From sequence record MK327941.1: DNA of 64,000 bases; one strand, 5' to 3'. The stretch is from Escherichia phage vB_EcoM_G37-3. Positions 1 through 64,000 of the stretch are shown in pieces. Both the position numbers and the translations under genes were made by a program. The notes under the pieces are model-generated. The model made no database searches. It worked only from the letters and a program-made list of their open reading frames with translations, and was not told the DNA's origin. How positions within the stretch are numbered: position 1 is the first letter of the stretch; the number at the start of each line of letters is the position of its first letter.

Positions 1-224
1 ATACTGGTTCCTTCTGCCGGAGTTTCTTCTTCCATTTCGGAAGCCAGTTTAGTTAATTCGGTTTCTACGAACTCGATCATGTTCTCTAGTGAGAACGTCT
101 TTTTGACCTTAATATCAAATTGTTTTGCGTAGTCCGCTAATTCTGTTTTAGCGGTTTTCTGTGCTTCTTTGTCGTCGGACGCCGCAATAGCGCGGAGTTC
201 TTCGAAATATTCTTTATCAAACAT
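1..224 (-). CDS. hypothetical protein, N-terminal part only (ORF runs off the window start)
   Basis: ATG at 224-222 preceded by GGAGAATAAC; open frame MFDKEYFEELRAIAASDD... continues to position 1. Confidence 0.5.
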   Translation of the reverse strand, partial: MFDKEYFEELRAIAASDDKEAQKTAKTELADYAKQFDIKVKKTFSLENMIEFVETELTKLASEMEEETPAEGTS

Positions 225-250
225 GTTATTCTCCTGATTGGGGGTGTTTG

Positions 251-258
251 TATAAATA
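251..258 (+). promoter_or_regulatory. T4-type late promoter motif TATAAATA upstream of uvsW
   Basis: exact TATAAATA about 40 nt upstream of the uvsW ATG. Confidence 0.4.
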
Positions 259-294
259 TTTGTATACTGTATTTATTGAGTGAGGCTATTCGCT

Positions 295-1982
295 ATGCAA
301 GATATTAAATTCACTTTCTGAACTACTCCCATGTTCAAATTGAATGTAGCGATTCAATTTTATTAGAAATGCGAGATTATTTTAGTTTTGAAGTCGAGGG
401 AGCGCGGTTTCAAAAAAGATTTAAGTATGGTGGATGGGATGGGCGTATTCGTCTTTTAGATTACAACGGAAAGCTGCCAATCGGTCTAACTAAAACCGTG
501 GGAATCTTCGCTAAAAATATGGGCTATAGCGTATGGGTAGATCCTCGCTTATTCGAAAAAGAACAAGTTACAGAAGAAGAAATTACAAAATGGTGTAATA
601 ACTTAGAATTATATTCCGGTGCTAACAGGATCACCCCTCATTGGTATCAATCAAAGGCCGTCTTTGAAGGTATTTCATCATAAACGCCGTATGTTAGTTT
701 TGCCTACGTCCGCTGGTAAATCTGCGATTGCTTGTATGTTGTCTCGTTGGTACTTAGAGAATTACGAAGGGAAAGTGTTGATCATCGTTCCTACCACGTC
801 GCTAGTGCTGCAAATGCGTGATGACTTTGTTGATTATCGCCAGTTTCCTTATGAAGCAATTCATACTATCATGAGCGGTACTAGTAAACACGTAGGTGAT
901 CGCCTGATCGTTGTTAGTACGTGGCAATCTGCATGTAAACAACCTAGTGAGTGGTTCCAACAATTCGGGATGGTTATTGTTGACGAATGTCACAAGGCCA
1001 CTGCTAAAACCTGCTAAACATCGTTACTGATATGGATCATTGTCAATTTAAGATCGGCATGACTGGTTCCCCTCGTGACGGGAAAGCTAACATGATGCAG
1101 TATGTCGGGCTTTTCGGTGATATTTCTAAGATCGTGAGTATTGACCGCCTGATGGAAGAAGGGCAGGTGACAAAACTGAAAATTAACTGTCTTTTCCTTC
1201 GTTATACCGATGAGGAATAGCGCGGTTAAGGGGCGAGAATATGCGGAAGAGATCAAGTACATTACATCTAACCCACGACGAAATAAGTTTGCTTGTAATT
1301 TGGCGCTAAAACTCGCTAAGAAGGGCGAAAACGTATTCCTGATGTTCCGCAACACTAAGCACTGAAAATTAACTGTCTTTTCCTTCGTTATACCGATGAG
1401 GAATGTAGCGCGGTTAAGGGGCGAGAATATGCGGAAGAGATCAAGTACATTACATCTAACCCACGACGAAATAAGTTTGCTTGTAATTTGGCGCTAAAAC
1501 TCGCTAAGAAGGGCGAAAACGTATTCCTGATGTTCCGCAACACTAAGCACGGAAAACTTATGTATGATGCGTTACAGAAGGTACACGACAAGGTTTATTA
1601 TATTGACGGTGGAGTTAAGACAGAAGAACGTGATGAATTTAAGAAATTAGCGGAAGGGGAAACCGGGATCATTTGCGTTGCATCCTATGGTGTGTTCTCT
1701 ACTGGTGTTTCCATCAAGAATTTGCATCATGTTATTTTCGGTCATCCAGTGAAGGAATCAACTATCGTTCGTCAGAGTATCGGTCGTGCATTGCGTAAAC
1801 ATGGTTCTAAGGATATTGCAACGGTCTGGGATCTTATAGATCATCTGGCGGTGAAGACAAAGAGCAATAATGCTAAGAAACAGTTTAGCCACCTTAATTA
1901 TGCTCTTAAACATGCGCTTGAAAGAATAAAAATTTACAACACCGATCGATTCGAATATGTCACGAAAACAATCGAGATTTAA
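295..1982 (+). pseudogene. uvsW: UvsW-like helicase gene, disrupted by three frameshifts and an internal tandem duplication
   Basis: Pieces in three frames (ATG 295; 369..683; 619..1017; 1032..1220; 1488..1982) together align along T4 UvsW (SAGKS Walker A, DECH box, C-terminal helicase domain); 1-nt frame breaks near 309-311, 672-680, 1009-1019; premature TAG at 1218. Confidence 0.85.
1176..1549 (+). repeat. imperfect direct tandem duplication (copy 1 1176..1361, 186 bp; copy 2 1362..1549, 188 bp) inside uvsW
   Basis: Copies identical except GT at 1405-1406, absent from copy 1, which gives TAG stop at 1218-1220. Confidence 0.9.
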
Positions 1983-1987
1983 TAAAT

Positions 1988-2010
1988 AGGGGCTTTAATG
2001 CCCCTTTATT
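1988..2010 (+). terminator. rho-independent terminator-like hairpin after uvsW
   Basis: AGGGGC-TTTA-ATGCCCCT followed by TTATT. Confidence 0.45.
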
Positions 2011-2025
2011 CTACGGAGATTAAAA

Positions 2026-2262
2026 ATGATTAGCTTTAAACGTTTTTTGGTTGAGGCCGCTATTGACGGTTTCATGCGTAAGATTTATTCTTGTAATACT
2101 ATCGAGGGATTAAATGAACTTGAGGCATATTATGAGAAGCGCAAGAAAGAAACAGAATTGAAACCTGCTGATGATATTTCGATCCGTGATGCCATCGCTG
2201 GACGCCGTAAGCAATTGGAAGCGGACAACGAGCCAGAAGAGGAGCCGGAAGAGGATTTTTAA
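2026..2262 (+). CDS. hypothetical acidic protein (78 aa)
   Basis: ORF with GGAG 8 nt upstream of ATG; acidic C-terminus. Confidence 0.6.
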   Translation: MISFKRFLVEAAIDGFMRKIYSCNTIEGLNELEAYYEKRKKETELKPADDISIRDAIAGRRKQLEADNEPEEEPEEDF

Positions 2263-2267
2263 GATAT

Positions 2268-2296
2268 AAAAAAGCCCCATCAATGATGGGGCAAAA
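2268..2296. terminator. bidirectional terminator-like hairpin between convergent genes
   Basis: AAAAAAGCCCCATCAATGATGGGGCAAAA; perfect 8-bp stem flanked by A run and T run (minus strand). Confidence 0.5.
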
Positions 2297-2325
2297 TAAA
2301 CCAATTAAAATCGGTTATCAACAAA

Positions 2326-2502
2326 TTACATTAACAGCATTGTTTGCTCTACGAGTTGTTCTTGTTCTTCGCCGTTCGCATCTTCACTAATCGAACGTTC
2401 TGTTACTAGCTGTAAGCAGTAGCCAGTGTGAACAACGCCGTTTTCTGTCTGGACGGATAACGCATCCTCGACAGGTTGTTTACAACAAATACAGATTTTC
2501 AT
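2326..2502 (-). CDS. small Cys-rich protein (58 aa), in the uvsY.-2 position; not in ORF track
   Basis: AGGAGGAATTTTT-ATG; MKICICCKQPVED...; directly downstream of uvsY. Confidence 0.5.
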   Translation of the reverse strand: MKICICCKQPVEDALSVQTENGVVHTGYCLQLVTERSISEDANGEEQEQLVEQTMLLM

Positions 2503-2523
2503 AAAAATTCCTCCTGCATGTAT

Positions 2524-2931
2524 TTAGCGACCAGATTCCAGCATACGCAATTCTATAGCATTCTTGATCGCAAAGCCACGAGATTTAACGATATCAAGTG
2601 CGCGACCAGCGAAATCCATTACCATCTGGTAATATGCAATTTTCGTATCAAGCGGTAAGATCTCGTCGTCTGCTGCCATGACAACTTTCAATTCTGATTT
2701 CTCATATTCAGCACGACACCAGTCATCACTACGGTTAGTGTAAAAGTCAAGACGATTTTTCATAGCCTTTTTCTTTTTAGCCTCAAGAGCAATCGTCTCT
2801 CTTTTCGCCTCGCTGTAAATCCTTAACCACTTTGAGTATACTACCGGATTATTCAGCGCCTCCCATTGCAACTTAGTCGCATCGATCTTCATGTCAGATT
2901 CTAATTGTTCTTTCAAATCGTTTAGGTCCAT
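2524..2931 (-). CDS. uvsY: UvsY recombination mediator protein
   Basis: 135 aa; aligns with T4 UvsY (LQWEA.NN...YSKWL, KSRGFAIK). Confidence 0.9.
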   Translation of the reverse strand: MDLNDLKEQLESDMKIDATKLQWEALNNPVVYSKWLRIYSEAKRETIALEAKKKKAMKNRLDFYTNRSDDWCRAEYEKSELKVVMAADDEILPLDTKIAYYQMVMDFAGRALDIVKSRGFAIKNAIELRMLESGR

Positions 2932-2978
2932 AATATCCCCTTATTCACACTAAGACCTATATCATATCACACACAAAA

Positions 2979-3377
2979 TCACTTTGCAAGTCTTATGCGT
3001 AGTTGTTCAAGATCATCTGGGTTATCTATTACTGAAAAGTAGATTGATACTATGATTGAGTTATCGTCGTACTGCGGAGTTACTTCTACTGTCAGGTTTC
3101 GGACCCGTGGTTCATAGTTTCGGATCGCCTCATTGATGTTTTTTGATAAGGTATCCACCGTCAGTGGGTTCATGTTCTCAAACAGTGATTTATTGAGATC
3201 GCATCCAAACAGTGGATCAAATGGACGAGATCCCTTGCGAGTAGTCACGATCAGTAGAATAGAATCTTTAACCGCTTTAATCCCTATGTTCTTTTTAACG
3301 TCGTTATTCCACGATCTGGATATATTGAGATCCAAATCAGTATACATCTGATTAATAGTTGCCATGTTATACCTCAA
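2979..3377 (-). CDS. 25: baseplate wedge protein gp25
   Basis: 132 aa; TTRKGSRPFDPLFGCDL and FSVIDNPDD motifs match T4 gp25. Confidence 0.9.
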   Translation of the reverse strand: MRYNMATINQMYTDLDLNISRSWNNDVKKNIGIKAVKDSILLIVTTRKGSRPFDPLFGCDLNKSLFENMNPLTVDTLSKNINEAIRNYEPRVRNLTVEVTPQYDDNSIIVSIYFSVIDNPDDLEQLRIRLAK

Positions 3378-4003
3378 AGAATTTTAAGGAAACTGGATAG
3401 ACCTGATAATGAATATACACCAGATTCCCCGCATTCGCACTTGATCGGTACTGCCAGCGTGATTTGATTTCTTGTTAGCTCGTCGATCACTTCTTCCACT
3501 TTATCCGTGGTAAGCATATCCAGCACGCGGTCAAAGTCCTGTGCGTTCAGGTCGTCTATATTGAATTGCTGATCGCCGATCACGATATATTCGATACATG
3601 CAATTACCATCTGCATAATATCAACATCTTCTGTAAACTTAGGTTGACGAAATTTGATTTTTACTTGCCCTAAGTCCAGAATATACGGTTCAACTTCTGG
3701 TATCTGTGTGCGTGAAACATCAAGAGAGTATACTTTCTCTTTATTGCATACACCACACACCCAAGTAGCATCAATTTTCATCTTATTGAGGCTGTGACAC
3801 CATAAGAGAAGAAAAATATATTCTGCTTCGCATTTCTCTAGCTCTAATGCATTGATCCCCGTACATTCATGTATGATCTCTATAACAACCTCTGACAGCT
3901 TGCCAGTCTCTTTTGCTGCTACCAGTTTTTGAAATTCGCCGAAGGTGAAAGCACGGGCGTGTATCAACTTTTCGCCTAATTGGATCTTGAAAAAGTATTG
4001 CAT
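3374..4003 (-). CDS. 26: baseplate hub protein gp26
   Basis: 209 aa, size and position as T4 gp26; 4-nt overlap with gene 25. Confidence 0.75.
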   Translation of the reverse strand: MQYFFKIQLGEKLIHARAFTFGEFQKLVAAKETGKLSEVVIEIIHECTGINALELEKCEAEYIFLLLWCHSLNKMKIDATWVCGVCNKEKVYSLDVSRTQIPEVEPYILDLGQVKIKFRQPKFTEDVDIMQMVIACIEYIVIGDQQFNIDDLNAQDFDRVLDMLTTDKVEEVIDELTRNQITLAVPIKCECGESGVYSLSGLSSFLKIL

Positions 4004-4045
4004 AATAAAACACCCTTTATAAACACATAGAATTATTTAGTATTT

Positions 4046-4053
4046 TATAAATA
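4046..4053 (+). promoter_or_regulatory. T4-type late promoter motif TATAAATA upstream of gene 51
   Basis: exact TATAAATA about 20 nt upstream of the gene 51 ATG. Confidence 0.45.
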
Positions 4054-4073
4054 CCCGAAAGGGGGATTATACC

Positions 4074-4844
4074 ATGAATATTATCCGAATAAAACTACCG
4101 GAAGGTGTGCAGAGATTTAAACCATTCACGGTAAAAGATTATAGAGATTTCCTTCTGGTGTCAACTGAAATTAAGATGAATCCAGAAGAAGAACAAACGA
4201 TTCTTGATGAGCTATTAGAAGAAATATATCCAGACGTAGATCCGGCATTTCGTGAATATATTTTCCTGAATGTCTTTACTAGTTCAATTGGTAAAACTAA
4301 GATACCGCTTTGTTTTACTTGCCCGACTTGCAACAAAGAAAGAAGAATGTTGCTTAACTTACAGGTTGAAGCACTAAAACCAATCGTTCTAGAGGCCGCA
4401 GGGCTTAAAATAACTTTCCGGTATGTTAAACCATCAACCGACTATGCAAAAACGTTTCTGGATGCGATAGAGCGTGTATCTGATGGTATTAATGACTATC
4501 TATGGACTGAATTGCCGGAAGAAGTTAGAGAACAGGTTATCGATTCAATCTCATTTTCTGAATTTGAAGAAGTTGTTAAGCAGATGCACACAATCAAGAT
4601 CGAACAAAAGATATCTTGTTGTGAGAGTCATGACCTGAAATACATAGGTCTTCTTCCATTATTCAAATTGTTGTTGAATCCAGATGAGTTATTCATCTTT
4701 TATCGAATAAACCATCTATTGGCAAAATCAAATTATTCTATCAGTGATCTTATGGACATGTTACCCGTCGAGAGAAACATTGCACTGACACTGGTCGAGA
4801 AAGACGTAAAAGAGGCAAACAATGCAAAGAACGGGGTTTCCTAA
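4074..4844 (+). CDS. 51: baseplate hub assembly protein gp51
   Basis: 256 aa; synteny between 26 and 27; CxxC pair (CFTCPTC). Confidence 0.75.
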   Translation: MNIIRIKLPEGVQRFKPFTVKDYRDFLLVSTEIKMNPEEEQTILDELLEEIYPDVDPAFREYIFLNVFTSSIGKTKIPLCFTCPTCNKERRMLLNLQVEALKPIVLEAAGLKITFRYVKPSTDYAKTFLDAIERVSDGINDYLWTELPEEVREQVIDSISFSEFEEVVKQMHTIKIEQKISCCESHDLKYIGLLPLFKLLLNPDELFIFYRINHLLAKSNYSISDLMDMLPVERNIALTLVEKDVKEANNAKNGVS

Positions 4845-5931
4845 TGTCTCAATAAAACTTTATCAGGATTATGAGGCATTTCTAAATCATCGCTTTATAG
4901 AATTGGGTGCTACCTTTGTTACAATGACTCTGCGTGATTCGATTCGTGGGGTGAACGAAGGATTGTTGCAATTCTATGATAATAAGGCGATGCATACAAA
5001 ATTAAACGGGAGAGAGATCATTCAGATTTCGCTATCCACTGCTAATACAGATGAAGTGTTTAACCGAATCTATGGGATCTCTCATAGTAATGTAACAATT
5101 GACCAAAAATCCGACAACATTTTAACATTCCAGTTAAAGAGCTATCACGAATCATTAAACCTTAAATTTTCTCGCTCATTGACAAATAACGCGGTTAATA
5201 ACGTAACTAGCATGATTGATGCCATCTATAAGGAAGTTCCTTTATGGAAACCTACTATAAAGGGTGATAACGTTGTTATTCCTCGTTGTCCGTGGGTTAG
5301 TACCATAAATGACTATATGGATTTTGTGAGGGCATACGGGCAAAGCGTAGAAACCGAGTCTTTCGTGTATTGCTGGGAAGATTTTGATGGTATAACGATC
5401 GCTGGACACGATACAATATTAAAAAATGAGCCAATACCAGCTATAATCTGTGAGCCTAGACTCATGGGGCAGTTTATTGATATGTCGCCTAATCTGATGG
5501 TTTTTAATTTCGAGTGGCAGACTAAGAGCAATGCTAAAGTTAAAAATTCATTTAGCAATGTGACATACACAACTATTGATTTTGTTACTAAGCAGTATAA
5601 TAAAATTATTGTTGGTAATGGGGATAACATTGCACACTTTGCTCATGGTGGCGCTTATGGCGATTTAACTTATAAGAATGCGTTTTTGGAAGGTTCTAAA
5701 CTTGCCACAATAGAACAATATGATTCATATGCTACCGCCGTGTGTCACGGTAATTTTTCGTTGCGCCCCGGTATGGTTATTCGATTCTTTGATGAGAAGC
5801 AACAAGCACGCAATGATTTTATTGTTGACGAAGTTGTGCATGAAATTAGCCGAGAGCAATCATTAACTCACCTGTATATGATCGGTAACAGCGAAGAATT
5901 ACAGGAAGTCAAATTTGAAGGTAAGATATAA
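4822..5931 (+). CDS. 27: baseplate hub protein gp27
   Basis: 369 aa; synteny and size. Confidence 0.8.
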   Translation: MQRTGFPNVSIKLYQDYEAFLNHRFIELGATFVTMTLRDSIRGVNEGLLQFYDNKAMHTKLNGREIIQISLSTANTDEVFNRIYGISHSNVTIDQKSDNILTFQLKSYHESLNLKFSRSLTNNAVNNVTSMIDAIYKEVPLWKPTIKGDNVVIPRCPWVSTINDYMDFVRAYGQSVETESFVYCWEDFDGITIAGHDTILKNEPIPAIICEPRLMGQFIDMSPNLMVFNFEWQTKSNAKVKNSFSNVTYTTIDFVTKQYNKIIVGNGDNIAHFAHGGAYGDLTYKNAFLEGSKLATIEQYDSYATAVCHGNFSLRPGMVIRFFDEKQQARNDFIVDEVVHEISREQSLTHLYMIGNSEELQEVKFEGKI

Positions 5932-6449
5932 TGACAGAAACTAAACCTATGTTAAAATTTGTTGTTCCTGTAAAAAAATTAGAGATAAACGGGAAACATA
6001 TCAAGATCCCAAAAATGGGGATTAAGCAACATCGATTATTAAAAGATGTTCGTAGCTGTGATGAAACATTAAAGATTCTTCTTGATTCAATCTGTCCTGG
6101 GTTAAACGCTGCCGAGTCTGAATTGGTTATGCTTAACCTTTGTGCGTTTAATGGTAAGTGTCTGGAAGAAAAAGATGGTCTTAAGCTGTCTGATGTGTAT
6201 ATTTGTACAGAGACTGAATTTACTTTAAATGGTAAAGTCTTTAAATTTAAAAATCCAATGTATACTTCTGACCCCATTATCGATGACGCTGATTTCTTGA
6301 GTCATCATTATCACGATCCTAGTGTAGACTTCCATGATTTCCCAGCTTTTATTATGGATTGGGCTACAGGATTAAGAAAAACTATTGCACTGGATACACC
6401 GGAAGGTACTATCTATGGTGGAATTAACATATTGGATCGCCTATCATGA
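5931..6449 (+). CDS. 28: baseplate hub distal subunit gp28
   Basis: 172 aa; synteny and size; start overlaps stop of 27. Confidence 0.8.
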   Translation: MTETKPMLKFVVPVKKLEINGKHIKIPKMGIKQHRLLKDVRSCDETLKILLDSICPGLNAAESELVMLNLCAFNGKCLEEKDGLKLSDVYICTETEFTLNGKVFKFKNPMYTSDPIIDDADFLSHHYHDPSVDFHDFPAFIMDWATGLRKTIALDTPEGTIYGGINILDRLS

Positions 6450-6473
6450 ATGACGCATTAACATCATTTCGGG

Positions 6474-8177
6474 ATGCGCAAGGAAGCGGAAGAAAACCCG
6501 ATTGATAAACTTAACAAATTAGATAAACTTGATTCTATTGATAATTTGCAAGCCGCTACCGAATTGGTGGCGGAGACAGTGGAACAAAAATCTAATGAAG
6601 TTGTTGGTGCGGTAGAGGATAACACCGCAGCCAATGAATTGACGGCAGAAAATACACAATCTACCGCTGGCAATACCCAAAAAACTTATGAAGAATTGCA
6701 AAAACTCAATAATTTCTCTTCTCAGATGAATGAGAAATTACGTGGTTTTGGTGTTATGATGGAACGTAGATTTGGTGTTGTCAGTAAAATGGCTAGCGGT
6801 ATTGGTGCGATTGAAGAAGCATTGAAAAAACCGGAACAACCGCAAACAATGCCATCACCTCAGCCAGTTTTGCCTACTGTGCCGGAACAGCCTAATAATG
6901 ACAACTATCAAGGTCTTCCAAAGAAAAAACCAGATGTTGAGGAACGGAAGAAAAAGAACGCCACAGATAAGCGTAATGCAGATTCTATGGAAAATCTTCT
7001 TAAAGTTGTTCGTGGAGGATTTAAAGAAACCATAGGTATCTCTAATAAGGTCTTAGGGATGTTATTTAAGATCACTTTGACCGCTATGGCAGAAGCCGCA
7101 AAATGGGGTGCTATTTTGATGGGTATTGTTTTTGTCATTGATACCCTGATGGTTCATTTCAGATATTGGAGCGATTTATTCGAGACAAAGTTCAGTGAAT
7201 TTATGGATAAGGCCGGAGAATGGGCTGGTCCTATTAGCGATATTTTAACTACTGTTCGTCAGGTTCGAGATTATTGGTCTAAAGGCGAATATGGGGAGTT
7301 AATTAAATCTCTTGTTATGGGTATTGGTGATGCATTCTATAAAACCTTTATCCAACTTGATCGAATTATCACTACTGGTATTGCTAAAATTCTTCGCATG
7401 ATCCCTGGTATGGGTGATTATGCCGATAAGTTAGAATATGGTGCTTTAAAATCTGCTGTCGCTCAAGGCTATACGCCAAATGAAAGAGAACTCGAATTAA
7501 TGGATAAGATCGAGTCTGAACACGAAGAAGACAAATATGGAGAGCGCACAGGATGGACAGGAAAAGCCCGTGATATTGGCGAAGCTATTGGGGATTCTAT
7601 TAAGGATAAAGTTAACGAAGGTCTTGTTAGTCTGGGCTGGAGAGATCAAAAGGATGTTGACGCAGAGAAACGACAAGAAGAATTAAAACGCGGGGAATAT
7701 AAGTCTGTTTCTGCTGAACAACGATCTGCTAGTCGTAAACTTAGAATTAAAAGCGAGGGCGCGATCAATAATATTAATGAAGTTATGGAGAATTTGAGCG
7801 GTGACTATGACAAAGAAAGAATGGGAGAGTTGAAAAAGGATATTGATGTTTACCGTGAGCAAGTTCAAGATCCTACATTAGTTGAAAGTGATCGTTCTCA
7901 GTTAGAGCGTCTTATTGAAAAATTTGATGAGATGTATGCTGATAAAACTAAGGGTGTGGTTCCAACTAATCCTGTTCCTGCAACTGAAACGGAAACAGCA
8001 AAACAAGCGGAACGTACTGAACAAATGCAGAAACAAGCTGCAATCCAGCAACAAACGACAAATCAGACCTCAAACGTAAATAATACACAAATTGTAACAA
8101 ACAATAGAACTATTAAACAGGGTGCACCAACAACTAGAATTGATGCTCCCGGTACAATTAATATGGGGAACTTTTAA
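6474..8177 (+). CDS. 29: baseplate hub / tail length determinator gp29
   Basis: 567 aa; N-terminus resembles T4 gp29; start choice uncertain (weak RBS). Confidence 0.8.
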   Translation: MRKEAEENPIDKLNKLDKLDSIDNLQAATELVAETVEQKSNEVVGAVEDNTAANELTAENTQSTAGNTQKTYEELQKLNNFSSQMNEKLRGFGVMMERRFGVVSKMASGIGAIEEALKKPEQPQTMPSPQPVLPTVPEQPNNDNYQGLPKKKPDVEERKKKNATDKRNADSMENLLKVVRGGFKETIGISNKVLGMLFKITLTAMAEAAKWGAILMGIVFVIDTLMVHFRYWSDLFETKFSEFMDKAGEWAGPISDILTTVRQVRDYWSKGEYGELIKSLVMGIGDAFYKTFIQLDRIITTGIAKILRMIPGMGDYADKLEYGALKSAVAQGYTPNERELELMDKIESEHEEDKYGERTGWTGKARDIGEAIGDSIKDKVNEGLVSLGWRDQKDVDAEKRQEELKRGEYKSVSAEQRSASRKLRIKSEGAINNINEVMENLSGDYDKERMGELKKDIDVYREQVQDPTLVESDRSQLERLIEKFDEMYADKTKGVVPTNPVPATETETAKQAERTEQMQKQAAIQQQTTNQTSNVNNTQIVTNNRTIKQGAPTTRIDAPGTINMGNF

Positions 8178-9235
8178 TGAAAATTAGTGTTATCAATGAT
8201 GCCGTTGATAGCTTTAAAGCGGGGGTTAAAACCTCCGCTGGTTTTACCTCAAAAAATAAAGGGAAAACATTAACCGCTCAATTCCCCGCTGAACGTGCTA
8301 GCGGTAATGATGCTAGCGGTTATTATATCAACGACTTATATAATAATGGTCTGTTATTCACTGCATACGATTATACATCTCGTACTACTGGTTCGTTGCG
8401 TGATTTCAGGAAAAAGAAAAATGTTGCTAGCGGTTTTGGCGGTAGCGTTAATATCGCTGGTTTTGATTTAAATTTGGGTGGGAGAAATGCTGCATTTGAC
8501 CGAGAGGCAATTGCTAATATTCTTCTTCCTCGTAGTCAATCTGACGTTGACGCTGCTAGCCATAAGTTTAATGATGTTGGTGAATCTGTTATTTCTCGCG
8601 GTGGTGGTACTTTAGGCGGTGCTCTTTCTAATATGGCATCTACTGCCGTTTTTGGCGGTATCGAAAGTATTACTGGTGGATACCTTGCCGATCACGGTGA
8701 GCAGATTTATAATACTGCGCGAAGTATGTATGCTGGTGCTGACGCACGAACTAAAAACTACGTATGGCATCTAACCCCACGTAGTATTGAAGACCTTCGC
8801 AATATTCTGATCATATACGAAACGTTTTTAGAATTGTCTTATGGTTCTAGTGGTATTTCCAGCACCGCAAAAGAATTAAAAGCGGAAGTTGATGCGTGGT
8901 ATAAAAATACACTATTGAGAAAATCCACCCCAGAGGAAGCGAAGAGAAATGATACTCTGTTTGAAGGGATCACCGATTTTCTATCAAACGTAATTACTGT
9001 ATCTAACCCGACAATATGGATGATCTCTAACTTCGGCAAGCGTACATCGTTTGAAGGGCGTAGCGATGCATTTGGTCCCGCTCAGATCTCAAGTGTACGT
9101 CTGGACAAGTCGCCTGATGGTAAGTTTAATGGCCTTGCTATTTCTCCTAACTTGCCGAGTACCTTTGTTCTGGAAGTATCATTTAGAGAGATCTTGACAC
9201 TTTCCCGTGGTACTATATTTGGGAGTGCGGCATAA
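8177..9235 (+). CDS. 48: baseplate tail-tube junction protein gp48
   Basis: 352 aa; synteny and size; ATGA overlap with 29. Confidence 0.85.
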   Translation: MKISVINDAVDSFKAGVKTSAGFTSKNKGKTLTAQFPAERASGNDASGYYINDLYNNGLLFTAYDYTSRTTGSLRDFRKKKNVASGFGGSVNIAGFDLNLGGRNAAFDREAIANILLPRSQSDVDAASHKFNDVGESVISRGGGTLGGALSNMASTAVFGGIESITGGYLADHGEQIYNTARSMYAGADARTKNYVWHLTPRSIEDLRNILIIYETFLELSYGSSGISSTAKELKAEVDAWYKNTLLRKSTPEEAKRNDTLFEGITDFLSNVITVSNPTIWMISNFGKRTSFEGRSDAFGPAQISSVRLDKSPDGKFNGLAISPNLPSTFVLEVSFREILTLSRGTIFGSAA

Positions 9236-10167
9236 TGTTTGATTTAAATGATTTTAACGAACAAGCCGCTAACCTTGACTTTCAGCGATCTAACTTATTC
9301 AGCGTGGCATTTGCCACCACTCCAAGTAATAAGACACAAGCGATCCTAGAAAGTATGGGTGGTGCGGTATATGATATTATACCAAATGCATTAAATGACT
9401 ATTTCGGGATTACTCGTGGTGATTATACTGACGCATTAACAAATCTTGCTGTACAGGGTGTTAGGCGTGCTGTTGATTCATCTGGTGTCAAAAAGTATCT
9501 TTTAGGTGCAATGTCATCCCGCGTAGTTCAATCTCTTCTGGGGCAATTTGATGTTGGTACATATGCGCTTGACTGGTTCAATATGGCATATAAGACAAGC
9601 GGTCTTCTGGTGTATGCTGTTAAGGTTCCAGAAAACAGATTGAATTATGAAATGGACCGTAACCACAATGCGCCAAACATTCGAATTACCGGACGTGATT
9701 TTGATCCGCTTGTATTGAGCTTTAGAATGGACTCTAGCGCATCAAACTATAGAGCAATGCAGGATTGGGTTAACTCAGTAGAAGACCCCGTTACAGGGCT
9801 TCGTGCGCTTCCTGTTGACGTTGAAGCAGATATTCAGGTTAACTTACATAACCGAATGGGAGTTCCTCACACGATCATGATGTTTAATGGTTGTGTTCCT
9901 GTTGGTGTGAGTGCACCGGAATTAACCTATGAAAATAACAACGAAATTACAACATTCGATGTTACTTTTGCGTATAGGACTATGCAAACTGGTGCTGTAG
10001 GAGAGCAAGCCGCGCGAGAATGGATTGAGGATAAGGCAATAAACGCAATAACAAACACTTTCGGTAATAATTTACTTGATAGTGGGTTATCTGCTGCTGG
10101 TAATGCTTTATCGCGTCTAAATGGCGTTGGTGGGCGTGTGGTGAATACTGTCACTAACTGGTTCTGA
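9235..10167 (+). CDS. 54: baseplate tail-tube initiator gp54
   Basis: 310 aa; synteny and size. Confidence 0.85.
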   Translation: MFDLNDFNEQAANLDFQRSNLFSVAFATTPSNKTQAILESMGGAVYDIIPNALNDYFGITRGDYTDALTNLAVQGVRRAVDSSGVKKYLLGAMSSRVVQSLLGQFDVGTYALDWFNMAYKTSGLLVYAVKVPENRLNYEMDRNHNAPNIRITGRDFDPLVLSFRMDSSASNYRAMQDWVNSVEDPVTGLRALPVDVEADIQVNLHNRMGVPHTIMMFNGCVPVGVSAPELTYENNNEITTFDVTFAYRTMQTGAVGEQAAREWIEDKAINAITNTFGNNLLDSGLSAAGNALSRLNGVGGRVVNTVTNWF

Positions 10168-10176
10168 TAAACGAAA

Positions 10177-10201
10177 GGCGGGGATTATCCCCGCCTTTTT
10201 A
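10177..10201 (+). terminator. rho-independent terminator after gene 54 (bidirectional)
   Basis: GGCGGGGATTATCCCCGCC followed by TTTTTA. Confidence 0.65.
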
Positions 10202-10711
10202 TTTGATTAAATCATCACATTGTTTGCGTAGTTTATAGCGATACTGTTTTGATTGTAGCAATTGAAGTTTTTCATAATCCCCTTCCTCATATGCAGCCGA
10301 AAGATCATCTTGATATGCTGCTTCCGTCCCGATTACACATACTCCAAATTTTCTACGACGGTCGGCATCTTCCATTGCTTTGCGATTCATTTCTTCAATT
10401 GAATTTTCATGACCATAATAATATTCGTAAATGCGTTTCTTCTCTGCTTCTTTATCTGCCTTAATCTTTGCGATCTGTTCTGCTGATTCCGGTTGACGAC
10501 CTAAACGCTGTAATGAGGCGTCTTTCTTTTCAAGGTAGTCAATCACGCAATCTTCAACGCTATTAAATGGAAAACGTGACTCTTTCTGCCATCGTTCACA
10601 TGACCGTACAAACTCGTGTGTATTCTTAGATGCAAGTGCCAGATCATGCACAGCGCACCCATTAAGCATAGCCACTAAAGCCGCAAGACCAATCAGTTTA
10701 ATCATTTTCAT
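10199..10711 (-). CDS. putative lipoprotein (170 aa)
   Basis: signal peptide with lipobox LNGC (MKMIKLIGLAALVAMLNGC). Confidence 0.6.
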   Translation of the reverse strand: MKMIKLIGLAALVAMLNGCAVHDLALASKNTHEFVRSCERWQKESRFPFNSVEDCVIDYLEKKDASLQRLGRQPESAEQIAKIKADKEAEKKRIYEYYYGHENSIEEMNRKAMEDADRRRKFGVCVIGTEAAYQDDLSAAYEEGDYEKLQLLQSKQYRYKLRKQCDDLIK

Positions 10712-11532
10712 TTAGTCACCTCACCGAAAATTGTAAATTGTCTACGATTCTCATCGCCGAAAGATTCTACTACGTCGTTTACCTTGACGCAAGTCCCGCG
10801 CGGTAAAATTACTTCACATTCGCAAGGGTTCCATGCAATTGACCCAACAACAAAACCTTTATGATCTTTTACGTCAATTACCCATGATACATTACAAGAA
10901 TGTTGCATCTTTCCGGTCATTGATTCATATCGATTCTCACAATAAAGGCTAGTGCTGTTTGATAGCCATCCTCCAAAGATGATTGGTGTCATGCTGGTAG
11001 ATACAAAGTTTTTAAAGGTAAACTCCTTATCTTCAATGATACGCTCTATTGTCTGAATGTCAAGATGTTGACCGCGATAAAGAGTACCGTTTAACTTTTC
11101 GGTTTTATCCATGACGCAATCCATCAAATCGACAATCTCTGATATCTCATCGGTCATGTCTTCTTCCCCTAAGAGAGCACCATTTACCCATTCGTATTGT
11201 TCAGACACATAATCACAGATTGCATTATATTCTGCTGGGGTTATGTTGTTATGTTTGTAATGTTTGAATACATTATCTCCAAAGTCTTCGGAGTGTACTT
11301 CATACATCACATTAATGATTTTCTTGACAAATCCATAATCTTGTGTCTCACGCTCAAGGAAGCGGATAACCTTCACATAATCATCAAAGTTAATCTGATC
11401 GCTAATCATCTCAGTGATCATGTAACCATTAATCCCCTCAATGTCATATGTTTCAATATAATTGTCCATACGTTCCATCATTGATTCGCGTGATTCTTCC
11501 GAAAGACGAAAATCCTGTAATTTCTTGAACAT
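10708..11532 (-). CDS. ADP-ribosyltransferase, Alt/Mod-like (274 aa)
   Basis: R-S-E motifs: LYRG, FVSTS, CECEVILPRG; paralogous to C-terminus of Alt. Confidence 0.7.
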   Translation of the reverse strand: MFKKLQDFRLSEESRESMMERMDNYIETYDIEGINGYMITEMISDQINFDDYVKVIRFLERETQDYGFVKKIINVMYEVHSEDFGDNVFKHYKHNNITPAEYNAICDYVSEQYEWVNGALLGEEDMTDEISEIVDLMDCVMDKTEKLNGTLYRGQHLDIQTIERIIEDKEFTFKNFVSTSMTPIIFGGWLSNSTSLYCENRYESMTGKMQHSCNVSWVIDVKDHKGFVVGSIAWNPCECEVILPRGTCVKVNDVVESFGDENRRQFTIFGEVTK

Positions 11533-11566
11533 TTTAAACCTCCCATATAACAGAAAACGGGGCTAG

Positions 11567-11594
11567 TATAAAACTAGTCCCCGTTTGAGTCAAC
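11567..11594 (-). terminator. terminator-like hairpin downstream of the ART gene
   Basis: ACGGGGCTAGT-ATAAAA-CTAGTCCCCGT with flanking T run on minus strand. Confidence 0.4.
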
Positions 11595-11610
11595 CATTAT
11601 TTCTTAAAAA

Positions 11611-13662
11611 TTACATTTTAAATTTATCTGGCATTGCGTCTACAGATACCAGATCAGCGATAAGCTGACGTAGAGTTGCCTTATCTGCTTTCTTACGTTC
11701 GGTTTTAGCTTCGCTAATGAAGCTGGAGAAAGACAGGTCAGAAGCAGGTTTAACAACACCTTCACGGATGAATGCATCGCCGTCCGCGATCATCTCGCCA
11801 GATTCTTGTAATGCTGCCAGTTCATTTTTGTTCATAATATGTGCCTCAATGTAATAAGTTTCTTGTGAATCCGTCGATGCCGTAGCACGAGTTACCGTAT
11901 CAAAGGATAACACAACACCGCGAGGAAGTAAAATCTCGCATTCTTTGTAAGCAAATGCTTTGTTACCTACTGGCAAGACAGGGATGTTTTCCGCGCCAGC
12001 AATGGAGAAAGCAACATTAGCGCCACCTTCACCGCGAGAGCCAGCCATAGAATCAACACCAGCAACGGCACTAGCCACGTTTGCATTCCAGCCGCCAAAA
12101 ATGTTAGGTGCAAGGGAAGTGCTCACATAGTTTTTAAAGTAAAACGCTTTTTGCTTACGTGCAGTTTCCCACATTTGCGACCGGAAGTCCATACCACGAT
12201 ACAGAATAGTACCAGGATCAAGTTTAACGCCATAGTTAGAGAAGGCATTATCCAGTGCATCGCACATCTTGACCAATTCTTCTGGATCTGCGATTCCCTC
12301 AAACTCTTCCAGCTTACGGTCGGTTAGGAAGTTGTTCATATTGATGTATGCTGCATCGGCATATTCGCTCAACACAAAACCTTCCGCGCCTGGTAGATCA
12401 AGATCAATATCTGCCATCATTTCACCCATGTTGCTAGCAATTGCTTCAAACATACCGGAAGCAACATTACGTAGGGCATCGGTTTTAATCTGGGTGATAT
12501 GACTACGCAGCATTTCAGCTTTTACATCTGCTGGCATAGACTGGTCTACTCGATCCATTGCCAGGGCGGTGATCTTGTTTTCGAATACTTCCTCGCTCAT
12601 GATTTCTTTTAAGCGTTTGATTGATGCTGCGATAACTTCCGCAGACAATGGATCATATTGATCCTGAACTTTTACCAGTTCGCTTACTGCGTATTTTGCA
12701 TCGGCTTCGCTTTCAAAAATAGTACGCATGAAACCATAGCGAGTGATAATATCACTTGTCCAGTCATTCAGAGAACGGGCGGTTGAACGTTCTAAGGCTT
12801 GACGATCAATCAGAGTATTAAACTGTTTCTTAGGTTCGGCTTCGGTGATATCTTCTTCCGGTTTAAGATTAATTTTTTCTGGATGATTCACATAGTCGCT
12901 GTTATAGGTCGCTTGAGTTTTCAGCATTTCTTCTTTAGTCAAACGAGATTTAGCCGCTACGCGTTGTTCCGCTTCCGCGTTTCGTTCTTCTTCTGACACC
13001 AGACTAGCCGCATACGCCTCATCTTTAGTCAGAGATTCACCAGTAGCCTTAGATACCCAGCGATCACCTAAATCACTTTCTACTTTAGTGAACAAGGAAT
13101 CATCAAGTTTAATCCCTTTAATCTTATCAATCGCCATACCGCGACGCTTGACAACAACTAAAGCGATCTTTTTGCTGGTCATTACTTCCTGCTGGAATAC
13201 TTCAAACTTCGGTGTACGACGCACCAAACGCTCTATAACGCGCTTAACCAGTTCGGTCTTACCTTTCATGCGGGATACGTTAAAACGGAACATAACAGCG
13301 TCTAATTGCGCTTTACGGGCTGTTTCCATAACCACATCAAAAGCACTTGCCATAACTGCAATCGGGTTATCGCCTAGACCATTTTTAAGCTGTACAATAC
13401 GACCGCTTTTGTTCATTTCGCACAGTACAACATGCGCTGTCTTGTCACCCATACGAATGATTTTAGGTGTTTTGTTGGTGAAGTTACAAAGACGGACAAT
13501 CACATCTTTATCGCGTGTCTGTACTGCAAAAAGCTGTTTAGGATTCTGCTTAGGCTTTAAGCACTGTACCGGAGCAATACTACCAAAGTTTTCTTCCTCT
13601 TCCGTCAACAGCCATTTCTCGAAAGATTCAATCATTAGGTCGTCGATTTCTAAGTTAAACAT
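11611..13662 (-). CDS. alt: ADP-ribosyltransferase Alt
   Basis: 683 aa (T4 Alt about 682 aa); ILYRG, YVSTS, ECEILLPRG motifs. Confidence 0.9.
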   Translation of the reverse strand: MFNLEIDDLMIESFEKWLLTEEEENFGSIAPVQCLKPKQNPKQLFAVQTRDKDVIVRLCNFTNKTPKIIRMGDKTAHVVLCEMNKSGRIVQLKNGLGDNPIAVMASAFDVVMETARKAQLDAVMFRFNVSRMKGKTELVKRVIERLVRRTPKFEVFQQEVMTSKKIALVVVKRRGMAIDKIKGIKLDDSLFTKVESDLGDRWVSKATGESLTKDEAYAASLVSEEERNAEAEQRVAAKSRLTKEEMLKTQATYNSDYVNHPEKINLKPEEDITEAEPKKQFNTLIDRQALERSTARSLNDWTSDIITRYGFMRTIFESEADAKYAVSELVKVQDQYDPLSAEVIAASIKRLKEIMSEEVFENKITALAMDRVDQSMPADVKAEMLRSHITQIKTDALRNVASGMFEAIASNMGEMMADIDLDLPGAEGFVLSEYADAAYINMNNFLTDRKLEEFEGIADPEELVKMCDALDNAFSNYGVKLDPGTILYRGMDFRSQMWETARKQKAFYFKNYVSTSLAPNIFGGWNANVASAVAGVDSMAGSRGEGGANVAFSIAGAENIPVLPVGNKAFAYKECEILLPRGVVLSFDTVTRATASTDSQETYYIEAHIMNKNELAALQESGEMIADGDAFIREGVVKPASDLSFSSFISEAKTERKKADKATLRQLIADLVSVDAMPDKFKM

Positions 13663-13702
13663 TTTATATCCTCTAGTTGATAACCTATAAACCTATATTT
13701 AT

Positions 13703-13730
13703 GAAAACGGGGCTTAACGCCCCCTTTTTA
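13703..13730. terminator. terminator-like hairpin between small early gene and alt
   Basis: GGGGC-TTAAC-GCCCC followed by CTTTTTA. Confidence 0.45.
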
Positions 13731-13943
13731 TTATAATGCACCATCGAGCAATTGCTCTAAGGTGTATCCTGAATAGTCTTTTTCAATCAGGATATATTTT
13801 CCTACTCGTTTAATACAACCGCGCATTTCAACATATTCTGCGTAGTTGATGGTGCGAGTTGTTCCATCTTCTAGCAAAGCAGTACCGATTTCGTTAATGC
13901 GGTCATAAGTTACGTAGGTAATGATGATTTCGATGTTAGCCAT
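13731..13943 (-). CDS. small early protein (70 aa)
   Basis: True start MANIEIII at 13943 with AAGGAG; the longer track ORF reads through the promoter. Confidence 0.6.
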   Translation of the reverse strand: MANIEIIITYVTYDRINEIGTALLEDGTTRTINYAEYVEMRGCIKRVGKYILIEKDYSGYTLEQLLDGAL

Positions 13944-13977
13944 TTGATACTCCTTAGTAGTTCGTTTCGGTATGTGT

Positions 13978-14006
13978 ATTATAGGGGATCGATGATCCCC
14001 TGTCAA
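13978..14006 (-). promoter_or_regulatory. early sigma70-type promoter cassette (PeSL-like, palindromic spacer)
   Basis: minus strand TTGACA-GGGGATCATCGATCCCC-TATAAT, AT-rich UP region. Confidence 0.6.
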
Positions 14007-14014
14007 CAACTTTT

Positions 14015-14533
14015 TTAGTTATTTTTTAATTGCTCATCTTGCAATAGGGCAATCACATGCTGGCGATGTTCTTCCGATTGAGGCACACCGAAAAAGTTTG
14101 TTTTGTAGAAATACTCTAATCGGTCTTCTCGTGTGCTCTCTTCCATCATGATCGCGGGTAGTCCGAGATTTCGGAAACGTCGCTTTTCTGCTGGCGTAAA
14201 ATCACTGTAATACAACATAGAATCATCATTACCAGCAATGCTAAACTCATCTTTCATAAAGGAGAATATTGCGTTTAAACGCTGTTTACCGTCCACGATT
14301 TCGATCTCATAGCGAGAGCCATCATCAATCTTAGCCATTGCGATAGCACCAACCGGAAAATCATTAATCAGGTTTTCGATAAACATACGTTTGTTTTCGG
14401 TGTCCCATACCAAAGGACGCTGATAATCTGGGTTCATGTTGATATATCCATCTTCTAACCACGCCTCATAAACAGAGATGACAAAGTTTTTAGTATTGGT
14501 ATAGTAACGGCGTTTAGGCGTTAAACGGTTCAT
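14015..14533 (-). CDS. DUF262 / ParB-like nuclease domain protein (172 aa)
   Basis: PDYQRPLVW and IVDGKQRL (DGQQR-type) motifs; start MNRL at 14533 with AGGAG; last gene of 5-gene operon. Confidence 0.7.
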   Translation of the reverse strand: MNRLTPKRRYYTNTKNFVISVYEAWLEDGYINMNPDYQRPLVWDTENKRMFIENLINDFPVGAIAMAKIDDGSRYEIEIVDGKQRLNAIFSFMKDEFSIAGNDDSMLYYSDFTPAEKRRFRNLGLPAIMMEESTREDRLEYFYKTNFFGVPQSEEHRQHVIALLQDEQLKNN

Positions 14534-14534
14534 G

Positions 14535-14867
14535 TTATAGTCTCCTGAATGGATCATCACGTAAATCAATATCTTTTAAGAACTCATCCCATGAATGGCG
14601 GATATTGTTCTTAATTCTCCAGATAAGCGCAGGGATTGAACGCTCTCCCATCTGGAAGTATGGATCATATGATCCGTATGCCCAATATGCTACTACAATT
14701 CCACAATCAGAGCAATAGTATTCTATTTCACTTGCTGGCGACCAAAGTCCATCAATATGATCGGTGATCTTGCTTTCGATGTTATGGCTATGACAATCAG
14801 GGCAACGGATGCAATGACCTTGTTTATCGTAATTTGACGTTAGCGAATACTTAAACAATCTCATCAT
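14535..14867 (-). CDS. zinc-ribbon-like Cys-rich protein (110 aa)
   Basis: CIRCPDC ... CSDCG; translationally coupled to neighbours. Confidence 0.6.
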   Translation of the reverse strand: MMRLFKYSLTSNYDKQGHCIRCPDCHSHNIESKITDHIDGLWSPASEIEYYCSDCGIVVAYWAYGSYDPYFQMGERSIPALIWRIKNNIRHSWDEFLKDIDLRDDPFRRL

Positions 14868-15580
14868 AGATCCTTATTGGCTTCAAATACTGCCTTTGCG
14901 AATCCTCGCGGGGTAAGTGACCTTATAGTCTTTGTTTTCGTTCCTTTCCCGCCTAGCTTAGAATGCTGTTTACTGTACCCTTTATTAATCTGCAAAGGTT
15001 TCTTTTCTGGCATCATAAAGCCTTGTCCGGTCCATAAGCAAGTCTTTTTCGGGTACATATCACGGGCGGCAATATACTCAGGAAACGTAGGATGCTTATC
15101 ATCTTCCGGCAAATAACCGCCATATTCCCACGGATGAAACATATAATCAGGCTTACGCCACATGCTAGAGATAACGCTTACAGGATTCTCTATCATGTAG
15201 GGAACTCCTAGCCATTCACCCAAATAAGCGGTTATTTTAGCTGCCCGTACATCATGAACTTGAATCAATGGTCCTTGTTCTCGTTTCTTTCGTTCAAAGT
15301 GCGCAGCGCCACTAACAGCTAAATTGGTGCACGGTGGGAATGCAAAGATAATATCCGGTTTCCCCCATTCAAGGTCCATTGCTCTTTCCAGCCAGTTCAA
15401 ATCAATCCATGTGTTTACATAGGTAATGTTTGGATGTTCAAATCTGGTATTATACTTTTTGTATGTGCCGTGGTCGCCATCATCAGCATTAAAGCAGATC
15501 ACCTTATGACCTGCTTTAGCCCATTCTAGCCCCATTATCCCCGATCCGTCAAAGTTACAGAATATTAATTTTTGTTTCAT
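14864..15580 (-). CDS. compact C5-cytosine methyltransferase-like protein (238 aa)
   Basis: motif I-like FDGSGIMG, motif IV-like FPPCTNLAVSG (Pro-Cys nucleophile), motif VI-like ENP; no large target-recognition domain. Confidence 0.55.
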   Translation of the reverse strand: MKQKLIFCNFDGSGIMGLEWAKAGHKVICFNADDGDHGTYKKYNTRFEHPNITYVNTWIDLNWLERAMDLEWGKPDIIFAFPPCTNLAVSGAAHFERKKREQGPLIQVHDVRAAKITAYLGEWLGVPYMIENPVSVISSMWRKPDYMFHPWEYGGYLPEDDKHPTFPEYIAARDMYPKKTCLWTGQGFMMPEKKPLQINKGYSKQHSKLGGKGTKTKTIRSLTPRGFAKAVFEANKDL

Positions 15581-15822
15581 ATACGCCCCTTTAATCCAAC
15601 ACAGATTTTAGAAGGTTCTTTGCCGTGCCACATTAAGTAAAGTCCGTTAATGCGGCCTTGTTTTGTATATGATTCTTTTCTGATCTTCTTATAGTGTCGT
15701 GTTTCCTCAGCCGATTGTTTAGAATACCAATCATAAAGGAAGATGAACAAAGGCCACCCATTAGCGGCCTTAATGCAGTTATTCAAAAATTCCTTATTGC
15801 GTTTAATTAATTTTCTTTTCAC
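15577..15822 (-). CDS. hypothetical protein (81 aa)
   Basis: ORF with 4-nt overlaps to both neighbours. Confidence 0.55.
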   Translation of the reverse strand: MKRKLIKRNKEFLNNCIKAANGWPLFIFLYDWYSKQSAEETRHYKKIRKESYTKQGRINGLYLMWHGKEPSKICVGLKGRI

Positions 15823-16070
15823 GCTGCCCCCATTGGTTTGATAGTAACAGAATCTAAAAGACCTTTGTTAGCCAGTTCGCGGCAAGTTTTCAGATCCGCA
15901 ACTTCCCAACCAGCCGCAATCAGGTTATCAATCAGGCTGTTAGCAACTTCTTCGCTCATGAAAGAGCACTGTTTGCCGATGGTGTAGCGTACACGCTGTA
16001 ATTTCAGTTTACGGAAGCCTTTAACGTTCAGGTCTTTAGCGATTTTCTTTGCGGTTTCGATGTTAGCCAT
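15819..16070 (-). CDS. hypothetical protein (83 aa), first gene of operon
   Basis: ORF immediately downstream of promoter cassette. Confidence 0.6.
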   Translation of the reverse strand: MANIETAKKIAKDLNVKGFRKLKLQRVRYTIGKQCSFMSEEVANSLIDNLIAAGWEVADLKTCRELANKGLLDSVTIKPMGAA

Positions 16071-16110
16071 TGTTTGATTCTCCTAAGTGGTATCTCGTCT
16101 TGATGGTTGT

Positions 16111-16139
16111 ATTGTAGGGGAGTTATCCTCCCCTGTCAA
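16111..16139 (-). promoter_or_regulatory. early promoter cassette (PeSL-like)
   Basis: TTGACA-GGGGAGGATAACTCCCC-TACAAT on minus strand. Confidence 0.55.
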
Positions 16140-16153
16140 CACTTTTTATAAAA

Positions 16154-16321
16154 TTATTTGTTAATTTCTGGTGCGTTGCTAGGATAGTAACCTTCTTTAA
16201 CACCCAGATATTTTGCAACCATCCCTACAATCTTCTGTGCTACTACAATGTCAAATTTCAGATAATCTTCGCCGTGGGTTTCAATGATATATGCTTCACA
16301 TGCTGCTTTAGTCTCGAACAT
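16154..16321 (-). CDS. small protein (55 aa), copy 1 of duplicated gene; not in ORF track
   Basis: GGAGAATCAAA-ATG; MFETKAACEAYIIETHGEDYLKFDIVVAQKIVGMVAKYLGVKEGYYPSNAPEINK. Confidence 0.55.
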   Translation of the reverse strand: MFETKAACEAYIIETHGEDYLKFDIVVAQKIVGMVAKYLGVKEGYYPSNAPEINK

Positions 16322-16354
16322 TTTGATTCTCCTATTTCGTTTCGTTATGTGTGT

Positions 16355-16383
16355 ATTATAGGGGATCTCCCGATCCCCGTCAA
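16355..16383 (-). promoter_or_regulatory. early promoter cassette (PeSL-like)
   Basis: TTGACG-GGGATCGGGAGATCCCC-TATAAT. Confidence 0.6.
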
Positions 16384-16397
16384 CAACTTTTTTAAAA

Positions 16398-16679
16398 TTA
16401 TTCGTGATTAGTTTCGATGTTGTGCATTTTGCACCAGTTCAGCCAATCACCCAGATCCTGATAGTTAATGCTTTTATCTGCTGCCATCGTTTTTGTCTTG
16501 ATACCCATATGTGCGTTATGAGTAAGCATTTTTACAGTGAACTCAATTTTATCACCTTTAGCTTTAACATCAACCAGTTTGGTCCACTGGCTACCAGCGC
16601 CGCGAATGTTCATACCAACGATGTTTCCGATGTATGCTTCTTTGTTTTTCAGGATTTCGGTTGCTTTGATGAATTTCAT
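16398..16679 (-). CDS. hypothetical protein (93 aa)
   Basis: ORF with conserved leader and GGAG. Confidence 0.6.
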   Translation of the reverse strand: MKFIKATEILKNKEAYIGNIVGMNIRGAGSQWTKLVDVKAKGDKIEFTVKMLTHNAHMGIKTKTMAADKSINYQDLGDWLNWCKMHNIETNHE

Positions 16680-16749
16680 TTTTGATTCTCCAGTTCGTTT
16701 CGGTATGTGTGTATTATGCTATGTTCTTACTTTGGTGTCAACAACTTTT

Positions 16750-17019
16750 TTAGATATTTTCAGAAATAAATTTTAAAACTTGACGTAAATGTTTCTCATC
16801 TTTGATAGTCGCCGGAAGTTCTTCTTTTACTTCCTGTGCAAGATAGATATTTCCGTTCCAAGTGAAAGATCCGTCTTCGTTTACGCGATAGCTGAACATC
16901 CACTCGCAATCATTTTCGATTTCATATACACACAGAAGGGTGTAATCGTTAAAGCTATTGATTTCAAGGTCGAAGCCGTGACGTTTTGCAAAGTTGGTAG
17001 TGGTTTTAGTCAGAGCCAT
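16750..17019 (-). CDS. hypothetical protein (89 aa)
   Basis: ORF with conserved leader. Confidence 0.6.
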   Translation of the reverse strand: MALTKTTTNFAKRHGFDLEINSFNDYTLLCVYEIENDCEWMFSYRVNEDGSFTWNGNIYLAQEVKEELPATIKDEKHLRQVLKFISENI

Positions 17020-17098
17020 TGTTTGATTCTCCTAAATGGTATCTCGTTTCGATGTGTGTATTATGCTATAGGCCGGATCTGGTGTCAATGCCTTTTTT

Positions 17099-17123
17099 AA
17101 AAAAGCCGACACTAAGGTCGGCT
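17099..17123 (-). terminator. rho-independent terminator downstream of 17131 gene
   Basis: AGCCGAC-CTTAGT-GTCGGCT then TTTTTT on minus strand. Confidence 0.5.
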
Positions 17124-17130
17124 AATAAAA

Positions 17131-17439
17131 TCATTTAGACAAGTAATCATTCTGTGCAATACGGTCGGCGTATGCTGGTGTTATGTCAATCGCCAGCACT
17201 TTAACGCGTGCTTTCTTGCGACCTGGGTTTTCTCGTAACCAGTGCTCATGACCGTGAACATTTTTATACTTTGATGCTTCTTCAAATGTACGGATCGGAC
17301 CTGGGTAATCAGCGTAAAGGATCTCTAGGTCTTCGGTGATGTAAAAATATACATCGTAATTACTGTTCTCTAGTTTAAGCAGAGAGTTGCGAAATTGTGG
17401 TAAATTCTCGCGGGTAAATTCAACTACAAGATTTTTCAT
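17131..17439 (-). CDS. small protein family member (102 aa), HxHW / LAxD family
   Basis: YFYITEDL ... HGHEHW ... VLAIDI; paralog of six neighbours. Confidence 0.65.
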   Translation of the reverse strand: MKNLVVEFTRENLPQFRNSLLKLENSNYDVYFYITEDLEILYADYPGPIRTFEEASKYKNVHGHEHWLRENPGRKKARVKVLAIDITPAYADRIAQNDYLSK

Positions 17440-17489
17440 AGTGATATCCTCATTCAGATAGATTAAAAGGGGGCTTAACGCCCCGTATA

Positions 17490-17777
17490 TTAAAACAGTC
17501 CTTCCTGTACACCGTAGTAGAGTTCATCGCTGATAATTTCATTAATGCGACGGTGTGCATATTCCTGATTTGCGAAGTTATCAGCAAGTTCTACTTTAGT
17601 TTCGCCGTCATGAGTCCATTTAGTGATAACTTTACCATCTGCAAATTTGAAGTTGAACTCTTTAGCTACTGCATCGCGTACCAGACGTGCGAACTTGTTG
17701 TTACGGATTGCATTATCGGTTTCGTGTGCAGCGTGAGCGAATTTGTTAACTTTCAGAGTGATAGTAATGTATGCCAT
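17490..17777 (-). CDS. hypothetical protein (95 aa); paralog of 21019..21330
   Basis: shared AxR..VR.A.AKEFN.K motif. Confidence 0.6.
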   Translation of the reverse strand: MAYITITLKVNKFAHAAHETDNAIRNNKFARLVRDAVAKEFNFKFADGKVITKWTHDGETKVELADNFANQEYAHRRINEIISDELYYGVQEGLF

Positions 17778-17823
17778 AATTTGATTCTCCTAGTTAGAAA
17801 GTGTATCTCGTTTCGATGGGGAT

Positions 17824-17852
17824 ATTATGCTATATCCCCGATCCGGTGTCAA
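17824..17852 (-). promoter_or_regulatory. early promoter cassette (PeSL-like)
   Basis: TTGACA, 17-nt spacer, CATAAT. Confidence 0.5.
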
Positions 17853-17858
17853 CACTTT

Positions 17859-18137
17859 TTATAAAATAATTTTTTGATATTTTTCTATGATGTTCGTGTA
17901 AGTCACATCAACCGCTAGCACCGTTGCTTCGAATCCACCGTTTAGCCAATGGCTATGATCATGATCGTGAAAGAAACCTAGACCAGTACGAAGACCTTCT
18001 TTATATTCTGCGCGTACATTCAGTTTGTCGTCGATAAACAGATAAAACCATGAATTTTTACTAGGATTGATGATACAACCTTTCAGATTAGGGAGAATAT
18101 CACGACTAAGAATAAACTTATCACCTACTTTGAGCAT
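17859..18137 (-). CDS. small protein family member (92 aa)
   Basis: start MLKVGD with GAGGAA; FYLFIDDKL ... HDHSHW ... VLAVDV. Confidence 0.6.
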   Translation of the reverse strand: MLKVGDKFILSRDILPNLKGCIINPSKNSWFYLFIDDKLNVRAEYKEGLRTGLGFFHDHDHSHWLNGGFEATVLAVDVTYTNIIEKYQKIIL

Positions 18138-18151
18138 AATATTTTCCTCAC

Positions 18152-18460
18152 TTATAAAGTTTGACCGTTGTTTTTCGCGTAATGCTGAATGCGTGCTTGA
18201 TCTGCTTCCGCTGGTGATAGATTCCATGCGATCACTACAACTTCTGACGCATCATGATCATTATCACTTACCCAATGATTATGATTCATACAATTGTTTG
18301 CTATCGCGTGAGCAAATGATCTCATTACCGGAGACGTATAATCATAGTAACGGATTTTCAGATTTTCATCAACGTACAAGTAGATCGTATACGGCTTATA
18401 TTCAGTAACCAGTAACAGACAGTTACGCAATTCTGGGAAAATCTTTTTAGTTAATTTCAT
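18152..18460 (-). CDS. small protein family member (102 aa)
   Basis: start MKLTKK with GAGGA; YLYVDENL ... NHNHW ... VIAWNL. Confidence 0.6.
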   Translation of the reverse strand: MKLTKKIFPELRNCLLLVTEYKPYTIYLYVDENLKIRYYDYTSPVMRSFAHAIANNCMNHNHWVSDNDHDASEVVVIAWNLSPAEADQARIQHYAKNNGQTL

Positions 18461-18461
18461 T

Positions 18462-18680
18462 TTATAATCCTCGGTCGCGGCTATAGTACACGGTACGCCA
18501 TACAATTTCATGTTTCGTGTCGCTCCAGCACACGATCTCATTTACTCTTAAATCTTTGTTATCAACAAAAGATGAACATTGTGACGCTTCTTTCATCATT
18601 TTATCTGCTGTTTTCTCATCAAATACAGCACAGATTTCTTTATACACTCGATAATCTTTGAATTGACTCTGGATACTCAT
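18462..18680 (-). CDS. hypothetical protein (72 aa); paralog of the next gene
   Basis: SQFKDYRVYKEICAVFDEKTADKMMKEASQCSSF. Confidence 0.55.
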   Translation of the reverse strand: MSIQSQFKDYRVYKEICAVFDEKTADKMMKEASQCSSFVDNKDLRVNEIVCWSDTKHEIVWRTVYYSRDRGL

Positions 18681-18682
18681 AA

Positions 18683-18892
18683 TTAACACCAATCAAGAGT
18701 TTTTGAGAAAACCTCTATCCATTGTTGAGTATATGCGGTTTCTTTCCATGATACAATACCAGTAGAATAATGGTTTTTGTTTCCAGAAAAGGACGGGCAT
18801 TTTGATGCATCTTCCATCATCTTTTCGGCGAACTCTGGTTCGTATACCCGCAAAATCTGTTGATATGCTTTGTATTCTTTAAATTTGCTCAT
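18683..18892 (-). CDS. hypothetical protein (69 aa); paralog of previous gene
   Basis: SKFKEYKAYQQILRVYEPEFAEKMMEDASKCPSF. Confidence 0.55.
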   Translation of the reverse strand: MSKFKEYKAYQQILRVYEPEFAEKMMEDASKCPSFSGNKNHYSTGIVSWKETAYTQQWIEVFSKTLDWC

Positions 18893-19157
18893 AATCATTC
18901 ACTACCTTATCAGCTTCTTTTGTTGTTTTTACATCAACTGCGATAACCCGTAAAGGTTCGTCATGGTTCCACCAATGATCGTGAATATCGGCTTGTGATT
19001 TATCACCAAAGGAATCACGAATATCATTTTTACATTTATAGCTAATGTGACCGTCATAGTCAACATAAAGGTAATTATCGAAAATCGGCGTTTTTAAGAT
19101 CATACCGAAAAATCTTTCTTTGTGTGTCTTATCCAGTGTTGCAGTAATTCGCATCAT
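18879..19157 (-). CDS. small protein family member (92 aa)
   Basis: YLYVDYDGH ... HDHWW ... VIAVDV. Confidence 0.6.
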   Translation of the reverse strand: MMRITATLDKTHKERFFGMILKTPIFDNYLYVDYDGHISYKCKNDIRDSFGDKSQADIHDHWWNHDEPLRVIAVDVKTTKEADKVVNDYEQI

Positions 19158-19169
19158 AATATATTCCTC

Positions 19170-19349
19170 TTAGAAAGGGATGGTCATTTCTTGAGCTTGT
19201 ACATTCTCGTTAGGATTAAACTTCATCCAACCGATATTGTCTACCAGCATATGTACATTTTTATCATATCCTACGTGAGTAGTCAACACTAAATGTGCTT
19301 TACCTTCAACGATGATTTCCATGTACTTCTGAACTTCGATAGCTTTCAT
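19170..19349 (-). CDS. small protein (59 aa); not in ORF track
   Basis: GGAGAATCAAA-ATG; MKAIEVQKYMEIIVEGKAHLVLTTHVGYDKNVHMLVDNIGWMKFNPNENVQAQEMTIPF; own promoter cassette upstream. Confidence 0.5.
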   Translation of the reverse strand: MKAIEVQKYMEIIVEGKAHLVLTTHVGYDKNVHMLVDNIGWMKFNPNENVQAQEMTIPF

Positions 19350-19413
19350 TTTGATTCTCCGTTTGTTGTCTTGATGGGAGTATCTTACTACTCCCTTTAA
19401 TCATTGTCAACGA

Positions 19414-19581
19414 TTATTTGTTAATTTCCGGTGCGTTGCTTGGATAGTAGCCTTCTTTAACACCCAGATATTTTGCAACCATTCCGGTGATCTTCTGTGC
19501 TACTACGATATCGAATTTCAGGTAGTCTTCACCGTGGTTTGCTACAATGTATGCTTCGCATTCTGCTTTAGTCTGGAACAT
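19414..19581 (-). CDS. small protein (55 aa), copy 2 of duplicated gene; not in ORF track
   Basis: about 85 percent nt identity to 16154..16321; MFQTKAECEAYIVANHGEDYLKFDIVVAQKITGMVAKYLGVKEGYYPSNAPEINK. Confidence 0.55.
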   Translation of the reverse strand: MFQTKAECEAYIVANHGEDYLKFDIVVAQKITGMVAKYLGVKEGYYPSNAPEINK

Positions 19582-19615
19582 TTTTGATTCTCCTATATCT
19601 CGTTGGTATGTGTGT

Positions 19616-19644
19616 AGTATAGGGGATCACCGATCCCCTGTCAA
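19616..19644 (-). promoter_or_regulatory. early promoter cassette (PeSL-like)
   Basis: TTGACA-GGGGATCGGTGATCCCC-TATACT. Confidence 0.6.
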
Positions 19645-19652
19645 CAACTTTT

Positions 19653-19943
19653 TTATTCTTTATACGCATATTTCATAAATTTGTCTGCTACTTCATCGGC
19701 ATGTTCCGATTCTACGCCGGATTCGAGAACAATAGCAAGGTCGGTTTCGTCGTGACCTTCGTACCAGTGATTATGTGTGTCGTTTGAATCAATATAGAAT
19801 TTATCACCTTCGTAAGTTCGAGCAAATACATCTAAATTCTCGTCGATGTAAAAGATCCAATCTTCATAAAGAATAACCGTATTAGCAAGGTTCTTATTAC
19901 CTTCAACGAAAGGTTCGGCTACAAACAAATCAGTACGTTCCAT
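19653..19943 (-). CDS. small protein family member (96 aa)
   Basis: FYIDENL ... THNHW ... LAIVLE. Confidence 0.6.
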   Translation of the reverse strand: MERTDLFVAEPFVEGNKNLANTVILYEDWIFYIDENLDVFARTYEGDKFYIDSNDTHNHWYEGHDETDLAIVLESGVESEHADEVADKFMKYAYKE

Positions 19944-19958
19944 AGTATTTTCCTCAAA

Positions 19959-20120
19959 TTAAGAAAAAGCGTTGAAAACACCCGCCAACACAACTACGTT
20001 AGCGATAAGGCTTAAAAAGCATTTCTTGATACTTTCAGTGCAGATACCAATACTGGCAGGAATTACACCGATCACGATAGCATAAAGAATAACTGCGATT
20101 TCTTGAAATACACCGTTCAT
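19959..20120 (-). CDS. small hydrophobic membrane protein (53 aa); not in ORF track
   Basis: GAGGATAATATT-ATG; MNGVFQEIAVILYAIVIGVIPASIGICTESIKKCFLSLIANVVVLAGVFNAFS. Confidence 0.5.
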   Translation of the reverse strand: MNGVFQEIAVILYAIVIGVIPASIGICTESIKKCFLSLIANVVVLAGVFNAFS

Positions 20121-20176
20121 AATATTATCCTCAATTTGTGGGAGAGTATTACCCTCCCGATTATTGTTATACTACA

Positions 20177-20479
20177 TTACGCAAAATGGCGTGTCAATAC
20201 TTCTTTTGCTGTTCCGCTAAGATTCTCGATCTCTCCTGGCATAACATCAACCGCCAGAACTTCTACAACATCCTCTGATCCTAACCAGTGAGTATGACCT
20301 TTGTAGAACTTGATATCCCATTTATCGCTATCGCTAGCCCACCACACATCACCGTCTATAAAGTTGATGTAAAGCACACTACGACACATTGAATTAGTTA
20401 CTTTCAATACTGCGCCTTTCATCTCTTCCACGGTATGGTCTTCCATTTTGAAGACCTCGCCTACCTTAACTTTTGCCAT
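20177..20479 (-). CDS. small protein family member (100 aa)
   Basis: start MAKVKV; LYINFIDGD ... GHTHW ... VLAVDV. Confidence 0.6.
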   Translation of the reverse strand: MAKVKVGEVFKMEDHTVEEMKGAVLKVTNSMCRSVLYINFIDGDVWWASDSDKWDIKFYKGHTHWLGSEDVVEVLAVDVMPGEIENLSGTAKEVLTRHFA

Positions 20480-20480
20480 G

Positions 20481-20747
20481 TTACATGCTCCGAATATGTT
20501 TAGATGCATCTTCCAGTTCGTCGATAGTGACACTGTGAGCCAGTAAGTGTACTGGTTGTGGTTCTTCACCTTCCATAGTATTGATCAGATGACCGTTTCC
20601 TGGGTGGAATGTATCGTTGCCGTTCCAAATAGCATACACATCATCTTCTGTTACGTAGATAATAAGTCCAATCGGTGATTCTGGTAATTGAAAAATTTTA
20701 CCCACTGCATCTTTGCGATTGTTTACGATATCTTTTACTGTCTTCAT
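20481..20747 (-). CDS. small protein family member, divergent (88 aa)
   Basis: IIYVTEDD ... GNGH ... LLAHSV. Confidence 0.5.
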   Translation of the reverse strand: MKTVKDIVNNRKDAVGKIFQLPESPIGLIIYVTEDDVYAIWNGNDTFHPGNGHLINTMEGEEPQPVHLLAHSVTIDELEDASKHIRSM

Positions 20748-20766
20748 TTAGTTACCTCTCGTTAAA

Positions 20767-20946
20767 TTACATCACAATCACGCCAGCCGTTGAAAGTTGA
20801 TGTTTCAACTGAGCATTTTCTGCTACTGTCAAATCAATGATTTCTTGTGACGCTGCAATCATATAGCCATTGGTGATATTGTTTTGCATCAGTTCAATGG
20901 TTTCTTCGTTGTAGCGGATTTTAGCGATGATTTCGTTGAAGTTCAT
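20767..20946 (-). CDS. small protein (59 aa); not in ORF track
   Basis: GGAGAATCAAAC-ATG; MNFNEIIAKIRYNEETIELMQNNITNGYMIAASQEIIDLTVAENAQLKHQLSTAGVIVM. Confidence 0.5.
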   Translation of the reverse strand: MNFNEIIAKIRYNEETIELMQNNITNGYMIAASQEIIDLTVAENAQLKHQLSTAGVIVM

Positions 20947-20980
20947 GTTTGATTCTCCTAGTTCGTTTCGGTATGTGTGT

Positions 20981-21010
20981 ATTATAGGGGAGTTTAACCT
21001 CCCTTGTCAA
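20981..21010 (-). promoter_or_regulatory. early promoter cassette (PeSL-like)
   Basis: TTGACA-AGGGAGGTTAAACTCCCC-TATAAT. Confidence 0.6.
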
Positions 21011-21018
21011 CAACTTTT

Positions 21019-21330
21019 TTAAAGTTTTTCCATGATAACGGTCATAATTACATCTTCTGCGCGGGCGGTCAGATTATCAGCGTCAGCATGTGGGCGGTTG
21101 GTTGTTACAGAGATAACACCGTTGCGCACTGGTTTGATATTGATATCAAGATGATCCGCGAAACGTTCGCCAGTTACAGAATGAATTTTGGTGTTAAATT
21201 CTTTTGCCAGTGCCTTGCGAACTTCACGAATCAGGATAGCGTTTTTCAGTTGGTTCTCCGCGCTCATGGTCTTCTGGGTGTTCATGGTTCCGTCGAAGTC
21301 AATCATTGGCAGCGTTACGATGTATTTCAT
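21019..21330 (-). CDS. hypothetical protein (103 aa); paralog of 17490..17777
   Basis: ORF with conserved leader. Confidence 0.6.
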   Translation of the reverse strand: MKYIVTLPMIDFDGTMNTQKTMSAENQLKNAILIREVRKALAKEFNTKIHSVTGERFADHLDINIKPVRNGVISVTTNRPHADADNLTARAEDVIMTVIMEKL

Positions 21331-21375
21331 TTTTGATTCTCCGTTTAAGAAAGTGTGTTTCGTTTTGATGTGTGT

Positions 21376-21404
21376 AGTATAGGGGATACGTGATCCCCTG
21401 TCAA
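21376..21404 (-). promoter_or_regulatory. early promoter cassette (PeSL-like)
   Basis: TTGACA-GGGGATCACGTATCCCC-TATACT. Confidence 0.6.
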
Positions 21405-21417
21405 CAACTTTTTTGAA

Positions 21418-21762
21418 TTATTTTTTCATGAGCTTAATGGCTTCTTCCATAGCCAGCACATTTCGATAGTTAGGGTATCGTGTTAGATCGTCATACATTC
21501 GCTTAAGGGTGGAAACTTCCTCAAACTCTGGGTTTTCTAGATACAGTTGAACAAATTGTTTCTCTACCATCTCGGCTTTTAGCTTGTCTGCTTGTTCCTG
21601 TTCATATGATTTCGTTGGACCCAACACCAACAAAATGATAAAGGTGATCAACGGGCTAATGATCAATGATAGGATAACATAACCGATAACGCTACGGTTT
21701 AAACGGCTTGCGTACATGCCTACCAGGAAAACAAAAAGGATATAGATAAACAGAAAGAACAT
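21418..21762 (-). CDS. membrane protein (114 aa)
   Basis: two hydrophobic N-terminal segments. Confidence 0.6.
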   Translation of the reverse strand: MFFLFIYILFVFLVGMYASRLNRSVIGYVILSLIISPLITFIILLVLGPTKSYEQEQADKLKAEMVEKQFVQLYLENPEFEEVSTLKRMYDDLTRYPNYRNVLAMEEAIKLMKK

Positions 21763-21769
21763 ATAATGG

Positions 21770-22243
21770 TTACTCCTTATTTTCGCGCTCGTACTTTTCG
21801 AAATAAAATTCTACTGGCTGGTCATGAATTGACAGCAAGCCAAAGCGTTTAGCCGCTCGCAATCCCATATTGCGCTGAATGTACTTCTGGAAGTTCTCGC
21901 GTATACACTTACGCCAGTATTCTAAGCCCATACAGCTTTTATAAAGATTGCATTGCACACACGCCGGATTCATGTTATCAAGTATATCATGTTCCGGTTT
22001 ATGCATTCCTACAACCTTATACTTCCACGATCCATCATCATTACGGGCAATTCGTCCATTTTCATCATAGACTACCTTTGAGCGTCGCAATACTGGTTTG
22101 ATGTGGTCTGCGTGCCAGCGATCCCCTAGTTCCTCGCCACAATAGGCACAACGTCCACCATATTTCATTTTCAGGATCTGGCGTTGCTCTTTCTTTGACA
22201 ATTTTTTAGGTTTAGGGGCTTTCGCCCCTTCATTATCACACAT
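21770..22243 (-). CDS. small HNH endonuclease-like protein (157 aa)
   Basis: CAYCGEEL ... HADHIKP ... PACVQCN (HNH zinc-finger pattern); overlaps ligase stop. Confidence 0.65.
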   Translation of the reverse strand: MCDNEGAKAPKPKKLSKKEQRQILKMKYGGRCAYCGEELGDRWHADHIKPVLRRSKVVYDENGRIARNDDGSWKYKVVGMHKPEHDILDNMNPACVQCNLYKSCMGLEYWRKCIRENFQKYIQRNMGLRAAKRFGLLSIHDQPVEFYFEKYERENKE

Positions 22244-23738
22244 CGAATACCTCTTTTACTGTATTTGCAGTGGTCTTGTCGTAGCGAATACGTTTGATGA
22301 TCGGGAGAAATAAAGAGAACTCCGGTTCATCTTCTTTACGTGATTTGCTGCGGATATACCCGTTGCATGTCATCTCAATGACTTTTCCAATCAGGTTATG
22401 ACGGTCAGCCCATAACATTTCTCGGTCGAGTTCATTTCGACGATCGAACGGAATTACACGTTCAATACCATCATCACCTTTTTCGGTTGTAGTGTCGGTT
22501 AATCCCGATCCGGTGTTAGTCATCATTCGTCCGCACGCACTACGGACAGTAAAACCGCCTACCTTATTGGGGTCTTTACTATGCGGATATACATCAACAA
22601 TTTCCGCGTCGAAGTCAATCACTTCTTTAAATTTAACCTGATCTTTACTACGGCGATCTTCAAATACACCATGTAAATTTTTAAGGATAATACCTTCTAA
22701 GCCCATGTTTACATAGCGATGATATACTTCGCGAGCTTCATCTATATTGTTAACTACAGTGTTTTCGATTATCTGAACACGAGGATCGTTAAGTTCTTCA
22801 ACAATCTGTTTTAGTTCTTCGAATCGATCTTTATATTGCTTCGTTGCTTTCTCGTTTCCGTAATACACATCACGGTCGATAACATCCCAGACAGTATAAA
22901 CAATACATTGGGCTTCTTCTTTTGGAATAGTTCCTTTAAGTGATTTGTTGAGGATACCATTTCCGGTCTGACGGTCTGCAACAACGGATTCTTTTACTGC
23001 TTCCGCTACTGGCGTTAATGGCATTTCCTCTTCTTCAAATATCCATGACAGAGTACCATCATAAACGCTTTCAACGAAGTTCTGCGCTGGTGTTTGCGAA
23101 AGGGTAGGCATATATACCAATTCGCCATCTAGAACAATTCCACGGCCTCGTAGACGCTCTAAAACCGCAAACAAATCATCAAGTCCCTGATAGGTATTAC
23201 CTGAACGGGTATAGATTGCTAATGTTTCCCCGTCAATATCAGCCATACCACGAGCACCATCGCTTTTAAGTTGTGCATACGCCGGATACTTGATATTAGC
23301 AATAGCCTTATCAGAATATGACGATGCAAGGTGACACGGTTGCTGGGGGATCAGTTTCTTCCATACCTTGTTTGCAGTGGTAGCGGAACAACCACATTCC
23401 AGATCACGATTCAGGACCATCATTGCAACTTTAGCATCATCTTCTGACAAGCAAGTCAGAGTATCGGTAACTAGCTGTAATGCTGCGTTACCAGTTACTT
23501 GACGCGTGGCAAGTTTATTTTTAAAGACCTGTAATGCACCGGATAAAGACAATACAGACGAATAACGCGATGGTTTATCGTATTTCTTTACGCCAAACGT
23601 AACCTGTTTGCAATATGCCAGATAAAAGCATTCTTTCAGTGTTTCATTGCTTGCAGATTCTTTCAGGATCTTTTCTTTCAGCGATGTTTTGTCTGTTGCT
23701 GCAAGCTGGTTAATGATATTAAGAATTGACATTTTCAC
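22236..23738 (-). CDS. 30: ATP-dependent DNA ligase gp30
   Basis: 500 aa; KSDGAR active-site motif; aligns with T4 ligase. Confidence 0.9.
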   Translation of the reverse strand: MKMSILNIINQLAATDKTSLKEKILKESASNETLKECFYLAYCKQVTFGVKKYDKPSRYSSVLSLSGALQVFKNKLATRQVTGNAALQLVTDTLTCLSEDDAKVAMMVLNRDLECGCSATTANKVWKKLIPQQPCHLASSYSDKAIANIKYPAYAQLKSDGARGMADIDGETLAIYTRSGNTYQGLDDLFAVLERLRGRGIVLDGELVYMPTLSQTPAQNFVESVYDGTLSWIFEEEEMPLTPVAEAVKESVVADRQTGNGILNKSLKGTIPKEEAQCIVYTVWDVIDRDVYYGNEKATKQYKDRFEELKQIVEELNDPRVQIIENTVVNNIDEAREVYHRYVNMGLEGIILKNLHGVFEDRRSKDQVKFKEVIDFDAEIVDVYPHSKDPNKVGGFTVRSACGRMMTNTGSGLTDTTTEKGDDGIERVIPFDRRNELDREMLWADRHNLIGKVIEMTCNGYIRSKSRKEDEPEFSLFLPIIKRIRYDKTTANTVKEVFDV

Positions 23739-24198
23739 CTCGTTTTGTTAAACGTTCACGAATATCATTGAGGATACTACAAAATTCCGATTCAGTCAAT
23801 ATAGTCTTTAACGGATCAGTTCCACCTATGCTATGACGTAATTTCTTATTTCCTGTAGCGAGTAATGCTTTACAAAATTCTGGGTTATTCCGTGCCATCG
23901 TAACAAATGCCAGATGTACCAGTCTGTAATAATGCTCACTCATTCGATGAATCGGGCGACCCTGAAAATATAACATGTGATTCTCAATCTTTTCAGTTCT
24001 TCCGGTTCTTTTTGCTTTGCCACCGTGCATCAAAAAGATTTCTCTTTGTCTCTGAGGGTTCTTAAATCTTAGCCCCTGTAAAAATCCTTCTGTGCTGTTA
24101 ATATCGCAACCAAATAGACGGAATGGTCTTTTATTGAAATTACTCAATTCACCAGATGGATAAGGTCCACCCGCATAGATATCAATTTCAGAAGTCAT
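23719..24198 (-). CDS. NADAR (YbiA-like) domain protein (159 aa)
   Basis: SNF, STEGFLQGLRF (cf. SEHYFQAQKF), GGKAKRTGR, ALLATGNKKL motifs. Confidence 0.65.
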   Translation of the reverse strand: MTSEIDIYAGGPYPSGELSNFNKRPFRLFGCDINSTEGFLQGLRFKNPQRQREIFLMHGGKAKRTGRTEKIENHMLYFQGRPIHRMSEHYYRLVHLAFVTMARNNPEFCKALLATGNKKLRHSIGGTDPLKTILTESEFCSILNDIRERLTKRGENVNS

Positions 24199-24352
24199 TG
24201 AAACTAATCTCGCTAATCAGAGAGAACGGATCATAATCGTCATTAGGAATATCGATAGTAATCGAATGAGGATTTACCCATACACCAAACTGGTCTTCTT
24301 CGGTGAATACTTCGGTATGGATTTCGTGGATGTTTACATTCATAGTTTTCAT
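24188..24352 (-). CDS. small protein (54 aa); not in ORF track
   Basis: AAGGAATTTTATT-ATG; stop overlaps NADAR-like gene start. Confidence 0.4.
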   Translation of the reverse strand: MKTMNVNIHEIHTEVFTEEDQFGVWVNPHSITIDIPNDDYDPFSLISEISFNDF

Positions 24353-24397
24353 AATAAAATTCCTTAATAATCAATAACTTACAAAATCATATAGCCA

Positions 24398-24423
24398 AAA
24401 TATAGGCGGGATTATTACCCGCC
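24398..24423 (-). terminator. rho-independent terminator after gene 31
   Basis: GGCGGGTAATAATCCCGCC followed by T-rich tract on minus strand. Confidence 0.5.
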
Positions 24424-24434
24424 GTTTAAAATCA

Positions 24435-24758
24435 TTAACCGTAAACTACCACAATATTCTGTTTGTGCGTTACAGTCCATTTCAGGTCGATCTCTTCTTC
24501 CTTCTTAACGCCGTTAATAACGTCTGGATGAGGAACTTTATTAAGTTTCCCATGAGGAAGCAATACAGTCTTGCCCAGCAATTCTTTATCAACGTTATCA
24601 CCGATATCAATAATCTTACCGACTAAAGGAATCTCTCCCATAGTTCGTTTTTGCTCTATGATAATACCAAAATCGCTCTTTACTTCGGTCCCTGCGCTTT
24701 CCGCTTTAGCTTCAATGATCACATAGTCACCAAGTGCTTTAGGAGTTTTAACGGTCAT
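24435..24758 (-). CDS. 31: co-chaperonin GroES-like gp31
   Basis: 107 aa; GroES-like pattern (LGDYVII, AESAG); T4 position between ligase and cd. Confidence 0.7.
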   Translation of the reverse strand: MTVKTPKALGDYVIIEAKAESAGTEVKSDFGIIIEQKRTMGEIPLVGKIIDIGDNVDKELLGKTVLLPHGKLNKVPHPDVINGVKKEEEIDLKWTVTHKQNIVVVYG

Positions 24759-24799
24759 AATTTTCTTACCTCTTCAATTCATCTCAATAGTAAATTATT

Positions 24800-25410
24800 T
24801 TATTTCGCGACCTTTGGATTTCGCCGCAGACCGGAATGTATTTGCGCTATACAACAATAAGAAACATTAAACATATCAGCTATAATTTGCTTCTTAACTT
24901 TTCCTTTAAGCCGCATTATTTCTTCGACTTGCGCATTTGTCAGTTTTGCCCGTGAGTGGTTTTCACCGACATTGTTATTGAGTCCAGTTCTAAATGAATG
25001 TCTCATATTTTCTAGTAAGGTTACTATTTCTAGATTCCACACATAATTGCAGGTTTTACACCATTGATGTGATTAACCTCAAGTCCGGTAACGTCTCCTA
25101 GAAATGCATTTGCTACAAGTCGATGTATCTTTTCGGCTTTAACTGAGATTTTACCATTGTCTTTTTGTTTTGACAATGTTGAATAATAATATCCATATCG
25201 GTCTAAAATTGGTTTTATTATTTTACCAACACGTTTTTGTTTTACGAGCTTAATATTACCGGGAGAAACTTCTCTATAAAATTCGATACTTCGGTCAATA
25301 GATCTCAATCTACCATAATTAGAGATTTCATACCACGGATAACCTACAGCTTGTCTCCATTCTTCCGGCGCTGGTAATATGATATTATCATCTTTTGTTT
25401 CCATTGTCAA
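24800..25410 (-). pseudogene. HNH homing endonuclease (NUMOD4 + HNH) split by a -1 frameshift
   Basis: N-part YPWYEISNYGRLRS ... VNHINGVK; C-part CNYVWNLEIVTLLENMRH continues in another frame; shift at TTTT 25054-25057. Confidence 0.6.
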
Positions 25411-25733
25411 CTGCCACCGTAAATTTCGACGATCTGCGCTGGAGTCAGCCCATCCACATTAATCAGACTATCAAGCCCAAAACTACGGAAACCTTCAACT
25501 GCAATTTCATATACTGGCAAAGATGTTTCTGATTCTTTACGCGGTTTTTCAACATTCGGAACTAACCACTTTTCGTATGTTTCAAACGGCATCAGTGCCG
25601 GATCTCGCGTGGCGATCATCTCGCGGACAGTACCATCTTTCTTAGTAAACTGCAAAGAGTGAGTACCGACCGAAAACATTTTCTTTAGTGCTTCACGAAG
25701 TGCGATATTATCAACTTGTTCAGTCATTATCAA
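25407..25733 (-). CDS. hypothetical protein (108 aa)
   Basis: ORF overlapping cd stop. Confidence 0.55.
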   Translation of the reverse strand: MIMTEQVDNIALREALKKMFSVGTHSLQFTKKDGTVREMIATRDPALMPFETYEKWLVPNVEKPRKESETSLPVYEIAVEGFRSFGLDSLINVDGLTPAQIVEIYGGS

Positions 25734-26226
25734 TACCCTTCAAATCAGTCAATAATGCTTTTGGAATACGCGTGATTGTAATATCTGTATTATTCAGAAT
25801 ATCAGCCCAATCACGCCCACCATTTCGATCATATGTGTCGCAATAGTATAAATGTTTAATTCCACTGTTTGCAATTGCTTTAGCGCAATCTGGACACGGT
25901 GAAGCAGTACACCACATACTAGCGCCTTCAATCGATACACCGCTACGGGCAGCAAACAAAATAGCATTTAATTCAGCATGGATCTCGTTTTTCTGTGACC
26001 ATGCACTATGCTCTGGTCGTTTTTCTGGGATCATTTTGCCGTCATCATCCAGCCAACCGTTTTTATGTGCATGACAGCTACAATTTACTTGCCCTGCTGG
26101 AGTTCCGTTAAATCCAGTAGAAATGATTCGCCCGTCTTTTTCGATCAGTGCGCCTACCTTCCACGAAACACATTTAGAGTTCTTTGCGATCAGATAGGCG
26201 ATCTGCATGTAAGTTTGTGACAACAT
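25720..26226 (-). CDS. cd: dCMP deaminase
   Basis: 168 aa; HAELNAI and PCPDCA zinc-binding motifs. Confidence 0.9.
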   Translation of the reverse strand: MLSQTYMQIAYLIAKNSKCVSWKVGALIEKDGRIISTGFNGTPAGQVNCSCHAHKNGWLDDDGKMIPEKRPEHSAWSQKNEIHAELNAILFAARSGVSIEGASMWCTASPCPDCAKAIANSGIKHLYYCDTYDRNGGRDWADILNNTDITITRIPKALLTDLKGIDND

Positions 26227-26247
26227 AATATAATCCTCACATATTAA

Positions 26248-26451
26248 TTAACCGTATACGCGAAAGTATTCTACTGATCCGTCGCTATACTGTTTTACAT
26301 TGAATGTATTCACACCATGATTATTTCTCATGATGACATATACACTGCGACGTTCATCGCTAAACGGCATAACTGGCGCTGGTTCAATATCAACACTAAA
26401 ACCACGGTTAGCAAGTGCTTCGCCTAATTGCTTGAGTTTATCGGTAAACAT
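26248..26451 (-). CDS. hypothetical protein (67 aa)
   Basis: ORF, synteny. Confidence 0.5.
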   Translation of the reverse strand: MFTDKLKQLGEALANRGFSVDIEPAPVMPFSDERRSVYVIMRNNHGVNTFNVKQYSDGSVEYFRVYG

Positions 26452-27350
26452 TAAAATTCTCCGTAGTTAACCTGAAAACATTCTACACCAATTGAGCGGT
26501 ACATGTCAACCACTTGATCGCGGTCATCTACCGCCAAAACAACATGATAACGCGGTGCAATTTCAGAGAAGAAGATCTCTTTCTTCACTTCATGATCAGG
26601 ACGACGATCATTAGTTTCACGTTGAAAGTGATCACTAGGTTCAATACCCTGTTCACGCAGCCATTGCAGAGTATCTTCTTCGCAAACATCCTCACGCCCT
26701 GAGCATGTAATGATACGATAGCCATTATCACGATACAGTTTAAGCATTTCGATCACTTGCGGACGAGGTTTATCTTCTTTGACCTTTGTCCAGTCAAACG
26801 GATGACGACCGCCCTTATCCGCTAATGTCCCATCAATATCAAAGATCACTGCCTTTGGCAGCATGGTATTCGGTTTGTATACTTCTTGACCCATATATTC
26901 CTGCATCAGATAAAATTGGTTACGCAAATGAGAAAGTGGAATTGCTTTCTCGCCGCGATAGAAATTACGTTTCTTTAGTGTCTCAAATGATTCATTGAAC
27001 ACTTGTTCAGTATACACCGCGTTAAATTCTTTTGCAAGTTCTTTGTAGAATACACGATGTTTTTCTTTCAGGTTGGTATCGGAGATAATGATACTCAATC
27101 CGCGTGATAGAGTCTCACGAGCAATCATTCTCTGAATAGACTCTACCAGTTTTTCTTTTTCCTTAGTATACTTGTATTTCAAATGTGAGTCAACACCAAA
27201 CAACATAAGACGAAGATCATCGCGATTCACATTACGATAATTACTAAACCGTTTACACGTTTCCATAGCCCATGTAGTTTTACCGGACCCAGAACAACCA
27301 ACGGTTAAAATCACTTCACATTTCGGCATTATTTCTCCTTCGGTTTGCAC
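26451..27350 (-). CDS. pseT: polynucleotide 5-prime kinase / 3-prime phosphatase
   Basis: 299 aa; GCSGSGKTT P-loop and DIDGTLA HAD motif; aligns with T4 Pnk. Confidence 0.9.
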   Translation of the reverse strand: MQTEGEIMPKCEVILTVGCSGSGKTTWAMETCKRFSNYRNVNRDDLRLMLFGVDSHLKYKYTKEKEKLVESIQRMIARETLSRGLSIIISDTNLKEKHRVFYKELAKEFNAVYTEQVFNESFETLKKRNFYRGEKAIPLSHLRNQFYLMQEYMGQEVYKPNTMLPKAVIFDIDGTLADKGGRHPFDWTKVKEDKPRPQVIEMLKLYRDNGYRIITCSGREDVCEEDTLQWLREQGIEPSDHFQRETNDRRPDHEVKKEIFFSEIAPRYHVVLAVDDRDQVVDMYRSIGVECFQVNYGEF

Positions 27351-27781
27351 CGTTCCTCATTAAGTTCTTTTCGATAATAACACATGATCAACTTACTTTC
27401 AAGTGTATATCTCTTAATATCCGCAAGCCAGACTCTAAATTTTTGGGAGTCCTCCCACGACATAGAAACTCTAGGTTTACCGTCTATTGTATCCACTTTC
27501 AGGTCAATGTCAACTTTTTCTATTGGTGCTGGTAGTGAAGGATGTAATTTCGGTTCCTGTGAATAATGGTCCAGTGTACACGAAGAAAGCGCAAATACAA
27601 TAGGCACAGCGAAAACATGGATTATGGCGGTCTGAAAATTCTTATGTGCTTTCTTAAACATCCAGTGTATCACGAAAATTGAAAACACCATCAGGATAAT
27701 AATGCTTGCACCTATCCCCAGATAATCAACCAGATTAAAATTGCTTATCTGCTCTTGCGTAGGCAATATTTCTATGCTCAT
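27329..27781 (-). CDS. membrane protein (150 aa)
   Basis: two TM segments. Confidence 0.55.
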   Translation of the reverse strand: MSIEILPTQEQISNFNLVDYLGIGASIIILMVFSIFVIHWMFKKAHKNFQTAIIHVFAVPIVFALSSCTLDHYSQEPKLHPSLPAPIEKVDIDLKVDTIDGKPRVSMSWEDSQKFRVWLADIKRYTLESKLIMCYYRKELNEERCKPKEK

Positions 27782-28101
27782 TTAGTAGCCTCCTTTAATT
27801 CTTCGGTAAACTCCTTAAATGAGTCATTAAGCTGTTTCTCTACCAACTTGGGTTTTTGTGCTACTACATAGCCTCGTGTAGCGTCTTTCATTGCTTTGTT
27901 TTGTTCTTCTGCAAACTTAGTTCTTATTCCGTACATCTCCTTTTGTAGTGAGTCTACAATCTTCATCTTTTCATCTGTCTTTTTCTTATACTCTGTAAAT
28001 TCCTGATTCAGTCGATCTACCTCCTTTTTATTTTCCCACCACATATTACCACCTACCCCTAGCAAGACAGAGATGATAACAATGTATATCAGCTTTGACA
28101 T
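27778..28101 (-). CDS. membrane-anchored coiled-coil protein (107 aa)
   Basis: N-terminal TM then charged helical region. Confidence 0.55.
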   Translation of the reverse strand: MSKLIYIVIISVLLGVGGNMWWENKKEVDRLNQEFTEYKKKTDEKMKIVDSLQKEMYGIRTKFAEEQNKAMKDATRGYVVAQKPKLVEKQLNDSFKEFTEELKEATK

Positions 28102-28144
28102 ATTACCCCCAACGACAAAAGGCGGGAACTAGCCCCGCTTATTA

Positions 28145-29314
28145 TTACCAATCAATCTTATCAGCCGGAATCAGTTTCTTATAATTCCGTAGATAGTAAG
28201 TTTTCATTGAATCCAGAATACGGTCATAATCAAGACCATCAAATGCAATCATCAGACACATGAAAATATATGCTTGTGCATCACCGTGTTTACGTGATTC
28301 GATAGTCGCATTTGATGCATATGTCTTTCTGTCTTCTCCCGCGTGTGCGTTATAAAATTCTGTTGCTGTCGTGAAGGCATTGCGAAGAATAGACCTGAAT
28401 GCTTCCTCGAATAGCTCGATTCGTTCCAGTGCTTCCGGTTCGCCTTCATATGCAGCACGCAAATCATCGGTTTCGCTTTCTACGACATAGTAGATCAGGT
28501 TATTAGGAAACATCGATGTGTTTTTAATGTTATGCACACCAATATACCATTCACTCTTCACTTTGAACATTTGACCGTCTTTAGTGCGTGCAACAATTCC
28601 TTCGATACCTTCTGCGATCCGAACTTCATCAAGAATATTGCTAAAACGCGCTGAATCAACCTGTAACGCATTTACCAGATGAGAACGTAGGATTGCGTCA
28701 GCAAATAGCATTTGATGCGGTACGTACTCTCCTGTGACGTTATGGCGTACATTCAGAAGTGTTAGCGACGGTTCAGAATATTCTACAACAATTCGGTTGC
28801 TGGGCGCTGTATATTCAAAGTTGAAAGTATAATCAGACCCAATATCAGCAATCTTAGCGCGTAGATCCGCATACTTCTCTGAATACAGAAGACCGTTTGC
28901 TCTCTCTGCTTGGCTTGAGTACAAGGCCGCTTTAGACTTCAACTGAACATAGCCGTTATCAATGTATGTGCTTACTAGACTACCGTCCATTTTGTCCATG
29001 ACCATTTCCACATCTTCCGGCTTAAAGCGAGCGCGATCATTCTCACCCAAATTAAAAAACTTCTCCATAGGACGAGATGCGATGCGGACCGGACGACCTT
29101 TATCGTCAATTTCAAACATGATCCCGCGACACTCTAACGCATCTGGTTTATTCCACATTTCCGGTTTGCTCAAGTACAGATAGCTAAAAATGCGCATACG
29201 GGTTTGCATCGCCGTAATTTCATCTTTGTAATAGAACGTATCAGATCCGTCACATAGTGCCATCAGATTTTTGAACAATGCTAAAACTTTTTTGTTGTTT
29301 TCTTTTGTTGACAT
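28145..29314 (-). CDS. rnlA: RNA ligase 1
   Basis: 389 aa; ALECRGIMFE, RIASRPMEKFFNL match T4 Rnl1. Confidence 0.85.
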   Translation of the reverse strand: MSTKENNKKVLALFKNLMALCDGSDTFYYKDEITAMQTRMRIFSYLYLSKPEMWNKPDALECRGIMFEIDDKGRPVRIASRPMEKFFNLGENDRARFKPEDVEMVMDKMDGSLVSTYIDNGYVQLKSKAALYSSQAERANGLLYSEKYADLRAKIADIGSDYTFNFEYTAPSNRIVVEYSEPSLTLLNVRHNVTGEYVPHQMLFADAILRSHLVNALQVDSARFSNILDEVRIAEGIEGIVARTKDGQMFKVKSEWYIGVHNIKNTSMFPNNLIYYVVESETDDLRAAYEGEPEALERIELFEEAFRSILRNAFTTATEFYNAHAGEDRKTYASNATIESRKHGDAQAYIFMCLMIAFDGLDYDRILDSMKTYYLRNYKKLIPADKIDW

Positions 29315-29711
29315 AATTTGTGTTCCATTCTGGTTTAAATTTGGTGATCAAAACAGGTTCTTCGATATCGGCAGTGCTTATAATATCTTTACCCGTTGGA
29401 TTCTCAATATATAACTCAAAGCACTGGCGGTAATAGAATGTTACTGTCTTCCCTTCCTCTAGCGCCTTATGAATATTCTTACTCTTGCGAGTATCCGCTG
29501 TTGGTGTTTGTCTGTTAATGCTAGTCCGGTAATAATTGATCCGCTTTCTGAGATTGACAGTCTGACCAATGTATACCAGTTCATCATCAACCACAATAGC
29601 ATAAAGAACATTTAAACGGTTCTTCTGAGGCGGTAGAATCACATCACCATCTTTACACTCTAAACATGAATATTTAACGAATCCATAGTTTTCTATTAGC
29701 TCATTAATCAT
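29250..29711 (-). CDS. denA: endonuclease II (GIY-YIG)
   Basis: 153 aa; VYIGQTVNLRKRINYYR matches T4 EndoII; 3-prime end overlaps rnlA start by about 65 nt. Confidence 0.85.
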   Translation of the reverse strand: MINELIENYGFVKYSCLECKDGDVILPPQKNRLNVLYAIVVDDELVYIGQTVNLRKRINYYRTSINRQTPTADTRKSKNIHKALEEGKTVTFYYRQCFELYIENPTGKDIISTADIEEPVLITKFKPEWNTNYVNKRKQQKSFSIVQKSDGTM

Positions 29712-29761
29712 TATCCTTTCCTCACGTCACAACAAAGGCGGGATTTCTCCCGCCCACCTTA

Positions 29762-30160
29762 TTAACTTTCCAGAATATCGCGAGCTTCGTTACGCTCCTT
29801 GATGATTTTCAGGACAAATTCCAGTTTTTCTTTGTTTAGTGTTCCGTTTTCCATTGCTTCTTTGACGGTAAACACTCCGCCACCTTGCCCGTATACAGTG
29901 ACAGTGATTTCACCTAACATCGTGGTATGAAAACCGCCAATTTTCGGTGATTCGAAAGAAACAATTACCTCGCGGACAGTATTACCGTCGTTGATTTCTG
30001 AGAGGGTAATGTCGTTTTTGTAGGCGGTTGCTTTAACCATACGGATCAGCATAGTCTGATCTGGGGAGATGGTCATTTTGTCCATTGCATGTTGCAATGC
30101 AGCGTAACCGAAAACTTTAACGAAGTCCAGAACGTCTTTGCGAGTTTGAAATTTAATCAT
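29762..30160 (-). CDS. hypothetical protein (132 aa)
   Basis: ORF behind promoter cassette. Confidence 0.6.
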   Translation of the reverse strand: MIKFQTRKDVLDFVKVFGYAALQHAMDKMTISPDQTMLIRMVKATAYKNDITLSEINDGNTVREVIVSFESPKIGGFHTTMLGEITVTVYGQGGGVFTVKEAMENGTLNKEKLEFVLKIIKERNEARDILES

Positions 30161-30193
30161 CTTGATACTCCTTAGTTGTTTTGGTATGGGAGT

Positions 30194-30222
30194 ATCTTAC
30201 TACTCCCGTGATATGCTGTCAA
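30194..30222 (-). promoter_or_regulatory. early promoter cassette (PeSL-like, stem-loop overlapping -10)
   Basis: TTGACA, 17-nt spacer, TAAGAT inside GGGAGTA..TACTCCC hairpin. Confidence 0.5.
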
Positions 30223-30230
30223 CTGCTTTT

Positions 30231-30380
30231 TTATGCAACCGCAAACATCAACATTTGAACATTCTTGGCTGTCTGGCTTTCAAAGTTCTGACATTCTTTG
30301 ATAATGTCCTCTACTTTCTCGCCGGAGATCTCCGCGTAAGTTTCGATTGCCATTTTAAGTACCGCGTCAAAGTTGTTCAT
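30231..30380 (-). CDS. small protein (49 aa); not in ORF track
   Basis: GGAGAATCAA-ATG; MNNFDAVLKMAIETYAEISGEKVEDIIKECQNFESQTAKNVQMLMFAVA. Confidence 0.45.
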   Translation of the reverse strand: MNNFDAVLKMAIETYAEISGEKVEDIIKECQNFESQTAKNVQMLMFAVA

Positions 30381-30418
30381 TTGATTCTCCTTAAAGTGTA
30401 TTTCGTTTCGATGGGGGT

Positions 30419-30447
30419 ATATTACTACCCCCGTTTCATGCTGTCAA
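30419..30447 (-). promoter_or_regulatory. early promoter cassette (PeSL-like)
   Basis: TTGACA, 17-nt spacer, TAATAT within GGGGGTAGTAATATACCCCC. Confidence 0.5.
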
Positions 30448-30666
30448 CTACTTTTTAATGACAAGTTCGAATTTTGCTACCTTGCGTCCTCGTTTATTGA
30501 AAGCAACCCACGGACGGTTTTCAATGTAGAACAATTCTTCACCAATAATGAATACTGGCTGATTGTAAAGGCGACCCATCAGGTCACGCTGGCGAATGGT
30601 AGTAGATTCGTATACTTCGCCCACTACAAAGTGTTTGCTGATAGAGTCGGTGCAAGTAAATTTCAT
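30448..30666 (-). CDS. hypothetical protein (72 aa); paralog of 59498..59704
   Basis: shared C-terminal VAKFE motif. Confidence 0.55.
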   Translation of the reverse strand: MKFTCTDSISKHFVVGEVYESTTIRQRDLMGRLYNQPVFIIGEELFYIENRPWVAFNKRGRKVAKFELVIKK

Positions 30667-30699
30667 TTTGATTCTCCTTTGTTTCGTTTCGATGGGAGT

Positions 30700-30728
30700 A
30701 TCTTACTACCCCCGTTATTCAGTGTCAA
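30700..30728 (-). promoter_or_regulatory. early promoter cassette (PeSL-like)
   Basis: TTGACA, 17-nt spacer, TAAGAT. Confidence 0.5.
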
Positions 30729-30735
30729 CTACTTT

Positions 30736-30954
30736 TTACTTGTTGTATTCATTCCACCATTGGGTGAGCTTATCAATTATTTTTGTGTTTCTATCCAACT
30801 TCTCCCACCGTTTTCTAGGGTTTATCAACCGGAATAGGTAAGGTGTACTTGTTAAGTGAACTCGGTCAATGTAGTGATTGATGTACTGCTTTTCGATTCT
30901 AAGTTTCATCTTTTTACGATGAAAATATGCAATGACTTGTTCTTCTGTTTCCAT
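30736..30954 (-). CDS. hypothetical basic protein (72 aa)
   Basis: ORF behind promoter-like element. Confidence 0.55.
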   Translation of the reverse strand: METEEQVIAYFHRKKMKLRIEKQYINHYIDRVHLTSTPYLFRLINPRKRWEKLDRNTKIIDKLTQWWNEYNK

Positions 30955-31015
30955 ATGTTCCTCCGTTTCGATGTGCGTATTATGCTATGGCAAGATCAGA
31001 TTGTCAACACCCAAT

Positions 31016-31043
31016 AACAAAAAAGTCGCCACGATGGGCGACT
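31016..31043 (-). terminator. rho-independent terminator downstream of HAD-like gene
   Basis: AGTCGCC-CATCGT-GGCGACT then TTTTTTGTTATT on minus strand. Confidence 0.5.
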
Positions 31044-31054
31044 TTGAACAAACA

Positions 31055-31531
31055 TTAATCATGACCGTGATTTGCAATATCCGCTCGCGTCTTATCTTTG
31101 TGATTTCCTACGTCAAAGACACGATAACCATTTTCACGCAAAACTTTAATCACTTCTGGGTTATCCTCAAAGACTCCGACAACTTCATCTTTATCAAAGG
31201 ATTTAATTACCTCTAATTTGATGTGATAGTCTTTACGGGAATCGGTACGGCCTCTCATAAAGATTTTATCAAAACACACCCCGTTAGAAATTAACCAATC
31301 AATTGTTTCCATGTAAGCATGTGAACTTCGTCCGGTGAGGATGTAAATCAAATGCCCGTTGTCGGAAAGAGCATTAATAACACGAATTACATCGTAAATG
31401 GGGGAATCTCCCCCACATGCCTTGTTATATTCGATCCATGACTCGACTTTATCAAGATTTTCGGTTGGCATCTTTGCTAGTCGATGCGTTGGATCTGTGA
31501 TCGTAAAATCTAAATCGACAAAATATATCAT
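31055..31531 (-). CDS. HAD-superfamily phosphatase-like protein (158 aa)
   Basis: N-terminal VDLDFTIT (DxD) motif. Confidence 0.6.
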   Translation of the reverse strand: MIYFVDLDFTITDPTHRLAKMPTENLDKVESWIEYNKACGGDSPIYDVIRVINALSDNGHLIYILTGRSSHAYMETIDWLISNGVCFDKIFMRGRTDSRKDYHIKLEVIKSFDKDEVVGVFEDNPEVIKVLRENGYRVFDVGNHKDKTRADIANHGHD

Positions 31532-32691
31532 AGATATTTCCCGAATCGGTTGTAGTCGTCGTCTGTTAAATCGGTATTAACCTGAGATACCAGATACATA
31601 ATCTCTACTTCTTGCGCTGCATTCTGTACTTCGTCAGAGTTCAACCATTTACGCATCCACGGTAACGGATGACGACGAACACTAAACGGGCTTTTCAGTC
31701 CGGCAGCACGCATACGGGAATCTGCCAGGTATTCTACATAGGTTTTCAGAATTTCCGGTGACAGGTTAGGAATTGCCCCCATTGCGAATAGGTGGTCTAC
31801 CCATTCTTTTTCTTGCTCGACAACATCCAGAAAGATTTTCGTTGCTTCACCTTCAAGTTCTTCCGCAATCTGTTTCCACTCATCACCATCAACCCCCGTT
31901 TGCCATTGACGAATAATGTATTGTGTGCCTTTTAAGTGAAGTTGTTCATCACGCGCAATAAATTTCATGATCTTCGCGTTACCTTCCAGTAAACCACGTT
32001 CGGCAAAGCTGAAAGTACATGCAAAGGACACATAAAAACGAATTGCTTCCAGTGCATTGACGCAGTGTGCACACAGATAAATCGAAGCCATCAGATCTCG
32101 TTTTGTATCTTCAAAAAATCTTCTTGCATCATCTAATGCTGTCTGGTCGTCTCGTTCTTCCCAATAGCGGAGATCTTCTTTTGCATTCTCATACTTACGA
32201 ATCCAATAAAGAACATCATCATAATATTTCCCGATAGATTCCGCTCGCTTCATGATAGCAGGGTTATCGATGATCTGGTCGAACTCACTAGCCGGATCAA
32301 TGAAACAGTTACGCATAATGTGTGTATAGCTTCGGCTATGAATCGTTTCGCTGAATGTCCATGTTTGCAACCATGTATCGAGAGTTGGATCAGATACAAT
32401 TGGACCAAATACACGGGCTGGCGCTCTGCCTTGAATCGAATCTAGCAAAGTTTGATAACGTAAGTTCTCGGTGAAGAAACGCTTTTCAACATCGCTCATA
32501 TTCAGATATTGAATGCGGTCAGTTGCAAGTGAAATCTCTTCTGGACGCCAGAAAAATGACAACTGCTTCTCGATCAACTCTTCAAATACTTGATGACGCT
32601 GAATATCATAACGAGCAATCCCTAAATCACTACCAAAAAACATCGGTTCGGTCATAATATCAACATGTTCACGATTAAATACGCTCATCAC
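31528..32691 (-). CDS. nrdB: ribonucleotide reductase small subunit
   Basis: 387 aa uninterrupted; synteny. Confidence 0.9.
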   Translation of the reverse strand: MMSVFNREHVDIMTEPMFFGSDLGIARYDIQRHQVFEELIEKQLSFFWRPEEISLATDRIQYLNMSDVEKRFFTENLRYQTLLDSIQGRAPARVFGPIVSDPTLDTWLQTWTFSETIHSRSYTHIMRNCFIDPASEFDQIIDNPAIMKRAESIGKYYDDVLYWIRKYENAKEDLRYWEERDDQTALDDARRFFEDTKRDLMASIYLCAHCVNALEAIRFYVSFACTFSFAERGLLEGNAKIMKFIARDEQLHLKGTQYIIRQWQTGVDGDEWKQIAEELEGEATKIFLDVVEQEKEWVDHLFAMGAIPNLSPEILKTYVEYLADSRMRAAGLKSPFSVRRHPLPWMRKWLNSDEVQNAAQEVEIMYLVSQVNTDLTDDDYNRFGKYL

Positions 32692-33230
32692 TATTCTCCA
32701 TCAATTTTGTTTATATTGTAACCCATGTTGCCTTTTTCTATTTCTCTCAACGCAACTGAATTAAACGCTCTTGCCGCATCTTGTTCGCTATCAAATCTCC
32801 CTATATGAACACTCTTTCCTTGTATATTAATATGAACTAGCCATCTATTTGTGTACTTACACCAACTTACCCCGTTATATTTTGATGATGCACCTTTAAA
32901 TTTAGTTCTGTTTCGATTGTTGACAGAATAATCAGTACCTCGTAAATTTTCTATATGATTGTTCAGCTTGTTTCGGTCGATGTGATCTATAACTTTAGGC
33001 TTATGCCCGTGAAACATATGATAAATCACATGATGTATTAACTTCTTTCTATTGTCTACTGTTAGTTGAAGATATCCCCCATTATGTGGACTTCCAACCT
33101 CATCACCAACTTTAACTTTATTGCTTGTTGAAACCTTTCTGAAAAGTTTACCATCTTCGTATTTAAATAGATAATGATACCTTTCGTAAAGTATTCGGTC
33201 CTCTTCCGTATAATGTATTACCTCATACAT
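32691..33230 (-). CDS. HNH + AP2-domain homing endonuclease (mobE-like position)
   Basis: 179 aa; IDHIDRNKLNN (HNH) and YNGVSWCK...HIGRFDSEQDAARAFN (AP2-like). Confidence 0.7.
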   Translation of the reverse strand: MYEVIHYTEEDRILYERYHYLFKYEDGKLFRKVSTSNKVKVGDEVGSPHNGGYLQLTVDNRKKLIHHVIYHMFHGHKPKVIDHIDRNKLNNHIENLRGTDYSVNNRNRTKFKGASSKYNGVSWCKYTNRWLVHINIQGKSVHIGRFDSEQDAARAFNSVALREIEKGNMGYNINKIDGE

Positions 33231-33606
33231 AATATTTTACTCACTTTTTAACACAAAAGAACTTAGTATTTCTGTTAACTTCGCTATCCTGCTGCAATTC
33301 CTGCACAGCTTCAAAACAATTTTGATGTGATGAAAACTCTACGCTGGTAACAGTTCCTTTATTATATACGCCTACGCTAACGGAAAGCAATAACCATACA
33401 GTAGCCATTATCCTACAACCTCAAAGCATTTATCATCAGGAAGAATAGCCCATTCTACGCCATATTCATCCTCAACGTAGTAGCAAGCCCCATCATGTCG
33501 AGCATCATATACATCACCGACAACAAAGCTATCAGCTAGCTAAAAATCTACAGCAACACATTTTAATTTGGTCATAATAAAATCCTCACTTGTTTTTGAT
33601 GGTTGT

Positions 33607-33635
33607 ATTATAGCGGGGATTTCTCCCCGCGTCAA
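33607..33635 (-). promoter_or_regulatory. early promoter cassette (PeSL-like) downstream of nrdA
   Basis: TTGACG-CGGGGAGAAATCCCCGC-TATAAT. Confidence 0.5.
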
Positions 33636-33643
33636 CAGTTATT

Positions 33644-35887
33644 TTACAGCTTACAGGATGAACACTCGCTAGCGTCTTCCGTACCATCAGCACCATCACG
33701 CACGTTAGCGTAATACAGTGTCTTGAGGCCGTAATATTGAGCAAACAGCATATCATCTAACACATCAGCAATATCGACTTTACCAGTCTTATAAGTGCTT
33801 GGATCATAGGATGTATTGGAACTAATCGCCTGATCTACAAACTTCTGCATGATCGCTGCCAGTGTCAGATAGGGCTTGTTACCTTTCTTGATCAGTGTCC
33901 AAAGCAGGTCAATAACATCAGCATTATTCTCTACGTTCGGAATAACCTGATTAAATTGCCCTTCTTTCGATCCTTTAACCGATACAATCCCGCGAGGCGG
34001 TTCAATACCGTTTGTGCTGTTAGATACCTGAGAAGATGACTCACAAGGCATCAGCGCCGAAAGCGTACTGTTACGAATGCCATATTTTTTCAGGTCTTCG
34101 CGCAGTTCTTCCCAATCCATCTCATACACCGGATCAACCAGTTCATCTACTGTCTTTTTGTACCAGTCGATAGGAAGTTCACCGCGACCATAGCGTGTTT
34201 CGTGCATCAGTTCGCAAGCACCCTTCTCTTTAGCCAGTCGCACACTAGCCTTAATCAGAGCATATTGCAAGCGTTCAAACGTTTTATGCGTAAACTCGTT
34301 AGCGTCTTCATATGTGAAGAAATTATCTGCTAGATATGATGCAAAGTTAGTCACGCCAACGCCCAGAGATCGACGTTTTTTGGCTGTCAGAGCTTGTTCT
34401 ACAGGATAATCCTGATAATCTAACAGGTTGTCAAGTGCACGCACCATAACCATAGCAATGCGTTCTACTTCTTCCATATTTTCGATATCGAAATTACCTA
34501 AAACATATGCTGCCAAAGTACATAGGCTAATTTCTGAATCATCACGACCCATCGGTTTTGTTGGCAGAGCAATTTCACAACACAGGTTAGATTGTTTAAT
34601 CGGTGCTACATTACGAATAAACGCCCCGTGATTGTTCATGTTGTCTGTGAACGCTGGATAGATTCGACCAGTGTTAAAACGTTCAATTGCCACCGCTAAA
34701 AACAGGTCTTCGGCTTTAACACGAGTTTTACGAACACTCGGATCTTTTTCCAGTTTTTCGTAAAGCTGACGGAAACCTTCCTCATCTCGGAAGTACAGAT
34801 CCCACAACAAGCCACCTGCAACATCTGGACTAAACAGAGTAATGTAATCCCGTTTAAGGAATCGCTCTACCATCAGGTTATTAATCTGTACGCCGTAATC
34901 AAGATGACGAATGCGGTTATCTTCTACCCCCTTATTGTTCTTTAACACAATCAGACTTTCAAACTCTAAATGCCACATTGGGTAATAGAGAGTCGCCGCC
35001 CCGCCACGAATACCGCCTTGTGAGCATGACTTAACGGCAGTCTGAAAATGTTTCCAGAATGGGATAACTCCAGTATGACGAACTTCACCATGCCCGATCT
35101 TAGATCCTTCCGCGCGAATCATGCCAGCGTTGATACCGATACCAGCACGCTTGCTAATATACTTGATGATTGCATTTGCGGTTTCATTAATACCCTGCAA
35201 TGAGTCATCACTTTCAATCACCACACACGAACTAAATTGGCGTGTTGGGGTACGCACACCTGCCATAATCGGAGTAGGCAGAGAGATTTGCTTATTCGCA
35301 ACCGCATTATAAAAATCAATCACATGTTCAAGTCGATTTTCTGTCTCTTCTTGATGCAAGCACATACCGATCAGCATATACGCAAATTGCGGTGTTTCGA
35401 TGATTTTCTTAGTGCTGCGATCCTGAACAAGATATTTCTCTTTTAACTGCATCGCACCAGCATAGGTCATTTTAAAATCAAGTTTATGGTCGATGAATTT
35501 CTCCAGATATTCCACTTCTTCACGGGAATACTTTTGCAGAATTTCACGATCATATTTTCCGGTTGCAATATTACGCTCAATATGGCTGTAAAAATCAATC
35601 GGTTGGAATTGACCGTATACTGATTTGCGAAGCGCGAACATTGCAAGGTTACTTGCTACATATTGATAATCAGGTGTTTCTACAGTAATGTTATCTGCTG
35701 CGACCTTAATCAATACTTTCTGGATATCATTGGTAGACATACCTTCTGTCAGAAGTGGTTCAACCATATCAAACAATTCATATGGATCAACGTTATGACC
35801 TTCGGCTGCCGCTTCCAGAATTTTCATTACTTTTTCTTTTTCAAACGGAACAGTCAGACCGGAAGACTTAACAACATTTTTAATCAT
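33644..35887 (-). CDS. nrdA: ribonucleotide reductase large subunit
   Basis: 747 aa; ATP-cone N-terminus, C-terminal CSSCKL-type tail. Confidence 0.9.
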   Translation of the reverse strand: MIKNVVKSSGLTVPFEKEKVMKILEAAAEGHNVDPYELFDMVEPLLTEGMSTNDIQKVLIKVAADNITVETPDYQYVASNLAMFALRKSVYGQFQPIDFYSHIERNIATGKYDREILQKYSREEVEYLEKFIDHKLDFKMTYAGAMQLKEKYLVQDRSTKKIIETPQFAYMLIGMCLHQEETENRLEHVIDFYNAVANKQISLPTPIMAGVRTPTRQFSSCVVIESDDSLQGINETANAIIKYISKRAGIGINAGMIRAEGSKIGHGEVRHTGVIPFWKHFQTAVKSCSQGGIRGGAATLYYPMWHLEFESLIVLKNNKGVEDNRIRHLDYGVQINNLMVERFLKRDYITLFSPDVAGGLLWDLYFRDEEGFRQLYEKLEKDPSVRKTRVKAEDLFLAVAIERFNTGRIYPAFTDNMNNHGAFIRNVAPIKQSNLCCEIALPTKPMGRDDSEISLCTLAAYVLGNFDIENMEEVERIAMVMVRALDNLLDYQDYPVEQALTAKKRRSLGVGVTNFASYLADNFFTYEDANEFTHKTFERLQYALIKASVRLAKEKGACELMHETRYGRGELPIDWYKKTVDELVDPVYEMDWEELREDLKKYGIRNSTLSALMPCESSSQVSNSTNGIEPPRGIVSVKGSKEGQFNQVIPNVENNADVIDLLWTLIKKGNKPYLTLAAIMQKFVDQAISSNTSYDPSTYKTGKVDIADVLDDMLFAQYYGLKTLYYANVRDGADGTEDASECSSCKL

Positions 35888-35956
35888 ATTACCTCACTTC
35901 ATATTTTAGCAGGAACAAGTTTTATCCTCCATATTGGGGGCTTTCGCCCCCTTTGT

Positions 35957-37177
35957 TTATACTGCCATTTGAGCGGTGATCGCTGGATGGCTTTGATAGT
36001 TGTGAATTTTAAAATCTTTCGGAGTCTTTGTCAATACCTCATCTAAAGATTTAAATTCCGGCAACTCAATTGTTGGTTTATCAAACGGAACACGGCTTAA
36101 CTGTTCCATAACTTGATCAAAATGGTTTTTGTAAATGTGAGTATCTCCACCAGAGAAAATCAGTTCTCCTACCTCAAGATCACACATTTTCGCTATGATG
36201 TGAGTTAACAGCGCATAGCTGGCGACGTTAAAGGGCAAGCCCAAAAAGCAGTCTACGCTTCGCTGAAACCACATACAAGACAGTTTACCTTCATTGACGT
36301 AGAATTGTACGAACGGATGACATACACCCAATACAGCATTATGTGTTCCTTGTACGTTCCATGAGTCAATGATGATACGTCGATCCGTTGGATTGTTTTT
36401 AATTTGTTCAATCACGTTTTGTAACTGGTCTTCCCAAATCTTCGGGCGATAGACATATTCTTCATCGTCTTTAGTGCTTGATGTGTCTACGTCCATACTA
36501 ACAAACATCGTGGTATCCGGTGCTATAATATCCCCACCCAGATAATCACTATCAAGCAGATAACCGAAATAACCATCATCTACCCATTCCTGGAATCCCC
36601 ACAAGCAATATGCATCATTAACAAAATTAGATTGAGTCTTCCAGTGGTCTGCTACCAGAATATAATCAAACTCTTCATAACGCATACCACGCCAGATAGC
36701 ACATAAACGGTCTTCTGTGTCATTGGTTGGCGTAAAGTCTTCTACCCACGGGTGCTTAAATGTATGTGTATATTTGCTCTTAACGCGCTTAATTTTGATT
36801 TCACCATGTGGATGAATCGGTTTGCGTCGCCACGCCATACCATACATATTGCCGACATTATAACCATTGAATCGCAAGGGATTCTTTTCTTTCATATCAA
36901 GACAGTTGCCGCGCCAAATATCAAAGGCTTCCTCGTCAAACTTGCCGCGTGTAATTTCCTGTAAGCGACGGCGGTCAAGTGATCCATCCATAAACCATAG
37001 CAATTCGCCAATTACAGAGGCTGTAGCCATCTTTTTAGTGGTCAGTAATGGGAAACCCTTGCTTAAATCAATTCGCATCTCTGCGCCGAATTTAGAGAGC
37101 GTACCTACCCCCGTGCGGTCTTCACGAGGACAGCCATTATCAAGAACATCACGCAATAGTTTCAAATATTCTTTCAT
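35957..37177 (-). CDS. td: thymidylate synthase with about 120-aa internal insertion
   Basis: 406 aa; DRTGVGT, DRRIIIDSWN, CHPFVQFYV, FLGLPFNVASYALL; insertion between WRRK and DQLQNV. Confidence 0.85.
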   Translation of the reverse strand: MKEYLKLLRDVLDNGCPREDRTGVGTLSKFGAEMRIDLSKGFPLLTTKKMATASVIGELLWFMDGSLDRRRLQEITRGKFDEEAFDIWRGNCLDMKEKNPLRFNGYNVGNMYGMAWRRKPIHPHGEIKIKRVKSKYTHTFKHPWVEDFTPTNDTEDRLCAIWRGMRYEEFDYILVADHWKTQSNFVNDAYCLWGFQEWVDDGYFGYLLDSDYLGGDIIAPDTTMFVSMDVDTSSTKDDEEYVYRPKIWEDQLQNVIEQIKNNPTDRRIIIDSWNVQGTHNAVLGVCHPFVQFYVNEGKLSCMWFQRSVDCFLGLPFNVASYALLTHIIAKMCDLEVGELIFSGGDTHIYKNHFDQVMEQLSRVPFDKPTIELPEFKSLDEVLTKTPKDFKIHNYQSHPAITAQMAV

Positions 37178-37418
37178 CCCACATCACCTTTTTCTTATTG
37201 ATTGCTTTCTTACGCAGTTTTGCTACTGTCTCGTCAATGTCTATAAAGATAACACCACGGTCGAATATAGTAGCAGGTCTTGATATATCGCTATTTTCTT
37301 GCACAGGAAGCCATGATGCGCTCGCTTCATCATAGAGATATTGTAAACCGTAATAATCTACGGCTACTGCGTAGTTTTCACTGGTAGCTGACCATAATTG
37401 AATAATACCGACTTTCAT
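37149..37418 (-). CDS. hypothetical protein (89 aa from MKVGIIQ)
   Basis: ORF between frd and td; start uncertain. Confidence 0.45.
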   Translation of the reverse strand: MKVGIIQLWSATSENYAVAVDYYGLQYLYDEASASWLPVQENSDISRPATIFDRGVIFIDIDETVAKLRKKAINKKKVMWDERIFETIA

Positions 37419-37511
37419 TATTGTTCCCGTCCGCAATGTAAACACCGACTACCAGCAAACATCAAAGATTCACCACAATGTTTGCACTCATAATCTGTCA
37501 GAATTTTCATG

Positions 37512-38093
37512 TTACGCCTTCTTACGTTCTAAAATTTGTTCGCTGATCAGGTAATCATCAAGGAAGTAATTATGTTCTTCTTTTGTTGCAAAGTCAAAAT
37601 ATAATTCCTGAATCATTTCCTTAGAGATGCCAACATCATATTCAAACGGATCATTAATTCCTGGTCGTTGAACATACGTTAACACAATACGGTCCGCAAA
37701 GTCAACTGCTTTTTCAATCAGGGAAGGTCCGCCAATAACGCTTACCAAACCTTGCAATTTCTCTATGACTTCTAATAATTCCTTCAATCCACCATCATTA
37801 GTAATCGCGGTATACACATCTGGTTGGTCGCCGTTTTTTGCTTTCGGTGCTGGCTTACTGGTATCGGTGCTAACAACCACATTCACACGACCTTCCAGTG
37901 CTTTAGGGAGACTTTCAAAGGTATTACGTCCCATTACAACCGCCGCAAGATCAACATCTCCCATAGTGCGCATTTTAAAGTTTTCCATGTCCTTTTTGAT
38001 TGGACGTCCCCACGGTAAACCGCCTTTAAAACCAAAAGCCCAATTTTCATCTGACATTTTAGTATCACCAATCGCAAATACACATTGAATCAT
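37512..38093 (-). CDS. frd: dihydrofolate reductase
   Basis: 193 aa; GGLPWG, MGRNTFESLP motifs. Confidence 0.85.
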   Translation of the reverse strand: MIQCVFAIGDTKMSDENWAFGFKGGLPWGRPIKKDMENFKMRTMGDVDLAAVVMGRNTFESLPKALEGRVNVVVSTDTSKPAPKAKNGDQPDVYTAITNDGGLKELLEVIEKLQGLVSVIGGPSLIEKAVDFADRIVLTYVQRPGINDPFEYDVGISKEMIQELYFDFATKEEHNYFLDDYLISEQILERKKA

Positions 38094-38108
38094 AATATAA
38101 ATCTCCCA

Positions 38109-38471
38109 TCAAATCAGTTTGAAATAGTTTTCGTTTACATTTTCTTCTGTGATTGCTGTCTTAAATTCTTGACCGTTATCCGGTGTGATGAAATAACGGT
38201 CAGAATAATCACGAAAACGTTTTAAGTGAGATACCCCAACATTAACACCATTTTCCCAAAAACGAAAGGTAATCATTTTTGGTTCATATCGATAGTCGCT
38301 GGTTAACACAGTACCATCACCGCGACGGGCTTCATAAACCGTAATACATTCACGATTAGCGGCTTTAAGGCATTCTTCAATAGTGCCGCATGAGATAATA
38401 CTTACTTTTTCATCTACGATTTGTTCTACAGTCCACATAATATAATCCTCTCTTTGTTTCGATATGTGCAT
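38109..38471 (-). CDS. hypothetical protein (120 aa)
   Basis: ORF with promoter cassette at 38461..38488. Confidence 0.6.
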   Translation of the reverse strand: MHISKQREDYIMWTVEQIVDEKVSIISCGTIEECLKAANRECITVYEARRGDGTVLTSDYRYEPKMITFRFWENGVNVGVSHLKRFRDYSDRYFITPDNGQEFKTAITEENVNENYFKLI

Positions 38472-38488
38472 TATACACTATTGCGTTA
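38461..38488 (-). promoter_or_regulatory. early promoter cassette
   Basis: TTGACA, 16-nt spacer, TATAAT. Confidence 0.5.
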
Positions 38489-39709
38489 CGCTGTCAACTC
38501 TTTTTCAAAAGATTTTACGATATACATGATGGTGCTCAATTCGGACGGCGCTACTGTCTCTGTGTAGCCATCCGGCATATCTTCTTTCGAGATATAGGAA
38601 GTTTTACCTTTCATTGCTTCCTTGATTTTGTTCTCTAATTCTAAGATCTTTTGACCGTCTTGTAAAGTCAATTCATAAAAGATCTCATGATCGAACTTTG
38701 AAACACGAGATTGGTTTCTCATGCGCTCATGTGTTTCTTTGTTTGTTATTCCAAATTTCACGCCAACAAAGGAATCATTGTTGGTTAATTTCTGTATATA
38801 AAGAGTTCCTGTCTTTAATGCCTGATAACCATGCTTAGAACACAACGGGCAGCGTGTTCCGCGATTAACAAAATTATCAATAGTTACATCCCATTCATGG
38901 TTACGTTCGCATGTCAGAAGTATTCTTGTTAATGCACCTTTCCACTTTCCTGAAATCCCAATAAATTTTAGTCTGTTGGTTTCGCATATTTTTTTAATTT
39001 GTTTTAATCGGTCACTTTTTGTTATTGGTGCTGTTCCGCTACATTTGCGACACCGACGACCTAGTTTGAACTTATCATAACTTTGTTCGTAAATGTGATT
39101 ATTAGGACACTCAAATTTAAGTTTAGTTTTTGTTCCTCTCCATTCCCCAATTATACCCAAAAATTTATAATCTCCTTTATTTTCATTTATATAAGATAAG
39201 GAATCTTCTTTATCATGCATCTTGCCCCCGTTACATAAAGGACATCTTGTTTTTTGATGAATGAAATCTGTATATGTTGGTTGGTATGTGTGTCCGTTTG
39301 TACAGTTCATAATGAGTCTTGTTCTGCTATTTTTATACTCCCCACCAACAAAACCAACAAATACATCGTTTGTTTCTTGTTTTATTCTTTCTATCACATT
39401 GTTTGGGTTTAATCTTTGAGAATCAACCACACATTTCTTACACGAAACTTTTTTCCTGATATTTGCTAGAGTTGATGTGTATTCATGCTTGTTATTACAT
39501 AATATAAGAGCTTTTGTTTTGAGACCAGACCATTCTCCAACAAACCCCATGAAAGAATAACCAACTTCCAAACATGAATTTTTTACAACATTTTCCCAAT
39601 AGAAGGGAGTTTTCGTGTTTCCTTTTATTTCTATACGAATCTCGTGTGCTTGACGTACCAACATATTTTTATCCTCCGTTGTTTCGATGATTGTATTATA
39701 CATTACCAC
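38486..39709 (-). CDS. protein with four tandem Cys-containing repeats and C-terminal GIY-YIG / T5orf172-like domain (407 aa)
   Basis: four roughly 45-aa repeats (FxGxxGEWxGxKTK...CxNxHxY, CPLC / CRKC) then LYIQKL...VKFGITNK...DGYTETV. Confidence 0.55.
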   Translation of the reverse strand: MVMYNTIIETTEDKNMLVRQAHEIRIEIKGNTKTPFYWENVVKNSCLEVGYSFMGFVGEWSGLKTKALILCNNKHEYTSTLANIRKKVSCKKCVVDSQRLNPNNVIERIKQETNDVFVGFVGGEYKNSRTRLIMNCTNGHTYQPTYTDFIHQKTRCPLCNGGKMHDKEDSLSYINENKGDYKFLGIIGEWRGTKTKLKFECPNNHIYEQSYDKFKLGRRCRKCSGTAPITKSDRLKQIKKICETNRLKFIGISGKWKGALTRILLTCERNHEWDVTIDNFVNRGTRCPLCSKHGYQALKTGTLYIQKLTNNDSFVGVKFGITNKETHERMRNQSRVSKFDHEIFYELTLQDGQKILELENKIKEAMKGKTSYISKEDMPDGYTETVAPSELSTIMYIVKSFEKELTA

Positions 39710-39723
39710 ATCAGCATGTCAAT
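39695..39723 (-). promoter_or_regulatory. early promoter cassette
   Basis: TTGACA, 17-nt spacer, TATAAT. Confidence 0.5.
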
Positions 39724-39752
39724 ACATTTTCATAAAATTTTAGGCAATAAAA

Positions 39753-39775
39753 AAGCCTTCCCGAAGGAAGGCTTT
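39753..39775. terminator. bidirectional rho-independent terminator after gene 32
   Basis: AAGCCTTCC-CGAA-GGAAGGCTT flanked by A run and T run. Confidence 0.6.
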
Positions 39776-39783
39776 AAAATTCA

Positions 39784-40758
39784 TTACATCCCTAACAGAG
39801 CGTCAAGATCATCCAGATCAGAAGCGGAGGAAGTACCGCCACCCAGGTCCAGAGATGCCATCAGATCATCAGCGGAAGAATCTAACGCCGTGCTAGCTGC
39901 GTTAATACCAACTACAGTGCTAACCGCGTTAATACCAGCATCGAATGCATTCATCTGTGCGTCAAAATCGTCAAGCTGGCTGTTAATCGCTGCCGCAGCA
40001 CTGGAAGCCGCAGCACCAGCTACCATAGACACACCCATAGTTTTCTTAAATTTGGTTTCCAGTTCATCGAACGGTTTAAACTGGCTAGGCGCTACAATCT
40101 CACTCAGGTCAACCATGTTTTCCATCAGATATTTCTGATATGCTTCGTCTTCAATTTTCGGAAGCTGTGATTGCTGCATGAAACGAGAATCATCATAGTT
40201 CTGGTGTTTATCAACCTTCTTAGCTTTCAGGAGGAAGTTAGCACCGGAGAACACACAAGTTACATCTACCGGAACTTCGCCCATATCGGTATTCACGTTC
40301 ACCATTGCAACGATCTTATCATAAATTTTCTGACCGAAGCGGAATTTGAATACCTTACCTTCATTTTCTGGTGCTTGAGGATCTTTCAGTACCAGAATAT
40401 TTGCGTAGTAAGAGGCTTTACGCTTAATCAGTTGCCATTCGGTTTTATCGGTATTGTACAGGTCTTTTTCGTTAATATATTTGCACACAGGGCAAGAATC
40501 AAAATCACCGTGGGTGCTTGAGCAGTTTTCCCAATACCATTTACCATTAACTTTGAAGGAATGGTTTACCAGTTTCACAATCGGCAGACCGTCTTCTGTC
40601 TTAGACGGCAGGAAGCGAATCAGGGCTTCACCGTTACCTGCTGCATCAGTCTTAATCTTCCACTCTTTCGGATCTTCTTTGGAGAAACCGTTGCCACCTT
40701 TCAGTGCGGCCAGTTGAGCTTGCAGTTTGGAAGAATCTTGGCGTTTAAACATATTCAC
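39784..40758 (-). CDS. 32: single-stranded DNA-binding protein gp32
   Basis: 324 aa; [19 protein letters not shown] zinc site, acidic C-terminus. Confidence 0.9.
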
Positions 40759-40788
40759 TATTCCTTCTTTTGATTAATTTACTAGACT

Positions 40789-40816
40789 ATTATACAGATT
40801 TAAATTTACTTGTCAA
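40789..40816 (-). promoter_or_regulatory. sigma70-type promoter upstream of gene 32
   Basis: TTGACA, 16-nt spacer, TATAAT about 35 nt upstream of ATG. Confidence 0.5.
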
Positions 40817-41493
40817 CTATTTGTTTCGGCTTTTAATTGAGATATTTCTTTACACTCTTTAACTACTTTAACAAATAATGCTCTTGCTTTTGCGGCGTCA
40901 ATAACAAGTAGTTTCTTGTACGCCTTCATTTTAACACTATAAGTTTGCCAAATCAAGTCTTTGGCTACCTTGTCGTGTTCGTCGATTATATTTAGAAAGC
41001 TATCTAACAACATAAACGACTCAAACGATATAATCCGATTTTGCAGTAGTTTAAAGATACCGCTAGTTTCGGTTGCGGGATTGTATGTAATTAGCTCTTT
41101 AAGAGTAACCCCGCGTTTCTCTGAGAAGTATACCAGACTTTTAATGTCATCGTCAAATCGTGTTGCTGCATCGGTTATCTTTCCTATGTATTCCATATAA
41201 AAGCCGTATGCGTCAACATCAGTGATTTCACCTACCCATGCATCGGTATTAGCTACCAGATTGCTTAGGAATAGGAAGTATAATTCTCTTAGATTGTACT
41301 TTTCCGCTAATTTTGCGAAATAATACTTATCTCTGCGTTTATTGAATGCGGCATCAGACAACCGCATCCTCCAATTGTATTTTACGCAATCATAACGCCC
41401 GTTCATGTGAGCTTTCATCATGCAATATAACATATACACAGATTTAGCATTAATTCGCATATCTGGATCTGGAGGAAGACGGTTTCTGATCAT
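40813..41493 (-). CDS. 59: helicase loader gp59
   Basis: 226 aa; aligns with T4 gp59 (YKLYLMIK..HMNGKYD, ISFESF.LLDSFLNIID). Confidence 0.85.
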   Translation of the reverse strand: MIRNRLPPDPDMRINAKSVYMLYCMMKAHMNGRYDCVKYNWRMRLSDAAFNKRRDKYYFAKLAEKYNLRELYFLFLSNLVANTDAWVGEITDVDAYGFYMEYIGKITDAATRFDDDIKSLVYFSEKRGVTLKELITYNPATETSGIFKLLQNRIISFESFMLLDSFLNIIDEHDKVAKDLIWQTYSVKMKAYKKLLVIDAAKARALFVKVVKECKEISQLKAETNS

Positions 41494-41502
41494 ACATACC
41501 CC

Positions 41503-41772
41503 TTAAATATCGAGAGTGTTTGTCGGTTCGTCGATCACTCCCTTCCTGAGCGTTCTATTTACTATACATTCTTGTGTGATCTTGTCAATAATGGACACTG
41601 GAATATATTTCTGATAGTGACCATATTCGATAGAGTTTTCCTCTACAAACTGCGTTGTCGCTTCAAGATAAGTCAATCCATCTTCAACAACCAGTTTTTC
41701 GATTGCAAGACCGTTTGCTGTTTTATTCGCGGCTTTTACCGCATGTTCATTAAGCATTGAACACCCGATCAT
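41503..41772 (-). CDS. 33: late transcription co-activator gp33
   Basis: 89 aa; YLEATTQFVEENSI matches T4 gp33. Confidence 0.7.
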   Translation of the reverse strand: MIGCSMLNEHAVKAANKTANGLAIEKLVVEDGLTYLEATTQFVEENSIEYGHYQKYIPVSIIDKITQECIVNRTLRKGVIDEPTNTLDI

Positions 41773-42025
41773 AGAGTTCTACCGCTTCGTCGCGTTCTGC
41801 TTCGAAGGTTTCGCGCTGTTGCTGGTGATACAGTTTAAACAGAATGCCCCACATTTTACCATCTACGCCTAATTCTTCTTTAGCACGCTGTTTGATCTCT
41901 TTGATCTTATCGCCATATGCTTCTTGAATGGTTTTCTGATCGCTGGCTTCTTTAATCAGTTGTGCCAGGGTATTTCCGTGTACATTTTCATCGAATACTA
42001 CTTTTTCTTTTTTCTGTTCAGTCAT
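41750..42025 (-). CDS. dsbA: dsDNA-binding protein DsbA-like
   Basis: 91 aa; size and position between 33 and rnh. Confidence 0.55.
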   Translation of the reverse strand: MTEQKKEKVVFDENVHGNTLAQLIKEASDQKTIQEAYGDKIKEIKQRAKEELGVDGKMWGILFKLYHQQQRETFEAERDEAVELYDRVFNA

Positions 42026-42030
42026 AATAT

Positions 42031-42627
42031 TTAACCCTCTTTCGTCATTAATTGAAAACCACGTTCAGCTTTTGAGATTTCGCTAGGACTTAAATCGTCA
42101 CCCACATATTCTAGCATCATTTCTCGGATAATGTCAAGTGCTTTTTCATCACCTGATTTTAACTCGAACTCAAGTTCATAGTGAGCGTCTCCCATTACTT
42201 CGCCGACTTTGCAATAATAGAAAGTGTCTTTGCACATTTCCACTATAGCACCCTCAAGGTCAAGTGTCAATGACTTGCGGTATGTCATGACTTGCAGTAA
42301 AGGAACGATAAGGTCGGAGTTTACGCCTAGACTATCAACATAGTGATAGAAATCATCCATTGTTGAAAAAGTAATTTCTTCTCGGTTGAAGAGTCCAGAT
42401 TCACTATCACCTATTTTGACCATGATCAATGATCTATTAACGTCAAGTCGAGCATAAATTCCTTTTCGACGCAGTGCATGATCTTCGGTATCATAATAAA
42501 ATTCGTGTTTTAGAGTGTTAGCACGATCTACTAGATTGCACCCGTCATACATTGCCACCCACAAATCACAGATGGTTTCGACGCCAATTTGTGAGTGTGC
42601 ATAGTATTTTAATTCAAGTTCTTTCAT
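42031..42627 (-). CDS. CYTH-like (triphosphate tunnel metalloenzyme) domain protein (198 aa)
   Basis: N-terminal ELELK (ExExK) and C-terminal ELEFELK acidic motifs. Confidence 0.45.
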   Translation of the reverse strand: MKELELKYYAHSQIGVETICDLWVAMYDGCNLVDRANTLKHEFYYDTEDHALRRKGIYARLDVNRSLIMVKIGDSESGLFNREEITFSTMDDFYHYVDSLGVNSDLIVPLLQVMTYRKSLTLDLEGAIVEMCKDTFYYCKVGEVMGDAHYELEFELKSGDEKALDIIREMMLEYVGDDLSPSEISKAERGFQLMTKEG

Positions 42628-42637
42628 CTGTCAACCC

Positions 42638-43585
42638 TTAGAACTCACCAATTTTCTGCAACATTTTAACTAACGCATTTGTTACAAAATAGTTATAAAT
42701 TTTACCGCGTGGTGCTGGTTTAGATTTCTCCCATGCTAACAAAATTTCATATTCGATGTTATCGGGAATAAATTCAAAATCAATAAGTTCGCGGTTTTCG
42801 TCAAAGCGTCGTGCTTCTTCCTCTGTCATCAAAGACTTTGGATCTTCGGCATCGAAAATTTGCTCTAACCATTTGGTTGCAATTGGTTTAGCTCGTTCTC
42901 CTTCAAGTCGTGAGATAATGAAATCACTACGGCACTTGATCGAAGCTACACCGTCTTTTGCGTCACCCTTAACACATTTTACCATAAGGTCTTTGTAAGG
43001 GCTACCATATTTGCATTTCTTCCATGCTTTCTGTACTGGCGCCCACTGTTTCACGTTTTTGTATTTGTGCAACTGTGTGTAGTCACCATCGCCGGAGTTG
43101 ATTAGCACCTGACGACCTTCTACAGAAAACTTTTTAGTTAATACAGCGATTATATCATCCGCTTCAACTTTGTCAACCTTAATAACGTGATAAGGCATGT
43201 TCTCTTTAAACTCTTCGGTGATCTTATTGATCGCAGCAAAGATCATCTCCCAATCACGCGGATCTGCGTCTCGTTTTTCCTTACGGTTGCGTTTATAGTA
43301 AGGGGCGATATCACGTCGCCAGTAACCTTTACTTGAATCAAAGGCAAGTACCGTAATAGGGTATTGCTCTTTGAATTTTGTCATATTATAACGCATGGTG
43401 TCAAGGATAAGATGACGGATCATGCCTTCATTAATAGGATCTTCCGGTTTAAAGGTATGCGAGATAGTAGCAATCATAAGCTGCGACATATCAATCAAAT
43501 GCACACCTTCCGGCAGTTTATCTTCTGGATCATCGAAGAAATCATTAAGTGTAGCGGTAGTTTTTGTAAACGGGTTATACGTCAT
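42638..43585 (-). CDS. rnh: RNase H / 5-prime-3-prime exonuclease
   Basis: 315 aa; aligns with T4 RNase H (GYWRRD, SGDGDYTQLHKY, PRGKIY). Confidence 0.85.
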   Translation of the reverse strand: MTYNPFTKTTATLNDFFDDPEDKLPEGVHLIDMSQLMIATISHTFKPEDPINEGMIRHLILDTMRYNMTKFKEQYPITVLAFDSSKGYWRRDIAPYYKRNRKEKRDADPRDWEMIFAAINKITEEFKENMPYHVIKVDKVEADDIIAVLTKKFSVEGRQVLINSGDGDYTQLHKYKNVKQWAPVQKAWKKCKYGSPYKDLMVKCVKGDAKDGVASIKCRSDFIISRLEGERAKPIATKWLEQIFDAEDPKSLMTEEEARRFDENRELIDFEFIPDNIEYEILLAWEKSKPAPRGKIYNYFVTNALVKMLQKIGEF

Positions 43586-43587
43586 AA

Positions 43588-43773
43588 TTAAGTTCTCTCC
43601 ACTCTCACAACAACATATTCGCCAAACGAGTTAGATACTTCACGATCATACCCGTATTTCTCCATAACTCGCAGAATTGCATTGTTTAGTTCTGCGCGAA
43701 AATAATTATAATCCTTATCAGGTATTCTGTCAACTATCCATTTTGCACCGTCTGACAAATCAAATTTAACCAT
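43588..43773 (-). CDS. hypothetical protein (61 aa)
   Basis: ORF, coupled to rnh. Confidence 0.5.
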   Translation of the reverse strand: MVKFDLSDGAKWIVDRIPDKDYNYFRAELNNAILRVMEKYGYDREVSNSFGEYVVVRVERT

Positions 43774-43779
43774 AATATA

Positions 43780-44361
43780 TCATCCTCTTTTTGGAAAATT
43801 TAAATAAGCATACTCGCCAACTATTTCATGTGCTGCACGGTCATAAGCCTTAGCCGCCTCAACTTCTGTCTCAAAGTATCCTAGATGTATATTCTTTCGA
43901 TTGATAACAATATACGCCTTCCACGGCTTTTTCTTGCTTGGTGATAATGATACACCTTTATATTTGCTATGGCAAGCCTTTTTCTTTGAGACGTTAAACT
44001 GATTTTGCTGTTCGGTTGCTTCTCTCATGTTTGACGGTCTATTGTTAGTTTTGTCTTGGTCTATGTGATCTATTCGTTCAACCTGAGTACCATACTCTAA
44101 AAACCAGACAACTCTATGTACAAACAGATTAAGTTTATGACCATTGTTGTAAAATGTAAAGTATAAATATCCTTCTTTATGGAGACATACCCTTACCACA
44201 TCACCTTTTTTGTATATGGACCCTTCTTTTCGGAATCCAGCAGCTACAGAATCCTTTAAATGGTATAATATTCCATCGACATGATAGAATCTACCTTTTA
44301 TCGCTTTCTGTGTCTCGATATCCCAAAATTTTGTTTTTGCCACAACAAACACCTCACACAA
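43780..44361 (-). CDS. HNH + AP2-domain homing endonuclease (193 aa)
   Basis: IDHIDQDKTNN (HNH) and YKGVS...HLGYFETEVEAAKAYD (AP2-like); paralog of 32691..33230. Confidence 0.7.
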   Translation of the reverse strand: MCEVFVVAKTKFWDIETQKAIKGRFYHVDGILYHLKDSVAAGFRKEGSIYKKGDVVRVCLHKEGYLYFTFYNNGHKLNLFVHRVVWFLEYGTQVERIDHIDQDKTNNRPSNMREATEQQNQFNVSKKKACHSKYKGVSLSPSKKKPWKAYIVINRKNIHLGYFETEVEAAKAYDRAAHEIVGEYAYLNFPKRG

Positions 44362-44395
44362 TAAATAATTTCATATTATAACAGGAGACCCAATA

Positions 44396-47300
44396 ATGGC
44401 AGATTTTTCTCAACATTTCAAGGCCACCTTTGGCTTTGACGCTGGTAATGAAAAGGTCGTCAATGTAGCATACGCAGATAAAAACACATCAACGGATGCG
44501 GTCAACGTTGAATTTTTCAATTACCATAATGGTATTACTCAGTATGACACAACTCGCGGTTATGATCAATACGGAACTACAATCTATCAAAACCGTCCGT
44601 ATTATGCAAAAGAAGATATCACAAAGCCAGCGGGTGATTTTGACCCGACGAAATGGCAAGCACTGCGCAACGATCCACGTTGGGATTATATTGCAGCAAC
44701 TTCCGGTGATACTCCTTTAAAGTCTGGTGATTATATCGCAGCAGATGGTCAATTTGCAAACTTGACTTTCTCTATGCCAAACAAACCAGCAGAGGGAGAC
44801 ACTATAACAGTAAAAGATATCGGTGGCAAGTGTGGTGTTAACGAATTATCGTTCTTGAGTTCAGGGCATGAGTTTTACCATAACGGTAATGTGTATAACC
44901 GAAAATGGTATTGCACTACCCCGTATGCAATGAACTATTTCATCTTTGTTCGTAATCGTTGGCATGTTTATCAGACAGGAACAGAGCCACGCGGTGTGTA
45001 CGCACAGCCAGCGATTGATGCTATTCAAATGCAGAATGGTGATCAGGTATTTCGTCGTAGTTCGTTGGGTAATATTACCTTAGTGCTTCCTAAGTTTGCC
45101 AACAATGGCGACATGATCCAGACTACAGATCTTGACGGGTTAACCGCAACCAACCACGTTACGGTTAAAGTTCATGAGCACGCAGAAGAACAATCAATTG
45201 GCACGTCCGGTCTAAAAGAGATTATCGGTAAGCGTAGCGGTCATGGTGTATTCATATTTGACAAACCGGAAAACTTATGGCGTTTGTGGGATGGTGATCA
45301 GTCTGTTCGCTTGAATCCTATCATTAGTGATACTCGCTTATCCCCTAATAGCTATGTTGCAGTATTTGGTGATCGTGATGTTGCCTTGACTTTACCGACC
45401 AATGTCGAGCCGGGTGATCGCATTCAAGTTTCTATGCAGTATATGCACGGAAACCAGACTTGCCGAATCATTACCTCAGAAGAGGATACAAAAATCCTTA
45501 TGCAGAAAAACATGGTTCAGTTTCCTAAGCGTAGCGAGTACCCATTCAATGGGACCGATACATGGACGGGAGTATCTGAATTGTCTTTCAACGCTGCAAA
45601 TGATTATGTACCTTATCTGGAGTTCTCTTATTCAGAAGGTGATGATGGTAAGAAATACTGGTTGGTGGCACATGCTCACCCGATTGTAGAACGAGTAGAT
45701 CCGACTCGTAAAGATCGTGTTGGTGTAATTGCACTGGCTACCCAGGATGAAACAAACAAAAACCATGAAGATAATCCTAGCGACGAAGTTGCGGTGACTC
45801 CAAAGGTTCTGGCTAACAAAACAGCCAACGAAACTCGACGCGGTATTGCTCGCATTGCGACTCAAGCGGAAACGCATCAAGATACTGGTTCCAGCTTCCT
45901 GGATGATGTTATCGTTACGCCTAAAAAGTTAAATGATTGTGTTGCTACCGAAGCCCGTCGTGGTGTAATGGAAATTGCAACTCAACATGAAACCAACGAA
46001 GGTTTAGACGATACTCGCGCAATAACTCCTAAGAAGTTAGAAGAACGTCGCGCTTCCGAAGATCTCGCTGGTATTGCTGAAATTGTTCAGGTTGGCGGTA
46101 GTGCTGCCACTCGACGTGGCGAAGCTGGTACAGGGATCTATAACATCAACGACCATGCTAAAATTGTTACGCCACAAAACATCAACGAAGTCAAGGCGAC
46201 CGAAACTTCCCGTGGTGTTGGCTATCTGGCAACTGACGCGGAAGTGCAAGGGGCTACAGAATCAACCCCGCAAGATGCTTTACTAATCACGACTCGCACG
46301 CTAACGAAGCGTACTGCTACAGAATCGCGTACTGGTATCGCTGAAATTGCAACTCAGGAAGAAACAAACTTAGGTCAAAGTGATAACCATATCATCACGC
46401 CTAAAAAGCTGCATACTCGCCGCGCAACGGAAACTTTACACGGTTTAGCAGAAATTGCAACTCAGTCGGAATTTGACGCAGGTCGTGACGATGCTCGCAT
46501 TTCTACCCCATTGAAGATTAAAACCTTCTTTGAGAATGCACAGCGTTTGAAAGTAGATCCGACTCAGGGGCTTAACCTTACGGGTGACTTGTGGCAAGGT
46601 ATCACGATCAGCGGTCTTGATGCAACCGAAGACACAAAAGGTGTCGCTAAAGTTGCTACTACTCAGCTTACGGATGTTGGTCAAGATGATACTACAATCA
46701 TCACGCCTAAAAAGCTGCAAGGCAAAAAAGCCACCGAAGGTAAAGAAGGTATTATCCGCGTTGGTACTCAAGCCGAAACCGTGGCTGGTACACTGGCTAA
46801 TGTAGCAATTTCTCCGAAGAACTTCAAATATGTTGTTCAGACAGAGGATACATGGAAAGCAACCGAAGCTCGTCGTGGATTCTTGAAAGTTGCTACTCAG
46901 GAAAACTGTTTTGTTGGTGATAATCTGCAAGGTTCTACTCAAGAACTAGGAAACTACCAGCATGACGGAATTGCTGTTACCCCTAAAGGATTAAACTACG
47001 CACTTGCTAATTTCTTACCTAAGATGGCAACTGCCCAGAATAGTTTGAAATTGGGTAACGTAGATGCCGCTAAATGGGCGCGTAGAGACATTGACCAGAC
47101 CATTGAGAGCAATTACACGTTTAATAAAAACGTTAACGTGAAGGGCGATTTAGAGTGCTTAAAATCAGGTTCCTTTGAAACTCTGTTTGTGACTAAGAAC
47201 TCGACTGATGATCCGAGTAATGGTCATCTGGTGTTGGGTGAGCGTGGAGTTGACGGTCACACCGGAATTACTCTGCATGGCACAACCGCATCGGAAGGCA

Positions 47301-48136
47301 TGGAAAACTCATGGTCTATTATCGTTGGTGGCACTGGAACATCTCAAGTTGTTGATAGTAATGCTATCGCTTTCGGTAAAATCAATGATGGTGGAGTCGT
47401 CGAGCATTACGCCTTTGCTATGGAACACAATGGCGACGCGACAGCATATAGAGACTTTATTGCAGGTCGTAACCTGTATGCGAAACAAGGCGGTTTATAC
47501 ATTGTTGACCAGTCTAATCCGGCAATGACTCGTTCCCCAGATGGTATGCTGAATATCGGTCACGGTGGAAGTGTTAACATCAAGGCAGGTCATCAAACGT
47601 TAACTACAGAGATCGCCGGACAGAAATATCAGATCGTCCACGCAGGAAACGCAGACGAAGTTCTTAACCGTCAGTTTGTTAAGAATGCTGGCGATACAAT
47701 GGTCGGTAAGCTGACTATGGATAATGCGCCTATTGTTTCTGTTAAGCATGAAGCTAGCGCGGCAACCGCTCCGGCAATCAGCAACATCGGTTTCTGGAAT
47801 ATGCGCGTTACTACCCAGAACATCAAAGAAACTTATCCAGAGAAGAAAAACGGTACTCTGATGCAATGGGGTACTGACGCGGACGGGCTTACCCAGCTTT
47901 GGTCCCCCGATGGTACTCATAAACATTATATCCGTTCCGGTACTGGTGGTCAATGGACCGCATGGGGTGAAATTTACACCAAACAGAATAAGCCTACCGC
48001 TCAGGAAATCGGGGCAGTAGTTGCAGAAGGTGGTTTAATGAACTCTATGACGGTTCGTGACTGGATCAAAGTTGGTAATGTTAAAATCATCGCCAATAAT
48101 CTGACTCGTACCGTAGACTTTATCTGGGAAGACTAA
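44396..48136 (+). CDS. 34: long tail fibre proximal subunit gp34
   Basis: 1246 aa; repeated (T/S)PKKL, ATQ.E motifs; synteny. Confidence 0.9.
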   Translation: MADFSQHFKATFGFDAGNEKVVNVAYADKNTSTDAVNVEFFNYHNGITQYDTTRGYDQYGTTIYQNRPYYAKEDITKPAGDFDPTKWQALRNDPRWDYIAATSGDTPLKSGDYIAADGQFANLTFSMPNKPAEGDTITVKDIGGKCGVNELSFLSSGHEFYHNGNVYNRKWYCTTPYAMNYFIFVRNRWHVYQTGTEPRGVYAQPAIDAIQMQNGDQVFRRSSLGNITLVLPKFANNGDMIQTTDLDGLTATNHVTVKVHEHAEEQSIGTSGLKEIIGKRSGHGVFIFDKPENLWRLWDGDQSVRLNPIISDTRLSPNSYVAVFGDRDVALTLPTNVEPGDRIQVSMQYMHGNQTCRIITSEEDTKILMQKNMVQFPKRSEYPFNGTDTWTGVSELSFNAANDYVPYLEFSYSEGDDGKKYWLVAHAHPIVERVDPTRKDRVGVIALATQDETNKNHEDNPSDEVAVTPKVLANKTANETRRGIARIATQAETHQDTGSSFLDDVIVTPKKLNDCVATEARRGVMEIATQHETNEGLDDTRAITPKKLEERRASEDLAGIAEIVQVGGSAATRRGEAGTGIYNINDHAKIVTPQNINEVKATETSRGVGYLATDAEVQGATESTPQDALLITTRTLTKRTATESRTGIAEIATQEETNLGQSDNHIITPKKLHTRRATETLHGLAEIATQSEFDAGRDDARISTPLKIKTFFENAQRLKVDPTQGLNLTGDLWQGITISGLDATEDTKGVAKVATTQLTDVGQDDTTIITPKKLQGKKATEGKEGIIRVGTQAETVAGTLANVAISPKNFKYVVQTEDTWKATEARRGFLKVATQENCFVGDNLQGSTQELGNYQHDGIAVTPKGLNYALANFLPKMATAQNSLKLGNVDAAKWARRDIDQTIESNYTFNKNVNVKGDLECLKSGSFETLFVTKNSTDDPSNGHLVLGERGVDGHTGITLHGTTASEGMENSWSIIVGGTGTSQVVDSNAIAFGKINDGGVVEHYAFAMEHNGDATAYRDFIAGRNLYAKQGGLYIVDQSNPAMTRSPDGMLNIGHGGSVNIKAGHQTLTTEIAGQKYQIVHAGNADEVLNRQFVKNAGDTMVGKLTMDNAPIVSVKHEASAATAPAISNIGFWNMRVTTQNIKETYPEKKNGTLMQWGTDADGLTQLWSPDGTHKHYIRSGTGGQWTAWGEIYTKQNKPTAQEIGAVVAEGGLMNSMTVRDWIKVGNVKIIANNLTRTVDFIWED

Positions 48137-48142
48137 TTAAAG

Positions 48143-48158
48143 GGGGCGAAAGCCCCCC
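48143..48158 (+). terminator. hairpin after gene 34
   Basis: GGGGGCGAAAGCCCCC; weak T tract. Confidence 0.35.
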
Positions 48159-48170
48159 TATGGGGTTATT

Positions 48171-49310
48171 ATGACACAAGAGATAGAATTACGCAACACT
48201 GGAATTAGGTTTGCGCATTTCGACGAAGACTCTGCGACATTTACCAGCATTTCAGAAAATAACTCTGTGATGTATAAGCTGGAAGTGCGCGGATCTAATG
48301 CGGATTCTACCAAACCAGCAAGAATTAGATTTAATGGAGTGGAGATCGTCGGGACTGGCTATGAGACTGGCCTAAACTTTAAAGTTTTTACTCCAACTGG
48401 ACAATTGCACGAAGAAAAGGTATTCTATGGTCGTGGTGCTGTATTGGCAATGCGTGATTATCTTTATTTGCTAAAAGGCGACTATATCATTGCGATGGCA
48501 ACGCATGGAGAATTGTTTGCAGATCCGATAAGTGATGATATATTTTCTAAGCTGGGATCTGTATCATTCCCGAATCACATTTTGTTACAGCAAATGCCTC
48601 GTGTATCCTATGCAGCAATTTATTCTACTAAAATGGGTAAAATTGTGTGCGAAGGGATGCAAGCAACGCACGGAGAAGGTCAAGATTCGTCTATACAAAT
48701 TGAGAAAGTTTATGATACTATAGACGATCTTGCAATAACAGGAACACCACAACGATTTTTAGATTATCCGGTTGAGTATGTTAGCGAAGATGCCGAACAT
48801 TTCGAGATAATACAATGGCCTCATGATGAGATCAGCGCACCACTTGAACATTTTAACATAAAGGCAGGTGACAAACTATCAATATCCTTTGAATTGTTCC
48901 GTGATAGTGCCGCAGCCGCAGCCAACGTAACAGCGCGTTTCTATCACAACTACTTCACTGATGGACAATATCAAACTGGCGTTCGTTATAATGCCAGCCA
49001 GAAAGATCAATGGGAAAAGTTTGAAACCGTCTATACCGTACCGGAAGGAGTTGATAGTGTTGCCACTGGTTGTATCAGATATCCAACCAACTCAAATGAA
49101 GGTATTGTTAAAATTAGAAACATACTAATAACGCCGATCAGTGGAGTCGTCAAAACTACTGGTCCTACTTCCTTTGGTGTTAACGGTATTAGAACAACTC
49201 ACATTCAGGATAACGGTAATTTCGATAACCCTGTTATGAGTCTTCTTAAACTACCTAGAGACAATAAACATATCACATCCAACAACTTTAAAGAGTTCGA
49301 TGTTGATTAA
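48171..49310 (+). CDS. 35: long tail fibre hinge protein gp35
   Basis: 379 aa; synteny and size. Confidence 0.8.
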   Translation: MTQEIELRNTGIRFAHFDEDSATFTSISENNSVMYKLEVRGSNADSTKPARIRFNGVEIVGTGYETGLNFKVFTPTGQLHEEKVFYGRGAVLAMRDYLYLLKGDYIIAMATHGELFADPISDDIFSKLGSVSFPNHILLQQMPRVSYAAIYSTKMGKIVCEGMQATHGEGQDSSIQIEKVYDTIDDLAITGTPQRFLDYPVEYVSEDAEHFEIIQWPHDEISAPLEHFNIKAGDKLSISFELFRDSAAAAANVTARFYHNYFTDGQYQTGVRYNASQKDQWEKFETVYTVPEGVDSVATGCIRYPTNSNEGIVKIRNILITPISGVVKTTGPTSFGVNGIRTTHIQDNGNFDNPVMSLLKLPRDNKHITSNNFKEFDVD

Positions 49311-49471
49311 CATTTTTAACAAGCCGATCCTCGTGGTCGGCTTTATTTTTATACAGTTGGTTAAAACATAACCAAAACGAAGAAAGATCTTTAGAATAAT
49401 AGAAAATTTGTTTCGGTTAAAAAATAGTCAGTGCCTACGGCACGTCGCGAAGCGATATTTTGTTAACATTC

Positions 49472-49479
49472 TATAAATA
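49472..49479 (+). promoter_or_regulatory. T4-type late promoter motif TATAAATA upstream of gene 36
   Basis: exact TATAAATA about 35 nt upstream of ATG. Confidence 0.5.
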
Positions 49480-49512
49480 CTCGGAACTATAACTAATTTT
49501 TGAGGTTACTTT

Positions 49513-51003
49513 ATGGCAGATTTGAAACATGGATCTACTGTAGGCGGATCTCCCATTTGGACGCAAGGAAACTTGACGATCCAGCCAGCGGGGGATCAGC
49601 TTTTCTACAAAGGTCATAAAATCTATACCGCTTTTGATAAACCTTCGGCTGCCGATTTTGATGCTGTTAGTGCATCCGAAGGTGGCACATTTCAAAAGCA
49701 AGTTCATTTCGAGGAAGGTTTAAGCGTAGGTAGCGCATCGGCTGGAGAAACCAAAAAGAACGGGATCTTTAAAGGAAATAGTGATGCGGCTAACTTTGAT
49801 GGTGTAAGTTGGGGTTTGCATTCGTGGAAATCTATTGGTTTTGTTAATGCTCGTGATGATGTTATCATGGCTTATATTGACACTACCACAGGTGATTTTA
49901 AAACTAAAGGGACTATCGAAGGGACAACCATTAAAGACACAGGTCAACGCGTCTATAGCCCTGTTAATAAACCAACGAATAATGATTTAGATTTGGTGTC
50001 TCGTCGCGGTGATACCCTCACAGGAACATATAATTTAAACACTGTCACTGTTAAACTATCGGTTGATTCGAAATTAATTGCAAGGGAACGTGATTTAATT
50101 AATTTTGATGCGACTAAGATCTATTATGGTAACGTTCTTGATACGTTGGTCTTCCGAAGTAAAGATGAGCCTACCATTTTTGTTAATGGCAGAGAAGGTC
50201 GTTTTTATCACACCAACAATAAACCAACTAAAGCCGATGTTGGGCTAGGCAATGTCACCAATGATGCACAGGTTAAACGTGCTGGTGATATTATGGAAGG
50301 TAACTTGCAAGCACCTAGAATGTTGGCGACAAACGATCCTGCTGGTCCTAATGAATTGGTTCGTTTGAGCTACTTTGAGAGAAAATCAATGGTAGCAAAT
50401 CCAACCATCATTGGAAACGTTGATTGGAACACTCTTATTAATCGCGGTATCTATCGTGTGGAAAATGCTGGGTCAGGTACTAATAAACCGTCTGATAGCT
50501 ATTATAACGGCGTTTTGATGGTATATCGCCCAGAAGATGCGGTCGGTACTCGTCGAATTGTTCAGGTGTATTATCCTGAATCTATTGACCATCCGATGTG
50601 CTGGCGTTCTTGTTCTAATGAATCATGGACTGCATGGAACTATGTAGATCACCGTAAATTGGCTGATATTCGCTATGTTAACGTCACTGGCGATACCATG
50701 ACAGGACCGTTAACTGTTCCGGCTGCAAACGGTGTTAGAACGGCTAGAGGTGCATATAATGGTGATAACTACTATGCCGGGTTAAATAGTGCTGACGGCA
50801 CGGCTATGATTCACCGTATCAGCGATATTAAAGCCACTGAAAAATTGGGTATTACACATGATTCGAAAGCTGTTTTCGTTAAATCGCGTGGAAATACTCA
50901 AGCCACAGACCGCTATGAACTTTACCACGAAGGGCATAAACCTACCCCTGCCGAAGTTGGTGCGGTTCCACTTAATGCGGTGATTGATTTCGGTACTTTC
51001 TAA
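49513..51003 (+). CDS. 36: long tail fibre distal connector gp36 (enlarged, 496 aa)
   Basis: synteny between 35 and 37; repeated YxxxNKPT motifs. Confidence 0.7.
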   Translation: MADLKHGSTVGGSPIWTQGNLTIQPAGDQLFYKGHKIYTAFDKPSAADFDAVSASEGGTFQKQVHFEEGLSVGSASAGETKKNGIFKGNSDAANFDGVSWGLHSWKSIGFVNARDDVIMAYIDTTTGDFKTKGTIEGTTIKDTGQRVYSPVNKPTNNDLDLVSRRGDTLTGTYNLNTVTVKLSVDSKLIARERDLINFDATKIYYGNVLDTLVFRSKDEPTIFVNGREGRFYHTNNKPTKADVGLGNVTNDAQVKRAGDIMEGNLQAPRMLATNDPAGPNELVRLSYFERKSMVANPTIIGNVDWNTLINRGIYRVENAGSGTNKPSDSYYNGVLMVYRPEDAVGTRRIVQVYYPESIDHPMCWRSCSNESWTAWNYVDHRKLADIRYVNVTGDTMTGPLTVPAANGVRTARGAYNGDNYYAGLNSADGTAMIHRISDIKATEKLGITHDSKAVFVKSRGNTQATDRYELYHEGHKPTPAEVGAVPLNAVIDFGTF

Positions 51004-51007
51004 TTTT

Positions 51008-51033
51008 AGCGGGGATTCTCTCCCCGCTTTTCT
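51008..51033 (+). terminator. rho-independent terminator after gene 36
   Basis: AGCGGGGA-TTCTC-TCCCCGCT then TTTCT. Confidence 0.5.
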
Positions 51034-51073
51034 AAATAATATTATTCTAATAACCGTTTAAGGATTTTATAAA

Positions 51074-53938
51074 ATGGCAGATTTAAACAGAATCCAATTT
51101 AAACGCACTAGCACTAAAGGTCGTAAACCTGATGCTAGTACGATGTATCCGGGGGAATTGGCAATCAACCTTGCGGATCAATACATGTTTACTAAAAATG
51201 ATTCGGGGACTCTCATCAATTTAAGTTGTCCTCCGGTGTATAACCGTGACGTTATAATGGCGGGTAAGGTTAAAGGGAATGATTATATTTTAAGCAAAAC
51301 CGCTAATTATTTTGAAGACCAAACCGCGCGAGATCTTAATTATTTTGGTGCGTTTCGACCGAATAATGCTGATGGTTGGTCTAACTTGATTCTGAACATT
51401 CCTCATCCCAGCGGTAAAGCACACGGTCGCGGTTTTGAGTTCCAATATGGGTCCAGCTCACCTCAAGTTAAAACCTATGGCTTTGATAAAGATGGTAATA
51501 AGCGATTCAGCTTTCGCATGTATCACGAAGGTGATAAGCCTAGTCCGTCAGAATTAAATGTGTACAGCAAACAAGAAGTAGATCGGATGTTCCAAAAGAC
51601 ACTTGATTTTGGAACTGAGTCTGGTTGGTTTAAAATTGCTACTGTATATCTTCCGCAACACTTCGGTCGTAGTGCTAAAATTAGATTGGTTGGTGGTAAT
51701 GGCTATAATGTAGGAAAGACAGATCGATGTAATATTATTGAATTAGTGTTGCGGAATGGCAACAATGCCCCTAAAGGAATTAATATTGTTGCTTATCATC
51801 ACATTTCTGGGGGTGAAAACCAATTTTGTGCTATTAATACAAGCGACGATAATTATGATATATATGCTTATTATTTCGGACATACATCATTTGTTCTTGC
51901 TGAATATCAAGCGTCTACCGGTGTTAATTTAACTGTACTTGATCGACCTGAATATGTCGGCGAAAAACCTGTAGCTGATCATATCTATGATGCATATACA
52001 ATATACTCCTTTAACAGTTTCAGTAACCGTGGAACGTTAAATTTTGCTGGAAACCCTCAAGGCCAATATGACATTGAGCATATGAACGAACAACCGACAA
52101 ATGCTAAAAAGATGTTGCGTCGGTTTAGAAGCTCTGCTCTTTCCACTATCTGGCATGAAACCGTTGATGACCAGAATTATCGTCTTGCCACTGGCTTTAC
52201 AGATTCAGGTCAACAATTATTGCTGACAACAACCGGGTTACATGTCAAGAGATTAACATTGGATGGCGGTGCTGCGGGTGGAAATGCTGGTATTGATATT
52301 CGTCGAGGACCAAACGAAGCAAGCCATTTTAATTTTATGGATTATCGCACTGGTCAAGATGTTCGTAATGGCTGGTTTGGTTTTGGTGATTTGACGACCA
52401 AAGATTTTATTTGGTGGAACGATAACGGTCAAAACTCGATAAACTTGGTCGAAAACGGTGAATTACAGATTTCTGGCGGTAAAGGCCAGAAAATTGTAAT
52501 GAATAGCGAAGTTGCATTATCTGAAAATGCTCGTTTGGCTGTTAGAGGTGGTAATTATGGCGTGATATTCCGTAATGATGGAACGAGCTTTCATCTGCTT
52601 ACTACCGATTTAAAAGATTCTTTTGGTAGTTGGAATAATCGCAGACCGTTCAGTTATGATTTCGCCGAAGGTGGATTAGATCTAGGTGGCACAACGACCG
52701 CTCGTTGTTTACATCTGGGAATTGATGGTAGTACCCGCATCGAGGATAACTTAGTTTTCCGGGCTGGATCTCGTCAATCAATGGACTATATTGAAATGAT
52801 CCATTGGGGTAACAGTAATATCGCTCGTGACAACGTTTTGAGTATGAAAGACTCGAAAGGATTCCTTGCTGAATTTGAACGCGTGGGTGGGACTAACGGC
52901 GTTAAAACCAGATTATTTGGCGAAACCTTCACTGACGGTACATTATACCTAAATCAGATGAATAATAGCTCTGAACGATTCTCTATCAACAATTGGGGAA
53001 ATTCAGAAGTTGGACGCGCGGCAGTAATGGAGATCGGTGATTCCAAAGGTTATCACTTCTATACTGAACGTAGAACAGATAACACCGTTTTATTTGATGT
53101 AGCTGGTGCTTTGACCGTGCATGGACCTAACGGAATAACCATCAAAAACTCAACTGGTGCACGCCATATCTGGTTTAGAGATGACAGCGAATCGGAAAAG
53201 GCTGTTATCTGGGCTACAGATGAGGGTATTTTACATATTCGCAATAACCACGGTGGACAATTTAGTCATCACTTCCAGGGTGCAATGATTAAAGCGGGAG
53301 AGCGTGTTCCATATAATAGTGAATACGCTCTTATCCGTGGTGATATTTCCGGTGGTGCATGGGTAGACTGGCGAGCGCGTCCGGCTGGATTGTTGGTAGA
53401 CTGTCAGGACTCACGAAATCAAGCATATAACATTTGGAAAGCTACTCATTGGGGCGAACAGCACCTTGCGGCGATGGGTGTTCATGCTGGCGGTGGTAAT
53501 CCTCATGTTGTATTGCATGTGGGTGGGAATGATTATGCATTTGCATCTAACGGTGATTTTACTGCTGGTGCTGCTGTATATTGTAACGACGTTTATATTC
53601 GTTCTGACCGTCGTCTGAAAATTAATGTTGAAGACTACGAAGAGAATGCGGTAGATAAGGTAAATAAACTCAAAGTTAAAACCTATGATAAAGTTAAATC
53701 TCTTTCTGACCGCGAAGTTATCGGCCATGAGATTGGTATTATCGCACAGGATTTGCAAGAAGTATTACCGGAAGCTGTTAGCACTTCTAGTGTCGGATCT
53801 CAGGATAACCCAGAAGAAATTTTAACAATTTCAAACTCCGCAGTGAACGCGCTGTTAATTAAAGCGATCCAAGAAATGAGCGAAGAAAATAAAATCCTTC
53901 GTGAACGTCTTGCTGCAATTGAGGCTAAATTAGGGTAA
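51074..53938 (+). CDS. 37: long tail fibre distal subunit gp37 with C-terminal intramolecular chaperone (peptidase S74-like) domain
   Basis: 954 aa; C-terminal about 110 aa IRSDRRLKINVEDYE...IGIIAQDLQEVLPEAV...NALLIKAIQE typical of auto-cleaving fibre chaperone domains. Confidence 0.85.
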   Translation: MADLNRIQFKRTSTKGRKPDASTMYPGELAINLADQYMFTKNDSGTLINLSCPPVYNRDVIMAGKVKGNDYILSKTANYFEDQTARDLNYFGAFRPNNADGWSNLILNIPHPSGKAHGRGFEFQYGSSSPQVKTYGFDKDGNKRFSFRMYHEGDKPSPSELNVYSKQEVDRMFQKTLDFGTESGWFKIATVYLPQHFGRSAKIRLVGGNGYNVGKTDRCNIIELVLRNGNNAPKGINIVAYHHISGGENQFCAINTSDDNYDIYAYYFGHTSFVLAEYQASTGVNLTVLDRPEYVGEKPVADHIYDAYTIYSFNSFSNRGTLNFAGNPQGQYDIEHMNEQPTNAKKMLRRFRSSALSTIWHETVDDQNYRLATGFTDSGQQLLLTTTGLHVKRLTLDGGAAGGNAGIDIRRGPNEASHFNFMDYRTGQDVRNGWFGFGDLTTKDFIWWNDNGQNSINLVENGELQISGGKGQKIVMNSEVALSENARLAVRGGNYGVIFRNDGTSFHLLTTDLKDSFGSWNNRRPFSYDFAEGGLDLGGTTTARCLHLGIDGSTRIEDNLVFRAGSRQSMDYIEMIHWGNSNIARDNVLSMKDSKGFLAEFERVGGTNGVKTRLFGETFTDGTLYLNQMNNSSERFSINNWGNSEVGRAAVMEIGDSKGYHFYTERRTDNTVLFDVAGALTVHGPNGITIKNSTGARHIWFRDDSESEKAVIWATDEGILHIRNNHGGQFSHHFQGAMIKAGERVPYNSEYALIRGDISGGAWVDWRARPAGLLVDCQDSRNQAYNIWKATHWGEQHLAAMGVHAGGGNPHVVLHVGGNDYAFASNGDFTAGAAVYCNDVYIRSDRRLKINVEDYEENAVDKVNKLKVKTYDKVKSLSDREVIGHEIGIIAQDLQEVLPEAVSTSSVGSQDNPEEILTISNSAVNALLIKAIQEMSEENKILRERLAAIEAKLG

Positions 53939-53977
53939 TTGGAAAGCGGGGAGAAAATCCCCGCTAAGGATTCTTAT

Positions 53978-54274
53978 ATGGGATATTGGGTCAGTAGTGA
54001 AATTAATACTAAAATCGATGCTTTAAAATGGCATGTATTTGATATTCCTAACGGCTATGGTACTGCTCGCGCTGGCGTTGCTGTCATGCGTCATAATGCT
54101 GGTGGTGGATGGTCTGATGCACATATTAACGTAGATGGTTTGACCGTTGCTCGTCGTCGTGGTGGGTCCAATTGGGGATCTACTATAAATTCGTTTGTTC
54201 CTGCTGGCTGTACCGTCTCCTTTGGTTTAGGGGGTGAAGGTGGTGTTGAATATTTTAAATTCATGGAGTTTTAA
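53978..54274 (+). CDS. small Gly-rich protein, paralog 1 of 3 (98 aa)
   Basis: AAGGA-N7-ATG; MGYW...FDIPNGYG...GGGW; hairpin 53946..53964 just upstream. Confidence 0.6.
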   Translation: MGYWVSSEINTKIDALKWHVFDIPNGYGTARAGVAVMRHNAGGGWSDAHINVDGLTVARRRGGSNWGSTINSFVPAGCTVSFGLGGEGGVEYFKFMEF

Positions 54275-54276
54275 TT

Positions 54277-54582
54277 ATGGCTGGATGGATAAATCAAAGA
54301 ATGTCAAACGCTATTAGTATTTGGGCTAATGGTGGATATTTTGATATCCCTAACGGTTGGGTCACTGATTCATGCGGAATTGTTTTTGCTCATATGGAAG
54401 CCATTAACGGTGCTGGTGATCTTGGTTCTGAATTGGCTGTAAATGGATTGATTGAATCAGGTCATCACGCTGGTAATGCCGGAAGTTGGGGCGCTAGTTC
54501 TTTAGTTGGCGCTGGTGCTACCGTTAGCTTTACATTGGGTAAAGGTAGTTTGCATTATTTCAAATTCAGGAGAATGCACTAA
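54277..54582 (+). CDS. small Gly-rich protein, paralog 2 of 3 (101 aa)
   Basis: MAGW...FDIPNGW...; ends YFKFRRMH. Confidence 0.6.
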   Translation: MAGWINQRMSNAISIWANGGYFDIPNGWVTDSCGIVFAHMEAINGAGDLGSELAVNGLIESGHHAGNAGSWGASSLVGAGATVSFTLGKGSLHYFKFRRMH

Positions 54583-54884
54583 TGGCATTTTGGGTAGATG
54601 GCGCTTTGGGGAATAGGGCGGGTAAAGCAAATCAAGGATGGTTTGATATTCCTAACGGTTGGACAGCCGACGCTTTCGGGACTATTTCATTTTCCGCTCA
54701 TTCTTCCGGTGGTGGCGGCGGTGACTCTGAATTGTTTATTCATGGTTTTTGTGTTTCTGGAAGCCATAAGGGTCATGATTGGGGACAGATCCATTCTTGT
54801 ATTGCACCGCAAGGGGCGGTAATTACCGTTAGCACAAATAGGGGGGTCGCTCATCTTCGTTATAGACGTTTGAGCAACCGCTAA
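54582..54884 (+). CDS. small Gly-rich protein, paralog 3 of 3 (100 aa)
   Basis: AGGAG RBS; MAFW...FDIPNGW...GGGGGD. Confidence 0.6.
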   Translation: MAFWVDGALGNRAGKANQGWFDIPNGWTADAFGTISFSAHSSGGGGGDSELFIHGFCVSGSHKGHDWGQIHSCIAPQGAVITVSTNRGVAHLRYRRLSNR

Positions 54885-54939
54885 ATAAATAGAATTACGG
54901 AAAACTCCCAGGGAAGGGAACTACTAAGGAGAAACGGCT

Positions 54940-55179
54940 ATGGTCTATAATATCGTCATTGGTGCTTTGTCTAATTTCGGAATGAAACTATTGTCAAAGT
55001 TAATTAGTGAAAAGATGCTCACTAAAATTTTCTTCTATTGCGCTCGTCGTCTTGCGGCTTATACCAATACGCCAATTGATGATCGTTTTGTGGAAGAGCT
55101 TTATAAGGAGTTTAATAAAGATCAGTCAGAAGATAGCAACGAGCAAAATAAAAATAGTGATAGTCAAGTACCTAAATAA
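54940..55179 (+). CDS. hypothetical protein (79 aa)
   Basis: AAGGAG RBS; hydrophobic N-terminus, acidic C-terminus. Confidence 0.55.
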   Translation: MVYNIVIGALSNFGMKLLSKLISEKMLTKIFFYCARRLAAYTNTPIDDRFVEELYKEFNKDQSEDSNEQNKNSDSQVPK

Positions 55180-55212
55180 GAATACACTGTCATAGTTATC
55201 TTAGGGCATTAT

Positions 55213-55869
55213 ATGCAAGTTTCTGAAAAAGGGAAAGACTTTGCTATCTCAAATGTCCTGCGCGCTATTTTCACAACTAAAAGCACGGAGTTGCTCGTAC
55301 TTCGTGTTTTTGCTGCCGTCGTGTTGTCTATATTAGCATTTGTCGTTTATAGTAAAAACGAGTTATTTGCCTTGTATAAAGAGACTCGTTATGAGACTTA
55401 TGCTCACGTTCTCCAGGTAGAGAAAGACCGCAATTTTGATAATGCAGCACAGGAGCAGTTACAGATAGTTCATGTGTCGGCTAATGCCGATTTTTCTGCT
55501 GTTTTTAGTTTTCGTCCGAAAAACCTAAACTATTTTGTTGATTTGGTGGCATATGAAGGAAAGTTACCTCATACAATCGACGAAAAGAATTTAGGCGGAT
55601 TCCCTATCAATAAAACGAGTGAAGAATATCGTAGGCATCTTTTAGGTAAATCCTATTTTACCGATAAAGATTTCCAGTATATTCCATCAAGAGAAAAGAA
55701 ATTAGAGAGTATCGATATAGGGTTTATGTATTCTTGCCCTATATTCAATCTCGATAATGTCTATTCTGGTAGTATCGCCATTGCATGGAAGAATAAACCG
55801 GATATTGACATTGAGAATTTAGATACTCTTTGCAATCAATCTGCCAGAATCCTCGGAAGGATTAGATAA
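55213..55869 (+). CDS. t: holin t
   Basis: 218 aa; single N-terminal TM; LQIVHVSANADFSAVFSFRPKNLNYFVDLVAYEGKLP matches T4 holin. Confidence 0.85.
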   Translation: MQVSEKGKDFAISNVLRAIFTTKSTELLVLRVFAAVVLSILAFVVYSKNELFALYKETRYETYAHVLQVEKDRNFDNAAQEQLQIVHVSANADFSAVFSFRPKNLNYFVDLVAYEGKLPHTIDEKNLGGFPINKTSEEYRRHLLGKSYFTDKDFQYIPSREKKLESIDIGFMYSCPIFNLDNVYSGSIAIAWKNKPDIDIENLDTLCNQSARILGRIR

Positions 55870-55875
55870 CTTAAA

Positions 55876-55908
55876 GGGGAAGCCTTTCGGCCTCCCCTTC
55901 TTTTTTAT
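55876..55908. terminator. bidirectional rho-independent terminator after holin
   Basis: AGGGGAAGCC-TTTC-GGCCTCCCCT then TTCTTTTTTATT. Confidence 0.6.
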
Positions 55909-56153
55909 TGGCGCATAGAAGCCCCTGAATCACATTTTGACGCTGTATGATGAAAACATGTAGCGTACCAGTCATCGGCTTGTTTGTCTTCGTCAGAAAA
56001 CGCATAATTTCGTTGTATGCCGTTTTCTACTTTGACCAGTGCAATAGCTGTTTCTGGAAGATCAATCAATCGGACAAAATCACCATCTTCCCACTCTACA
56101 CGAGCAATATCATAGCCCATCTCAAAGTATACAATCGCTTGTTCTAATTTCAT
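55905..56153 (-). CDS. DUF2829-like (Tad2-like) small protein (82 aa)
   Basis: N-terminal FEMGYDIARVEW and C-terminal AFSDEDKQADDW resemble the DUF2829 pattern. Confidence 0.45.
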   Translation of the reverse strand: MKLEQAIVYFEMGYDIARVEWEDGDFVRLIDLPETAIALVKVENGIQRNYAFSDEDKQADDWYATCFHHTASKCDSGASMRQ

Positions 56154-56479
56154 TCTGGAAACTTCCCGTAAACATTCTCTGCTAGCTTACGTGCATCTTT
56201 TACAATATCTTTCATGTAATGACTATAATTTTTAGCTAGATCAATGATACAATCAACAAAGAAGTAATAGCGTCGCAGTGCTACCAGCTCAACATCTTCA
56301 AGATGACCATTTTCTCCAATCGCTGAAATGTGTTTAAATTCCTTTCGGATCGCGTCCATCGCTACATTAACTTCTTTTATAATATCTTTCGTATTATATG
56401 CACCTCGACTAATCAAAATTTTGGTTAGGTCTTCTGCTTTTTCGTGAAAGTTGTCAATTTCAAACTCGATCATAATCAC
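56150..56479 (-). CDS. hypothetical protein (109 aa); paralog of 56588..56920
   Basis: shared helical pattern, both end ...EN(V/I)(Y/F)GKF. Confidence 0.55.
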   Translation of the reverse strand: MIMIEFEIDNFHEKAEDLTKILISRGAYNTKDIIKEVNVAMDAIRKEFKHISAIGENGHLEDVELVALRRYYFFVDCIIDLAKNYSHYMKDIVKDARKLAENVYGKFPE

Positions 56480-56587
56480 CTCTCATAATTTCACGCTGTT
56501 GTTTCAACATTTTTTCGTGGTTTGCTAATTCTATACCTTGTAATAGCATAACCAGTGCAATTTTCAATGATTCATCATCTTTCATAA

Positions 56588-56920
56588 TCAAAATTTACCG
56601 AAAATATTCTCTGTCATAATTCTTGCTTCGTCGATTATTTTCGTCATGTTCATGGTGTAGTTATGATCATTTAGTGCCTTAATAACAACGAGCAAGGAAT
56701 CTAAAAACACTCGATACCGGGTATATTCTACGCTATTTGTGAATACCGATGTTTTCTCTACTTTATCGATCAGATAGCCTAAAGCCGATAGCGCCTCGTT
56801 TACTTCCCTTGTTACTTTATCGGCGCTAAACAACACCGGATAAAGACGCGGTGTGATTAACCGCGCTGCCTCTTTCAATTCGGTCGCTTTCCATGATTCA
56901 TATTTGTCATAGTTAAACAT
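56588..56920 (-). CDS. hypothetical protein (110 aa); paralog of 56150..56479
   Basis: see paralog. Confidence 0.55.
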   Translation of the reverse strand: MFNYDKYESWKATELKEAARLITPRLYPVLFSADKVTREVNEALSALGYLIDKVEKTSVFTNSVEYTRYRVFLDSLLVVIKALNDHNYTMNMTKIIDEARIMTENIFGKF

Positions 56921-56931
56921 TGTATAATCTC

Positions 56932-57264
56932 TTACAGATGAAAACCTGTTACGATCACCGCATCGATCATACCGCTAGGAATAAACGGTTCGCCCTCTTT
57001 TATTTCAACTTTGAATTGATGCCATTTCGCTAATACTTCTTCCGGTACACCCAGCGATTCGGCGTCTGCTTTAGTTTCATCCATAATCCAACTAGGCTGC
57101 ATGAGAGCATAGTTTACATAGTCCATTTCTTGGGTCATGTCATCAATGTTAATATATTTGCAGTTGACGCGTTTCAGAATTTCAAATTCTTTATTATCAA
57201 CCTGTACCATGTATAATTCAGTAGTTTCTGGAATCAGTTCCCACACAATCAGTACATTTTTCAT
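56932..57264 (-). CDS. hypothetical protein (110 aa)
   Basis: ORF in small-gene block. Confidence 0.55.
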   Translation of the reverse strand: MKNVLIVWELIPETTELYMVQVDNKEFEILKRVNCKYINIDDMTQEMDYVNYALMQPSWIMDETKADAESLGVPEEVLAKWHQFKVEIKEGEPFIPSGMIDAVIVTGFHL

Positions 57265-57272
57265 AGTTCACC

Positions 57273-57641
57273 TCACTTAACAAAGATTTTCTTTAATGCT
57301 TTCAGGATCGTTGCTTCCGGCGCTTCTTCCGGTGGAGGAAGCAATTCTACCACTTCCTCTTCCAACTCGATATAGTCTACCAGATATTCTACATAGAATG
57401 CAAGTGCTTCCATGAAATTAGATGCTACATCCGATTCACCACACGCGCCTACATGCATTGTATAAACATCACTGCGATCAAGTTTGTGAATACTCCCCAG
57501 ATAGTTCCGGTTATACCAGACTTCCCACACTTTCAGCTTTCCGGTTTTGGTTGATGTTTTATAATCGGTTTCGTAATGATGCAATTGACGTTGCAGATCA
57601 TTGATAATAACACATTTTTCGTAATTGTTTTGAATTTCCAT
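57273..57641 (-). CDS. hypothetical protein (122 aa)
   Basis: ORF in small-gene block. Confidence 0.55.
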   Translation of the reverse strand: MEIQNNYEKCVIINDLQRQLHHYETDYKTSTKTGKLKVWEVWYNRNYLGSIHKLDRSDVYTMHVGACGESDVASNFMEALAFYVEYLVDYIELEEEVVELLPPPEEAPEATILKALKKIFVK

Positions 57642-57651
57642 GATGTAATCC

Positions 57652-57843
57652 TCACTTATCGTTAAGAAGTTCTAAAACTTTCTGTCGTACTTTGTCAATA
57701 TTAGTTGATTCAAAAACTGTACGGTATCCCCAGCTTTGACCGTATGAGCGGTTGCAATCTCCATATCCCCATTGTTCAACCTGATAGTATTCAAGGAATG
57801 GATGCTGCCGAACTATGATACCATCGCGATTAAAAATTACCAT
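57652..57843 (-). CDS. hypothetical protein (63 aa)
   Basis: ORF. Confidence 0.5.
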   Translation of the reverse strand: MVIFNRDGIIVRQHPFLEYYQVEQWGYGDCNRSYGQSWGYRTVFESTNIDKVRQKVLELLNDK

Positions 57844-57866
57844 AATATAATCCTCACGTCAACAAC

Positions 57867-58154
57867 TTATTTTCGGTTGTGGTCACGATATGTTTTAAAA
57901 TATCCCTCGTACCACGGTAAAACATCTGGATTTTTACCACTATACAGACCTTTAACCATCATGTCAATAAGACCGTCCGGTGTTTGATAATTACCAGCTT
58001 TTATAAGCTCTCTGATTAAAATTTCCCTGTATATGTCTTTCGGATCTTCGTAATCAACTTGTATCGTGGTTGTAGTCTCATTCAATTTGGTTTCTGGAGT
58101 ATCTTGCATCGCCTTCCACCAATCTTTTGTAATCTTCATGTTATTGAATTGCAT
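57867..58154 (-). CDS. hypothetical protein (95 aa)
   Basis: ORF. Confidence 0.55.
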   Translation of the reverse strand: MQFNNMKITKDWWKAMQDTPETKLNETTTTIQVDYEDPKDIYREILIRELIKAGNYQTPDGLIDMMVKGLYSGKNPDVLPWYEGYFKTYRDHNRK

Positions 58155-58165
58155 AATTTAACCTC

Positions 58166-58924
58166 TTACTTGCAAACGTATTGATCTACATCAATTGCGC
58201 CACCGAATGTAGGATGACGTTTTTCGAATCGAATAGTTCCGTCGTTTGGTTCGAAAACGGAGTATTCATATAGATCTTTCTTGCCAACATTCTTATAAAA
58301 CCCGCCTTTAGTCATAACGGTTTCTTGTACGTTTGCTTTGTGTACGTTGTATTCATCAATGTATACAAAATCAACCATCTTCCCATTTTTAATTGTTACT
58401 TTAAGATCTCCTGGTTGGTTTCCATATTTTGCATACAGTGGCGCTTCTTTAATTTTTGTGGAAATTCCATCTTTCATACTCCACTCATAACGAACGGTGC
58501 ATTGATAGGTAAAAGTTTCGACCTTCGGTTCTTCCACCACTTTTTCTTCCTGTTTCGGTTGTTCTTCTTCAACCTTCGCAGAAGTCTCTGAATCGCTTTC
58601 TGACGCGGTTTCTTCTTTAGGTAATACATTCATCAAGTTTTGGATTTGAGCGTTGTATACAGCCTCCAGTGGCTGAATCTGCCCGATATTGATCATTGTA
58701 TCACGAACAGTTTTATTCCAGTTTCGTTGCTCTTGTTTCAGAGACGGATCAATCTTAACAGCCTTAACATACACCTCATGAAGTTTAGAGTCCAGTGCGG
58801 AGATAGACTCATTAGCACAAATAAACTTCTCTGATTTGGTAGTAGCTTTAGCGCAATCGAAGGACGCAGCGTTAGCACCGAAAGCAGTAGCAGAAAGAAC
58901 GATAGCAGCGATAATGTTTTTCAT
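58166..58924 (-). CDS. secreted protein with LprI / DUF1311-like N-terminal domain (252 aa)
   Basis: signal peptide MKNIIAAIVLSATAFGANA; CAKATTKSEKFIC...LDSKL...Y pattern. Confidence 0.6.
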   Translation of the reverse strand: MKNIIAAIVLSATAFGANAASFDCAKATTKSEKFICANESISALDSKLHEVYVKAVKIDPSLKQEQRNWNKTVRDTMINIGQIQPLEAVYNAQIQNLMNVLPKEETASESDSETSAKVEEEQPKQEEKVVEEPKVETFTYQCTVRYEWSMKDGISTKIKEAPLYAKYGNQPGDLKVTIKNGKMVDFVYIDEYNVHKANVQETVMTKGGFYKNVGKKDLYEYSVFEPNDGTIRFEKRHPTFGGAIDVDQYVCK

Positions 58925-58958
58925 AATATATTCCTCAGTGTTTTGTCTTGATGTGAGT

Positions 58959-58987
58959 ATGTTACTACTCCCTTAATCCGGTGTCAA
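58959..58987 (-). promoter_or_regulatory. early promoter cassette (PeSL-like)
   Basis: TTGACA, 17-nt spacer, TAACAT within GGGAGTAGTAACATACTCAC. Confidence 0.5.
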
Positions 58988-58994
58988 CTACTTT

Positions 58995-59150
58995 TTAAAT
59001 TTCTTCTACAGTAAAGTCTTCAATGTTGTTGTGCTCGGAGAACGTTGCCAGACCAGCATTCCATGCATCATCCTCAGAGAAGAATACGCCGTAACGTTCA
59101 TATCCTTTAGAGCCTTCAAATTTAACCATTAATTTGTGAGTATGTTTCAT
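58995..59150 (-). CDS. small protein (51 aa)
   Basis: true start MKHTHK with AAGGAG; the track ORF N-terminus MLTGDRRSPI is translated promoter sequence. Confidence 0.5.
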   Translation of the reverse strand: MKHTHKLMVKFEGSKGYERYGVFFSEDDAWNAGLATFSEHNNIEDFTVEEI

Positions 59151-59181
59151 TTTGATTCTCCTTCGTTGTCTTGACGAGTTT

Positions 59182-59210
59182 AGTATAGGGGATCGGCGAT
59201 CCCCTGTCAA
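59182..59210 (-). promoter_or_regulatory. early promoter cassette (PeSL-like, palindromic spacer)
   Basis: TTGACA-GGGGATCGCCGATCCCC-TATACT. Confidence 0.6.
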
Positions 59211-59220
59211 CAACTATTTT

Positions 59221-59433
59221 TTAATTTTTACCCGCTCGTGCATTAATACGCATTTTCTGCATAGCCATGATCTGGCTTACTGCTTCTTCTTTACGTTCTT
59301 GCGTGATAACGTGACCAGATTCCGCAAACTCTCCAGCAACTTCTTCTACGATCTCGCGAACTTGAGAACGTCCAAAGATGCGGTTTCCTTCGTAGCTCAT
59401 AAATTCAGTCACTACTTGCTCAATAGATTTCAT
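59221..59433 (-). CDS. hypothetical protein (70 aa)
   Basis: start MKSIEQ with AAGGAG. Confidence 0.55.
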   Translation of the reverse strand: MKSIEQVVTEFMSYEGNRIFGRSQVREIVEEVAGEFAESGHVITQERKEEAVSQIMAMQKMRINARAGKN

Positions 59434-59462
59434 GTGATTCTCCTTTCGTTTGGTATGGGAGT

Positions 59463-59491
59463 ATAATACTACTCCCATTATTCAGTGTCAA
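59463..59491 (-). promoter_or_regulatory. early promoter cassette (PeSL-like)
   Basis: TTGACA, 17-nt spacer, TATTAT within GGGAGTAGTATTATACTCCC. Confidence 0.55.
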
Positions 59492-59497
59492 TAGATT

Positions 59498-59704
59498 TTA
59501 TTCGATTATTTCAAATTTTGCTACCGGATCACCGTTTCGTTTGGTTGCAGTAAGTTGTTGTTTGTCAAAGTAAAACCAAATATAGTCACCATGAACTACA
59601 TCAAATGTGTTTCCGCTATTGTCCGTGAATACATCAACATCATAATCACACCCGACACCAAAGCTATAATTGATGTGATCGGTTTCAATGCAACGTACTT
59701 TCAT
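59498..59704 (-). CDS. hypothetical protein (68 aa); paralog of 30448..30666
   Basis: shared VAKFE C-terminus. Confidence 0.55.
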   Translation of the reverse strand: MKVRCIETDHINYSFGVGCDYDVDVFTDNSGNTFDVVHGDYIWFYFDKQQLTATKRNGDPVAKFEIIE

Positions 59705-59775
59705 TTTTTGAATCTCCTTTTTGTTTCACTGTGTGTATTATGCAATGCTGGATTATGGAAGTCAAACAACTTTTC

Positions 59776-59803
59776 AAATAAAAAAGCCGACCACAAGGAT
59801 CGG
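59776..59803 (-). terminator. rho-independent terminator
   Basis: AGCCGA-TCCTTGTGG-TCGGCT then TTTTTTATTT on minus strand. Confidence 0.5.
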
Positions 59804-59815
59804 CTTAATAATCAG

Positions 59816-60211
59816 TTACTTACTAAATTTCTTTTTGGCTTCGTCTACTGCATGAGATGCCAGTACCGCCGCCGCATGTGCACTTTTATCTGTGTTGCAG
59901 AGAACACCCAGATAAACATCACGCCAAAGTTTAATCATCTCGTAGATCATATCAATATCATTTTCTTGTTTGTTGGCGATGCTATTCGTCGTTATCTGGT
60001 AAGGTAACGGCTTGATCTGTACTGGTTCCGTCATCGGGCTAATCGGTTTCGGATCAGTCATAATAGGTGCTGTTGTGGGTGGTGTTTTCCATACGCCATT
60101 ATTCCACGGTTTAATCGTTGTGTCGTAAAGTTTATAAGGATTTTTGTCTTGGTCAACCATCCATGCATGATGAGTACCCAAACCATTTGAAGTGATGCGT
60201 CGTTCAGTCAT
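59816..60211 (-). CDS. hypothetical protein (131 aa)
   Basis: ORF. Confidence 0.55.
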   Translation of the reverse strand: MTERRITSNGLGTHHAWMVDQDKNPYKLYDTTIKPWNNGVWKTPPTTAPIMTDPKPISPMTEPVQIKPLPYQITTNSIANKQENDIDMIYEMIKLWRDVYLGVLCNTDKSAHAAAVLASHAVDEAKKKFSK

Positions 60212-60214
60212 AAT

Positions 60215-60418
60215 TTATTTCCTCTCTGAAAATTCTTTCATCAAGCTGTCGATCTTTGCTCTGTGTTCTGGCGTGTTTGTCATCTCTGCTAATTTGCTCA
60301 GAGATTCACTGGTGATCCGGTTGGATTCTTCCAGTGTTTCAACGACAATTGGAACAATCTTTTTATTGTTGTACAGAAATGCAATATAACCGCCTTCTGG
60401 ATATTCTTTCATAATCAA
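60215..60418 (-). CDS. hypothetical protein (67 aa)
   Basis: ORF coupled to gene 52. Confidence 0.5.
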   Translation of the reverse strand: MIMKEYPEGGYIAFLYNNKKIVPIVVETLEESNRITSESLSKLAEMTNTPEHRAKIDSLMKEFSERK

Positions 60419-61776
60419 CCCTTCTTAAGTTCTTTAAGATCTTTCTTATATTCCTTCATTGCGGTCGTCTTTGTCCAATACTCATATTCACTATGATGTT
60501 TCTCGGCATCTTTGACCAGTCGATCATACTCTTCTTGAGTAACGCTATACAATGGCATAGAAACTAGCTTATCGGCGTATGGACGCAGTTTTTCATGTCC
60601 ATTGATGGATTGCATTACCTCGGCCTTTTTCTTGCCCTGTAGCTCGATTTCGCCCTTAATTACGAGATCGATAAATTCGGCTTTAGCCATTGCATAATTG
60701 TATGCTTCCAGCGTTTCCGCTTGCATCAATTCAATGCGTTTATCGACATACCCCAATCGGATTTCGACGAATCGACGGACCAGTTCGCTCGCTTTCTCGA
60801 ATACTTCTACTAAACCACGTTCATTAACCACTACGATATTCTGGGCTACTAACTGCGTTAGTTTAAAATCCTTCATGATTTGCTCATGTCGAGCGGATTC
60901 ATCTTCGCTTTTGAAATAATCGCGTTTCAGTGTTACTTCAAATCTGAATCCGTCCTTAGAGCAACGGTCATTATACGATACAATCAGATCTTTTTCTTCC
61001 AGTGCATCCAGTACCGCTACATATTCTTCACGGTCGAACTTATAAGGAACTTCTGATATTGTCAGTTTAGTCTTGCCGTTTAGTTCATATGTACCCTCAA
61101 GAATCACACCATCGCGATCATCTCGCGGGATAACTTTACCCGTGAATTTTGGGAATTGAACACTAGGTTCTTTATCCAGTTTTCCGACAAGTGCTAGCTC
61201 TGTGCATTCAATGAGGCTTTCCAGTGAATGCGGTAAAATGTCAGTTTTATACCCTGTAGCAATACCACTAATACCATTAGCCAATACCATTGGCACAACT
61301 GGCAAGTAGAACGCTGGCGGGATGTGTTCCAGATCTTCGTGCTTAGGTGCGCAATTCATATCTTTATAGATTTTAAAGAAGTTTTCATGCACACGAGCAA
61401 AGATATAACGTGCTGCACCTGCTTTCTGGACTAAACGCGATCCGAAGTTACCTTGACCGTCAAGCAGTGGAGTATTATTGCTCCATGTATTCGCCATTAG
61501 TGATCCGGCTTCTACGGCATTAGTTTCCCCGTGGTGATACCCCAACTCAGCAACACCAGACCCAATATCTGCCATCTTACGGAATTTCTTACGGTCGCCT
61601 TTACTCTTTTGAAGTGCACATTCCATAACAAAGCGTTGCACTGGTTTAAGCCCATCTACCAATTGAGGAATCCCGCGTTCCTCGGCAGAATAGATCGCAT
61701 ATTCCTTAGCTTCATTATGTACAATGCTTTCAAGGCTACGGTAAGTAACTGATTTATTCATCTTCACCTCATACAC
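60415..61776 (-). CDS. 52: DNA topoisomerase II medium subunit gp52
   Basis: 453 aa; GyrA-like N-terminus (LKPVQRF). Confidence 0.85.
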   Translation of the reverse strand: MYEVKMNKSVTYRSLESIVHNEAKEYAIYSAEERGIPQLVDGLKPVQRFVMECALQKSKGDRKKFRKMADIGSGVAELGYHHGETNAVEAGSLMANTWSNNTPLLDGQGNFGSRLVQKAGAARYIFARVHENFFKIYKDMNCAPKHEDLEHIPPAFYLPVVPMVLANGISGIATGYKTDILPHSLESLIECTELALVGKLDKEPSVQFPKFTGKVIPRDDRDGVILEGTYELNGKTKLTISEVPYKFDREEYVAVLDALEEKDLIVSYNDRCSKDGFRFEVTLKRDYFKSEDESARHEQIMKDFKLTQLVAQNIVVVNERGLVEVFEKASELVRRFVEIRLGYVDKRIELMQAETLEAYNYAMAKAEFIDLVIKGEIELQGKKKAEVMQSINGHEKLRPYADKLVSMPLYSVTQEEYDRLVKDAEKHHSEYEYWTKTTAMKEYKKDLKELKKG

Positions 61777-62131
61777 GCTTACAAATCACATTCTTTACTT
61801 TATCAGATTTATCAGCCCAATCCAATAGCCATTTTAACGGAAGGATTGACACAATAAACGGGGCAGCAATCAAAGCAAACATGATACACCTGATAATCAG
61901 GAAAACGCAAGTGACAAAACTAGCGATAGTGATCCCGACAAAACAAAATACCATAGAAAACAGAGTAATGATATAGAAAGGCCAGAATACCCACTCCCGC
62001 ATCTTAACGCCTTTGTATTCTCTGAATTGCTTAAAATCTACAAACAACTCTCGGATAGACGCGTACAGGACCGAAAAATCATCTTTCATTGCTCTGAATG
62101 AGCAATCTTCTATTTTAGAATGACCTAGCAT
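61769..62131 (-). CDS. membrane protein (120 aa)
   Basis: two or three TM segments. Confidence 0.55.
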   Translation of the reverse strand: MLGHSKIEDCSFRAMKDDFSVLYASIRELFVDFKQFREYKGVKMREWVFWPFYIITLFSMVFCFVGITIASFVTCVFLIIRCIMFALIAAPFIVSILPLKWLLDWADKSDKVKNVICKRV

Positions 62132-62133
62132 TA

Positions 62134-62427
62134 TTAACCGCCTTTCATCATTGATACTGGAATTGTTTTCTGATTTGTGTATAACTGGCCTACTTCAATT
62201 TTTTCTTGAATCACCACGACGTTACAATATCCACTGTCTTTAAGTTTTCTGATAATAACTCGCTTTTGTTCGTCGGTGATAGGATTGACTGTTCTCACCA
62301 ATTCACCGCAAATAATAGCACCATCTTTACAATTACCAGTAACTTTCATGCTACGACCGTGAACAACAACCACGTCACCGTAAATCACATTTTCGTCGTC
62401 GTATTTGGTAATAACCGTGACCGTCAT
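62134..62427 (-). CDS. hypothetical protein (97 aa)
   Basis: ORF. Confidence 0.5.
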   Translation of the reverse strand: MTVTVITKYDDENVIYGDVVVVHGRSMKVTGNCKDGAIICGELVRTVNPITDEQKRVIIRKLKDSGYCNVVVIQEKIEVGQLYTNQKTIPVSMMKGG

Positions 62428-62443
62428 AATGTATTCCCTCTAA

Positions 62444-62470
62444 GAAAGGCCGCGCAAAGCGGCCTATGTT
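62444..62470. terminator. terminator-like hairpin
   Basis: AGGCCGC-GCAAA-GCGGCCT. Confidence 0.45.
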
Positions 62471-62472
62471 GA

Positions 62473-62799
62473 TTATTGTTCTACAGTATAACCGTTGTTT
62501 TCAAGCCATGCAATAACAATCTTTTCACCAATTTCATCGAGCATTTCATCAGAGCCATATTCTTTGATGAAAATCGATGGATCATTATTGCTTACTACGT
62601 GCTGGATCACAACATGTTCAGGAATTGCGTCTAGTAGTTCGCTATGATCATACTCATTAACGATATCTTCAACACTAACATTATTAACCAAATCAACATC
62701 ATCCATAGTCACAGTAACGCGACCGGACGGACGCAATGAATATTGGCTACTTTCAACTTCAACATGTGCACTTTCGCAAGTAACTTTCATATCAACCAT
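62473..62799 (-). CDS. hypothetical acidic protein (108 aa)
   Basis: ORF. Confidence 0.5.
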   Translation of the reverse strand: MVDMKVTCESAHVEVESSQYSLRPSGRVTVTMDDVDLVNNVSVEDIVNEYDHSELLDAIPEHVVIQHVVSNNDPSIFIKEYGSDEMLDEIGEKIVIAWLENNGYTVEQ

Positions 62800-62813
62800 A
62801 ATTAATTCCTCTG

Positions 62814-63815
62814 TTAGTAATGGCTAAAACCTTCGGTTACATCTTCAACCACATAGTAACGATGGCAGCGCATTTTGGCATTCGCATAATCTTTCGGGAT
62901 ACTTACAACGTGACGCGGATCAACTTTACATTTAATGATTCGGCCTCGTCCACCGCCATAGTGCGGAATATAGTGTTTCGCTGCAACGTGGAGGCCATTA
63001 GAGCAAGTGCGATCATCATCTGGGTCCACGTCTTTACGCTTCATTTTAACCGTGCGACCTGGGCTATTATCAAACGTATGCGTAAAGAAATCTTTATAAT
63101 CAACATCAACACGTTTCCATGCATAGAAACAACCATCTTCCACGATCTCAATGTCGTTGTGCTCTAAGAAGTCAAATAGACGATCTACGGCCTTACGGCT
63201 AGGGTTTTTCTTGCACTTCTCAAAGAAGTTAAGATAGTGCGTATATGGCTTATTCTCTTTAATCGACTCCACAACTCGACGAGTCAGATTATTATCAAGA
63301 ACAATATTATGATAATACACAATACCATTTTCGATACGGAAAGCGCCGTGATAATATACTTCAACCGCTTTCTTAATGTCAATCAGCGTAATAGCTTTGA
63401 TGAAATCATTATGTTTAATCGCTTCCAGTGCTTCCTTAAAGTTAACATGTGATGGATCAGCAGTATAAACAATGTCACCACATGTAATAGTAATAAACTT
63501 AGTTGAGGCTATGGCTACGATTTTTGAGGAAGTAGTTACGGGCTTTTTTGCGCGTTCACCGCCTTTTCCTTTACTGGTTTTACGGCGTGCTTTACGTTTT
63601 TCTAGTGCCTTGCGACCTTCCGCTACTGCGTCTTTCTGAATCAGTAATACACGGGAGGCAGTGCGACGAGATACACCAAATGCTGCCGCAAGTGCTTCGC
63701 GGGTAGTAAACTTACCTTCGCCCCACTGTTTAGCCAGTTTGATTTGTTTCGCAGAATCCAGACATTGAACGTTACGGTCAGAGACGGTGATTTTTGCTTT
63801 AGTCATAGTATTCAT
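62814..63815 (-). CDS. rIIB: rIIB protein
   Basis: 333 aa; AVDRLFDFL..DIEIVEDGCFYAWK, IPHYGGG, DPRHVVSIPKDYANAKMRC match T4 rIIB; start may be ATG 63806 (better SD spacing). Confidence 0.75.
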   Translation of the reverse strand: MNTMTKAKITVSDRNVQCLDSAKQIKLAKQWGEGKFTTREALAAAFGVSRRTASRVLLIQKDAVAEGRKALEKRKARRKTSKGKGGERAKKPVTTSSKIVAIASTKFITITCGDIVYTADPSHVNFKEALEAIKHNDFIKAITLIDIKKAVEVYYHGAFRIENGIVYYHNIVLDNNLTRRVVESIKENKPYTHYLNFFEKCKKNPSRKAVDRLFDFLEHNDIEIVEDGCFYAWKRVDVDYKDFFTHTFDNSPGRTVKMKRKDVDPDDDRTCSNGLHVAAKHYIPHYGGGRGRIIKCKVDPRHVVSIPKDYANAKMRCHRYYVVEDVTEGFSHY

Positions 63816-63857
63816 TCCTCTATTAGTTGGGCGACTATCGCCGCCCGATTCACATCA

Positions 63858-63989
63858 TTATTTTGCTTCGACAACCTTGCGGATTGTGCGGTCTGATACA
63901 TTATAGATTCGTGCCAGTTCGCCTTTAGTCAAACCGCGAGCGTATTGTTTACGGATGGTTTCTTTCTGGATGGCGGTCAGTTTAGTCAT
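63858..63989 (-). CDS. small HTH protein (43 aa), or the C-terminal end of a longer gene (rIIA) running off the window
   Basis: GAGGTGATATT-ATG; ...GLTKGELARIYNVSDRTIRKVVEAK resembles rIIB N-terminal HTH; frame stays open to window end. Confidence 0.35.
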   Translation of the reverse strand: MTKLTAIQKETIRKQYARGLTKGELARIYNVSDRTIRKVVEAK

Positions 63990-64000
63990 AATATCACCTC

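Follow-up and report, generated by a model that had tools for sequence, protein, structure and literature searches.

The UvsW protein of bacteriophage T4 (uvsW/dar) is an SF2 helicase of branch migration, R-loops, and fork regression and is represented by PDB entries 2OCA and 1RIF. It is needed in recombination-dependent replication, as the original prediction for the DNA analyzed here had stated, yet T4 uvsW knockouts are viable, albeit hypersensitive to hydroxyurea and DNA damage (reviewed in PMC3016281). The helicase activity of UvsW is also the trigger of Retron-Eco11, a type III-A3 retron, and T4 escape mutants on this retron carried frameshifting uvsW deletions in five of five cases (PMC12746101). 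At the level of genome rearrangement, the minihomology events of T4-type phages are UvsX-dependent and are mostly deletions between exact repeats of 3–13 nt (PMC8262927). For uvsW in Krischvirus, no paper was found in the literature.

The window analyzed here, i.e., the whole stretch of 64,000 nucleotides from Escherichia phage vB_EcoM_G37-3 (MK327941.1), is a segment of a Krischvirus genome, an RB49/Phi1-like, T4-type coliphage. A megablast search of positions 1–2400 against 50,697 phage records matched 58 records, all of them Krischvirus, with RB49, Phi1, GEC-3S, and GoldenSnicker among them. Identity is 97.6–98.5% among the 30 matches listed (of 58), and none of the records is identical. 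The following 24.6 kb show the same pattern of relatives. Elsewhere in the window, little or no alignment with GoldenSnicker and PHB13 can be made over positions 51591–54886, which take in most of the distal long-tail-fiber gene (ORF 51074–53938, 954 aa) and adjacent downstream sequence; the parts that do align are 68–74% identical, between flanks at about 95–97%, and an exchange of a host-range module probably accounts for the divergence of the distal tail fiber. At 32688–33309, between the genes for ribonucleotide reductase, the window has about 620 nt where GoldenSnicker and PHB13 have about 257 nt, and the small ORFs found there in these relatives are missing from the window or changed.

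In the annotated genomes of GoldenSnicker and Phi1, the gene order is inh, uvsW, uvsW.1, uvsY.-2, uvsY. The window is colinear with both, and an intact uvsW.1 (2026–2262) follows downstream of the feature at 295–1982; these two genes, and all features of the locus described below, lie on the plus strand. From the gene order of the annotated relatives, the feature is the uvsW ortholog of this RB49-like coliphage of T4 type. Once its five lesions are undone, the frame is open over 1503 nt and gives a 500-aa product that aligns with T4 UvsW (2OCA) over residues 3–499 at E=2.2e-196 and carries the Pfam domains UvsW_N (PF21241), ResIII (PF04851), DEAD (PF00270), and Helicase_C (PF00271). Full-length similarity of the repaired translation, together with the position between inh and uvsW.1/uvsY, bears out the gene identity given in the original prediction. 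By tblastn, the proteins of RB49, G2248, GoldenSnicker, and FL04 each share 99.6% identity with the repaired protein, and the same search found an uninterrupted 500-aa UvsW in 57 of the 58 Krischvirus records, the exception being phage vB_Eco_TB34. The likeness to T4 UvsW thus lies in the repaired domains and their alignment. The difference is that the gene of the window, as written, cannot make the protein, with a stop after 8 codons.

Relatives of this gene are also present in bacterial chromosomes. Matches to window positions 1–2400 were found in 23 of 5426 complete E. coli genomes, and at least 10 of these matches are a chromosomal gene annotated as "DEAD/DEAH box helicase" with approximately 80–88% DNA identity to Krischvirus uvsW (window 474–1847). 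In CFSAN061761 (NZ_CP042903.1), the only locus inspected, the uvsW-like gene lies beside a serine recombinase where a prophage inserted in ycdX has its border. This prophage-edge position indicates that a temperate phage has a recent uvsW in common with these lytic phages. Recombination with a prophage uvsW-like gene was considered as a source of the lesions and rejected, as the indels come without flanking substitutions.

Small indels were called by aligning the window with GoldenSnicker, Phi1, RB49, PHB13, Brandy, and FL15. In lesion 1 (307–309), a run that is AAAA in all six relatives is shortened to AAA, such that the ATG at 295 reads 8 codons and then meets TGA at 319–321. Lesion 2 (673–675) lengthens TT of all six to TTT. 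Lesion 3 (1006–1009) shortens AAAAA of all six to AAAA, four codons downstream of helicase motif II (DECH, 982–993 in the sequence and the repaired translation). Comparison of the two copies of the duplication described below gives lesion 4 (1217–1220), a TG/GT deletion in copy 1 that creates a TAG stop at 1218–1220. None of these indels is present in any of the 58 Krischvirus records. The original prediction had placed single-nucleotide breaks at about 309–311, 672–680, and 1009–1019. Three 1-nt breaks do exist close to these positions, and the loss of GT from the first copy with the resulting TAG at 1218 stands as predicted, while the cause proposed for the third break (CC where the frame needs CCC) does not, since the true site is the A run at 1006–1009. 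The reading frame lies in six open pieces (295–321, 309–680, 607–1014, 1008–1217, 1180–1362, and 1359–1979) that alternate between two frames, not in five pieces in three frames as first thought. With stops at 319–321, 1218–1220, and 1363–1365, there is no uninterrupted helicase frame; uvsW is indeed broken, by private indels and a duplication, and its frame opens only after five reversions.

Homopolymer-slippage loci have been proposed for T2 and T4 (10.1101/2025.10.21.683753), and the locus could by analogy be one of programmed recoding or a contingency locus, at which slippage bypasses the lesions or switches the gene reversibly. Such a locus would be expected to show a long slippery tract and an open alternative frame. 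Neither is found: the runs are short (A3, T3, and A4, i.e., 3–4 nt), five separate events would have to be bypassed, the shifted frames meet immediate stops (TGA at 319–321, TAG at 1218–1220), and the features occur in no relative. We regard this explanation as barely credible. The same immediate stops led to rejection of functional compensation between lesions, whether of the −1 with the +1 change or of the +188 with the −2 change.

The fifth lesion is a tandem duplication. Tandem Repeats Finder reports an array at 1175–1556 with a period of 188, 2.0 copies, and 98% matches, the sole large tandem repeat in the 64 kb. By the repeat call and alignment, copy 1 (1175–1360, 186 nt) is absent from all relatives, while copy 2 (1361–1548, 188 nt) is colinear with the single copy of the relatives and runs in the correct frame to the stop at 1980–1982. 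The original prediction had drawn the copies at 1176–1361 and 1362–1549; this is the same event shifted by 1 nt, a shift made possible by the AC shared at both boundaries. Copy 1 equals copy 2 minus TG/GT (1404–1406 in copy 2), with zero substitutions between the copies. Because the copies are identical except for the 2-nt deletion, either the same DNA was read twice or the event is very recent. Variants of this lineage's own are present in both copies, which rules against a co-assembly of two strains, a candidate that was rejected on this ground.

The duplication was found in none of the 58 Krischvirus records. The 2400 nt at the start of the window correspond to 2213–2216 nt in relatives among the matches listed, and the comparison with the uvsW of the closest relatives that had been proposed as a check shows the unit once in each relative listed, along with an unbroken frame in 57 of 58. 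The 30-nt duplication junction had no match in viral, metagenome, or bacterial-genome contig collections, and exact-protein look-ups with three uvsW fragments and with the 954-aa distal tail fiber, as well as a search of PLSDB plasmids, likewise returned no match.

The endpoints of the duplication lie inside a short imperfect direct repeat. The unit starts with ACTGAAAATTA (1175–1185), and its imperfect repeat, ACGGAAAACTT, stands at 1549–1559. The endpoint repeat, ACTGAAAATT / ACGGAAAACT, matches at 8 of 11 positions, of which the exact part is AC only, followed by 5 more after one mismatch. In a wild-type relative, an 8-of-11 match at 188-nt spacing occurs by chance at 0.16% of sites, or approximately 1% over any of 11 offsets.

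The age of the lesions can be judged from changes that are private to a sequence. Window-wide private counts cover the 55 kb (55,284 comparable bases) alignable with four full-length relatives and give 480 substitutions and 14 small indels found in the window alone. Positions 1–2400 hold 4 private substitutions (0.17%, vs. a window average of 0.87%), and the counts for the six aligned relatives in this stretch are 1–11 in five of them and 107 in Brandy. Private indel events in 1–2400 number 5 in the window vs. 0–1 in the relatives. The ratio of private indels to substitutions is 5:4 in 1–2400, compared with 10:476 over the remainder of the window (Fisher p=1.5e-6). Four of the 14 private small indels fall within 1361 of the 55,284 comparable bases (2.5%; p=3e-4), and four of the six frame-breaking indels are in uvsW (p=1e-5). 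The four small indels of uvsW lie 143–1052 nt upstream of the junction at 1360/1361; none is found in the 5 kb downstream, and copy 2 is clean. The uvsW lesions are recent, local, indel-only, clustered, and private to this sequence.

The ten private indels outside uvsW are mostly intergenic or locally compensated, and the window's total of 14 lies inside the relatives' range of 3–23. Indels at 18145 and 18168 were rejected as private, since they are also found in phage FL15 and represent natural variation. The window further holds intergenic direct-repeat families of 50–80 nt (13944–14020, 16085–16394, 16679–17102, 17784–17866, 19368–19655, 20947–21418, 30154–31021, 33596–33646, and 58919–59500), which consist of a GC-rich hairpin (e.g., TATAGGGGATC...GATCCCCTGTCAAC) with a T-rich tail and stand upstream of small early genes. 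Several natural indels among the relatives fall in these repeats, which we take to resemble the promoter–stem-loop cassettes of RB49-type phages.

One option offered in the original prediction was a decaying gene, that is, an old uvsW pseudogene, dispensable long ago and eroding gradually. Several independent disruptive lesions are what such erosion would leave. Neither an excess of private substitutions nor relaxed constraint accompanies them, with 4 substitutions in the 2.4 kb against 5 indel events, a repaired protein 99.6% identical to RB49 UvsW, and no substitutions between the duplicate copies. Compact phage genomes also usually delete dead DNA rather than retain it at full length. Low private substitutions with many indels indicate that uvsW is not an old decaying pseudogene, and the intact gene in 57 of 58 relatives further disfavors this option. 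An origin by gradual decay is therefore very improbable indeed.

Whether the damage is limited to uvsW was surveyed by translating 212 CDS of GoldenSnicker and PHB13 and comparing them with all stop-to-stop segments of the window. Besides uvsW, only two genes are frame-broken, gp29 and an HNH/NUMOD4 gene; approximately 100 others are intact, including many small accessory ORFs, and so are uvsY, gene 59, and gene 32. The earlier statement that every other large gene is intact is thus nearly right, the exceptions being gp29 and the 203-aa HNH/NUMOD4 gene, both broken by private indels. In all, the 64 kb hold six private slippage-type frame-breaking small indels.

The gene for gp29 (baseplate hub, tail-length protein) has a private CGCG-to-CG deletion at 6471–6474, in codon 9/10, and both deleted bases are present in 58 of 58 relatives. 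The usual ATG at 6446 now leads to a stop after 19 codons, while an in-frame ATG at 6474 (Met11 of the relatives) opens a 567-aa frame to 8177. Gene 29 is essential according to established T4 genetics. The change in gp29 represents either a sequence error or an N-terminally shortened gp29. The HNH/NUMOD4 homing-endonuclease gene (24803–25458, minus strand) adjoins the gene for gp31, a head-assembly chaperone, and is split in two by a private T5-to-T4 change near 25054. The gene encodes 203 aa in PHB13 and occurs in only 11 database phages; in 9 of these 11, the best-matching records each have one base more than the window over the queried stretch.

Sporadic homopolymer-type frameshifts are also found in other public Krischvirus records. 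In vB_Eco_TB34 (OX001802.1), the only one of the 58 relatives with a split uvsW, an A6-to-A5 deletion lies at the equivalent of window 412–417, and the adjoining inh has a T5-to-T4 deletion. These two deletions are probably sequencing errors of that record. Genes are also split in Brandy (gp28) and JEP8. TB34 resembles the window in having a homopolymer −1 change in uvsW. It differs in the site, since 412–417 is intact in the window, and in having one lesion per gene and no duplication.

The duplication is private, uvsW is unbroken in 57 of 58 relatives, and the lesions are indel-only and lie beside the junction. For these reasons, on balance the deposited sequence probably suffers from a local fault of sequencing or assembly, and the phage itself most likely does not carry the lesions. 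The private slippage-type indels in the HNH gene and in gp29, which is essential in T4, occur in the same window and also lead to this explanation. Besides being private, the duplicate has copies that differ by indels only, and the errors cluster near its junction, at the p=3e-4 given above. An indel-to-substitution ratio of 5:4, as opposed to 10:476, bears the mark of indel-type errors in reads and not that of evolution.

A fault of this kind could have arisen if approximately 1.1 kb (roughly 300–1360) were called from very few indel-prone reads, e.g., at a ragged contig end. The 188-nt "duplication" would then be an overlap of that contig end with the start of the next contig, or of the same, circularly permuted one. 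The overlapping contigs may have been concatenated rather than merged, the TG deletion in copy 1 having spoiled the exact match. When the assembly of a circular or circularly permuted phage genome keeps its terminal overlap un-trimmed, this likewise gives adjacent near-identical copies that are absent from relatives, and low-quality contig ends would give clustered, indel-only discrepancies at a normal substitution level.

Several observations sit less easily with a sequencing or assembly fault. Endpoints in a short imperfect direct repeat would be expected in approximately 0.2–1% of random contig overlaps (the comparison with an un-trimmed overlap suffers from the same coincidence, at about 1%), and the errors are one-sided with respect to the junction. 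The remainder of the window does not give the impression of a long-read assembly full of errors, with its 14 private indels against 3–23 in relatives. The longest homopolymers of uvsW are untouched (A6 at 412; A5 at 513, 556, and 1928), on which ground a systematic long-homopolymer error was rejected. The original prediction had listed an artifact confined to this locus among its options; an artifact is the best-supported option, although it is not strictly confined, given the gp29 and HNH indels elsewhere.

The sequence contexts of the lesions also bear on whether they were made deliberately, as an engineered knockout or as edits to the sequence file. The lesions lie mainly in one gene, and the junction 30-mer is in no public collection searched, which would be in line with such an origin. 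A designed knockout would normally consist of a clean deletion or insertion and not of three 1-nt run-length changes combined with a duplication and the loss of 2 nt. Of the 1-nt changes, two fall in runs of at least 4 (p=0.016 under random placement), the duplication ends in short homology, and similar private indels occur in gp29 and the HNH gene. Slippage contexts together with short homology indicate a polymerase or base-caller process. The engineered lesion put forward in the original prediction found no positive support, and deliberate change is a very improbable origin.

If the process was that of a polymerase, the window would record a genuine multi-hit uvsW null, in which replication slippage gave the three homopolymer indels and the 2-nt deletion and a microhomology-mediated event gave the tandem duplication. 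We consider such a null the main rival to an artifact, possible but less likely. Viability of T4 uvsW knockouts (PMC3016281) makes a real null biologically possible, all of the small indels lie in slippage contexts, and the quality of the remainder of the window is ordinary. As in classical slippage frameshifts, homopolymer runs are the sites of the 1-nt changes, and gp29 lost its two bases within a CGCG dinucleotide repeat. Endpoints in short homology are what polymerase slippage would leave and are a known signature of T4-type minihomology rearrangements (PMC8262927), which the duplication, with its endpoints in a short imperfect repeat, may resemble. The likeness is incomplete: the repeats in the described cases are exact, while only 2 nt are exact here, and five events are unlike a single escape.

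Within such a null, UvsW loss may have been selected and the allele thereby fixed, or a first knockout may have been followed by a build-up of lesions in a stock kept in the laboratory. Selection could have come from escape from a UvsW-sensing defense (type III-A3 retron) or from dar-type suppression of replication or recombination defects. Retron pressure for loss of UvsW does exist, and the T4 escape mutants on Retron-Eco11 are similar to the window in that frameshifting lesions of the N-terminal motor domain inactivate uvsW (PMC12746101). They are unlike it in being laboratory-selected deletions; nothing links the phage of the window to such selection, and it has far more lesions than needed.

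The number of lesions is a central difficulty for a real null. Lesion 1 suffices, with its stop after 8 codons, and with only 4 private substitutions, a further four independent events are very unlikely to have accumulated neutrally. Because the first lesion alone stops translation, the extra ones are improbable unless each was selected. A general frameshift mutagenesis is not seen, with approximately 100 other genes intact. With uvsY, gene 59, and gene 32 intact, there is no visible partner lesion for a dar-type suppressor, and the retention of uvsW in 57 of 58 relatives also weighs against its loss here. A uvsW null hit repeatedly or stepwise under selection, e.g., for escape from a type III-A3 retron, with later lesions (the 188-nt duplication by minihomology among them) removing activity left by re-initiation or slippage, is unlikely.

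The meaning of this locus depends on which of these origins applies. If, as is on balance probable, sequencing or assembly and not the phage is the source of the lesions, the consequence in practice is limited: the record needs correction, and neither uvsW nor, probably, gp29 should be given a pseudogene annotation or enter comparative studies as a gene loss. If the null were real, this phage would be the first natural Krischvirus isolate without a helicase that is kept intact in 57 of 58 relatives. It would be a T4-type phage that does without its helicase for fork regression and R-loops, which would tie in with UvsW as a retron trigger and provide a modest but useful natural case of defense escape by losing a conserved replication and repair gene.

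Follow-up and report, generated by a model that had tools for sequence, protein, structure and literature searches.

A short Alt-family ADP-ribosyltransferase gene beside alt in an RB49-type coliphage, with a predicted early promoter of its own

The stretch of DNA analysed here, hereafter the window, comprises 64,000 nucleotides of Escherichia phage vB_EcoM_G37-3 (MK327941.1), an RB49-type coliphage of the genus Krischvirus. A catalytic-domain HMM found exactly two ADP-ribosyltransferase (ART) ORFs in it, and they are neighbours on the minus strand. The upstream one is alt (11611..13662; RB49p184), which encodes a full-length Alt-like ADP-ribosyltransferase of 683 aa and matches phrog_802, ‘Alt-like RNA polymerase ADP-ribosyltransferase’, at E=5.8e-180. 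The second, which we call ART2, follows after a gap of 78 nt; it is an ATG ORF of 274 aa in the ORF listing (10708..11532, minus strand) and corresponds to RB49p183, a short Alt-family ADP-ribosyltransferase and a paralogue of the neighbouring Alt. A Shine-Dalgarno sequence, GGGAGG (11539..11544, minus strand), stands seven bases ahead of the ATG (11532-11530) and is kept as GGGAGG, GGGAG or GAGGA at related loci; the predicted ribosome-binding site is a strong one. Immediately downstream lies an ORF for a predicted lipoprotein of 170 aa with a signal peptide ending in LNGC (10199..10711, minus strand; phrog_16112), the start codon of which shares ATGA with the stop codon of ART2; co-transcription and translational coupling of the two genes are therefore probable. 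The unit is closed by a 12-bp GC-rich hairpin (10173..10199), a bidirectional terminator that faces the convergent gene 54, and equivalent closing hairpins are present in the related contigs L006, L008, L010, L011 and L012. The order alt, stem-loop promoter element (described below), ART2, overlapping lipoprotein gene, terminator and gene 54 is found in every related contig that is long enough.

Neither the gene nor its relationship to alt is new. The 3.6 kb around ART2 match 58 phage records at 95–99% identity, RB49 among them, the best matches being vB_EcoM_011D4 and E26 (~98.8%), and ART2 itself is matched at >=60% amino-acid identity in 58 records, which is the number carrying the alt region. 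The RB49 protein (RB49p183, NP_891754.1) is the same protein at the same place between alt and gene 54: it is 100% identical by tblastn, and the 10 differences from the RefSeq RB49 gene are all synonymous, while the downstream lipoprotein allele differs between the two phages. RefSeq calls RB49p183 an ‘ADP-ribosyltransferase’ with the note ‘similar to C-terminal part of T4 Alt protein’, and ART2 matches phrog_15144, ‘ADP-ribosyltransferase’, from end to end (E=2.6e-198). RB49ORF183c was identified as a paralogue of alt by Nolan et al. 2006 (PMC1524935), who listed it with T4 alt.-1/alt.-2 as a paralogous alt duplication; a 2026 paper again noted paired Alt-like paralogues in one T-even phage (PMC13600099). 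Since both the annotation and the paralogy are already in print, we claim no discovery of ART2 as such.

An earlier note on this DNA had singled out the 274-aa ORF for three ART motifs and proposed that it is a paralogue of the catalytic part of Alt. All three motifs are present as described: LYRG at residues 151-154 (R153 codon, 11076-11074), FVSTS at residues 176-180 (S178-T179-S180 codons, 11001-10993) and CECEV at residues 237-241 (E238 codon, 10821-10819; E240 codon, 10815-10813). PF03496 (ADPrib_exo_Tox) matches residues 82-266 with 59.3 bits (E=4.3e-16), passing the curated gathering threshold of 23.4 and spanning positions 2-187 of the 196 in the profile, and in BLASTP against the window’s own Alt the protein aligns over 109 aa with 37% identity (E=1e-16) and with R, STS and ExE in register. 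By these scores the PF03496 and Alt matches lie far beyond chance; a search of NCBIfam gave no match for ART2 or for Alt. In an alignment of eight sequences (short-form ART2 relatives plus two longer ART homologues) R153, S178, T179, S180, E238 and E240 are all invariant. When short homologues and full-length Alts were aligned together (48 sequences), five of these six remained invariant and S180 nearly so (>=90%), and Y108, N117 and the LPR that follows ExE were also invariant or nearly so. Catalytic residues are thus kept across the 48 homologues, and the loss of them on careful alignment, which the note had named as the outcome that would speak against its claim, does not occur.

The fold points the same way. 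An AlphaFold2 model built from the 48-sequence alignment has a mean pLDDT of 92.4 and a pTM of 0.89, and its best Foldseek matches in the PDB are Vis, C3bot, CDTa, Certhrax and iota Ia (E=1e-10 to 1e-8); there were 114 PDB matches at E<=1e-3, and among the 50 listed all are ADP-ribosyltransferase toxins. The model thus predicts with high confidence a mixed alpha/beta ART fold of the C3/VIP2/iota/Vis type. A PDB search with the single sequence gave a marginal match only, and the family profile found Vip2, SpvB, C3larvin and iota toxin; the catalytic motifs align with the YRG, STS and E-A-E of Tre1 and SpvB. ART2 therefore has its fold and catalytic triad in common with Vis, the C3 exoenzymes, the enzymatic domains of iota Ia/CDTa/VIP2, SpvB and Tre1, at an identity of only 15–20%; it differs from these bacterial R-S-E toxins in carrying ~50 extra N-terminal helical residues, which it shares with Alt, and in being phage-encoded and devoid of a secretion or translocation domain. 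The Glu-x-Glu form of the ARTT element is typical of arginine-directed R-S-E ARTs. Purifying selection acts on the gene, with a dN/dS of 0.10 against a relative of 80% nucleotide identity. BLASTP, PF03496, the alignments, the family profile and Foldseek agree on paralogy to the catalytic part of Alt, as the note had proposed, and sequence and model together indicate that ART2 is very probably a genuine ADP-ribosyltransferase of this enzyme class.

What distinguishes ART2 from Alt is its architecture. It aligns to positions 330-602 only of the 674-position Alt family phrog_802, and appears from the alignments to consist of the catalytic domain together with the helical lead-in that precedes it in Alt. 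Precomputed Pfam assignments give PF26846 plus PF03496 for full-length Alts and PF03496 only for the short clade; both these assignments and the phrog_802 alignment show the N-terminal Tevenvirinae_ADPRT domain, PF26846, to be absent from the ART2 clade. At the other end ART2 stops with the last strand of the catalytic domain, where Alt continues for ~75–90 residues; in the 8- and 48-sequence alignments no member of the short clade has residues in the columns of this conserved C-terminal Alt tail (...YDGD..E.GE...P.KF..). The note’s phrase ‘catalytic C-terminus of Alt’ is therefore apt for the paralogy and not for the extreme C-terminus. Compared with T4 Alt (gpAlt, 682 aa; packaged, injected and Arg-specific), to which it is 31% identical over 181 aa (E=6e-23), ART2 shares the LYR, FVSTS and E-x-E-V-I-LPRG motifs and the genomic neighbourhood; it differs in being without ~330 N-terminal residues (PF26846) and the C-terminal tail, and in having a sigma-70-like promoter in place of a late promoter.

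The short form does not look like a recent product of its neighbour. In BLASTP ART2 scored 88 bits with T4 Alt, 85 with RB51 alt.-2 and 67 with the window’s own Alt. A neighbour-joining analysis of the catalytic domain (bootstrap with Kimura distances) placed the short proteins together in a clade of 96% support, outside the Krischvirus Alts and all other full-length Alts. On these two grounds, the lower score to the neighbour and the separate clade, we rejected a recent tandem copy of the window’s alt. The deep placement of the short clade has 34% support and may partly be a long-branch effect. Among 5.8 billion proteins clustered at 90%, ART2 had eight matches, six of them short-form, and at 50% clustering there were three representative clusters of full-length short-form relatives and a 76-aa fragment identical to ART2; the other proteins matched in the clustered search were all Alts of 600–710 aa. 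Judged by these searches and the tree, the ART2 clade is small and separate.

A second tandem Alt paralogue beside alt is common in T4-like phages, which bears on a contrast drawn by the earlier note. It had placed the additional T4 enzymes, modA and modB, elsewhere in the genome, which is confirmed, and had treated a paralogue adjacent to alt as a departure from T4, which is not: in T4 two decayed fragments of a second alt, alt.-1 and alt.-2, lie immediately downstream of alt, and phages of the T2/RB51 type have a complete 685-aa alt.-2 adjoining it, so the contrast is half right. The T4 pieces are unlike ART2 in being fragments of the Alt N-terminal part only. The T2/RB51 protein is like ART2 in being an Alt paralogue directly downstream of alt (32% identity over 194 aa, E=4e-22); it is unlike it in being full length, with the Alt N-terminus (MELITELFD...) and the C-terminal tail, and its place in the tree is among full-length Alt-type sequences and apart from the ART2 clade.

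With the Mod enzymes the likeness is one of type. T4 ModA and ModB are small, of R-S-E type, early and non-packaged, the last two being properties that we predict for ART2; they differ from it in locus and in showing no detectable sequence similarity. BLASTP of ART2 against T4 ModA gave E=8, and against ModB no match. RB49 moreover has a separate Mod homologue, a single gene beside srd that is closer to ModB, and orthology of ART2 with ModA or ModB was rejected on both grounds. T4 has three ART genes. RB49 has at least three, counted from about 66 kb of its genome, so that the RB49 set differs from that of T4 though the number is alike.

The 78-nt gap between alt and ART2 reads on the coding strand TTGACT, CAAA, CGGGGACTAG, TTTTATA, CTAGCCCCG, TTTTCT, GGGAGG and ATG. 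It contains a sigma-70-type promoter-like site (11565..11593, minus strand) with a -35 box TTGACT (11593-11588) and a -10 box TATACT (11570-11565), 10/12 matches to consensus, separated by a spacer of 17 nt. Interlaced with it is a GC-rich hairpin (11583-11558) that overlaps the -10 box, and a U-tract, TTTTCT (11557-11552), comes after it, the whole resembling an intrinsic terminator (11552..11583, minus strand). The hairpin has an MFE of -20.6 kcal/mol (z=-5.2), and none of 200 shuffled sequences was as stable. The layout of -35 box, stem, -10 box, U-tract and Shine-Dalgarno recurs in six more lineages, the ART2 proteins of which have 41–83% identity to that of the window, and is the same in RB49, where ART2 is identical. 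When six sequences from related lineages, the window’s included, were aligned over the stem, 90.7% of cells were paired, compared with 39–50% in slid controls, and 3/9 pairs had changed on both sides, which is covariation in a small sample.

Such an arrangement has a precedent in RB49 and phi1, for which the promoter-early stem-loop (PeSL) has been described: an intergenic sigma-70 consensus promoter, an A/T-rich upstream stretch and a GC-rich stem-loop between or over the -35 and -10 boxes, then a Shine-Dalgarno sequence and a start codon (PMC2839356). The same study found strong early promoter and terminator activity with lacZ fusions of three other PeSLs, PeSL193/192, 206/205 and 211/210. 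Our element, which would be PeSL184/183, matches the structural description and on that basis is a predicted PeSL, a variant of the commoner form TTGACAGGGGATC...GATCCCCTATAMT that is seen six times in the window. Transcription of ART2 would start ~7 nt past the -10 box, close to where the 3’ arm of the hairpin ends, so that the new ART2 transcript could not form it; only RNA arriving from alt would fold the hairpin and hence terminate. The hairpin may be leaky and allow some late read-through from alt.

Upstream of alt the signals are of another kind. A terminator hairpin (13723-13709) is followed there by cATAAATA (ATAAATA at 13702-13696; whole feature 13696..13723, minus strand), a late-promoter-like motif, and the same arrangement of hairpin and AATAAATA precedes alt in the relative L006. 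Of the two ART genes, only alt has the late-type ATAAATA upstream; the 78-nt gap holds no motif of this type. The late-promoter consensus of RB49-type phages has a variable first base (PMC1524935). As the exact string TATAAATA occurs four times in the 64-kb window, no more than expected by chance, the late-promoter argument rests on the relaxed ATAAATA core and is correspondingly soft. In T4, alt is late and ModA/ModB are early (PMC9697503), and both termini of T4 Alt are propeptides cut off by the prohead protease gp21 (PMC9026906).

The lipoprotein gene behaves differently from its surroundings. It holds the same position and keeps its lipobox in L006, L008, L010, L011, L012 and RB49; the window’s protein is only 33% identical to the RB49 allele while the flanks are 98.5% identical, and nucleotide similarity to RB49 breaks inside the gene, at about 10653-10215. 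The gene is hypervariable. In L012, the closest non-identical relative, alt and the gap are each 94% identical to the window at the nucleotide level, the lipoprotein gene 84% and ART2, the most diverged segment in the comparison, 80%; the pattern fits exchange of an ART2-lipoprotein module independently of alt.

We infer from the sequence enzymatic activity, early timing and absence from the virion, and the reading that best accounts for the locus as a whole is that ART2 is an early-made, non-packaged, Arg-specific mono-ADP-ribosyltransferase acting on one or more host proteins; we give it a probability of roughly 0.6. That the enzyme is both early and non-packaged we regard as fairly probable on the promoter, the architecture and the gap element. 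Shortly after infection, unmodified host RNA polymerase would use the early promoter belonging to ART2 to transcribe it. The alt transcript would stop at the hairpin terminator in the gap, and the sigma-70 promoter interlaced with that hairpin would start an early transcript that covers ART2 and the coupled lipoprotein gene and ends at the strong terminator beyond. Because Alt is late and, in T4, packaged and trimmed, and ART2 has neither the Alt N-terminal domain nor its C-terminal tail, ART2 is probably not in the phage head. It would use NAD+ to ADP-ribosylate one or more cytoplasmic host proteins, complementing injected Alt and the Mod homologue, and would act after infection, as a relative of Alt by descent with ModA/ModB-like timing. 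The earlier note had suggested an ‘injected or early’ enzyme with another target; early is favoured by the conserved sigma-70 promoter, injected is less likely given the missing PF26846, tail and late motif, and a target distinct from that of Alt is plausible. A literature search on RB49-type phages yielded no relevant activity, expression or virion data for ART2 or any member of its clade, and no Krischvirus virion proteome.

The most serious competitor has ART2 as a second injected enzyme, present late because enough of it persists or through read-through from alt, targeted to the prohead core by its leader, cut in gp21 fashion after L-S-E12 and delivered like Alt. The N-terminus of ART2, MFKKLQDFRLSE, loosely resembles the capsid-targeting sequence of T4 IPIII, MKTYQEFIAE, and it contains R-L-S-E, whose L-x-E is consistent with the pattern cleaved by the prohead protease; several clade members likewise have [LI]-x-E within their first 8–20 residues. 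Yet a leader rich in Glu should often contain [LI]-x-E by chance, one member (P0006) lacks it near the N-terminus, and the first ~12 residues of ART2 are unconserved across the clade. With a leader so variable and a motif so short, we did not adopt MFKKLQDFRLSE as a capsid-targeting leader and keep it as a minority alternative only. Context lends this alternative something: ART2 sits in a T4-type alt setting beside tail and head morphogenesis genes, and Iyer et al. take that setting as suggestive of packaging (PMC9503650). Nor does the promoter settle the matter, since the regulatory elements beside packaged T-even internal-protein genes are themselves built on T4 early promoters (PMC2839356), so an early promoter does not exclude packaging. 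Against delivery stand the absence from ART2 of both PF26846 and the conserved tail of Alt, the lack of a late motif before the gene and the strong terminator between it and alt. Altogether we consider injection unlikely.

Two further explanations concern whether ART2 works at all and whether it works alone. Decay of second alt copies is seen in T4, and truncated alt.-2-type ORFs of 415–446 aa occur in some T-even phages (P0007, P0178, P0180), so ART2 could, like T4 alt.-1/alt.-2, be the relic of an old alt duplication that is degenerating or has lost catalysis, and play no enzymatic role. This we hold to be very improbable in view of the invariant catalytic residues (S180 nearly so, >=90%, across the 48), a dN/dS of about 0.1, a full domain modelled at pLDDT 92, a predicted promoter of its own with a strong Shine-Dalgarno, and a position that is unchanged in lineages as distant as 41–48% identity. 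Alternatively, ART2 and the lipoprotein would form a functional pair (for instance with the lipoprotein as partner, regulator or immunity-like factor of the transferase, or with both serving superinfection exclusion or remodelling of the host envelope), rather than ART2 acting alone on transcription or translation proteins. The two genes keep their order and ATGA overlap in every related locus long enough, they have one promoter and one terminator in common, and in L012 both have evolved faster than the DNA on either side (80% and 84%, against 94% for alt). However, the two products occupy different compartments, the lipoprotein being anchored by its lipid in the periplasm and the enzyme, which has no signal sequence, being cytoplasmic; small genes that are unrelated are as a rule transcribed together in these early regions; and the swapping of lipoprotein alleles (33% in RB49) beside an ART2 that is 100% identical argues against tight co-adaptation. 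A pair is for these reasons improbable, and its special case, a toxin with its immunity protein, is unsupported on the same grounds of compartment and of allele swaps beside an unchanged ART2.

Within the reading of ART2 as an early, non-packaged enzyme, a more specific proposal can be made, which we advance tentatively and hold to be doubtful as a whole: an early ART2-lipoprotein module, bounded by the PeSL and the terminator, is exchanged among Krischvirus-like phages independently of alt, and its ART2 is non-packaged with targets unlike those of Alt. On this proposal ART2 might fill the slot of a second Mod enzyme, RB49 having one Mod gene and T4 two; it might act on a host defence or translation factor; or it might use NAD-capped RNA, as ModB does.

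As a discovery ART2 matters little, and its residual value is practical. What the analysis adds is modest: the minimal architecture of ART2, its separate clade, the conserved PeSL insulating late from early expression and the coupled hypervariable lipoprotein gene. The gap would be a clean example of a PeSL that separates a late-gene from an early-gene programme within 78 nt. Phage ADP-ribosyltransferases are under active study, as with RNAylation by ModB and the action of Alt on MazF. The short clade would represent a naturally minimal, probably soluble catalytic domain of the Alt family, apparently on a schedule other than that of Alt, and this combination would suit it well to studies of how the paralogous ARTs of phages share out their host targets.

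The window carries six near-identical copies of the classic PeSL (promoter-early stem-loop), all on the minus strand and all following the pattern AAAAAGTTGTTGACAGGGGATC...GATCCCCTATAMT: 14006-13978, 16139-16111, 19644-19616, 21010-20981, 21404-21376 and 59210-59182. Small early ORFs lie downstream of them, and the six elements correspond to the repeated promoter/stem-loop cassettes known from RB49 and phi1. A mechanical ORF listing gives a 92-aa, TTG-initiated ORF at 13731-14009 (minus strand) that reads through a PeSL; translation most likely begins instead from the ATG near 13943, which follows the Shine-Dalgarno sequence AAGGAG and yields a 71-aa product (MANIEII...). Consistent with this shorter form, the match to phrog_10679 spans only residues 22-92 of the 92-aa ORF. 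The deposited gene call for P0009, the ART2 homologue of a metagenomic relative (L008, 1530-2345), begins within the PeSL hairpin (MMSPFSVIGRFK...), and judging from the conserved Shine-Dalgarno sequence and ATG the protein likely starts at MFSVDWK....

Two further genes lie on the minus strand. The 184-aa ORF at 14015-14569 matches PF03235 (E=5e-20), the DUF262 domain found at the N-terminus of GmrSD type IV restriction enzymes, as well as phrog_1583, and spans only about the first half of both profiles; a phage-encoded GmrSD_N fragment without the nuclease is curious for a T4-like phage. A few genes upstream of alt, the same early cluster includes a 238-aa DNA methyltransferase gene (14864-15580; RB49p189), found again at locus L001 (10983-11699).

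Downstream of ART2 lies a gene for a predicted lipoprotein (170 aa, 10199-10711, minus strand; signal peptide MKMIKLIGLAALVAMLNGC; phrog_16112), whose start overlaps the ART2 stop in a shared ATGA. Its position is constant across all related loci, while its sequence is hypervariable: the window and RB49 alleles share 33% amino acid identity between flanks that are 98.5% identical, and nucleotide similarity breaks at this gene (~10653-10215). Four cysteines are conserved, and the protein may be a surface factor or serve in superinfection exclusion.

Finally, short Alt paralogues also occur in some T-even phages, such as vB_EcoM_IME540. The 415-446-aa ORFs P0007, P0178 and P0180, from some Tequatrovirus-type phages, correspond to just the C-terminal part of alt.-2 or Alt: they keep the catalytic domain and tail but lack the N-terminal domain. 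These short paralogues arose independently and are separate from the Krischvirus clade.

Follow-up and report, generated by a model that had tools for sequence, protein, structure and literature searches.

Five minus-strand genes of Escherichia phage vB_EcoM_G37-3 (MK327941.1) follow one another behind one promoter cassette, and an initial annotation took this tight coupling as the sign of a single functional module, possibly serving DNA modification or anti-restriction. Does the block encode one machine, or are these independent genes packed into one transcription unit? We considered both possibilities in the 64,000-nucleotide stretch of DNA analysed here (the window) and in other phages.

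The five genes lie between two PeSL cassettes

The genes, all on the minus strand, are g1 (15819-16070, 83 aa, RB49p190), g2 (15577-15822, 81 aa, GTG start, RB49p189.1), g3 (14864-15580, 238 aa, RB49p189), g4 (14535-14867, 110 aa, RB49p188) and g5 (14015-14533, 172 aa, RB49p187). All five open reading frames and the promoter cassette ahead of them are present as annotated, in the hyperplastic region adjoining alt. The upstream PeSL cassette (16111..16140, minus strand) carries an early promoter of the sigma-70 type, GTTGACA-17-TACAAT, whose spacer holds the stem-loop GGGGAGGATAACTCCCC; TTGACA-17-TACAAT, at 16139..16111, matches the consensus at 11 of 12 positions. This cassette drives the five-gene block. 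The downstream PeSL cassette (13978..14007, minus strand; GTTGACAGGGGATCATCGATCCCCTATAAT) forms the block boundary and acts as promoter for the gene that follows, a homologue of RB49p185 (13731-13943). A scan of the window for GTTGAC-N18-TAYAAT, with at most one mismatch allowed, returned 16 occurrences where 1 was expected, every one of them on the minus strand. Inside the five-gene unit we found neither a strong promoter nor a strong terminator; promoter-like and terminator-like matches at 15552..15523 and 15771..15750 were at chance level and were rejected. A search of the region against Rfam matched no RNA element.

The genes had been described as joined by 4-nt or 1-nt overlaps. Reading the junctions from the sequence, we found the three 4-nt overlaps (g1/g2, GTGA; g2/g3 and g3/g4, ATGA), but the g4/g5 junction, TAAcATG, is a 1-nt gap and not an overlap. 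A Shine-Dalgarno-like purine run stands upstream of every start from g1 to g5.

The block is a dispensable accessory cassette

At 98.7% identity the window matches Krischvirus RB49, where the block genes are RB49p187-p190; since the sequencing of RB49, annotations of the block have accumulated in more than 50 GenBank genomes of Krischvirus. PeSLs combine strong early promoters with terminators; they border ORFans that are not essential, and insertions and deletions arise through them (PMC2839356). The block resembles the PeSL-bounded ORFan cassettes of the RB49 and phi1 hyperplastic regions (Arbiol et al. 2010, PMC2839356) in its consensus early promoter/stem-loop flanks, in its non-essential genes and in the use of PeSLs as end-points of insertions and deletions, as in the MIZ4/5 deletion and the additional PeSL of SAP. 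It differs in holding five genes, whereas the ORFan192 and ORFan210 cassettes hold one each (PMC2839356).

Within Krischvirus the block comprises 5, 4 or 0 genes. In MIZ4 and MIZ5 it is cleanly deleted from PeSL to PeSL, the MIZ4 deletion joining window position ~14017 to ~16322 with both end-points within PeSLs. By tblastn, g2 is missing from 8 of 56 Krischvirus records; in JSE, window positions 15580-15805 are exactly absent. Because g2 is lost in these records and the whole block in MIZ4 and MIZ5, the five genes are a dispensable early accessory cassette of the kind known from hyperplastic regions.

Three of its members, g1, g2 and g4, would be small accessory proteins. The first (phrog_14908, E 5e-59) was found by tblastn in 56 phage records, all Krischvirus. 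The second (phrog_7065, E 6e-38) is present in 48 Krischvirus records and in 124 other phages (Dhakavirus, Karamvirus, T5-like), and is a variable insert absent from JSE-type Krischvirus. The third, g4, matched phrog_2993 (E 8e-34) and, below the cutoff, Pfam Zn_Ribbon_TF (E 5e-4). It carries the zinc-ribbon signature expected of the Cys4 protein first proposed, C19/C22/C25 ... C52/C55, followed by a conserved WAYG motif. Its homologues occur in Guernseyvirinae, Nonagvirus and Felixounavirus; a word-index homologue search returned only a near-identical (98%) protein.

g3 resembles compact phage Dcm enzymes

The motifs quoted for g3 (FDGSGIMG, FPPCTNLAVSG, ENP) and for g5 (YQRPLVW, DGKQRL) were all found in the translations. 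In a PHROGs profile search, g3 matched phrog_757 over residues 1-237 (E 2e-90). It has 7309 homologues of about 230 aa, and the family is spread over 1523 phage genomes (Drexlerviridae, Vequintavirus, Phapecoctavirus, Webervirus and others). Across 44 family members, F10, G12, S13 and G14 of the SAM-binding motif I (F10-D-G12-S13-G14) are invariant, as are motif IV with its Pro-Cys nucleophile (P82-P83-C84) and motif VI (E131-N132-P133). The resemblance to methyltransferases failed at the Pfam threshold (PF00145, 14.6 bits against the 22-bit gathering cutoff, the match being confined to residues 10-100) and held in the fold comparison, which gave a C5-methyltransferase fold, and in the invariant motif I. 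NCBIfam returned no match and a PDB sequence search nothing significant, so that the identity of g3 came only from PHROGs and the fold comparison.

As first noted, g3 lacks a large target-recognition domain (TRD); at the TRD position, between motifs VIII and IX, there are only 73 residues (146-218). The classical C5-methyltransferases (PF00145; M.HhaI, E. coli Dcm), in contrast, have a variable domain of roughly 80-150 aa there, and g3 is about 100-230 aa shorter than these enzymes and the DNMT3A/B catalytic domain. The segment is highly conserved (0.73 against a protein average of 0.69, with 17 of 73 positions invariant), and this pattern of conservation suggests a built-in specificity determinant.

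The initial annotation could not match the block to a described system. For the methyltransferase this no longer holds, since a 55%-identical type has been characterised as a solo-acting phage Dcm: the 711-bp dcm of phage K42, expressed alone from a plasmid, raised 5mC in msDNA and triggered retron Ec86 (bioRxiv 10.1101/2023.08.16.553469). The identity was measured over the full length of the 236-aa Warwickvirus protein tonijn gp41 (BLASTP E 1e-93), and the K42 enzyme is linked to g3 through gene length, residue numbering and genus. Residues C84/E131/K178/K179 of g3 are equivalent to C82/E128/K175/K176 of the mutated K42-type Dcm, which covers the catalytic Cys, the Glu of the ENP motif and both lysines of the KK pair. 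The K42-type enzymes (phrog_757; Warwickvirus K42, KarlJaspers, FritzSarasin, tonijn; triggers of Ec86/Eco1) and g3 also share a length class of 236-238 aa, a DNMT3-like structural similarity and an orphan status, without a cognate nuclease. They differ in setting, a siphovirus for the former and a translationally coupled five-gene unit of a T4-type myovirus for g3. By sequence, g3 is a member of this already characterised compact phage Dcm family.

g5 is a minimal DUF262 protein

The DUF262/ParB-like assignment of the 172-aa protein was confirmed: g5 scored 73.2 bits against Pfam GmrSD_N (PF03235; cutoff 33.2 bits, E 4e-20) and has the ParB/Srx fold. Its motifs are YQRPLVW, DGKQR and NFFGVPQSEEH, and Y37-Q-R39, D81-G-K-Q-R85 and G149-VPQSEEH156 are invariant within the short DUF262 family. 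The protein ends at residue 172; no second Pfam domain was found, and it has neither a DUF1524/HNH nuclease nor an additional DNA-binding domain. PDB sequence searches with g5 and g4 gave only chance matches (e.g. beta-clamp, E 0.3). A word-index search gave only 7 relatives of g5, and an exhaustive HMMER search was needed; the minimal DUF262 family comprises 447 clusters at E<=1e-10 and has members in P22-like as well as T4-like phages. The nearest relatives are of two kinds, stand-alone proteins (155-190 aa) and longer ones (250-290 aa) that carry DUF262 at the C-terminus; no Pfam domain was found in the N-terminal extensions of the latter.

With GmrSD, BrxU, SspE, DndB and Menshen NsnA, g5 shares an above-cutoff GmrSD_N score, the DGxQR and flanking motifs and the ParB/Srx fold. 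Unlike them, it has no DUF1524/HNH nuclease, ParBDB helical DNA-binding domain or partner ATPase genes, and it is phage-encoded, the whole protein being 172 aa. Its match to NsnA is confined to profile positions 47-188 of 385, and its neighbours are g4 and a PeSL, not the ABC-ATPase (NsnB) and effector (NsnC) genes of a Menshen (NsnABC)-type system. PADLOC found no other system component among the five block proteins.

No linkage of partner genes found outside Krischvirus

In tblastn searches at E<=1e-3, which very divergent partners could escape, g1, g2, g4 or g5 lay within 10 kb of g3 in 0 of 78 non-Krischvirus loci, and g3 or g4 within 8 kb of g5 in 0 of 53. The same independence of partner genes was seen in RB43, Matisse, P22-like UPF_BP1, sp9 and JenP1, the zinc-ribbon homologues of sp9 and JenP1 also standing alone. 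An approximately 110-aa gene upstream of the RB43/Matisse DUF262 gene was considered as a hidden zinc-ribbon homologue and rejected, its product being Cys-free and membrane-anchored. Co-occurrence across unrelated phage lineages, the mark of a conserved multi-gene modification or anti-restriction module, was not found in these searches. The single-module claim had been staked in advance on the genes not proving unlinked in related phages, and on these counts it is not supported. Within Krischvirus, each of the 56 records carrying g3-g4-g5 has the three genes side by side and translationally coupled, also where g2 is lost.

A probable early unit of separately originating genes

We consider it probable that the block is one PeSL-bounded early unit of separately originating accessory genes, with g3 a self-sufficient orphan Dcm and g5 autonomous. 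The genes would have been packed together in the Krischvirus hyperplastic region between the two PeSL cassettes, and their translational coupling would come from the compaction typical of T4-type genomes and would not mark a multi-protein machine. In this reading g3, an orphan C5-cytosine methyltransferase of the compact Dcm type that needs no partner, would act early in infection, using SAM and Cys84 to methylate the replicating phage DNA at a few sites. A CCWGG-type target is probable, about 0.17% of cytosines; this is taken by analogy with host Dcm, as in the K42 study, where msDNA mutants were the sole support for the assumed recognition sequence (bioRxiv 10.1101/2023.08.16.553469). Such methylation may protect against EcoRII-like restriction in dcm-negative hosts, e.g. 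E. coli B, at the cost that g3-type enzymes can trigger retron Ec86. With three strongly constrained NTP-site motifs and no effector domain, g5 would be an autonomous nucleotide-binding ParB/Srx-fold protein; we infer that it acts alone, either as a DNA-associated switch that depends on NTP or by interfering with DUF262-based sensors of the host.

Two further observations bear on methylation. Modified nucleosides were not detectable in the DNA of TB34, which has the same block (PMC13390438), a result that fits sparse site-specific methylation. In the window, CCWGG occurs 22 times against 65 expected (ratio 0.34). We rejected this depletion as a footprint of 5mC deamination: CCSGG, GGCC and many 6-bp palindromes are likewise depleted and there is no excess of the CTWGG products, which points to general restriction-site avoidance and is uninformative on the specificity of g3. 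The depletion does speak against the preferred reading in one respect, as it would be needless if self-methylation protected fully. The constant adjacency of g3-g4-g5, in turn, leaves room for co-function within Krischvirus.

Alternative readings

We considered the possibility that g3 places 5mC while g5, possibly with g4, decoys or inhibits host DUF262 systems sensing modified or foreign DNA (GmrSD/BrxU type IV, SspE, Menshen NsnA). Short DUF262 genes do lie in accessory or anti-defence neighbourhoods, e.g. beside abc2 in UPF_BP1, and TB34 is insensitive to BrxU (PMC13390438). Yet the TB34 DNA is unmodified, and this already accounts for its insensitivity; the short DUF262 gene had no compact Dcm nearby in 53 of 53 other loci; and the invariant NTP-site motifs favour an active enzyme or switch over a passive mimic. 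We regard such a pairing as unlikely. It is a long shot, too, that g5, which has conserved NTP-binding motifs and no effector domain, represents the prototype of a phage counter-defence family of wide distribution which poisons or mis-signals host DUF262 sensors (GmrSD/BrxU, SspE, Dnd, Menshen), and that its co-expression in Krischvirus with a methylase of the Dcm type shields DNA marked by 5mC against modification-dependent restriction.

Alternatively, a methyltransferase devoid of a TRD might depend on the zinc-ribbon protein, the DUF262 protein or both to be targeted to DNA or loaded onto it, in a three-component DNA-modification system. Co-transcription, the 4-nt start/stop overlaps and the unbroken adjacency of g3-g4-g5, g2-less variants included, would agree with this, and fusions of ParB-like domains with methyltransferases are common in phages. 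It is opposed by the lack of linkage outside Krischvirus in either direction, by the plasmid experiment in which the 55%-identical Dcm type was active on its own (bioRxiv 10.1101/2023.08.16.553469) and by the high conservation of the TRD-position region of g3 itself. Since neither the g3 nor the g5 loci show linkage, zinc-ribbon genes stand alone, g2 or the block is lost in Krischvirus, and TB34 lacks bulk modification, the single-module reading is unsupported, and we hold a three-component system to be quite improbable.

In Krischvirus SAP, cytosines are reported to be fully modified with no known synthase or glucosyltransferase (PMC13390438), as if g3 began a cytosine hypermodification pathway to 5hmC or glucosyl-5hmC. 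SAP and TB34, compared over the 9 kb surrounding the block, differ only by one 79-bp duplicated PeSL and five single-base indels, none inside the five genes; a mapping of the modification difference to the block was rejected, since these genes are identical in both phages. Such a pathway is highly improbable, as TB34 has canonical DNA, the characterised homologue type makes 5mC (bioRxiv 10.1101/2023.08.16.553469), a site-specific enzyme cannot replace all cytosines, and the SAP result may have a trivial cause, e.g. a mixed stock.

Implications

The activity of the methyltransferase family and its role as a retron Ec86 trigger are already published, and the block as it stands is of little import. 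The short DUF262 family is its one element of some interest and a reasonable candidate for anti-defence screens. The g2-less JSE and the block-less MIZ4/5 offer natural, isogenic-like tools for studying these genes. RB49-type phages, the usual "unmodified cytosine" controls, carry a predicted early enzyme of the Dcm type, by which 5mC may be added sparsely; if added, this could alter their sensitivity to EcoRII-type and McrBC-type enzymes and to retron Ec86.

Gene structure and flanking cassettes

The phage is a Krischvirus, an RB49-like T4-type coliphage: the 2.7-kb region of the block shares 98.7% identity with Krischvirus RB49 (OZ035808) and is covered to 80% or more by 56 phage records. 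All five minus-strand ORFs described in the initial annotation were found, and they correspond to RB49p190 (g1, 15819-16070), RB49p189.1 (g2, 15577-15822, with a GTG start), RB49p189 (g3, the methyltransferase-like gene, 14864-15580), RB49p188 (g4, 14535-14867) and RB49p187 (g5, 14015-14533). The 4-nt overlaps were as described (junctions GTGA, ATGA and ATGA), but g4 and g5, thought to overlap as well, are separated by a 1-nt gap (TAAcATG).

The promoter cassette ahead of the block was confirmed at 16111-16140 as TTGACA-17-TACAAT with a G/C stem-loop within the spacer, and an element of the same type closes the block at 13978-14007. Both are PeSLs, the early promoter/stem-loop cassettes known from RB49 and phi1, where they act as strong early promoters and as terminators, lie on either side of non-essential ORFans and mediate the shuffling of modules (PMC2839356). 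The pattern GTTGAC-N18-TAYAAT occurs at 16 sites in the window against 1 expected, every one on the minus strand. Promoter-like and terminator-like matches inside the block were no more frequent than by chance, and an Rfam search returned no family match.

The first genes after the two flanking PeSLs, g1 and the RB49p185 homologue, begin with the same 16 nt, ATGGCTAACATCGAAA (peptide MANIE; 16055-16070 and 13928-13943, minus strand). The 16-mer occurs nowhere else in the window, where 0.05 copies would be expected, and the shared start was probably left by recombination as cassettes were shuffled. At 13943-14015, most Krischvirus genomes have an extra cassette of about 250 bp (the 59-aa RB49p186 homologue with its own PeSL), which is absent from the window, Sf20, KFS-EC, ECD7 and the RB49 record OZ035808. 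The RB49p185 homologue and alt are separated by a perfect bidirectional terminator-like hairpin, GGGGCTTAACGCCCC (13709-13723), which has T-runs on both strands.

g3 belongs to the compact phage Dcm family

The protein encoded by g3 scored below the cutoff of Pfam DNA_methylase (14.6 bits, threshold 22) and matched neither NCBIfam nor PDB sequences. It was assigned over its full length to phrog_757, 'DNA methyltransferase' (PHROGs, E 2e-90). Its family is large and uniform (7309 clusters, about 225-250 aa), with homologues in 1523 phage genomes, mainly Drexlerviridae, Klebsiella Webervirus, Vequintavirus and Phapecoctavirus, plus Krischvirus. In a 44-sequence alignment, motif I (F10, G12, S13, G14), motif IV (P82-P-C84) and motif VI (E131-N-P) were invariant, as were I219-R-S-L (219-222) and R225-G226 of the C-terminal IRSLTPRG; its T223 and P224 were almost invariant. 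A large target-recognition domain is indeed missing, just 73 residues occupying that position. Because this segment is conserved beyond the protein average, one specificity common to the whole family is suggested.

Functional data exist for phage K42, a Warwickvirus-like phage from which escapers of retron Ec86 were isolated (preprint, bioRxiv 10.1101/2023.08.16.553469). In that study, 4/4 escapers had mutations disrupting, or likely disrupting, a 711-bp 'dcm'; the protein was modelled on DNMT3A and mutated at C82, E128, K175 and K176. Plasmid-expressed Dcm alone raised 5mC in msDNA (LC-MS) and activated the retron, and 34/35 Ec86-sensitive phages encoded Dcm. The CCWGG specificity of K42 Dcm was assumed from host Dcm, with msDNA mutants as sole support (bioRxiv 10.1101/2023.08.16.553469). 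As a stand-in we used gp41 of Warwickvirus tonijn, which has 711 bp (236 aa) and exactly C82, E128, K175 and K176; its gene is 99.7% identical to one of BASEL phage FritzSarasin annotated 'Dcm-like C5 cytosine methyltransferase'. Since gp41 matches K42 'dcm' in length and residues and shares 55% identity with g3 (BLASTP E 1e-93), its four residues corresponding to g3 C84, E131, K178 and K179, g3 is, on sequence grounds, a member of the experimentally validated compact phage Dcm family.

g5 and the small proteins

The assignment of g5 to DUF262 was borne out by Pfam GmrSD_N (73 bits, cutoff 33, E 4e-20). The protein also matched the DUF262 part of Menshen NsnA (PADLOC, E 1e-20) and PD-T4-2_A (PADLOC), and it consists of the DUF262 domain alone, no DUF1524/HNH nuclease or other Pfam domain being found. 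Of the 6168 relatives returned by an exhaustive HMMER search, 447 reach E<=1e-10. Those nearest to g5 are of two kinds, either 155-190 aa long and stand-alone, or 250-290 aa long with DUF262 placed C-terminally. In the latter (P0146, P0153, P0158, P0164 and similar), a region of about 120 aa without Pfam match precedes DUF262. Sequenced phages with the short form include members of Krischvirus, Pseudotevenvirus (RB43), Slopekvirus, Karamvirus and P22-like Lederbergvirus. The motifs YQR..VW, DGKQR and N..GVPQSEEH are all invariant among the short relatives, which argues for a functioning nucleotide site.

The zinc-ribbon identity of g4 was supported by its CxxCxxC...CxxC signature; it also has a conserved WAYG motif, and homologues in Guernseyvirinae, Nonagvirus and Felixounavirus. 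g1 is restricted to Krischvirus; g2 is distantly related to proteins of Dhakavirus, Karamvirus and T5-like phages. A weak match of g1 to positions 722-785 of the 938-position RT_UG35 (DRT) profile (PADLOC, E 2.6e-5) may reflect a small common domain, or chance.

No linkage of the five genes was found outside Krischvirus

Linkage was examined at 80 IMG/VR loci around g3 homologues (<=10 kb flank per side) and at 55 loci around g5 homologues (<=8 kb flank per side); for the latter, the Dcm of tonijn and the zinc-ribbon protein of JenP1 were added to the queries. g1, g2, g4 and g5 were not found at 78/80 g3-centred loci, nor g3 and g4 at 53/55 g5-centred loci, the exceptions in both sets being the same two Krischvirus contigs. 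Individual records likewise had g5 (RB43, Matisse, UPF_BP1) or g4 (sp9, JenP1) without partners. In RB43 and Matisse, the gene of about 110 aa that comes before the DUF262 gene was considered as a zinc ribbon and ruled out, as it encodes a Cys-free membrane protein.

The block also varies within the genus. In the 58 Krischvirus records with alt, g1, g3, g4 and g5 are present in 56/58 and g2 in just 48/58. JSE-type phages precisely lack window 15580-15805, and therefore g3 begins at the one-time g2 GTG, directly at the g1 stop. An IMG/VR contig (L004:9774-10004) shows the same g2 loss plus a chimeric g1, its N-terminus swapped for sequence related to a 122-aa ORF (window 17859-18227). In MIZ4 and MIZ5, both isolated from E. 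coli B, a deletion running from PeSL to PeSL (about 14018 to 16321) has taken out the whole block and the adjoining 55-aa gene cassette. This could be an escape from retron Ec86, since B-lineage E. coli BL21(DE3) natively has this retron, triggered by phage Dcm (bioRxiv 10.1101/2023.08.16.553469). Yet MIZ2, MIZ3 and MIZ6, likewise from B hosts, retain the block.

The genes were unlinked at the loci examined outside Krischvirus, an outcome that the initial annotation had itself named as refuting, and the block is variable within the genus; the proposal that tight coupling reflects a single functional module is therefore not supported. Co-function of g3, g4 and g5 is an unlikely alternative, its only remaining support being their constant adjacency within one genus. 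The most likely reading overall, which we hold with reasonable confidence, is that accessory genes independent of one another share an early unit bounded by PeSLs.

DNA modification and restriction sites

Modified nucleosides were not detectable in Krischvirus TB34 (2026 study, PMC13390438), whose block is 98.6% identical to the window. A site-specific g3 enzyme is compatible with this result: CCWGG occurs only 22 times in 64 kb, so that its inner cytosines make up 0.17% of all cytosines. Phage SAP, 99.96% identical to TB34, is reported to have full 5hmC and glucosyl-5hmC modification, with no known pathway for it (PMC13390438). In the 9 kb around the block, SAP has an additional 79-bp PeSL (L093:3496-3574), a duplicate downstream of g5, between the RB49p186 homologue and g5, and the two phages are otherwise distinguished by five single-base indels alone. 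None of the indels lies inside the five genes, which are identical, and the block therefore does not account for the modification difference.

Restriction sites are strongly avoided in the window (1-64000). TCCGGA (22.9 expected), GAATTC (17.7), AAGCTT (14.1), GGATCC (12.7), CCGCGG (11.3), AGCGCT (11), AGTACT (10.2) and CTGAAG (13.8) are all absent, and GGCC (30 vs 73 expected), CCWGG (22 vs 65) and CCSGG (10 vs 30) are depleted. GATC is not avoided (343 vs 338). The avoidance is consistent with a phage of unmodified cytosine.

Proposed roles

g3 is very probably an active C5-methyltransferase; that it targets CCWGG, by analogy, is an even bet. It would methylate phage DNA early during infection and, on dcm-negative hosts, shield it against EcoRII-type restriction, with the potential cost of triggering retron Ec86. 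g5 would act as an autonomous NTP-binding ParB/Srx protein and may bind DNA; that it serves as a decoy interfering with host DUF262 sensors is improbable. For g1, g2 and g4 the assignment goes no further than 'small early accessory proteins'. Annotation of the genes goes back to the sequencing of RB49, a description of the cassette architecture to 2010 and functional characterisation of the g3 methyltransferase family to 2023. The short DUF262 family is the sole element of the block with some discovery potential.

Follow-up and report, generated by a model that had tools for sequence, protein, structure and literature searches.

Promoter early stem-loop (PeSL) cassettes in the hyperplastic region and other early gene clusters of a Krischvirus coliphage

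PeSLs and comparable gene cassettes

Promoter early stem-loops (PeSLs) were defined in the ORF185-ORF212 region of the coliphages phi1 and RB49 (Arbiol, Comeau, Kutateladze, Adamia and Krisch 2010, Genome Biol Evol 2:140; PMC2839356). The published definition specifies a stable Gn-loop-Cn stem-loop that may occupy any of five positions (over the -35, over the -10, between the two, upstream of the -35 or downstream of the -10), and the roles proposed for PeSLs are to turn on small early genes and to act as recombination points at which those genes are added, deleted or swapped (PMC2839356). Assays covered PeSL193/192, PeSL206/205 and PeSL211/210: a lacZ fusion to PeSL206/205 gave about 13,000 Miller units, and the PeSL211/210 stem-loop, the single hairpin covered by the termination test, terminated transcription about as well as rrnB T1 (PMC2839356). 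Mini-circles detected by inverse PCR have been published for ORF192 and ORF210, with crossovers between the -10 and the ATG. The RB49/phi1 group, the former pseudo-T-evens, is now Krischvirus.

PeSLs have also been described in T4/PST and KVP40/nt-1 (Comeau, Arbiol and Krisch 2014; PMC4122927). These share the combination of promoter and stem-loop, the hyperplastic location and the link to gene swaps, but their promoters (TTTACW..TAYWAT and TTGYVH..TAWWAT) and stems (AGnA..TCnT and A3-4G3..C3T3-4) differ, and they are analogues, not homologues, of the Gn..Cn type with a near-consensus sigma-70 promoter reported here. Integron cassettes and lambdoid "morons" likewise bring single small genes with their own expression signals into permissive regions. 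Unlike integrons, PeSLs involve no integrase or attC site, and each cassette has its own promoter in place of the common Pc; unlike morons, their regulatory sequence is itself the recombination substrate.

Number, location and identity of the copies

The window (the whole 64,000-nucleotide stretch analysed) comes from an RB49/phi1-like coliphage of the genus Krischvirus, and the interval 13978-21404 is its hyperplastic region, which lies between alt and the gene 30 ligase and matches ORF185-ORF212 of phi1 and RB49. The pattern TTGACA-N17-TANNNT occurs 20 times in the window, 19 of them on the minus strand, against 1.26 expected (16-fold), and none of 100 shuffles reached 20. A profile seeded with 16 copies, with hits counted at E<2e-4, found 21 copies, every one on the minus strand; 10 of these are in the interval and 11 outside it. 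The repeats are therefore real, and the figure of at least 20 given in the preliminary description is valid for the window as a whole but not for 13978-21404 alone, because only 10 of the 21 lie there. The additional sites it named were recovered at 30157-30738 (three copies), 33584-33649, 38451-38511, 39668-39732 and 58939-59506 (three copies). Two further copies, at 30961-31011 and 59703-59779, were missing from its list.

The copies are confined to minus-strand early gene clusters, where they lie upstream of, and co-oriented with, small ORFans; the profile search of the window found none in the plus-strand structural blocks (4-10 kb and 44-56 kb). The copies of the hyperplastic region follow, each with the gene that it is predicted to drive.

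13939-14018, minus strand: PeSL, ORF185 homologue (13731-13943); -35 at 14006; GGGGATC-atc-GATCCCC between -35 and -10
16067-16155, minus strand: PeSL, ORF190; GGGGAG-gataa-CTCCCC between -35 and -10 (TACAAT); core identical in RB49, GEC-3S, FL15, JSE, KMB43 and FL04
16317-16399, minus strand: PeSL, ORF191; -35 TTGACG; hairpin GGGGATC-ggga-GATCCCC; RB49 has an extra ORFan192 here
16678-16756, minus strand: PeSL-type promoter and leader, ORF193; no hairpin (MFE 0.0; upstream 70 nt unstructured)
17016-17123, minus strand: PeSL, ORF194; profile hit 17016-17104; terminator-type hairpin upstream of the UP element (17104-17123, AGCCGAC..GTCGGCT plus T6)
17775-17868, minus strand: PeSL, ORF198; GGGGATAT-agcata-ATATCCCC overlapping the -10 (CATAAT)
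19346-19424, minus strand: PeSL, ORF204; GGGAGTA-gtaaga-TACTCCC overlapping the -10 (TAAGAT)
19578-19657, minus strand: PeSL, ORF205; orthologue of the published PeSL206/205; GGGGATC-ggt-GATCCCC in the spacer; differs from the phi1 orthologue only in the hairpin loop (copy 19644)
20125-20197, minus strand: candidate 22nd, divergent PeSL before a 53-aa ORF; TTGACA-17-TAGTAT; GGGAGGG-taa-TACTCTCCC downstream of the -10; GAGGA-type Shine-Dalgarno; profile E=3.3 only; adjoins the 19958-20118 replacement breakpoint
20943-21025, minus strand: PeSL, ORF209; GGGAG-gttaaa-CTCCC; 18-nt spacer (copy 21010); left end of a 746-bp deletion in Brandy
21328-21418, minus strand: PeSL, ORF210; orthologue of the published PeSL211/210; GGGGAT-cacgt-ATCCCC; 40-nt core identical to RB49 PeSL211/210 (copy 21404); left end of the ORF211 indel

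The remaining copies lie elsewhere in the window.

30157-30237, minus strand: PeSL upstream of the RB49p225 homologue; GGGAGTA..TACTCCC over the -10; 99.7% identical to the RB49 site
30377-30462, minus strand: PeSL upstream of the p226 homologue; GGGGGTA..TACCCCC over the -10
30663-30738, minus strand: PeSL upstream of the p227 homologue; GGGGGTA..TACTCCC with a G.T pair
30961-31045, minus strand: weaker PeSL upstream of the p228 homologue; profile hit 30961-31011 (E=3.7e-6); no internal hairpin; upstream terminator hairpin at 31022-31045 (AGTCGCC..GGCGACT plus T6)
33584-33649, minus strand: PeSL just downstream of nrdA; -35 TTGACG; GCGGGGA-gaaa-TCCCCGC in the spacer (z=-4.7)
38451-38511, minus strand: weak PeSL-type promoter upstream of the p239 homologue; no convincing hairpin; E=4.9e-5
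39668-39775, minus strand: PeSL-type promoter between gene 32 and an endonuclease gene; profile hit 39668-39732; TIR GGAGGATAAAA; its upstream hairpin is the gene 32 terminator (39752-39775); RB49 homology ends here
58939-58999, minus strand: PeSL upstream of the p262 homologue; decayed hairpin GAGTA..TACTC over the -10, full GGGAGTA..TACTCCC in the RB49 counterpart
59146-59225, minus strand: PeSL upstream of the p263 homologue; GGGGATC-gcc-GATCCCC in the spacer
59430-59506, minus strand: PeSL upstream of the p264 homologue; ATGGGAGTA..TACTCCCAT over the -10; RB49 homology ends inside it
59703-59806, minus strand: PeSL-type promoter; profile hit 59703-59779; TIR GGAGATTCAAA; upstream terminator hairpin at 59784-59806; RB49 homology begins here

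These repeats very probably belong to the PeSLs as strictly defined, the composite regulatory cassettes known from RB49/phi1-type coliphages, which makes the cassettes themselves an already published finding. They share with the RB49 and phi1 PeSLs the genus, the hyperplastic region, TTGACA-N17-TATAAT with an AT-rich UP region, the positional subclasses of Gn-loop-Cn, the Shine-Dalgarno/ATG end and the association with ORFan indels. The copies are orthologous to those of phi1 and RB49 site by site, with strain-level differences only, and the GEC-3S annotation places promoters at the same sites. The preliminary description had suggested this identity correctly but attributed the class to the RB43 group; it was described in RB49 and phi1, and the only mention of RB43 concerns "PeSL-like sequences" close to gene 43.

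Promoter, leader and stem-loop

From 5' to 3', a PeSL consists of an A-rich UP region, TTGACA, a 17-nt spacer (18 nt at copy 21010), a TATAAT-like -10, the conserved leader ACACATACCGAAACGA and GGAGAATCAAA-ATG, in agreement with the preliminary description. Nine of the interval's PeSLs score at least 11/12 against the sigma-70 consensus and constitute its nine best matches, and the remainder score at least 10/12. In most copies the stop codon of the upstream gene lies within the AT-rich UP region, as TAA plus AAAAAGTTG directly 5' of TTGACA. Mechanical ORF calls at 13731-14009 and 58995-59213 begin at a TTG just 5' of TTGACA, and for these two the earlier remark that promoter sequence is translated as N-terminal extensions is correct.

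A GGAG Shine-Dalgarno sequence lies 10-13 nt 5' of the ATG in 18 of the 21 window copies, and exact GGAGAATCAAA occurs in 12 of them; over 11 sources taken together, 90 of 126 copies have it. The target of the T4 RegB/S1 endoribonuclease is the 11-nt sequence GGAGRAYARAA, single-stranded and located in the translation-initiation region (TIR) of an early gene (Durand et al. 2006, PMC1702504). The PeSL translation-initiation block GGAGAAUCAAA matches this site at 10 of 11 positions, lies in the Shine-Dalgarno region of early genes and stays unpaired in predicted folds, but T4 sites disfavour the C that it carries at position 8. A divergent RegB is encoded in RB49. The likeness, possibly unreported until now, is a resemblance to a cleavage site rather than demonstrated membership of that class.

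The hairpin lies between the -35 and -10 in eight copies, across the -10 in seven and just upstream, as a terminator hairpin, in four, and two copies have none; six thus lack an internal hairpin. No hairpin over the -35 was seen among the window copies, and one downstream of the -10 occurs in the candidate at 20125-20197. The preliminary description had placed two palindromes in the spacer. GGGGATC..GATCCCC does lie there, but GGGAGTA(N6)TACTCCC straddles the -10, with TAAGAT beginning within the loop and its final T falling in the 3' arm. Nor do two palindromes account for every copy, since six have no internal hairpin and there are further stems: GGGGAG/CTCCCC, GGGGAT/ATCCCC, GCGGGGA/TCCCCGC, GGGGATAT/ATATCCCC and GGGGGTA/TACCCCC.

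Hairpin-bearing copies fold 2-4.7 SD below shuffles and hairpin-less copies do not, and stem pairing is 96-100%, against 29-75% in slid registers. The stems show four compensated pairs and G.U intermediates, among them two compensated pairs at the ORF198 site, which reads GGGTGTAT..ATACACCC in JSE, KMB43 and Brandy. Few independent events underlie this covariation, and only one of the three registers has a convincing shuffle control (2/500, against 59-129/500 in the others).

An intrinsic-terminator scan flagged only the four upstream hairpins, which combine a GC-rich hairpin with a U-run. None of the 15 internal hairpins was flagged because they have no T-run; their tails read TATAAT.. or ATCGAAAC.. 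and fall outside the canonical definition of an intrinsic terminator. The G4..C4 palindromes might be primarily double-stranded DNA sites bound by a dimeric protein of the phage that represses early promoters or targets recombination, or cruciforms cut by a structure-specific nuclease, rather than RNA terminators. They sit within or across the promoter core, where repressors act, they lack U-tracts, their GGGG/CCCC ends are almost invariant, and the PeSL authors themselves speculate that GGGG...CCCC is the target of a recombination protein. We nevertheless consider a primary role of this kind unlikely. At least four registers relative to the -35 and -10, some 20-50 nt upstream, are hard to fit to one operator geometry, inner stem changes are compensated, loops are free in length (3-6 nt) and sequence, and the hairpin that terminated transcription in the reporter is identical to that of copy 21404. 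The two roles are also compatible with each other. By extension from this one hairpin, the others without a U-tract would also act as terminators.

Gene gains and losses at PeSLs

Each of nine relatives (RB49, phi1 and seven others) has 6-12 syntenic PeSLs, and the copies outside the interval are syntenic in RB49 in 11 of 11 cases. The comparison of flanking gene content suggested in the preliminary description finds conserved positions, together with chimeric PeSL junctions at gene gains and losses in the window phage and KFS-EC, in Brandy (two) and at the already published ORF192 site of RB49. The window phage lacks ORF186 and ORF192 and therefore has single chimeric PeSLs at both sites. ORF186 is absent from the window phage and KFS-EC and present in 8 of 9 relatives, and the PeSL at 13939-14018 joins a 5' half equivalent to phi1 PeSL187/186 to a 3' half equivalent to PeSL186/185 (alignment A1). 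The crossover zone in this alignment agrees with that of the published mini-circles.

Recombination between PeSLs would account for only part of the breakpoints. Of 17 breakpoints in the region, all at gene junctions, seven fall at PeSLs and about ten elsewhere, and PeSLs are not over-represented (7/17 against 10 of 25 gene junctions; P=0.55). Indels also end at the PeSL-free junctions 14530, 15579/15806, 18677, 19958 and 20479/20745, and two genes rare among relatives are present here, an 88-aa ORF (20481-20747) and a 53-aa ORF (19959-20120). Such figures are what would be expected if PeSLs were simply vertically inherited early promoters and leaders, overlapping with indels because viable indels must end at gene junctions. 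We regard this as very unlikely on the structure of the junctions themselves. In chimeric PeSLs, 40-90 bp of sequence is repeated on the two flanks of the indel. At the ORF194 PeSL, RB49, KMB43 and Brandy have a 406-bp insertion carrying ORF195/196, with 82 bp of PeSL sequence repeated on its flanks. Three independent events map to one PeSL, at 16391-16402 (in RB49 an insertion of 537 bp, in JSE a different one of 367 bp, and in FL04 the left end of a replacement), and one hairpin type has taken the place of another at an orthologous site, that of ORF209, with three types among relatives. A PeSL-ORF unit has been duplicated 3.2 kb away (ORF191/ORF205), with homology from the UP element to the stop codon, and the published mini-circles have PeSL crossovers. 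The structure of the junctions thus supports shuffling by recombination, as proposed in the preliminary description, but only about 40% of the observed breakpoints can be explained in this way.

The integron-like organisation could point to movement by a dedicated mobility enzyme (a transposase, a homing endonuclease or an integrase of the integron kind) in place of general homologous recombination, as could the HNH endonuclease genes that flank the region (21770-22243) and have varied insertion points in relatives. We find this extremely improbable: the cassettes lack terminal inverted repeats and target duplications, crossover points vary within the shared sequence, the annotations of the nine relatives show neither an integrase nor a transposase in the region, and among ten proteins scanned downstream of PeSLs only ORF187 has a confident domain (GmrSD_N), the other nine having no confident Pfam family.

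Homologous recombination between PeSLs remains the preferred reading. A PeSL unit begins with the upstream gene's stop codon and ends with the ATG of the gene that follows. It contains an A-rich UP element and a near-consensus sigma-70 promoter, which unmodified host RNA polymerase would read immediately after infection, and usually also a G-run/C-run hairpin, a conserved leader of about 30 nt and a GGAG Shine-Dalgarno block. Since the hairpin lies upstream of the unit's own start, it is transcribed only in RNA from further upstream, and in such read-through RNA it may terminate or attenuate transcription and so insulate every small early gene or mini-operon. For orthologous copies the literature establishes promoter strength, mini-circle formation and termination by a single hairpin; every copy in the window is probably active. 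Because the copies share some 80-100 bp of nearly identical sequence, homologous recombination by the phage can produce crossovers between them, and these would delete, duplicate, insert or swap the intervening genes and leave a functional chimeric PeSL.

Number, position and identity of the PeSL copies

The repeated element proposed for this region is real. In the 64-kb window there are 20 matches to TTGACA-N17-TANNNT where 1.26 would be expected; 0 of 100 dinucleotide shuffles reach that number, and 19 of the 20 matches lie on the minus strand. A profile HMM seeded with 16 obvious copies found 21 promoter-early stem-loop cassettes (PeSLs) in the window at E<2e-4, all 21 on the minus strand. 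The preliminary description had placed at least 20 copies in 13978-21404; this figure holds for the whole window and not for the interval by itself, which has 10. Every further site listed there was recovered by the HMM, together with two absent from that list (30961-31011 and 59703-59779). In an independent consensus scan, the nine top sigma-70 matches in the interval were PeSL promoters, each matching at 11-12 of 12 positions.

PeSL copies found by the profile HMM
13939-14018, minus, in interval
16067-16155, minus, in interval
16317-16399, minus, in interval
16678-16756, minus, in interval
17016-17104, minus, in interval
17775-17868, minus, in interval
19346-19424, minus, in interval
19578-19657, minus, in interval
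20943-21025, minus, in interval
21328-21418, minus, in interval
30.16-30.74 kb, minus, three copies outside interval
30961-31011, minus, outside interval
33584-33649, minus, outside interval
38451-38511, minus, outside interval
39668-39732, minus, outside interval
58.94-59.51 kb, minus, three copies outside interval
59703-59779, minus, outside interval

A divergent candidate 22nd copy, with its hairpin downstream of the -10, lies at 20125-20197. Directly downstream of it is a strongly hydrophobic 53-aa ORF (19959-20120), probably encoding a membrane peptide, in place of the 190-bp ORF207 of phi1, RB49, GEC-3S, and KMB43.

Judged by sequence, these repeats are PeSLs as already published, here in the type genus and at the type locus. 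About 60 Krischvirus genomes align with the interval at 92-98% identity, with FL15 as the best match and RB49, phi1, JSE, and GEC-3S among the others. Its counterpart in phi1/RB49 is ORF185-ORF212, bordered in the window by alt (11611-13662) and by the genes for the HNH protein and the gene 30 ligase (21770-23738). PeSLs were defined in this hyperplastic region by Arbiol et al. (2010), who studied PeSL193/192, 206/205, and 211/210 there, as well as the ORFans 192 and 210 (PMC2839356). At these intergenic positions the GEC-3S record, too, has annotated promoters with -35/-10 signals. Run on the homologous region of nine relatives, the profile detects 6-12 syntenic copies per genome, on the minus strand, and RB49 has a one-to-one counterpart for 11 of the 11 window copies that lie outside the interval. 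Every sequence-level defining feature of RB49/phi1-type PeSLs is present, including positional orthology, and the finding is already known, with nothing categorically new. Its earlier attribution to the RB43 group was an error, the type phages being RB49 and phi1. Arbiol et al. mention RB43 solely for "PeSL-like sequences" near gene 43 (PMC2839356), and RB43 does not appear in the follow-up by Comeau et al. (2014), where the concept is widened to T4/PST and KVP40/nt-1, whose consensus sequences differ (PMC4122927). The review of T4 genomes by Petrov et al. (2010) does not mention PeSLs, and literature searches found nothing relevant on Krischvirus transcript mapping.

Cassette anatomy and the role of the hairpins

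At its 5' end a PeSL begins with the stop codon of the upstream gene and an A-rich tract (TAAAAAAGTTG). Next come TTGACA and a TATAAT-like -10, separated by a 17-nt spacer, and after them a conserved leader (ACACACATACCGAAACGA or ATCGAAACGAGATAC...) and GGAGAATCAAA, which lies 10-13 nt from the ATG. As had been suspected, mechanical ORF calling mistranslates this promoter sequence: the calls at 13731..14009 and 58995..59213 start at a TTG directly before TTGACA, giving a spurious N-terminal extension of ~21 residues. Translation truly starts at the ATG that follows GGAG(T/A)ATCAAA, a rule of use in annotating the genus.

Anchoring the hairpin analysis on exact TTGAC (an anchor allowing one -35 mismatch lands on upstream TTAACA/TTGAAA strings in six copies), we found a hairpin within the spacer in eight copies, in forms including GGGGATC-N3/4-GATCCCC, GGGGAG-gataa-CTCCCC, GGGAG-gttaaa-CTCCC, GGGGAT-cacgt-ATCCCC, and GCGGGGA-gaaa-TCCCCGC. 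In seven others it lies across the -10, the loop holding most of the hexamer (GGGAGTA-gtaaga-TACTCCC, GGGGGTA-gtaata-TACCCCC, and GGGGATAT-agcata-ATATCCCC); the earlier reading of GGGAGTA(N6)TACTCCC as a 17-nt spacer is wrong, because this hairpin straddles the -10. Four copies without an internal hairpin have a classical GC hairpin with a T-run just upstream of the UP element (17104-17123, 31022-31045, 39752-39775, and 59784-59806), and two, with -35 at 16741 and 38497, have no hairpin at all. The commonest spacer hairpin, GGGGATC..GATCCCC (13978-14006, 16355-16383, 19616-19644, and 59182-59210), places two GATC (Dam) sites within the promoter core. A methyltransferase gene lies in the same region, and a link to methylation-sensitive promoter activity is conceivable.

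The fold energy of hairpin-bearing cores is 2-4.7 SD below that of shuffles, which is not so for hairpin-less cores. Formal covariation clearly beat its shuffle control in only one of three hairpin registers, because most copies are near-identical; independent changes are few. We therefore rely, rather than on the shuffle counts, on the preservation of pairing (96-100% of stem positions, against 29-75% with the 3' arm slid) and on compensated pairs, of which there are four; a single orthologous site shows both UA<->GC and GC<->AU. The stems also show an AU->GU->GC series.

In published experiments, PeSL206/205 gave ~13,000 Miller units of lacZ activity, most PeSL clones acquired -35/-10 mutations, implying toxic promoter strength, and the stem-loop of PeSL211/210 lowered downstream lacZ about as much as rrnB T1 (PMC2839356). 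The core of the copy with -35 at 21404 is identical to RB49 PeSL211/210 over 40 nt, and that of the copy at 19644 differs from phi1 PeSL206/205 solely in the loop. All 21 copies would be fired early by host sigma-70 polymerase. The hairpins would lie upstream of their own transcription start and would thus act on read-through RNA from upstream units alone. A point against this reading is that a standard terminator scan did not call the 15 internal hairpins, which lack a U-run, and gave no support to their being intrinsic terminators. A less likely alternative, also raised by the authors of the PeSL paper, is that the hairpins are a protein target in duplex DNA. Their variable register and compensated stem changes point to selection on structure rather than on a fixed operator geometry.

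A 15-nt hairpin with T-run, GGGGCGTTAAGCCCC, occurs twice in the window as a terminator-like site, at 13709-13723 after ORF185 (readable on both strands and facing alt) and at 17470-17484 after ORF198. Terminators, like promoters, may be repeated in this region.

Gene gain and loss at PeSLs and elsewhere

Collinear alignment with the nine relatives gave 17 distinct breakpoint positions. ORF186 with one PeSL (211 bp) is present in eight of the nine and absent from the window and KFS-EC, with a 40-bp overlap; the single PeSL at this site in the window is chimeric, matching phi1 PeSL187/186 in its 5' half and PeSL186/185 in its 3' half, the crossover falling in the shared block ATAATACACACATACCGAAACGA. 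Three relatives differ from the window at 16391-16402: RB49 carries the 537-bp ORFan192, an example used in the PeSL paper itself (PMC2839356), JSE carries a different gene, of 367 bp, and in FL04 a 3.7-kb replacement has its left end there. In RB49, KMB43, and Brandy, 82 bp of PeSL sequence are repeated on the flanks of ORF195/196 (406 bp); two separate absences in Brandy, one of ORF191 and one of ORF210-211, each leave a chimeric PeSL; and ORF211 is missing from phi1, GEC-3S, and FL04, the left end being the PeSL at 21328-21418. These events carry in their sequences the signature of recombination between direct PeSL repeats. Three copies outside the interval, at 39.7, 59.45, and 59.75 kb, each mark a point where homology to RB49 breaks. 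The window also contains one PeSL+ORF unit in duplicate, represented by ORF191 and ORF205 (proteins 89% identical), with DNA homology running from within the UP element to the stop codon, and the orthologous PeSL210/209 site has three different hairpin types among relatives, indicating exchange between copies. ORF185 (13929-13943) and ORF190 (16056-16070) share their first five codons (ATGGCTAACATCGAA, MANIE) and diverge totally thereafter, suggesting that PeSL homology, and possibly crossovers, can reach a few codons into the downstream gene.

Homologous recombination between these 80-100-bp repeats would excise, duplicate, or swap genes. The proposal that PeSLs shuffle the intervening genes is supported by the chimeric junctions and not by positional preference. 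Of the 17 breakpoints, 10 lie elsewhere (14530, 15579/15806, 17894/18677, 19958/20118, 20479/20745, and 21783). Under a uniform null, the 7 of 17 breakpoints within 15 bp of a PeSL exceed the 14% expected by length (P=0.006). All 17 fall at gene junctions, and 10 of the 25 junctions have a PeSL, so that no enrichment is left under a gene-junction null (P=0.55), and we dropped proximity as a sign of recombination preference. The case for PeSL-PeSL recombination therefore consists of the chimeric junctions and the mini-circles detected by inverse PCR, with crossovers between -10 and ATG (PMC2839356), and not of position counts. The PeSL share of breakpoints in the region, ~40%, is no more than their share of gene junctions, and PeSLs are one recombination route of several. 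Mobility of the MITE, transposon, or integron type was rejected because terminal repeats and target duplications are absent and none of the nine relatives has an integrase annotated here.

Other parts of the region vary in their own ways. An 88-aa ORF (20481-20747), which the window shares with FL15 and JSE alone and which is cleanly missing (junction within 3 bp) from the seven other relatives, has no PeSL on either side, pointing to a gene-boundary indel by another route. Tandem families of small paralogous genes occupy 17131-20479 (minus strand), pairing ORF197 with 18152-18460 (36% identity), 17859-18137 with 18879-19157 (30%), and 18462-18680 with 18683-18898 (40%); several have an H-x-H-W motif followed by (V/I)LA(V/I)D, and this array, not a PeSL, is where some of the replacements between relatives (17894..18677) are located. 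The sole long PeSL-free stretch, 14015-15822 (minus strand), is a tight four-gene block that may be a DNA-modification or anti-restriction module: ORF187 has a GmrSD_N/DUF262 domain (E=4e-20), ORF188 a weak zinc-ribbon match below the Pfam cut-off, ORF189, with no Pfam match here, carries the annotation C-5 cytosine/DNA methyltransferase in relatives, and ORF189.1 is missing from JSE. In FL04 an additional gene, of 172 bp, separates ORF187 from ORF188.

A candidate RegB/S1 site and the significance of PeSLs

In T4, the RegB/S1 site is the single-stranded 11-mer GGAGRAYARAA, most often GGAGAAUAAAA, typically the SD of an early gene, and C at position 8 is disfavoured (PMC1702504); RB49 encodes a divergent RegB (PMC3014915). 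Exact GGAGAATCAAA, matching this consensus at 10 of 11 positions and having the disfavoured C at position 8, is present in 12 window PeSLs (at 13944-13954, 16073-16083, 16322-16332, and others), and GGAGGATAAAA, matching at 11 of 11, in one. Across 11 sources, 90 of 126 PeSL copies have the exact 11-mer, 10-13 nt from the ATG, and the near-invariant GGAGAAUCAAA is conserved as a block despite the drifting distance. Genes internal to PeSL mini-operons have GAGGA-type SDs. We tentatively suggest, while thinking it somewhat doubtful, that GGAGAAUCAAA could be a RegB/S1 endoribonuclease site and a third functional module of the PeSL, one that those who described PeSLs did not discuss: Arbiol et al. 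mention neither RegB nor GGAG (PMC2839356), and RegB does not appear in the passages of Comeau et al. consulted (PMC4122927). If so, any gene behind a PeSL would be on at time zero, shielded from upstream transcription, and post-transcriptionally off minutes later, internal genes of mini-operons would escape RegB, and the PeSL would be a complete plug-in unit for "early and transient" expression.

Recognizing PeSLs also corrects the starts of small early genes that mechanical ORF calls run into the promoter. The window is an independent reconfirmation with genomes that did not exist in 2010: the sites recur, some chimeric junctions are new, and one PeSL is duplicated together with its ORF. Few concrete mechanisms at the sequence level have been proposed for the shuffling of accessory genes in large lytic phages while the core genome stays undamaged, and PeSLs are one of them.
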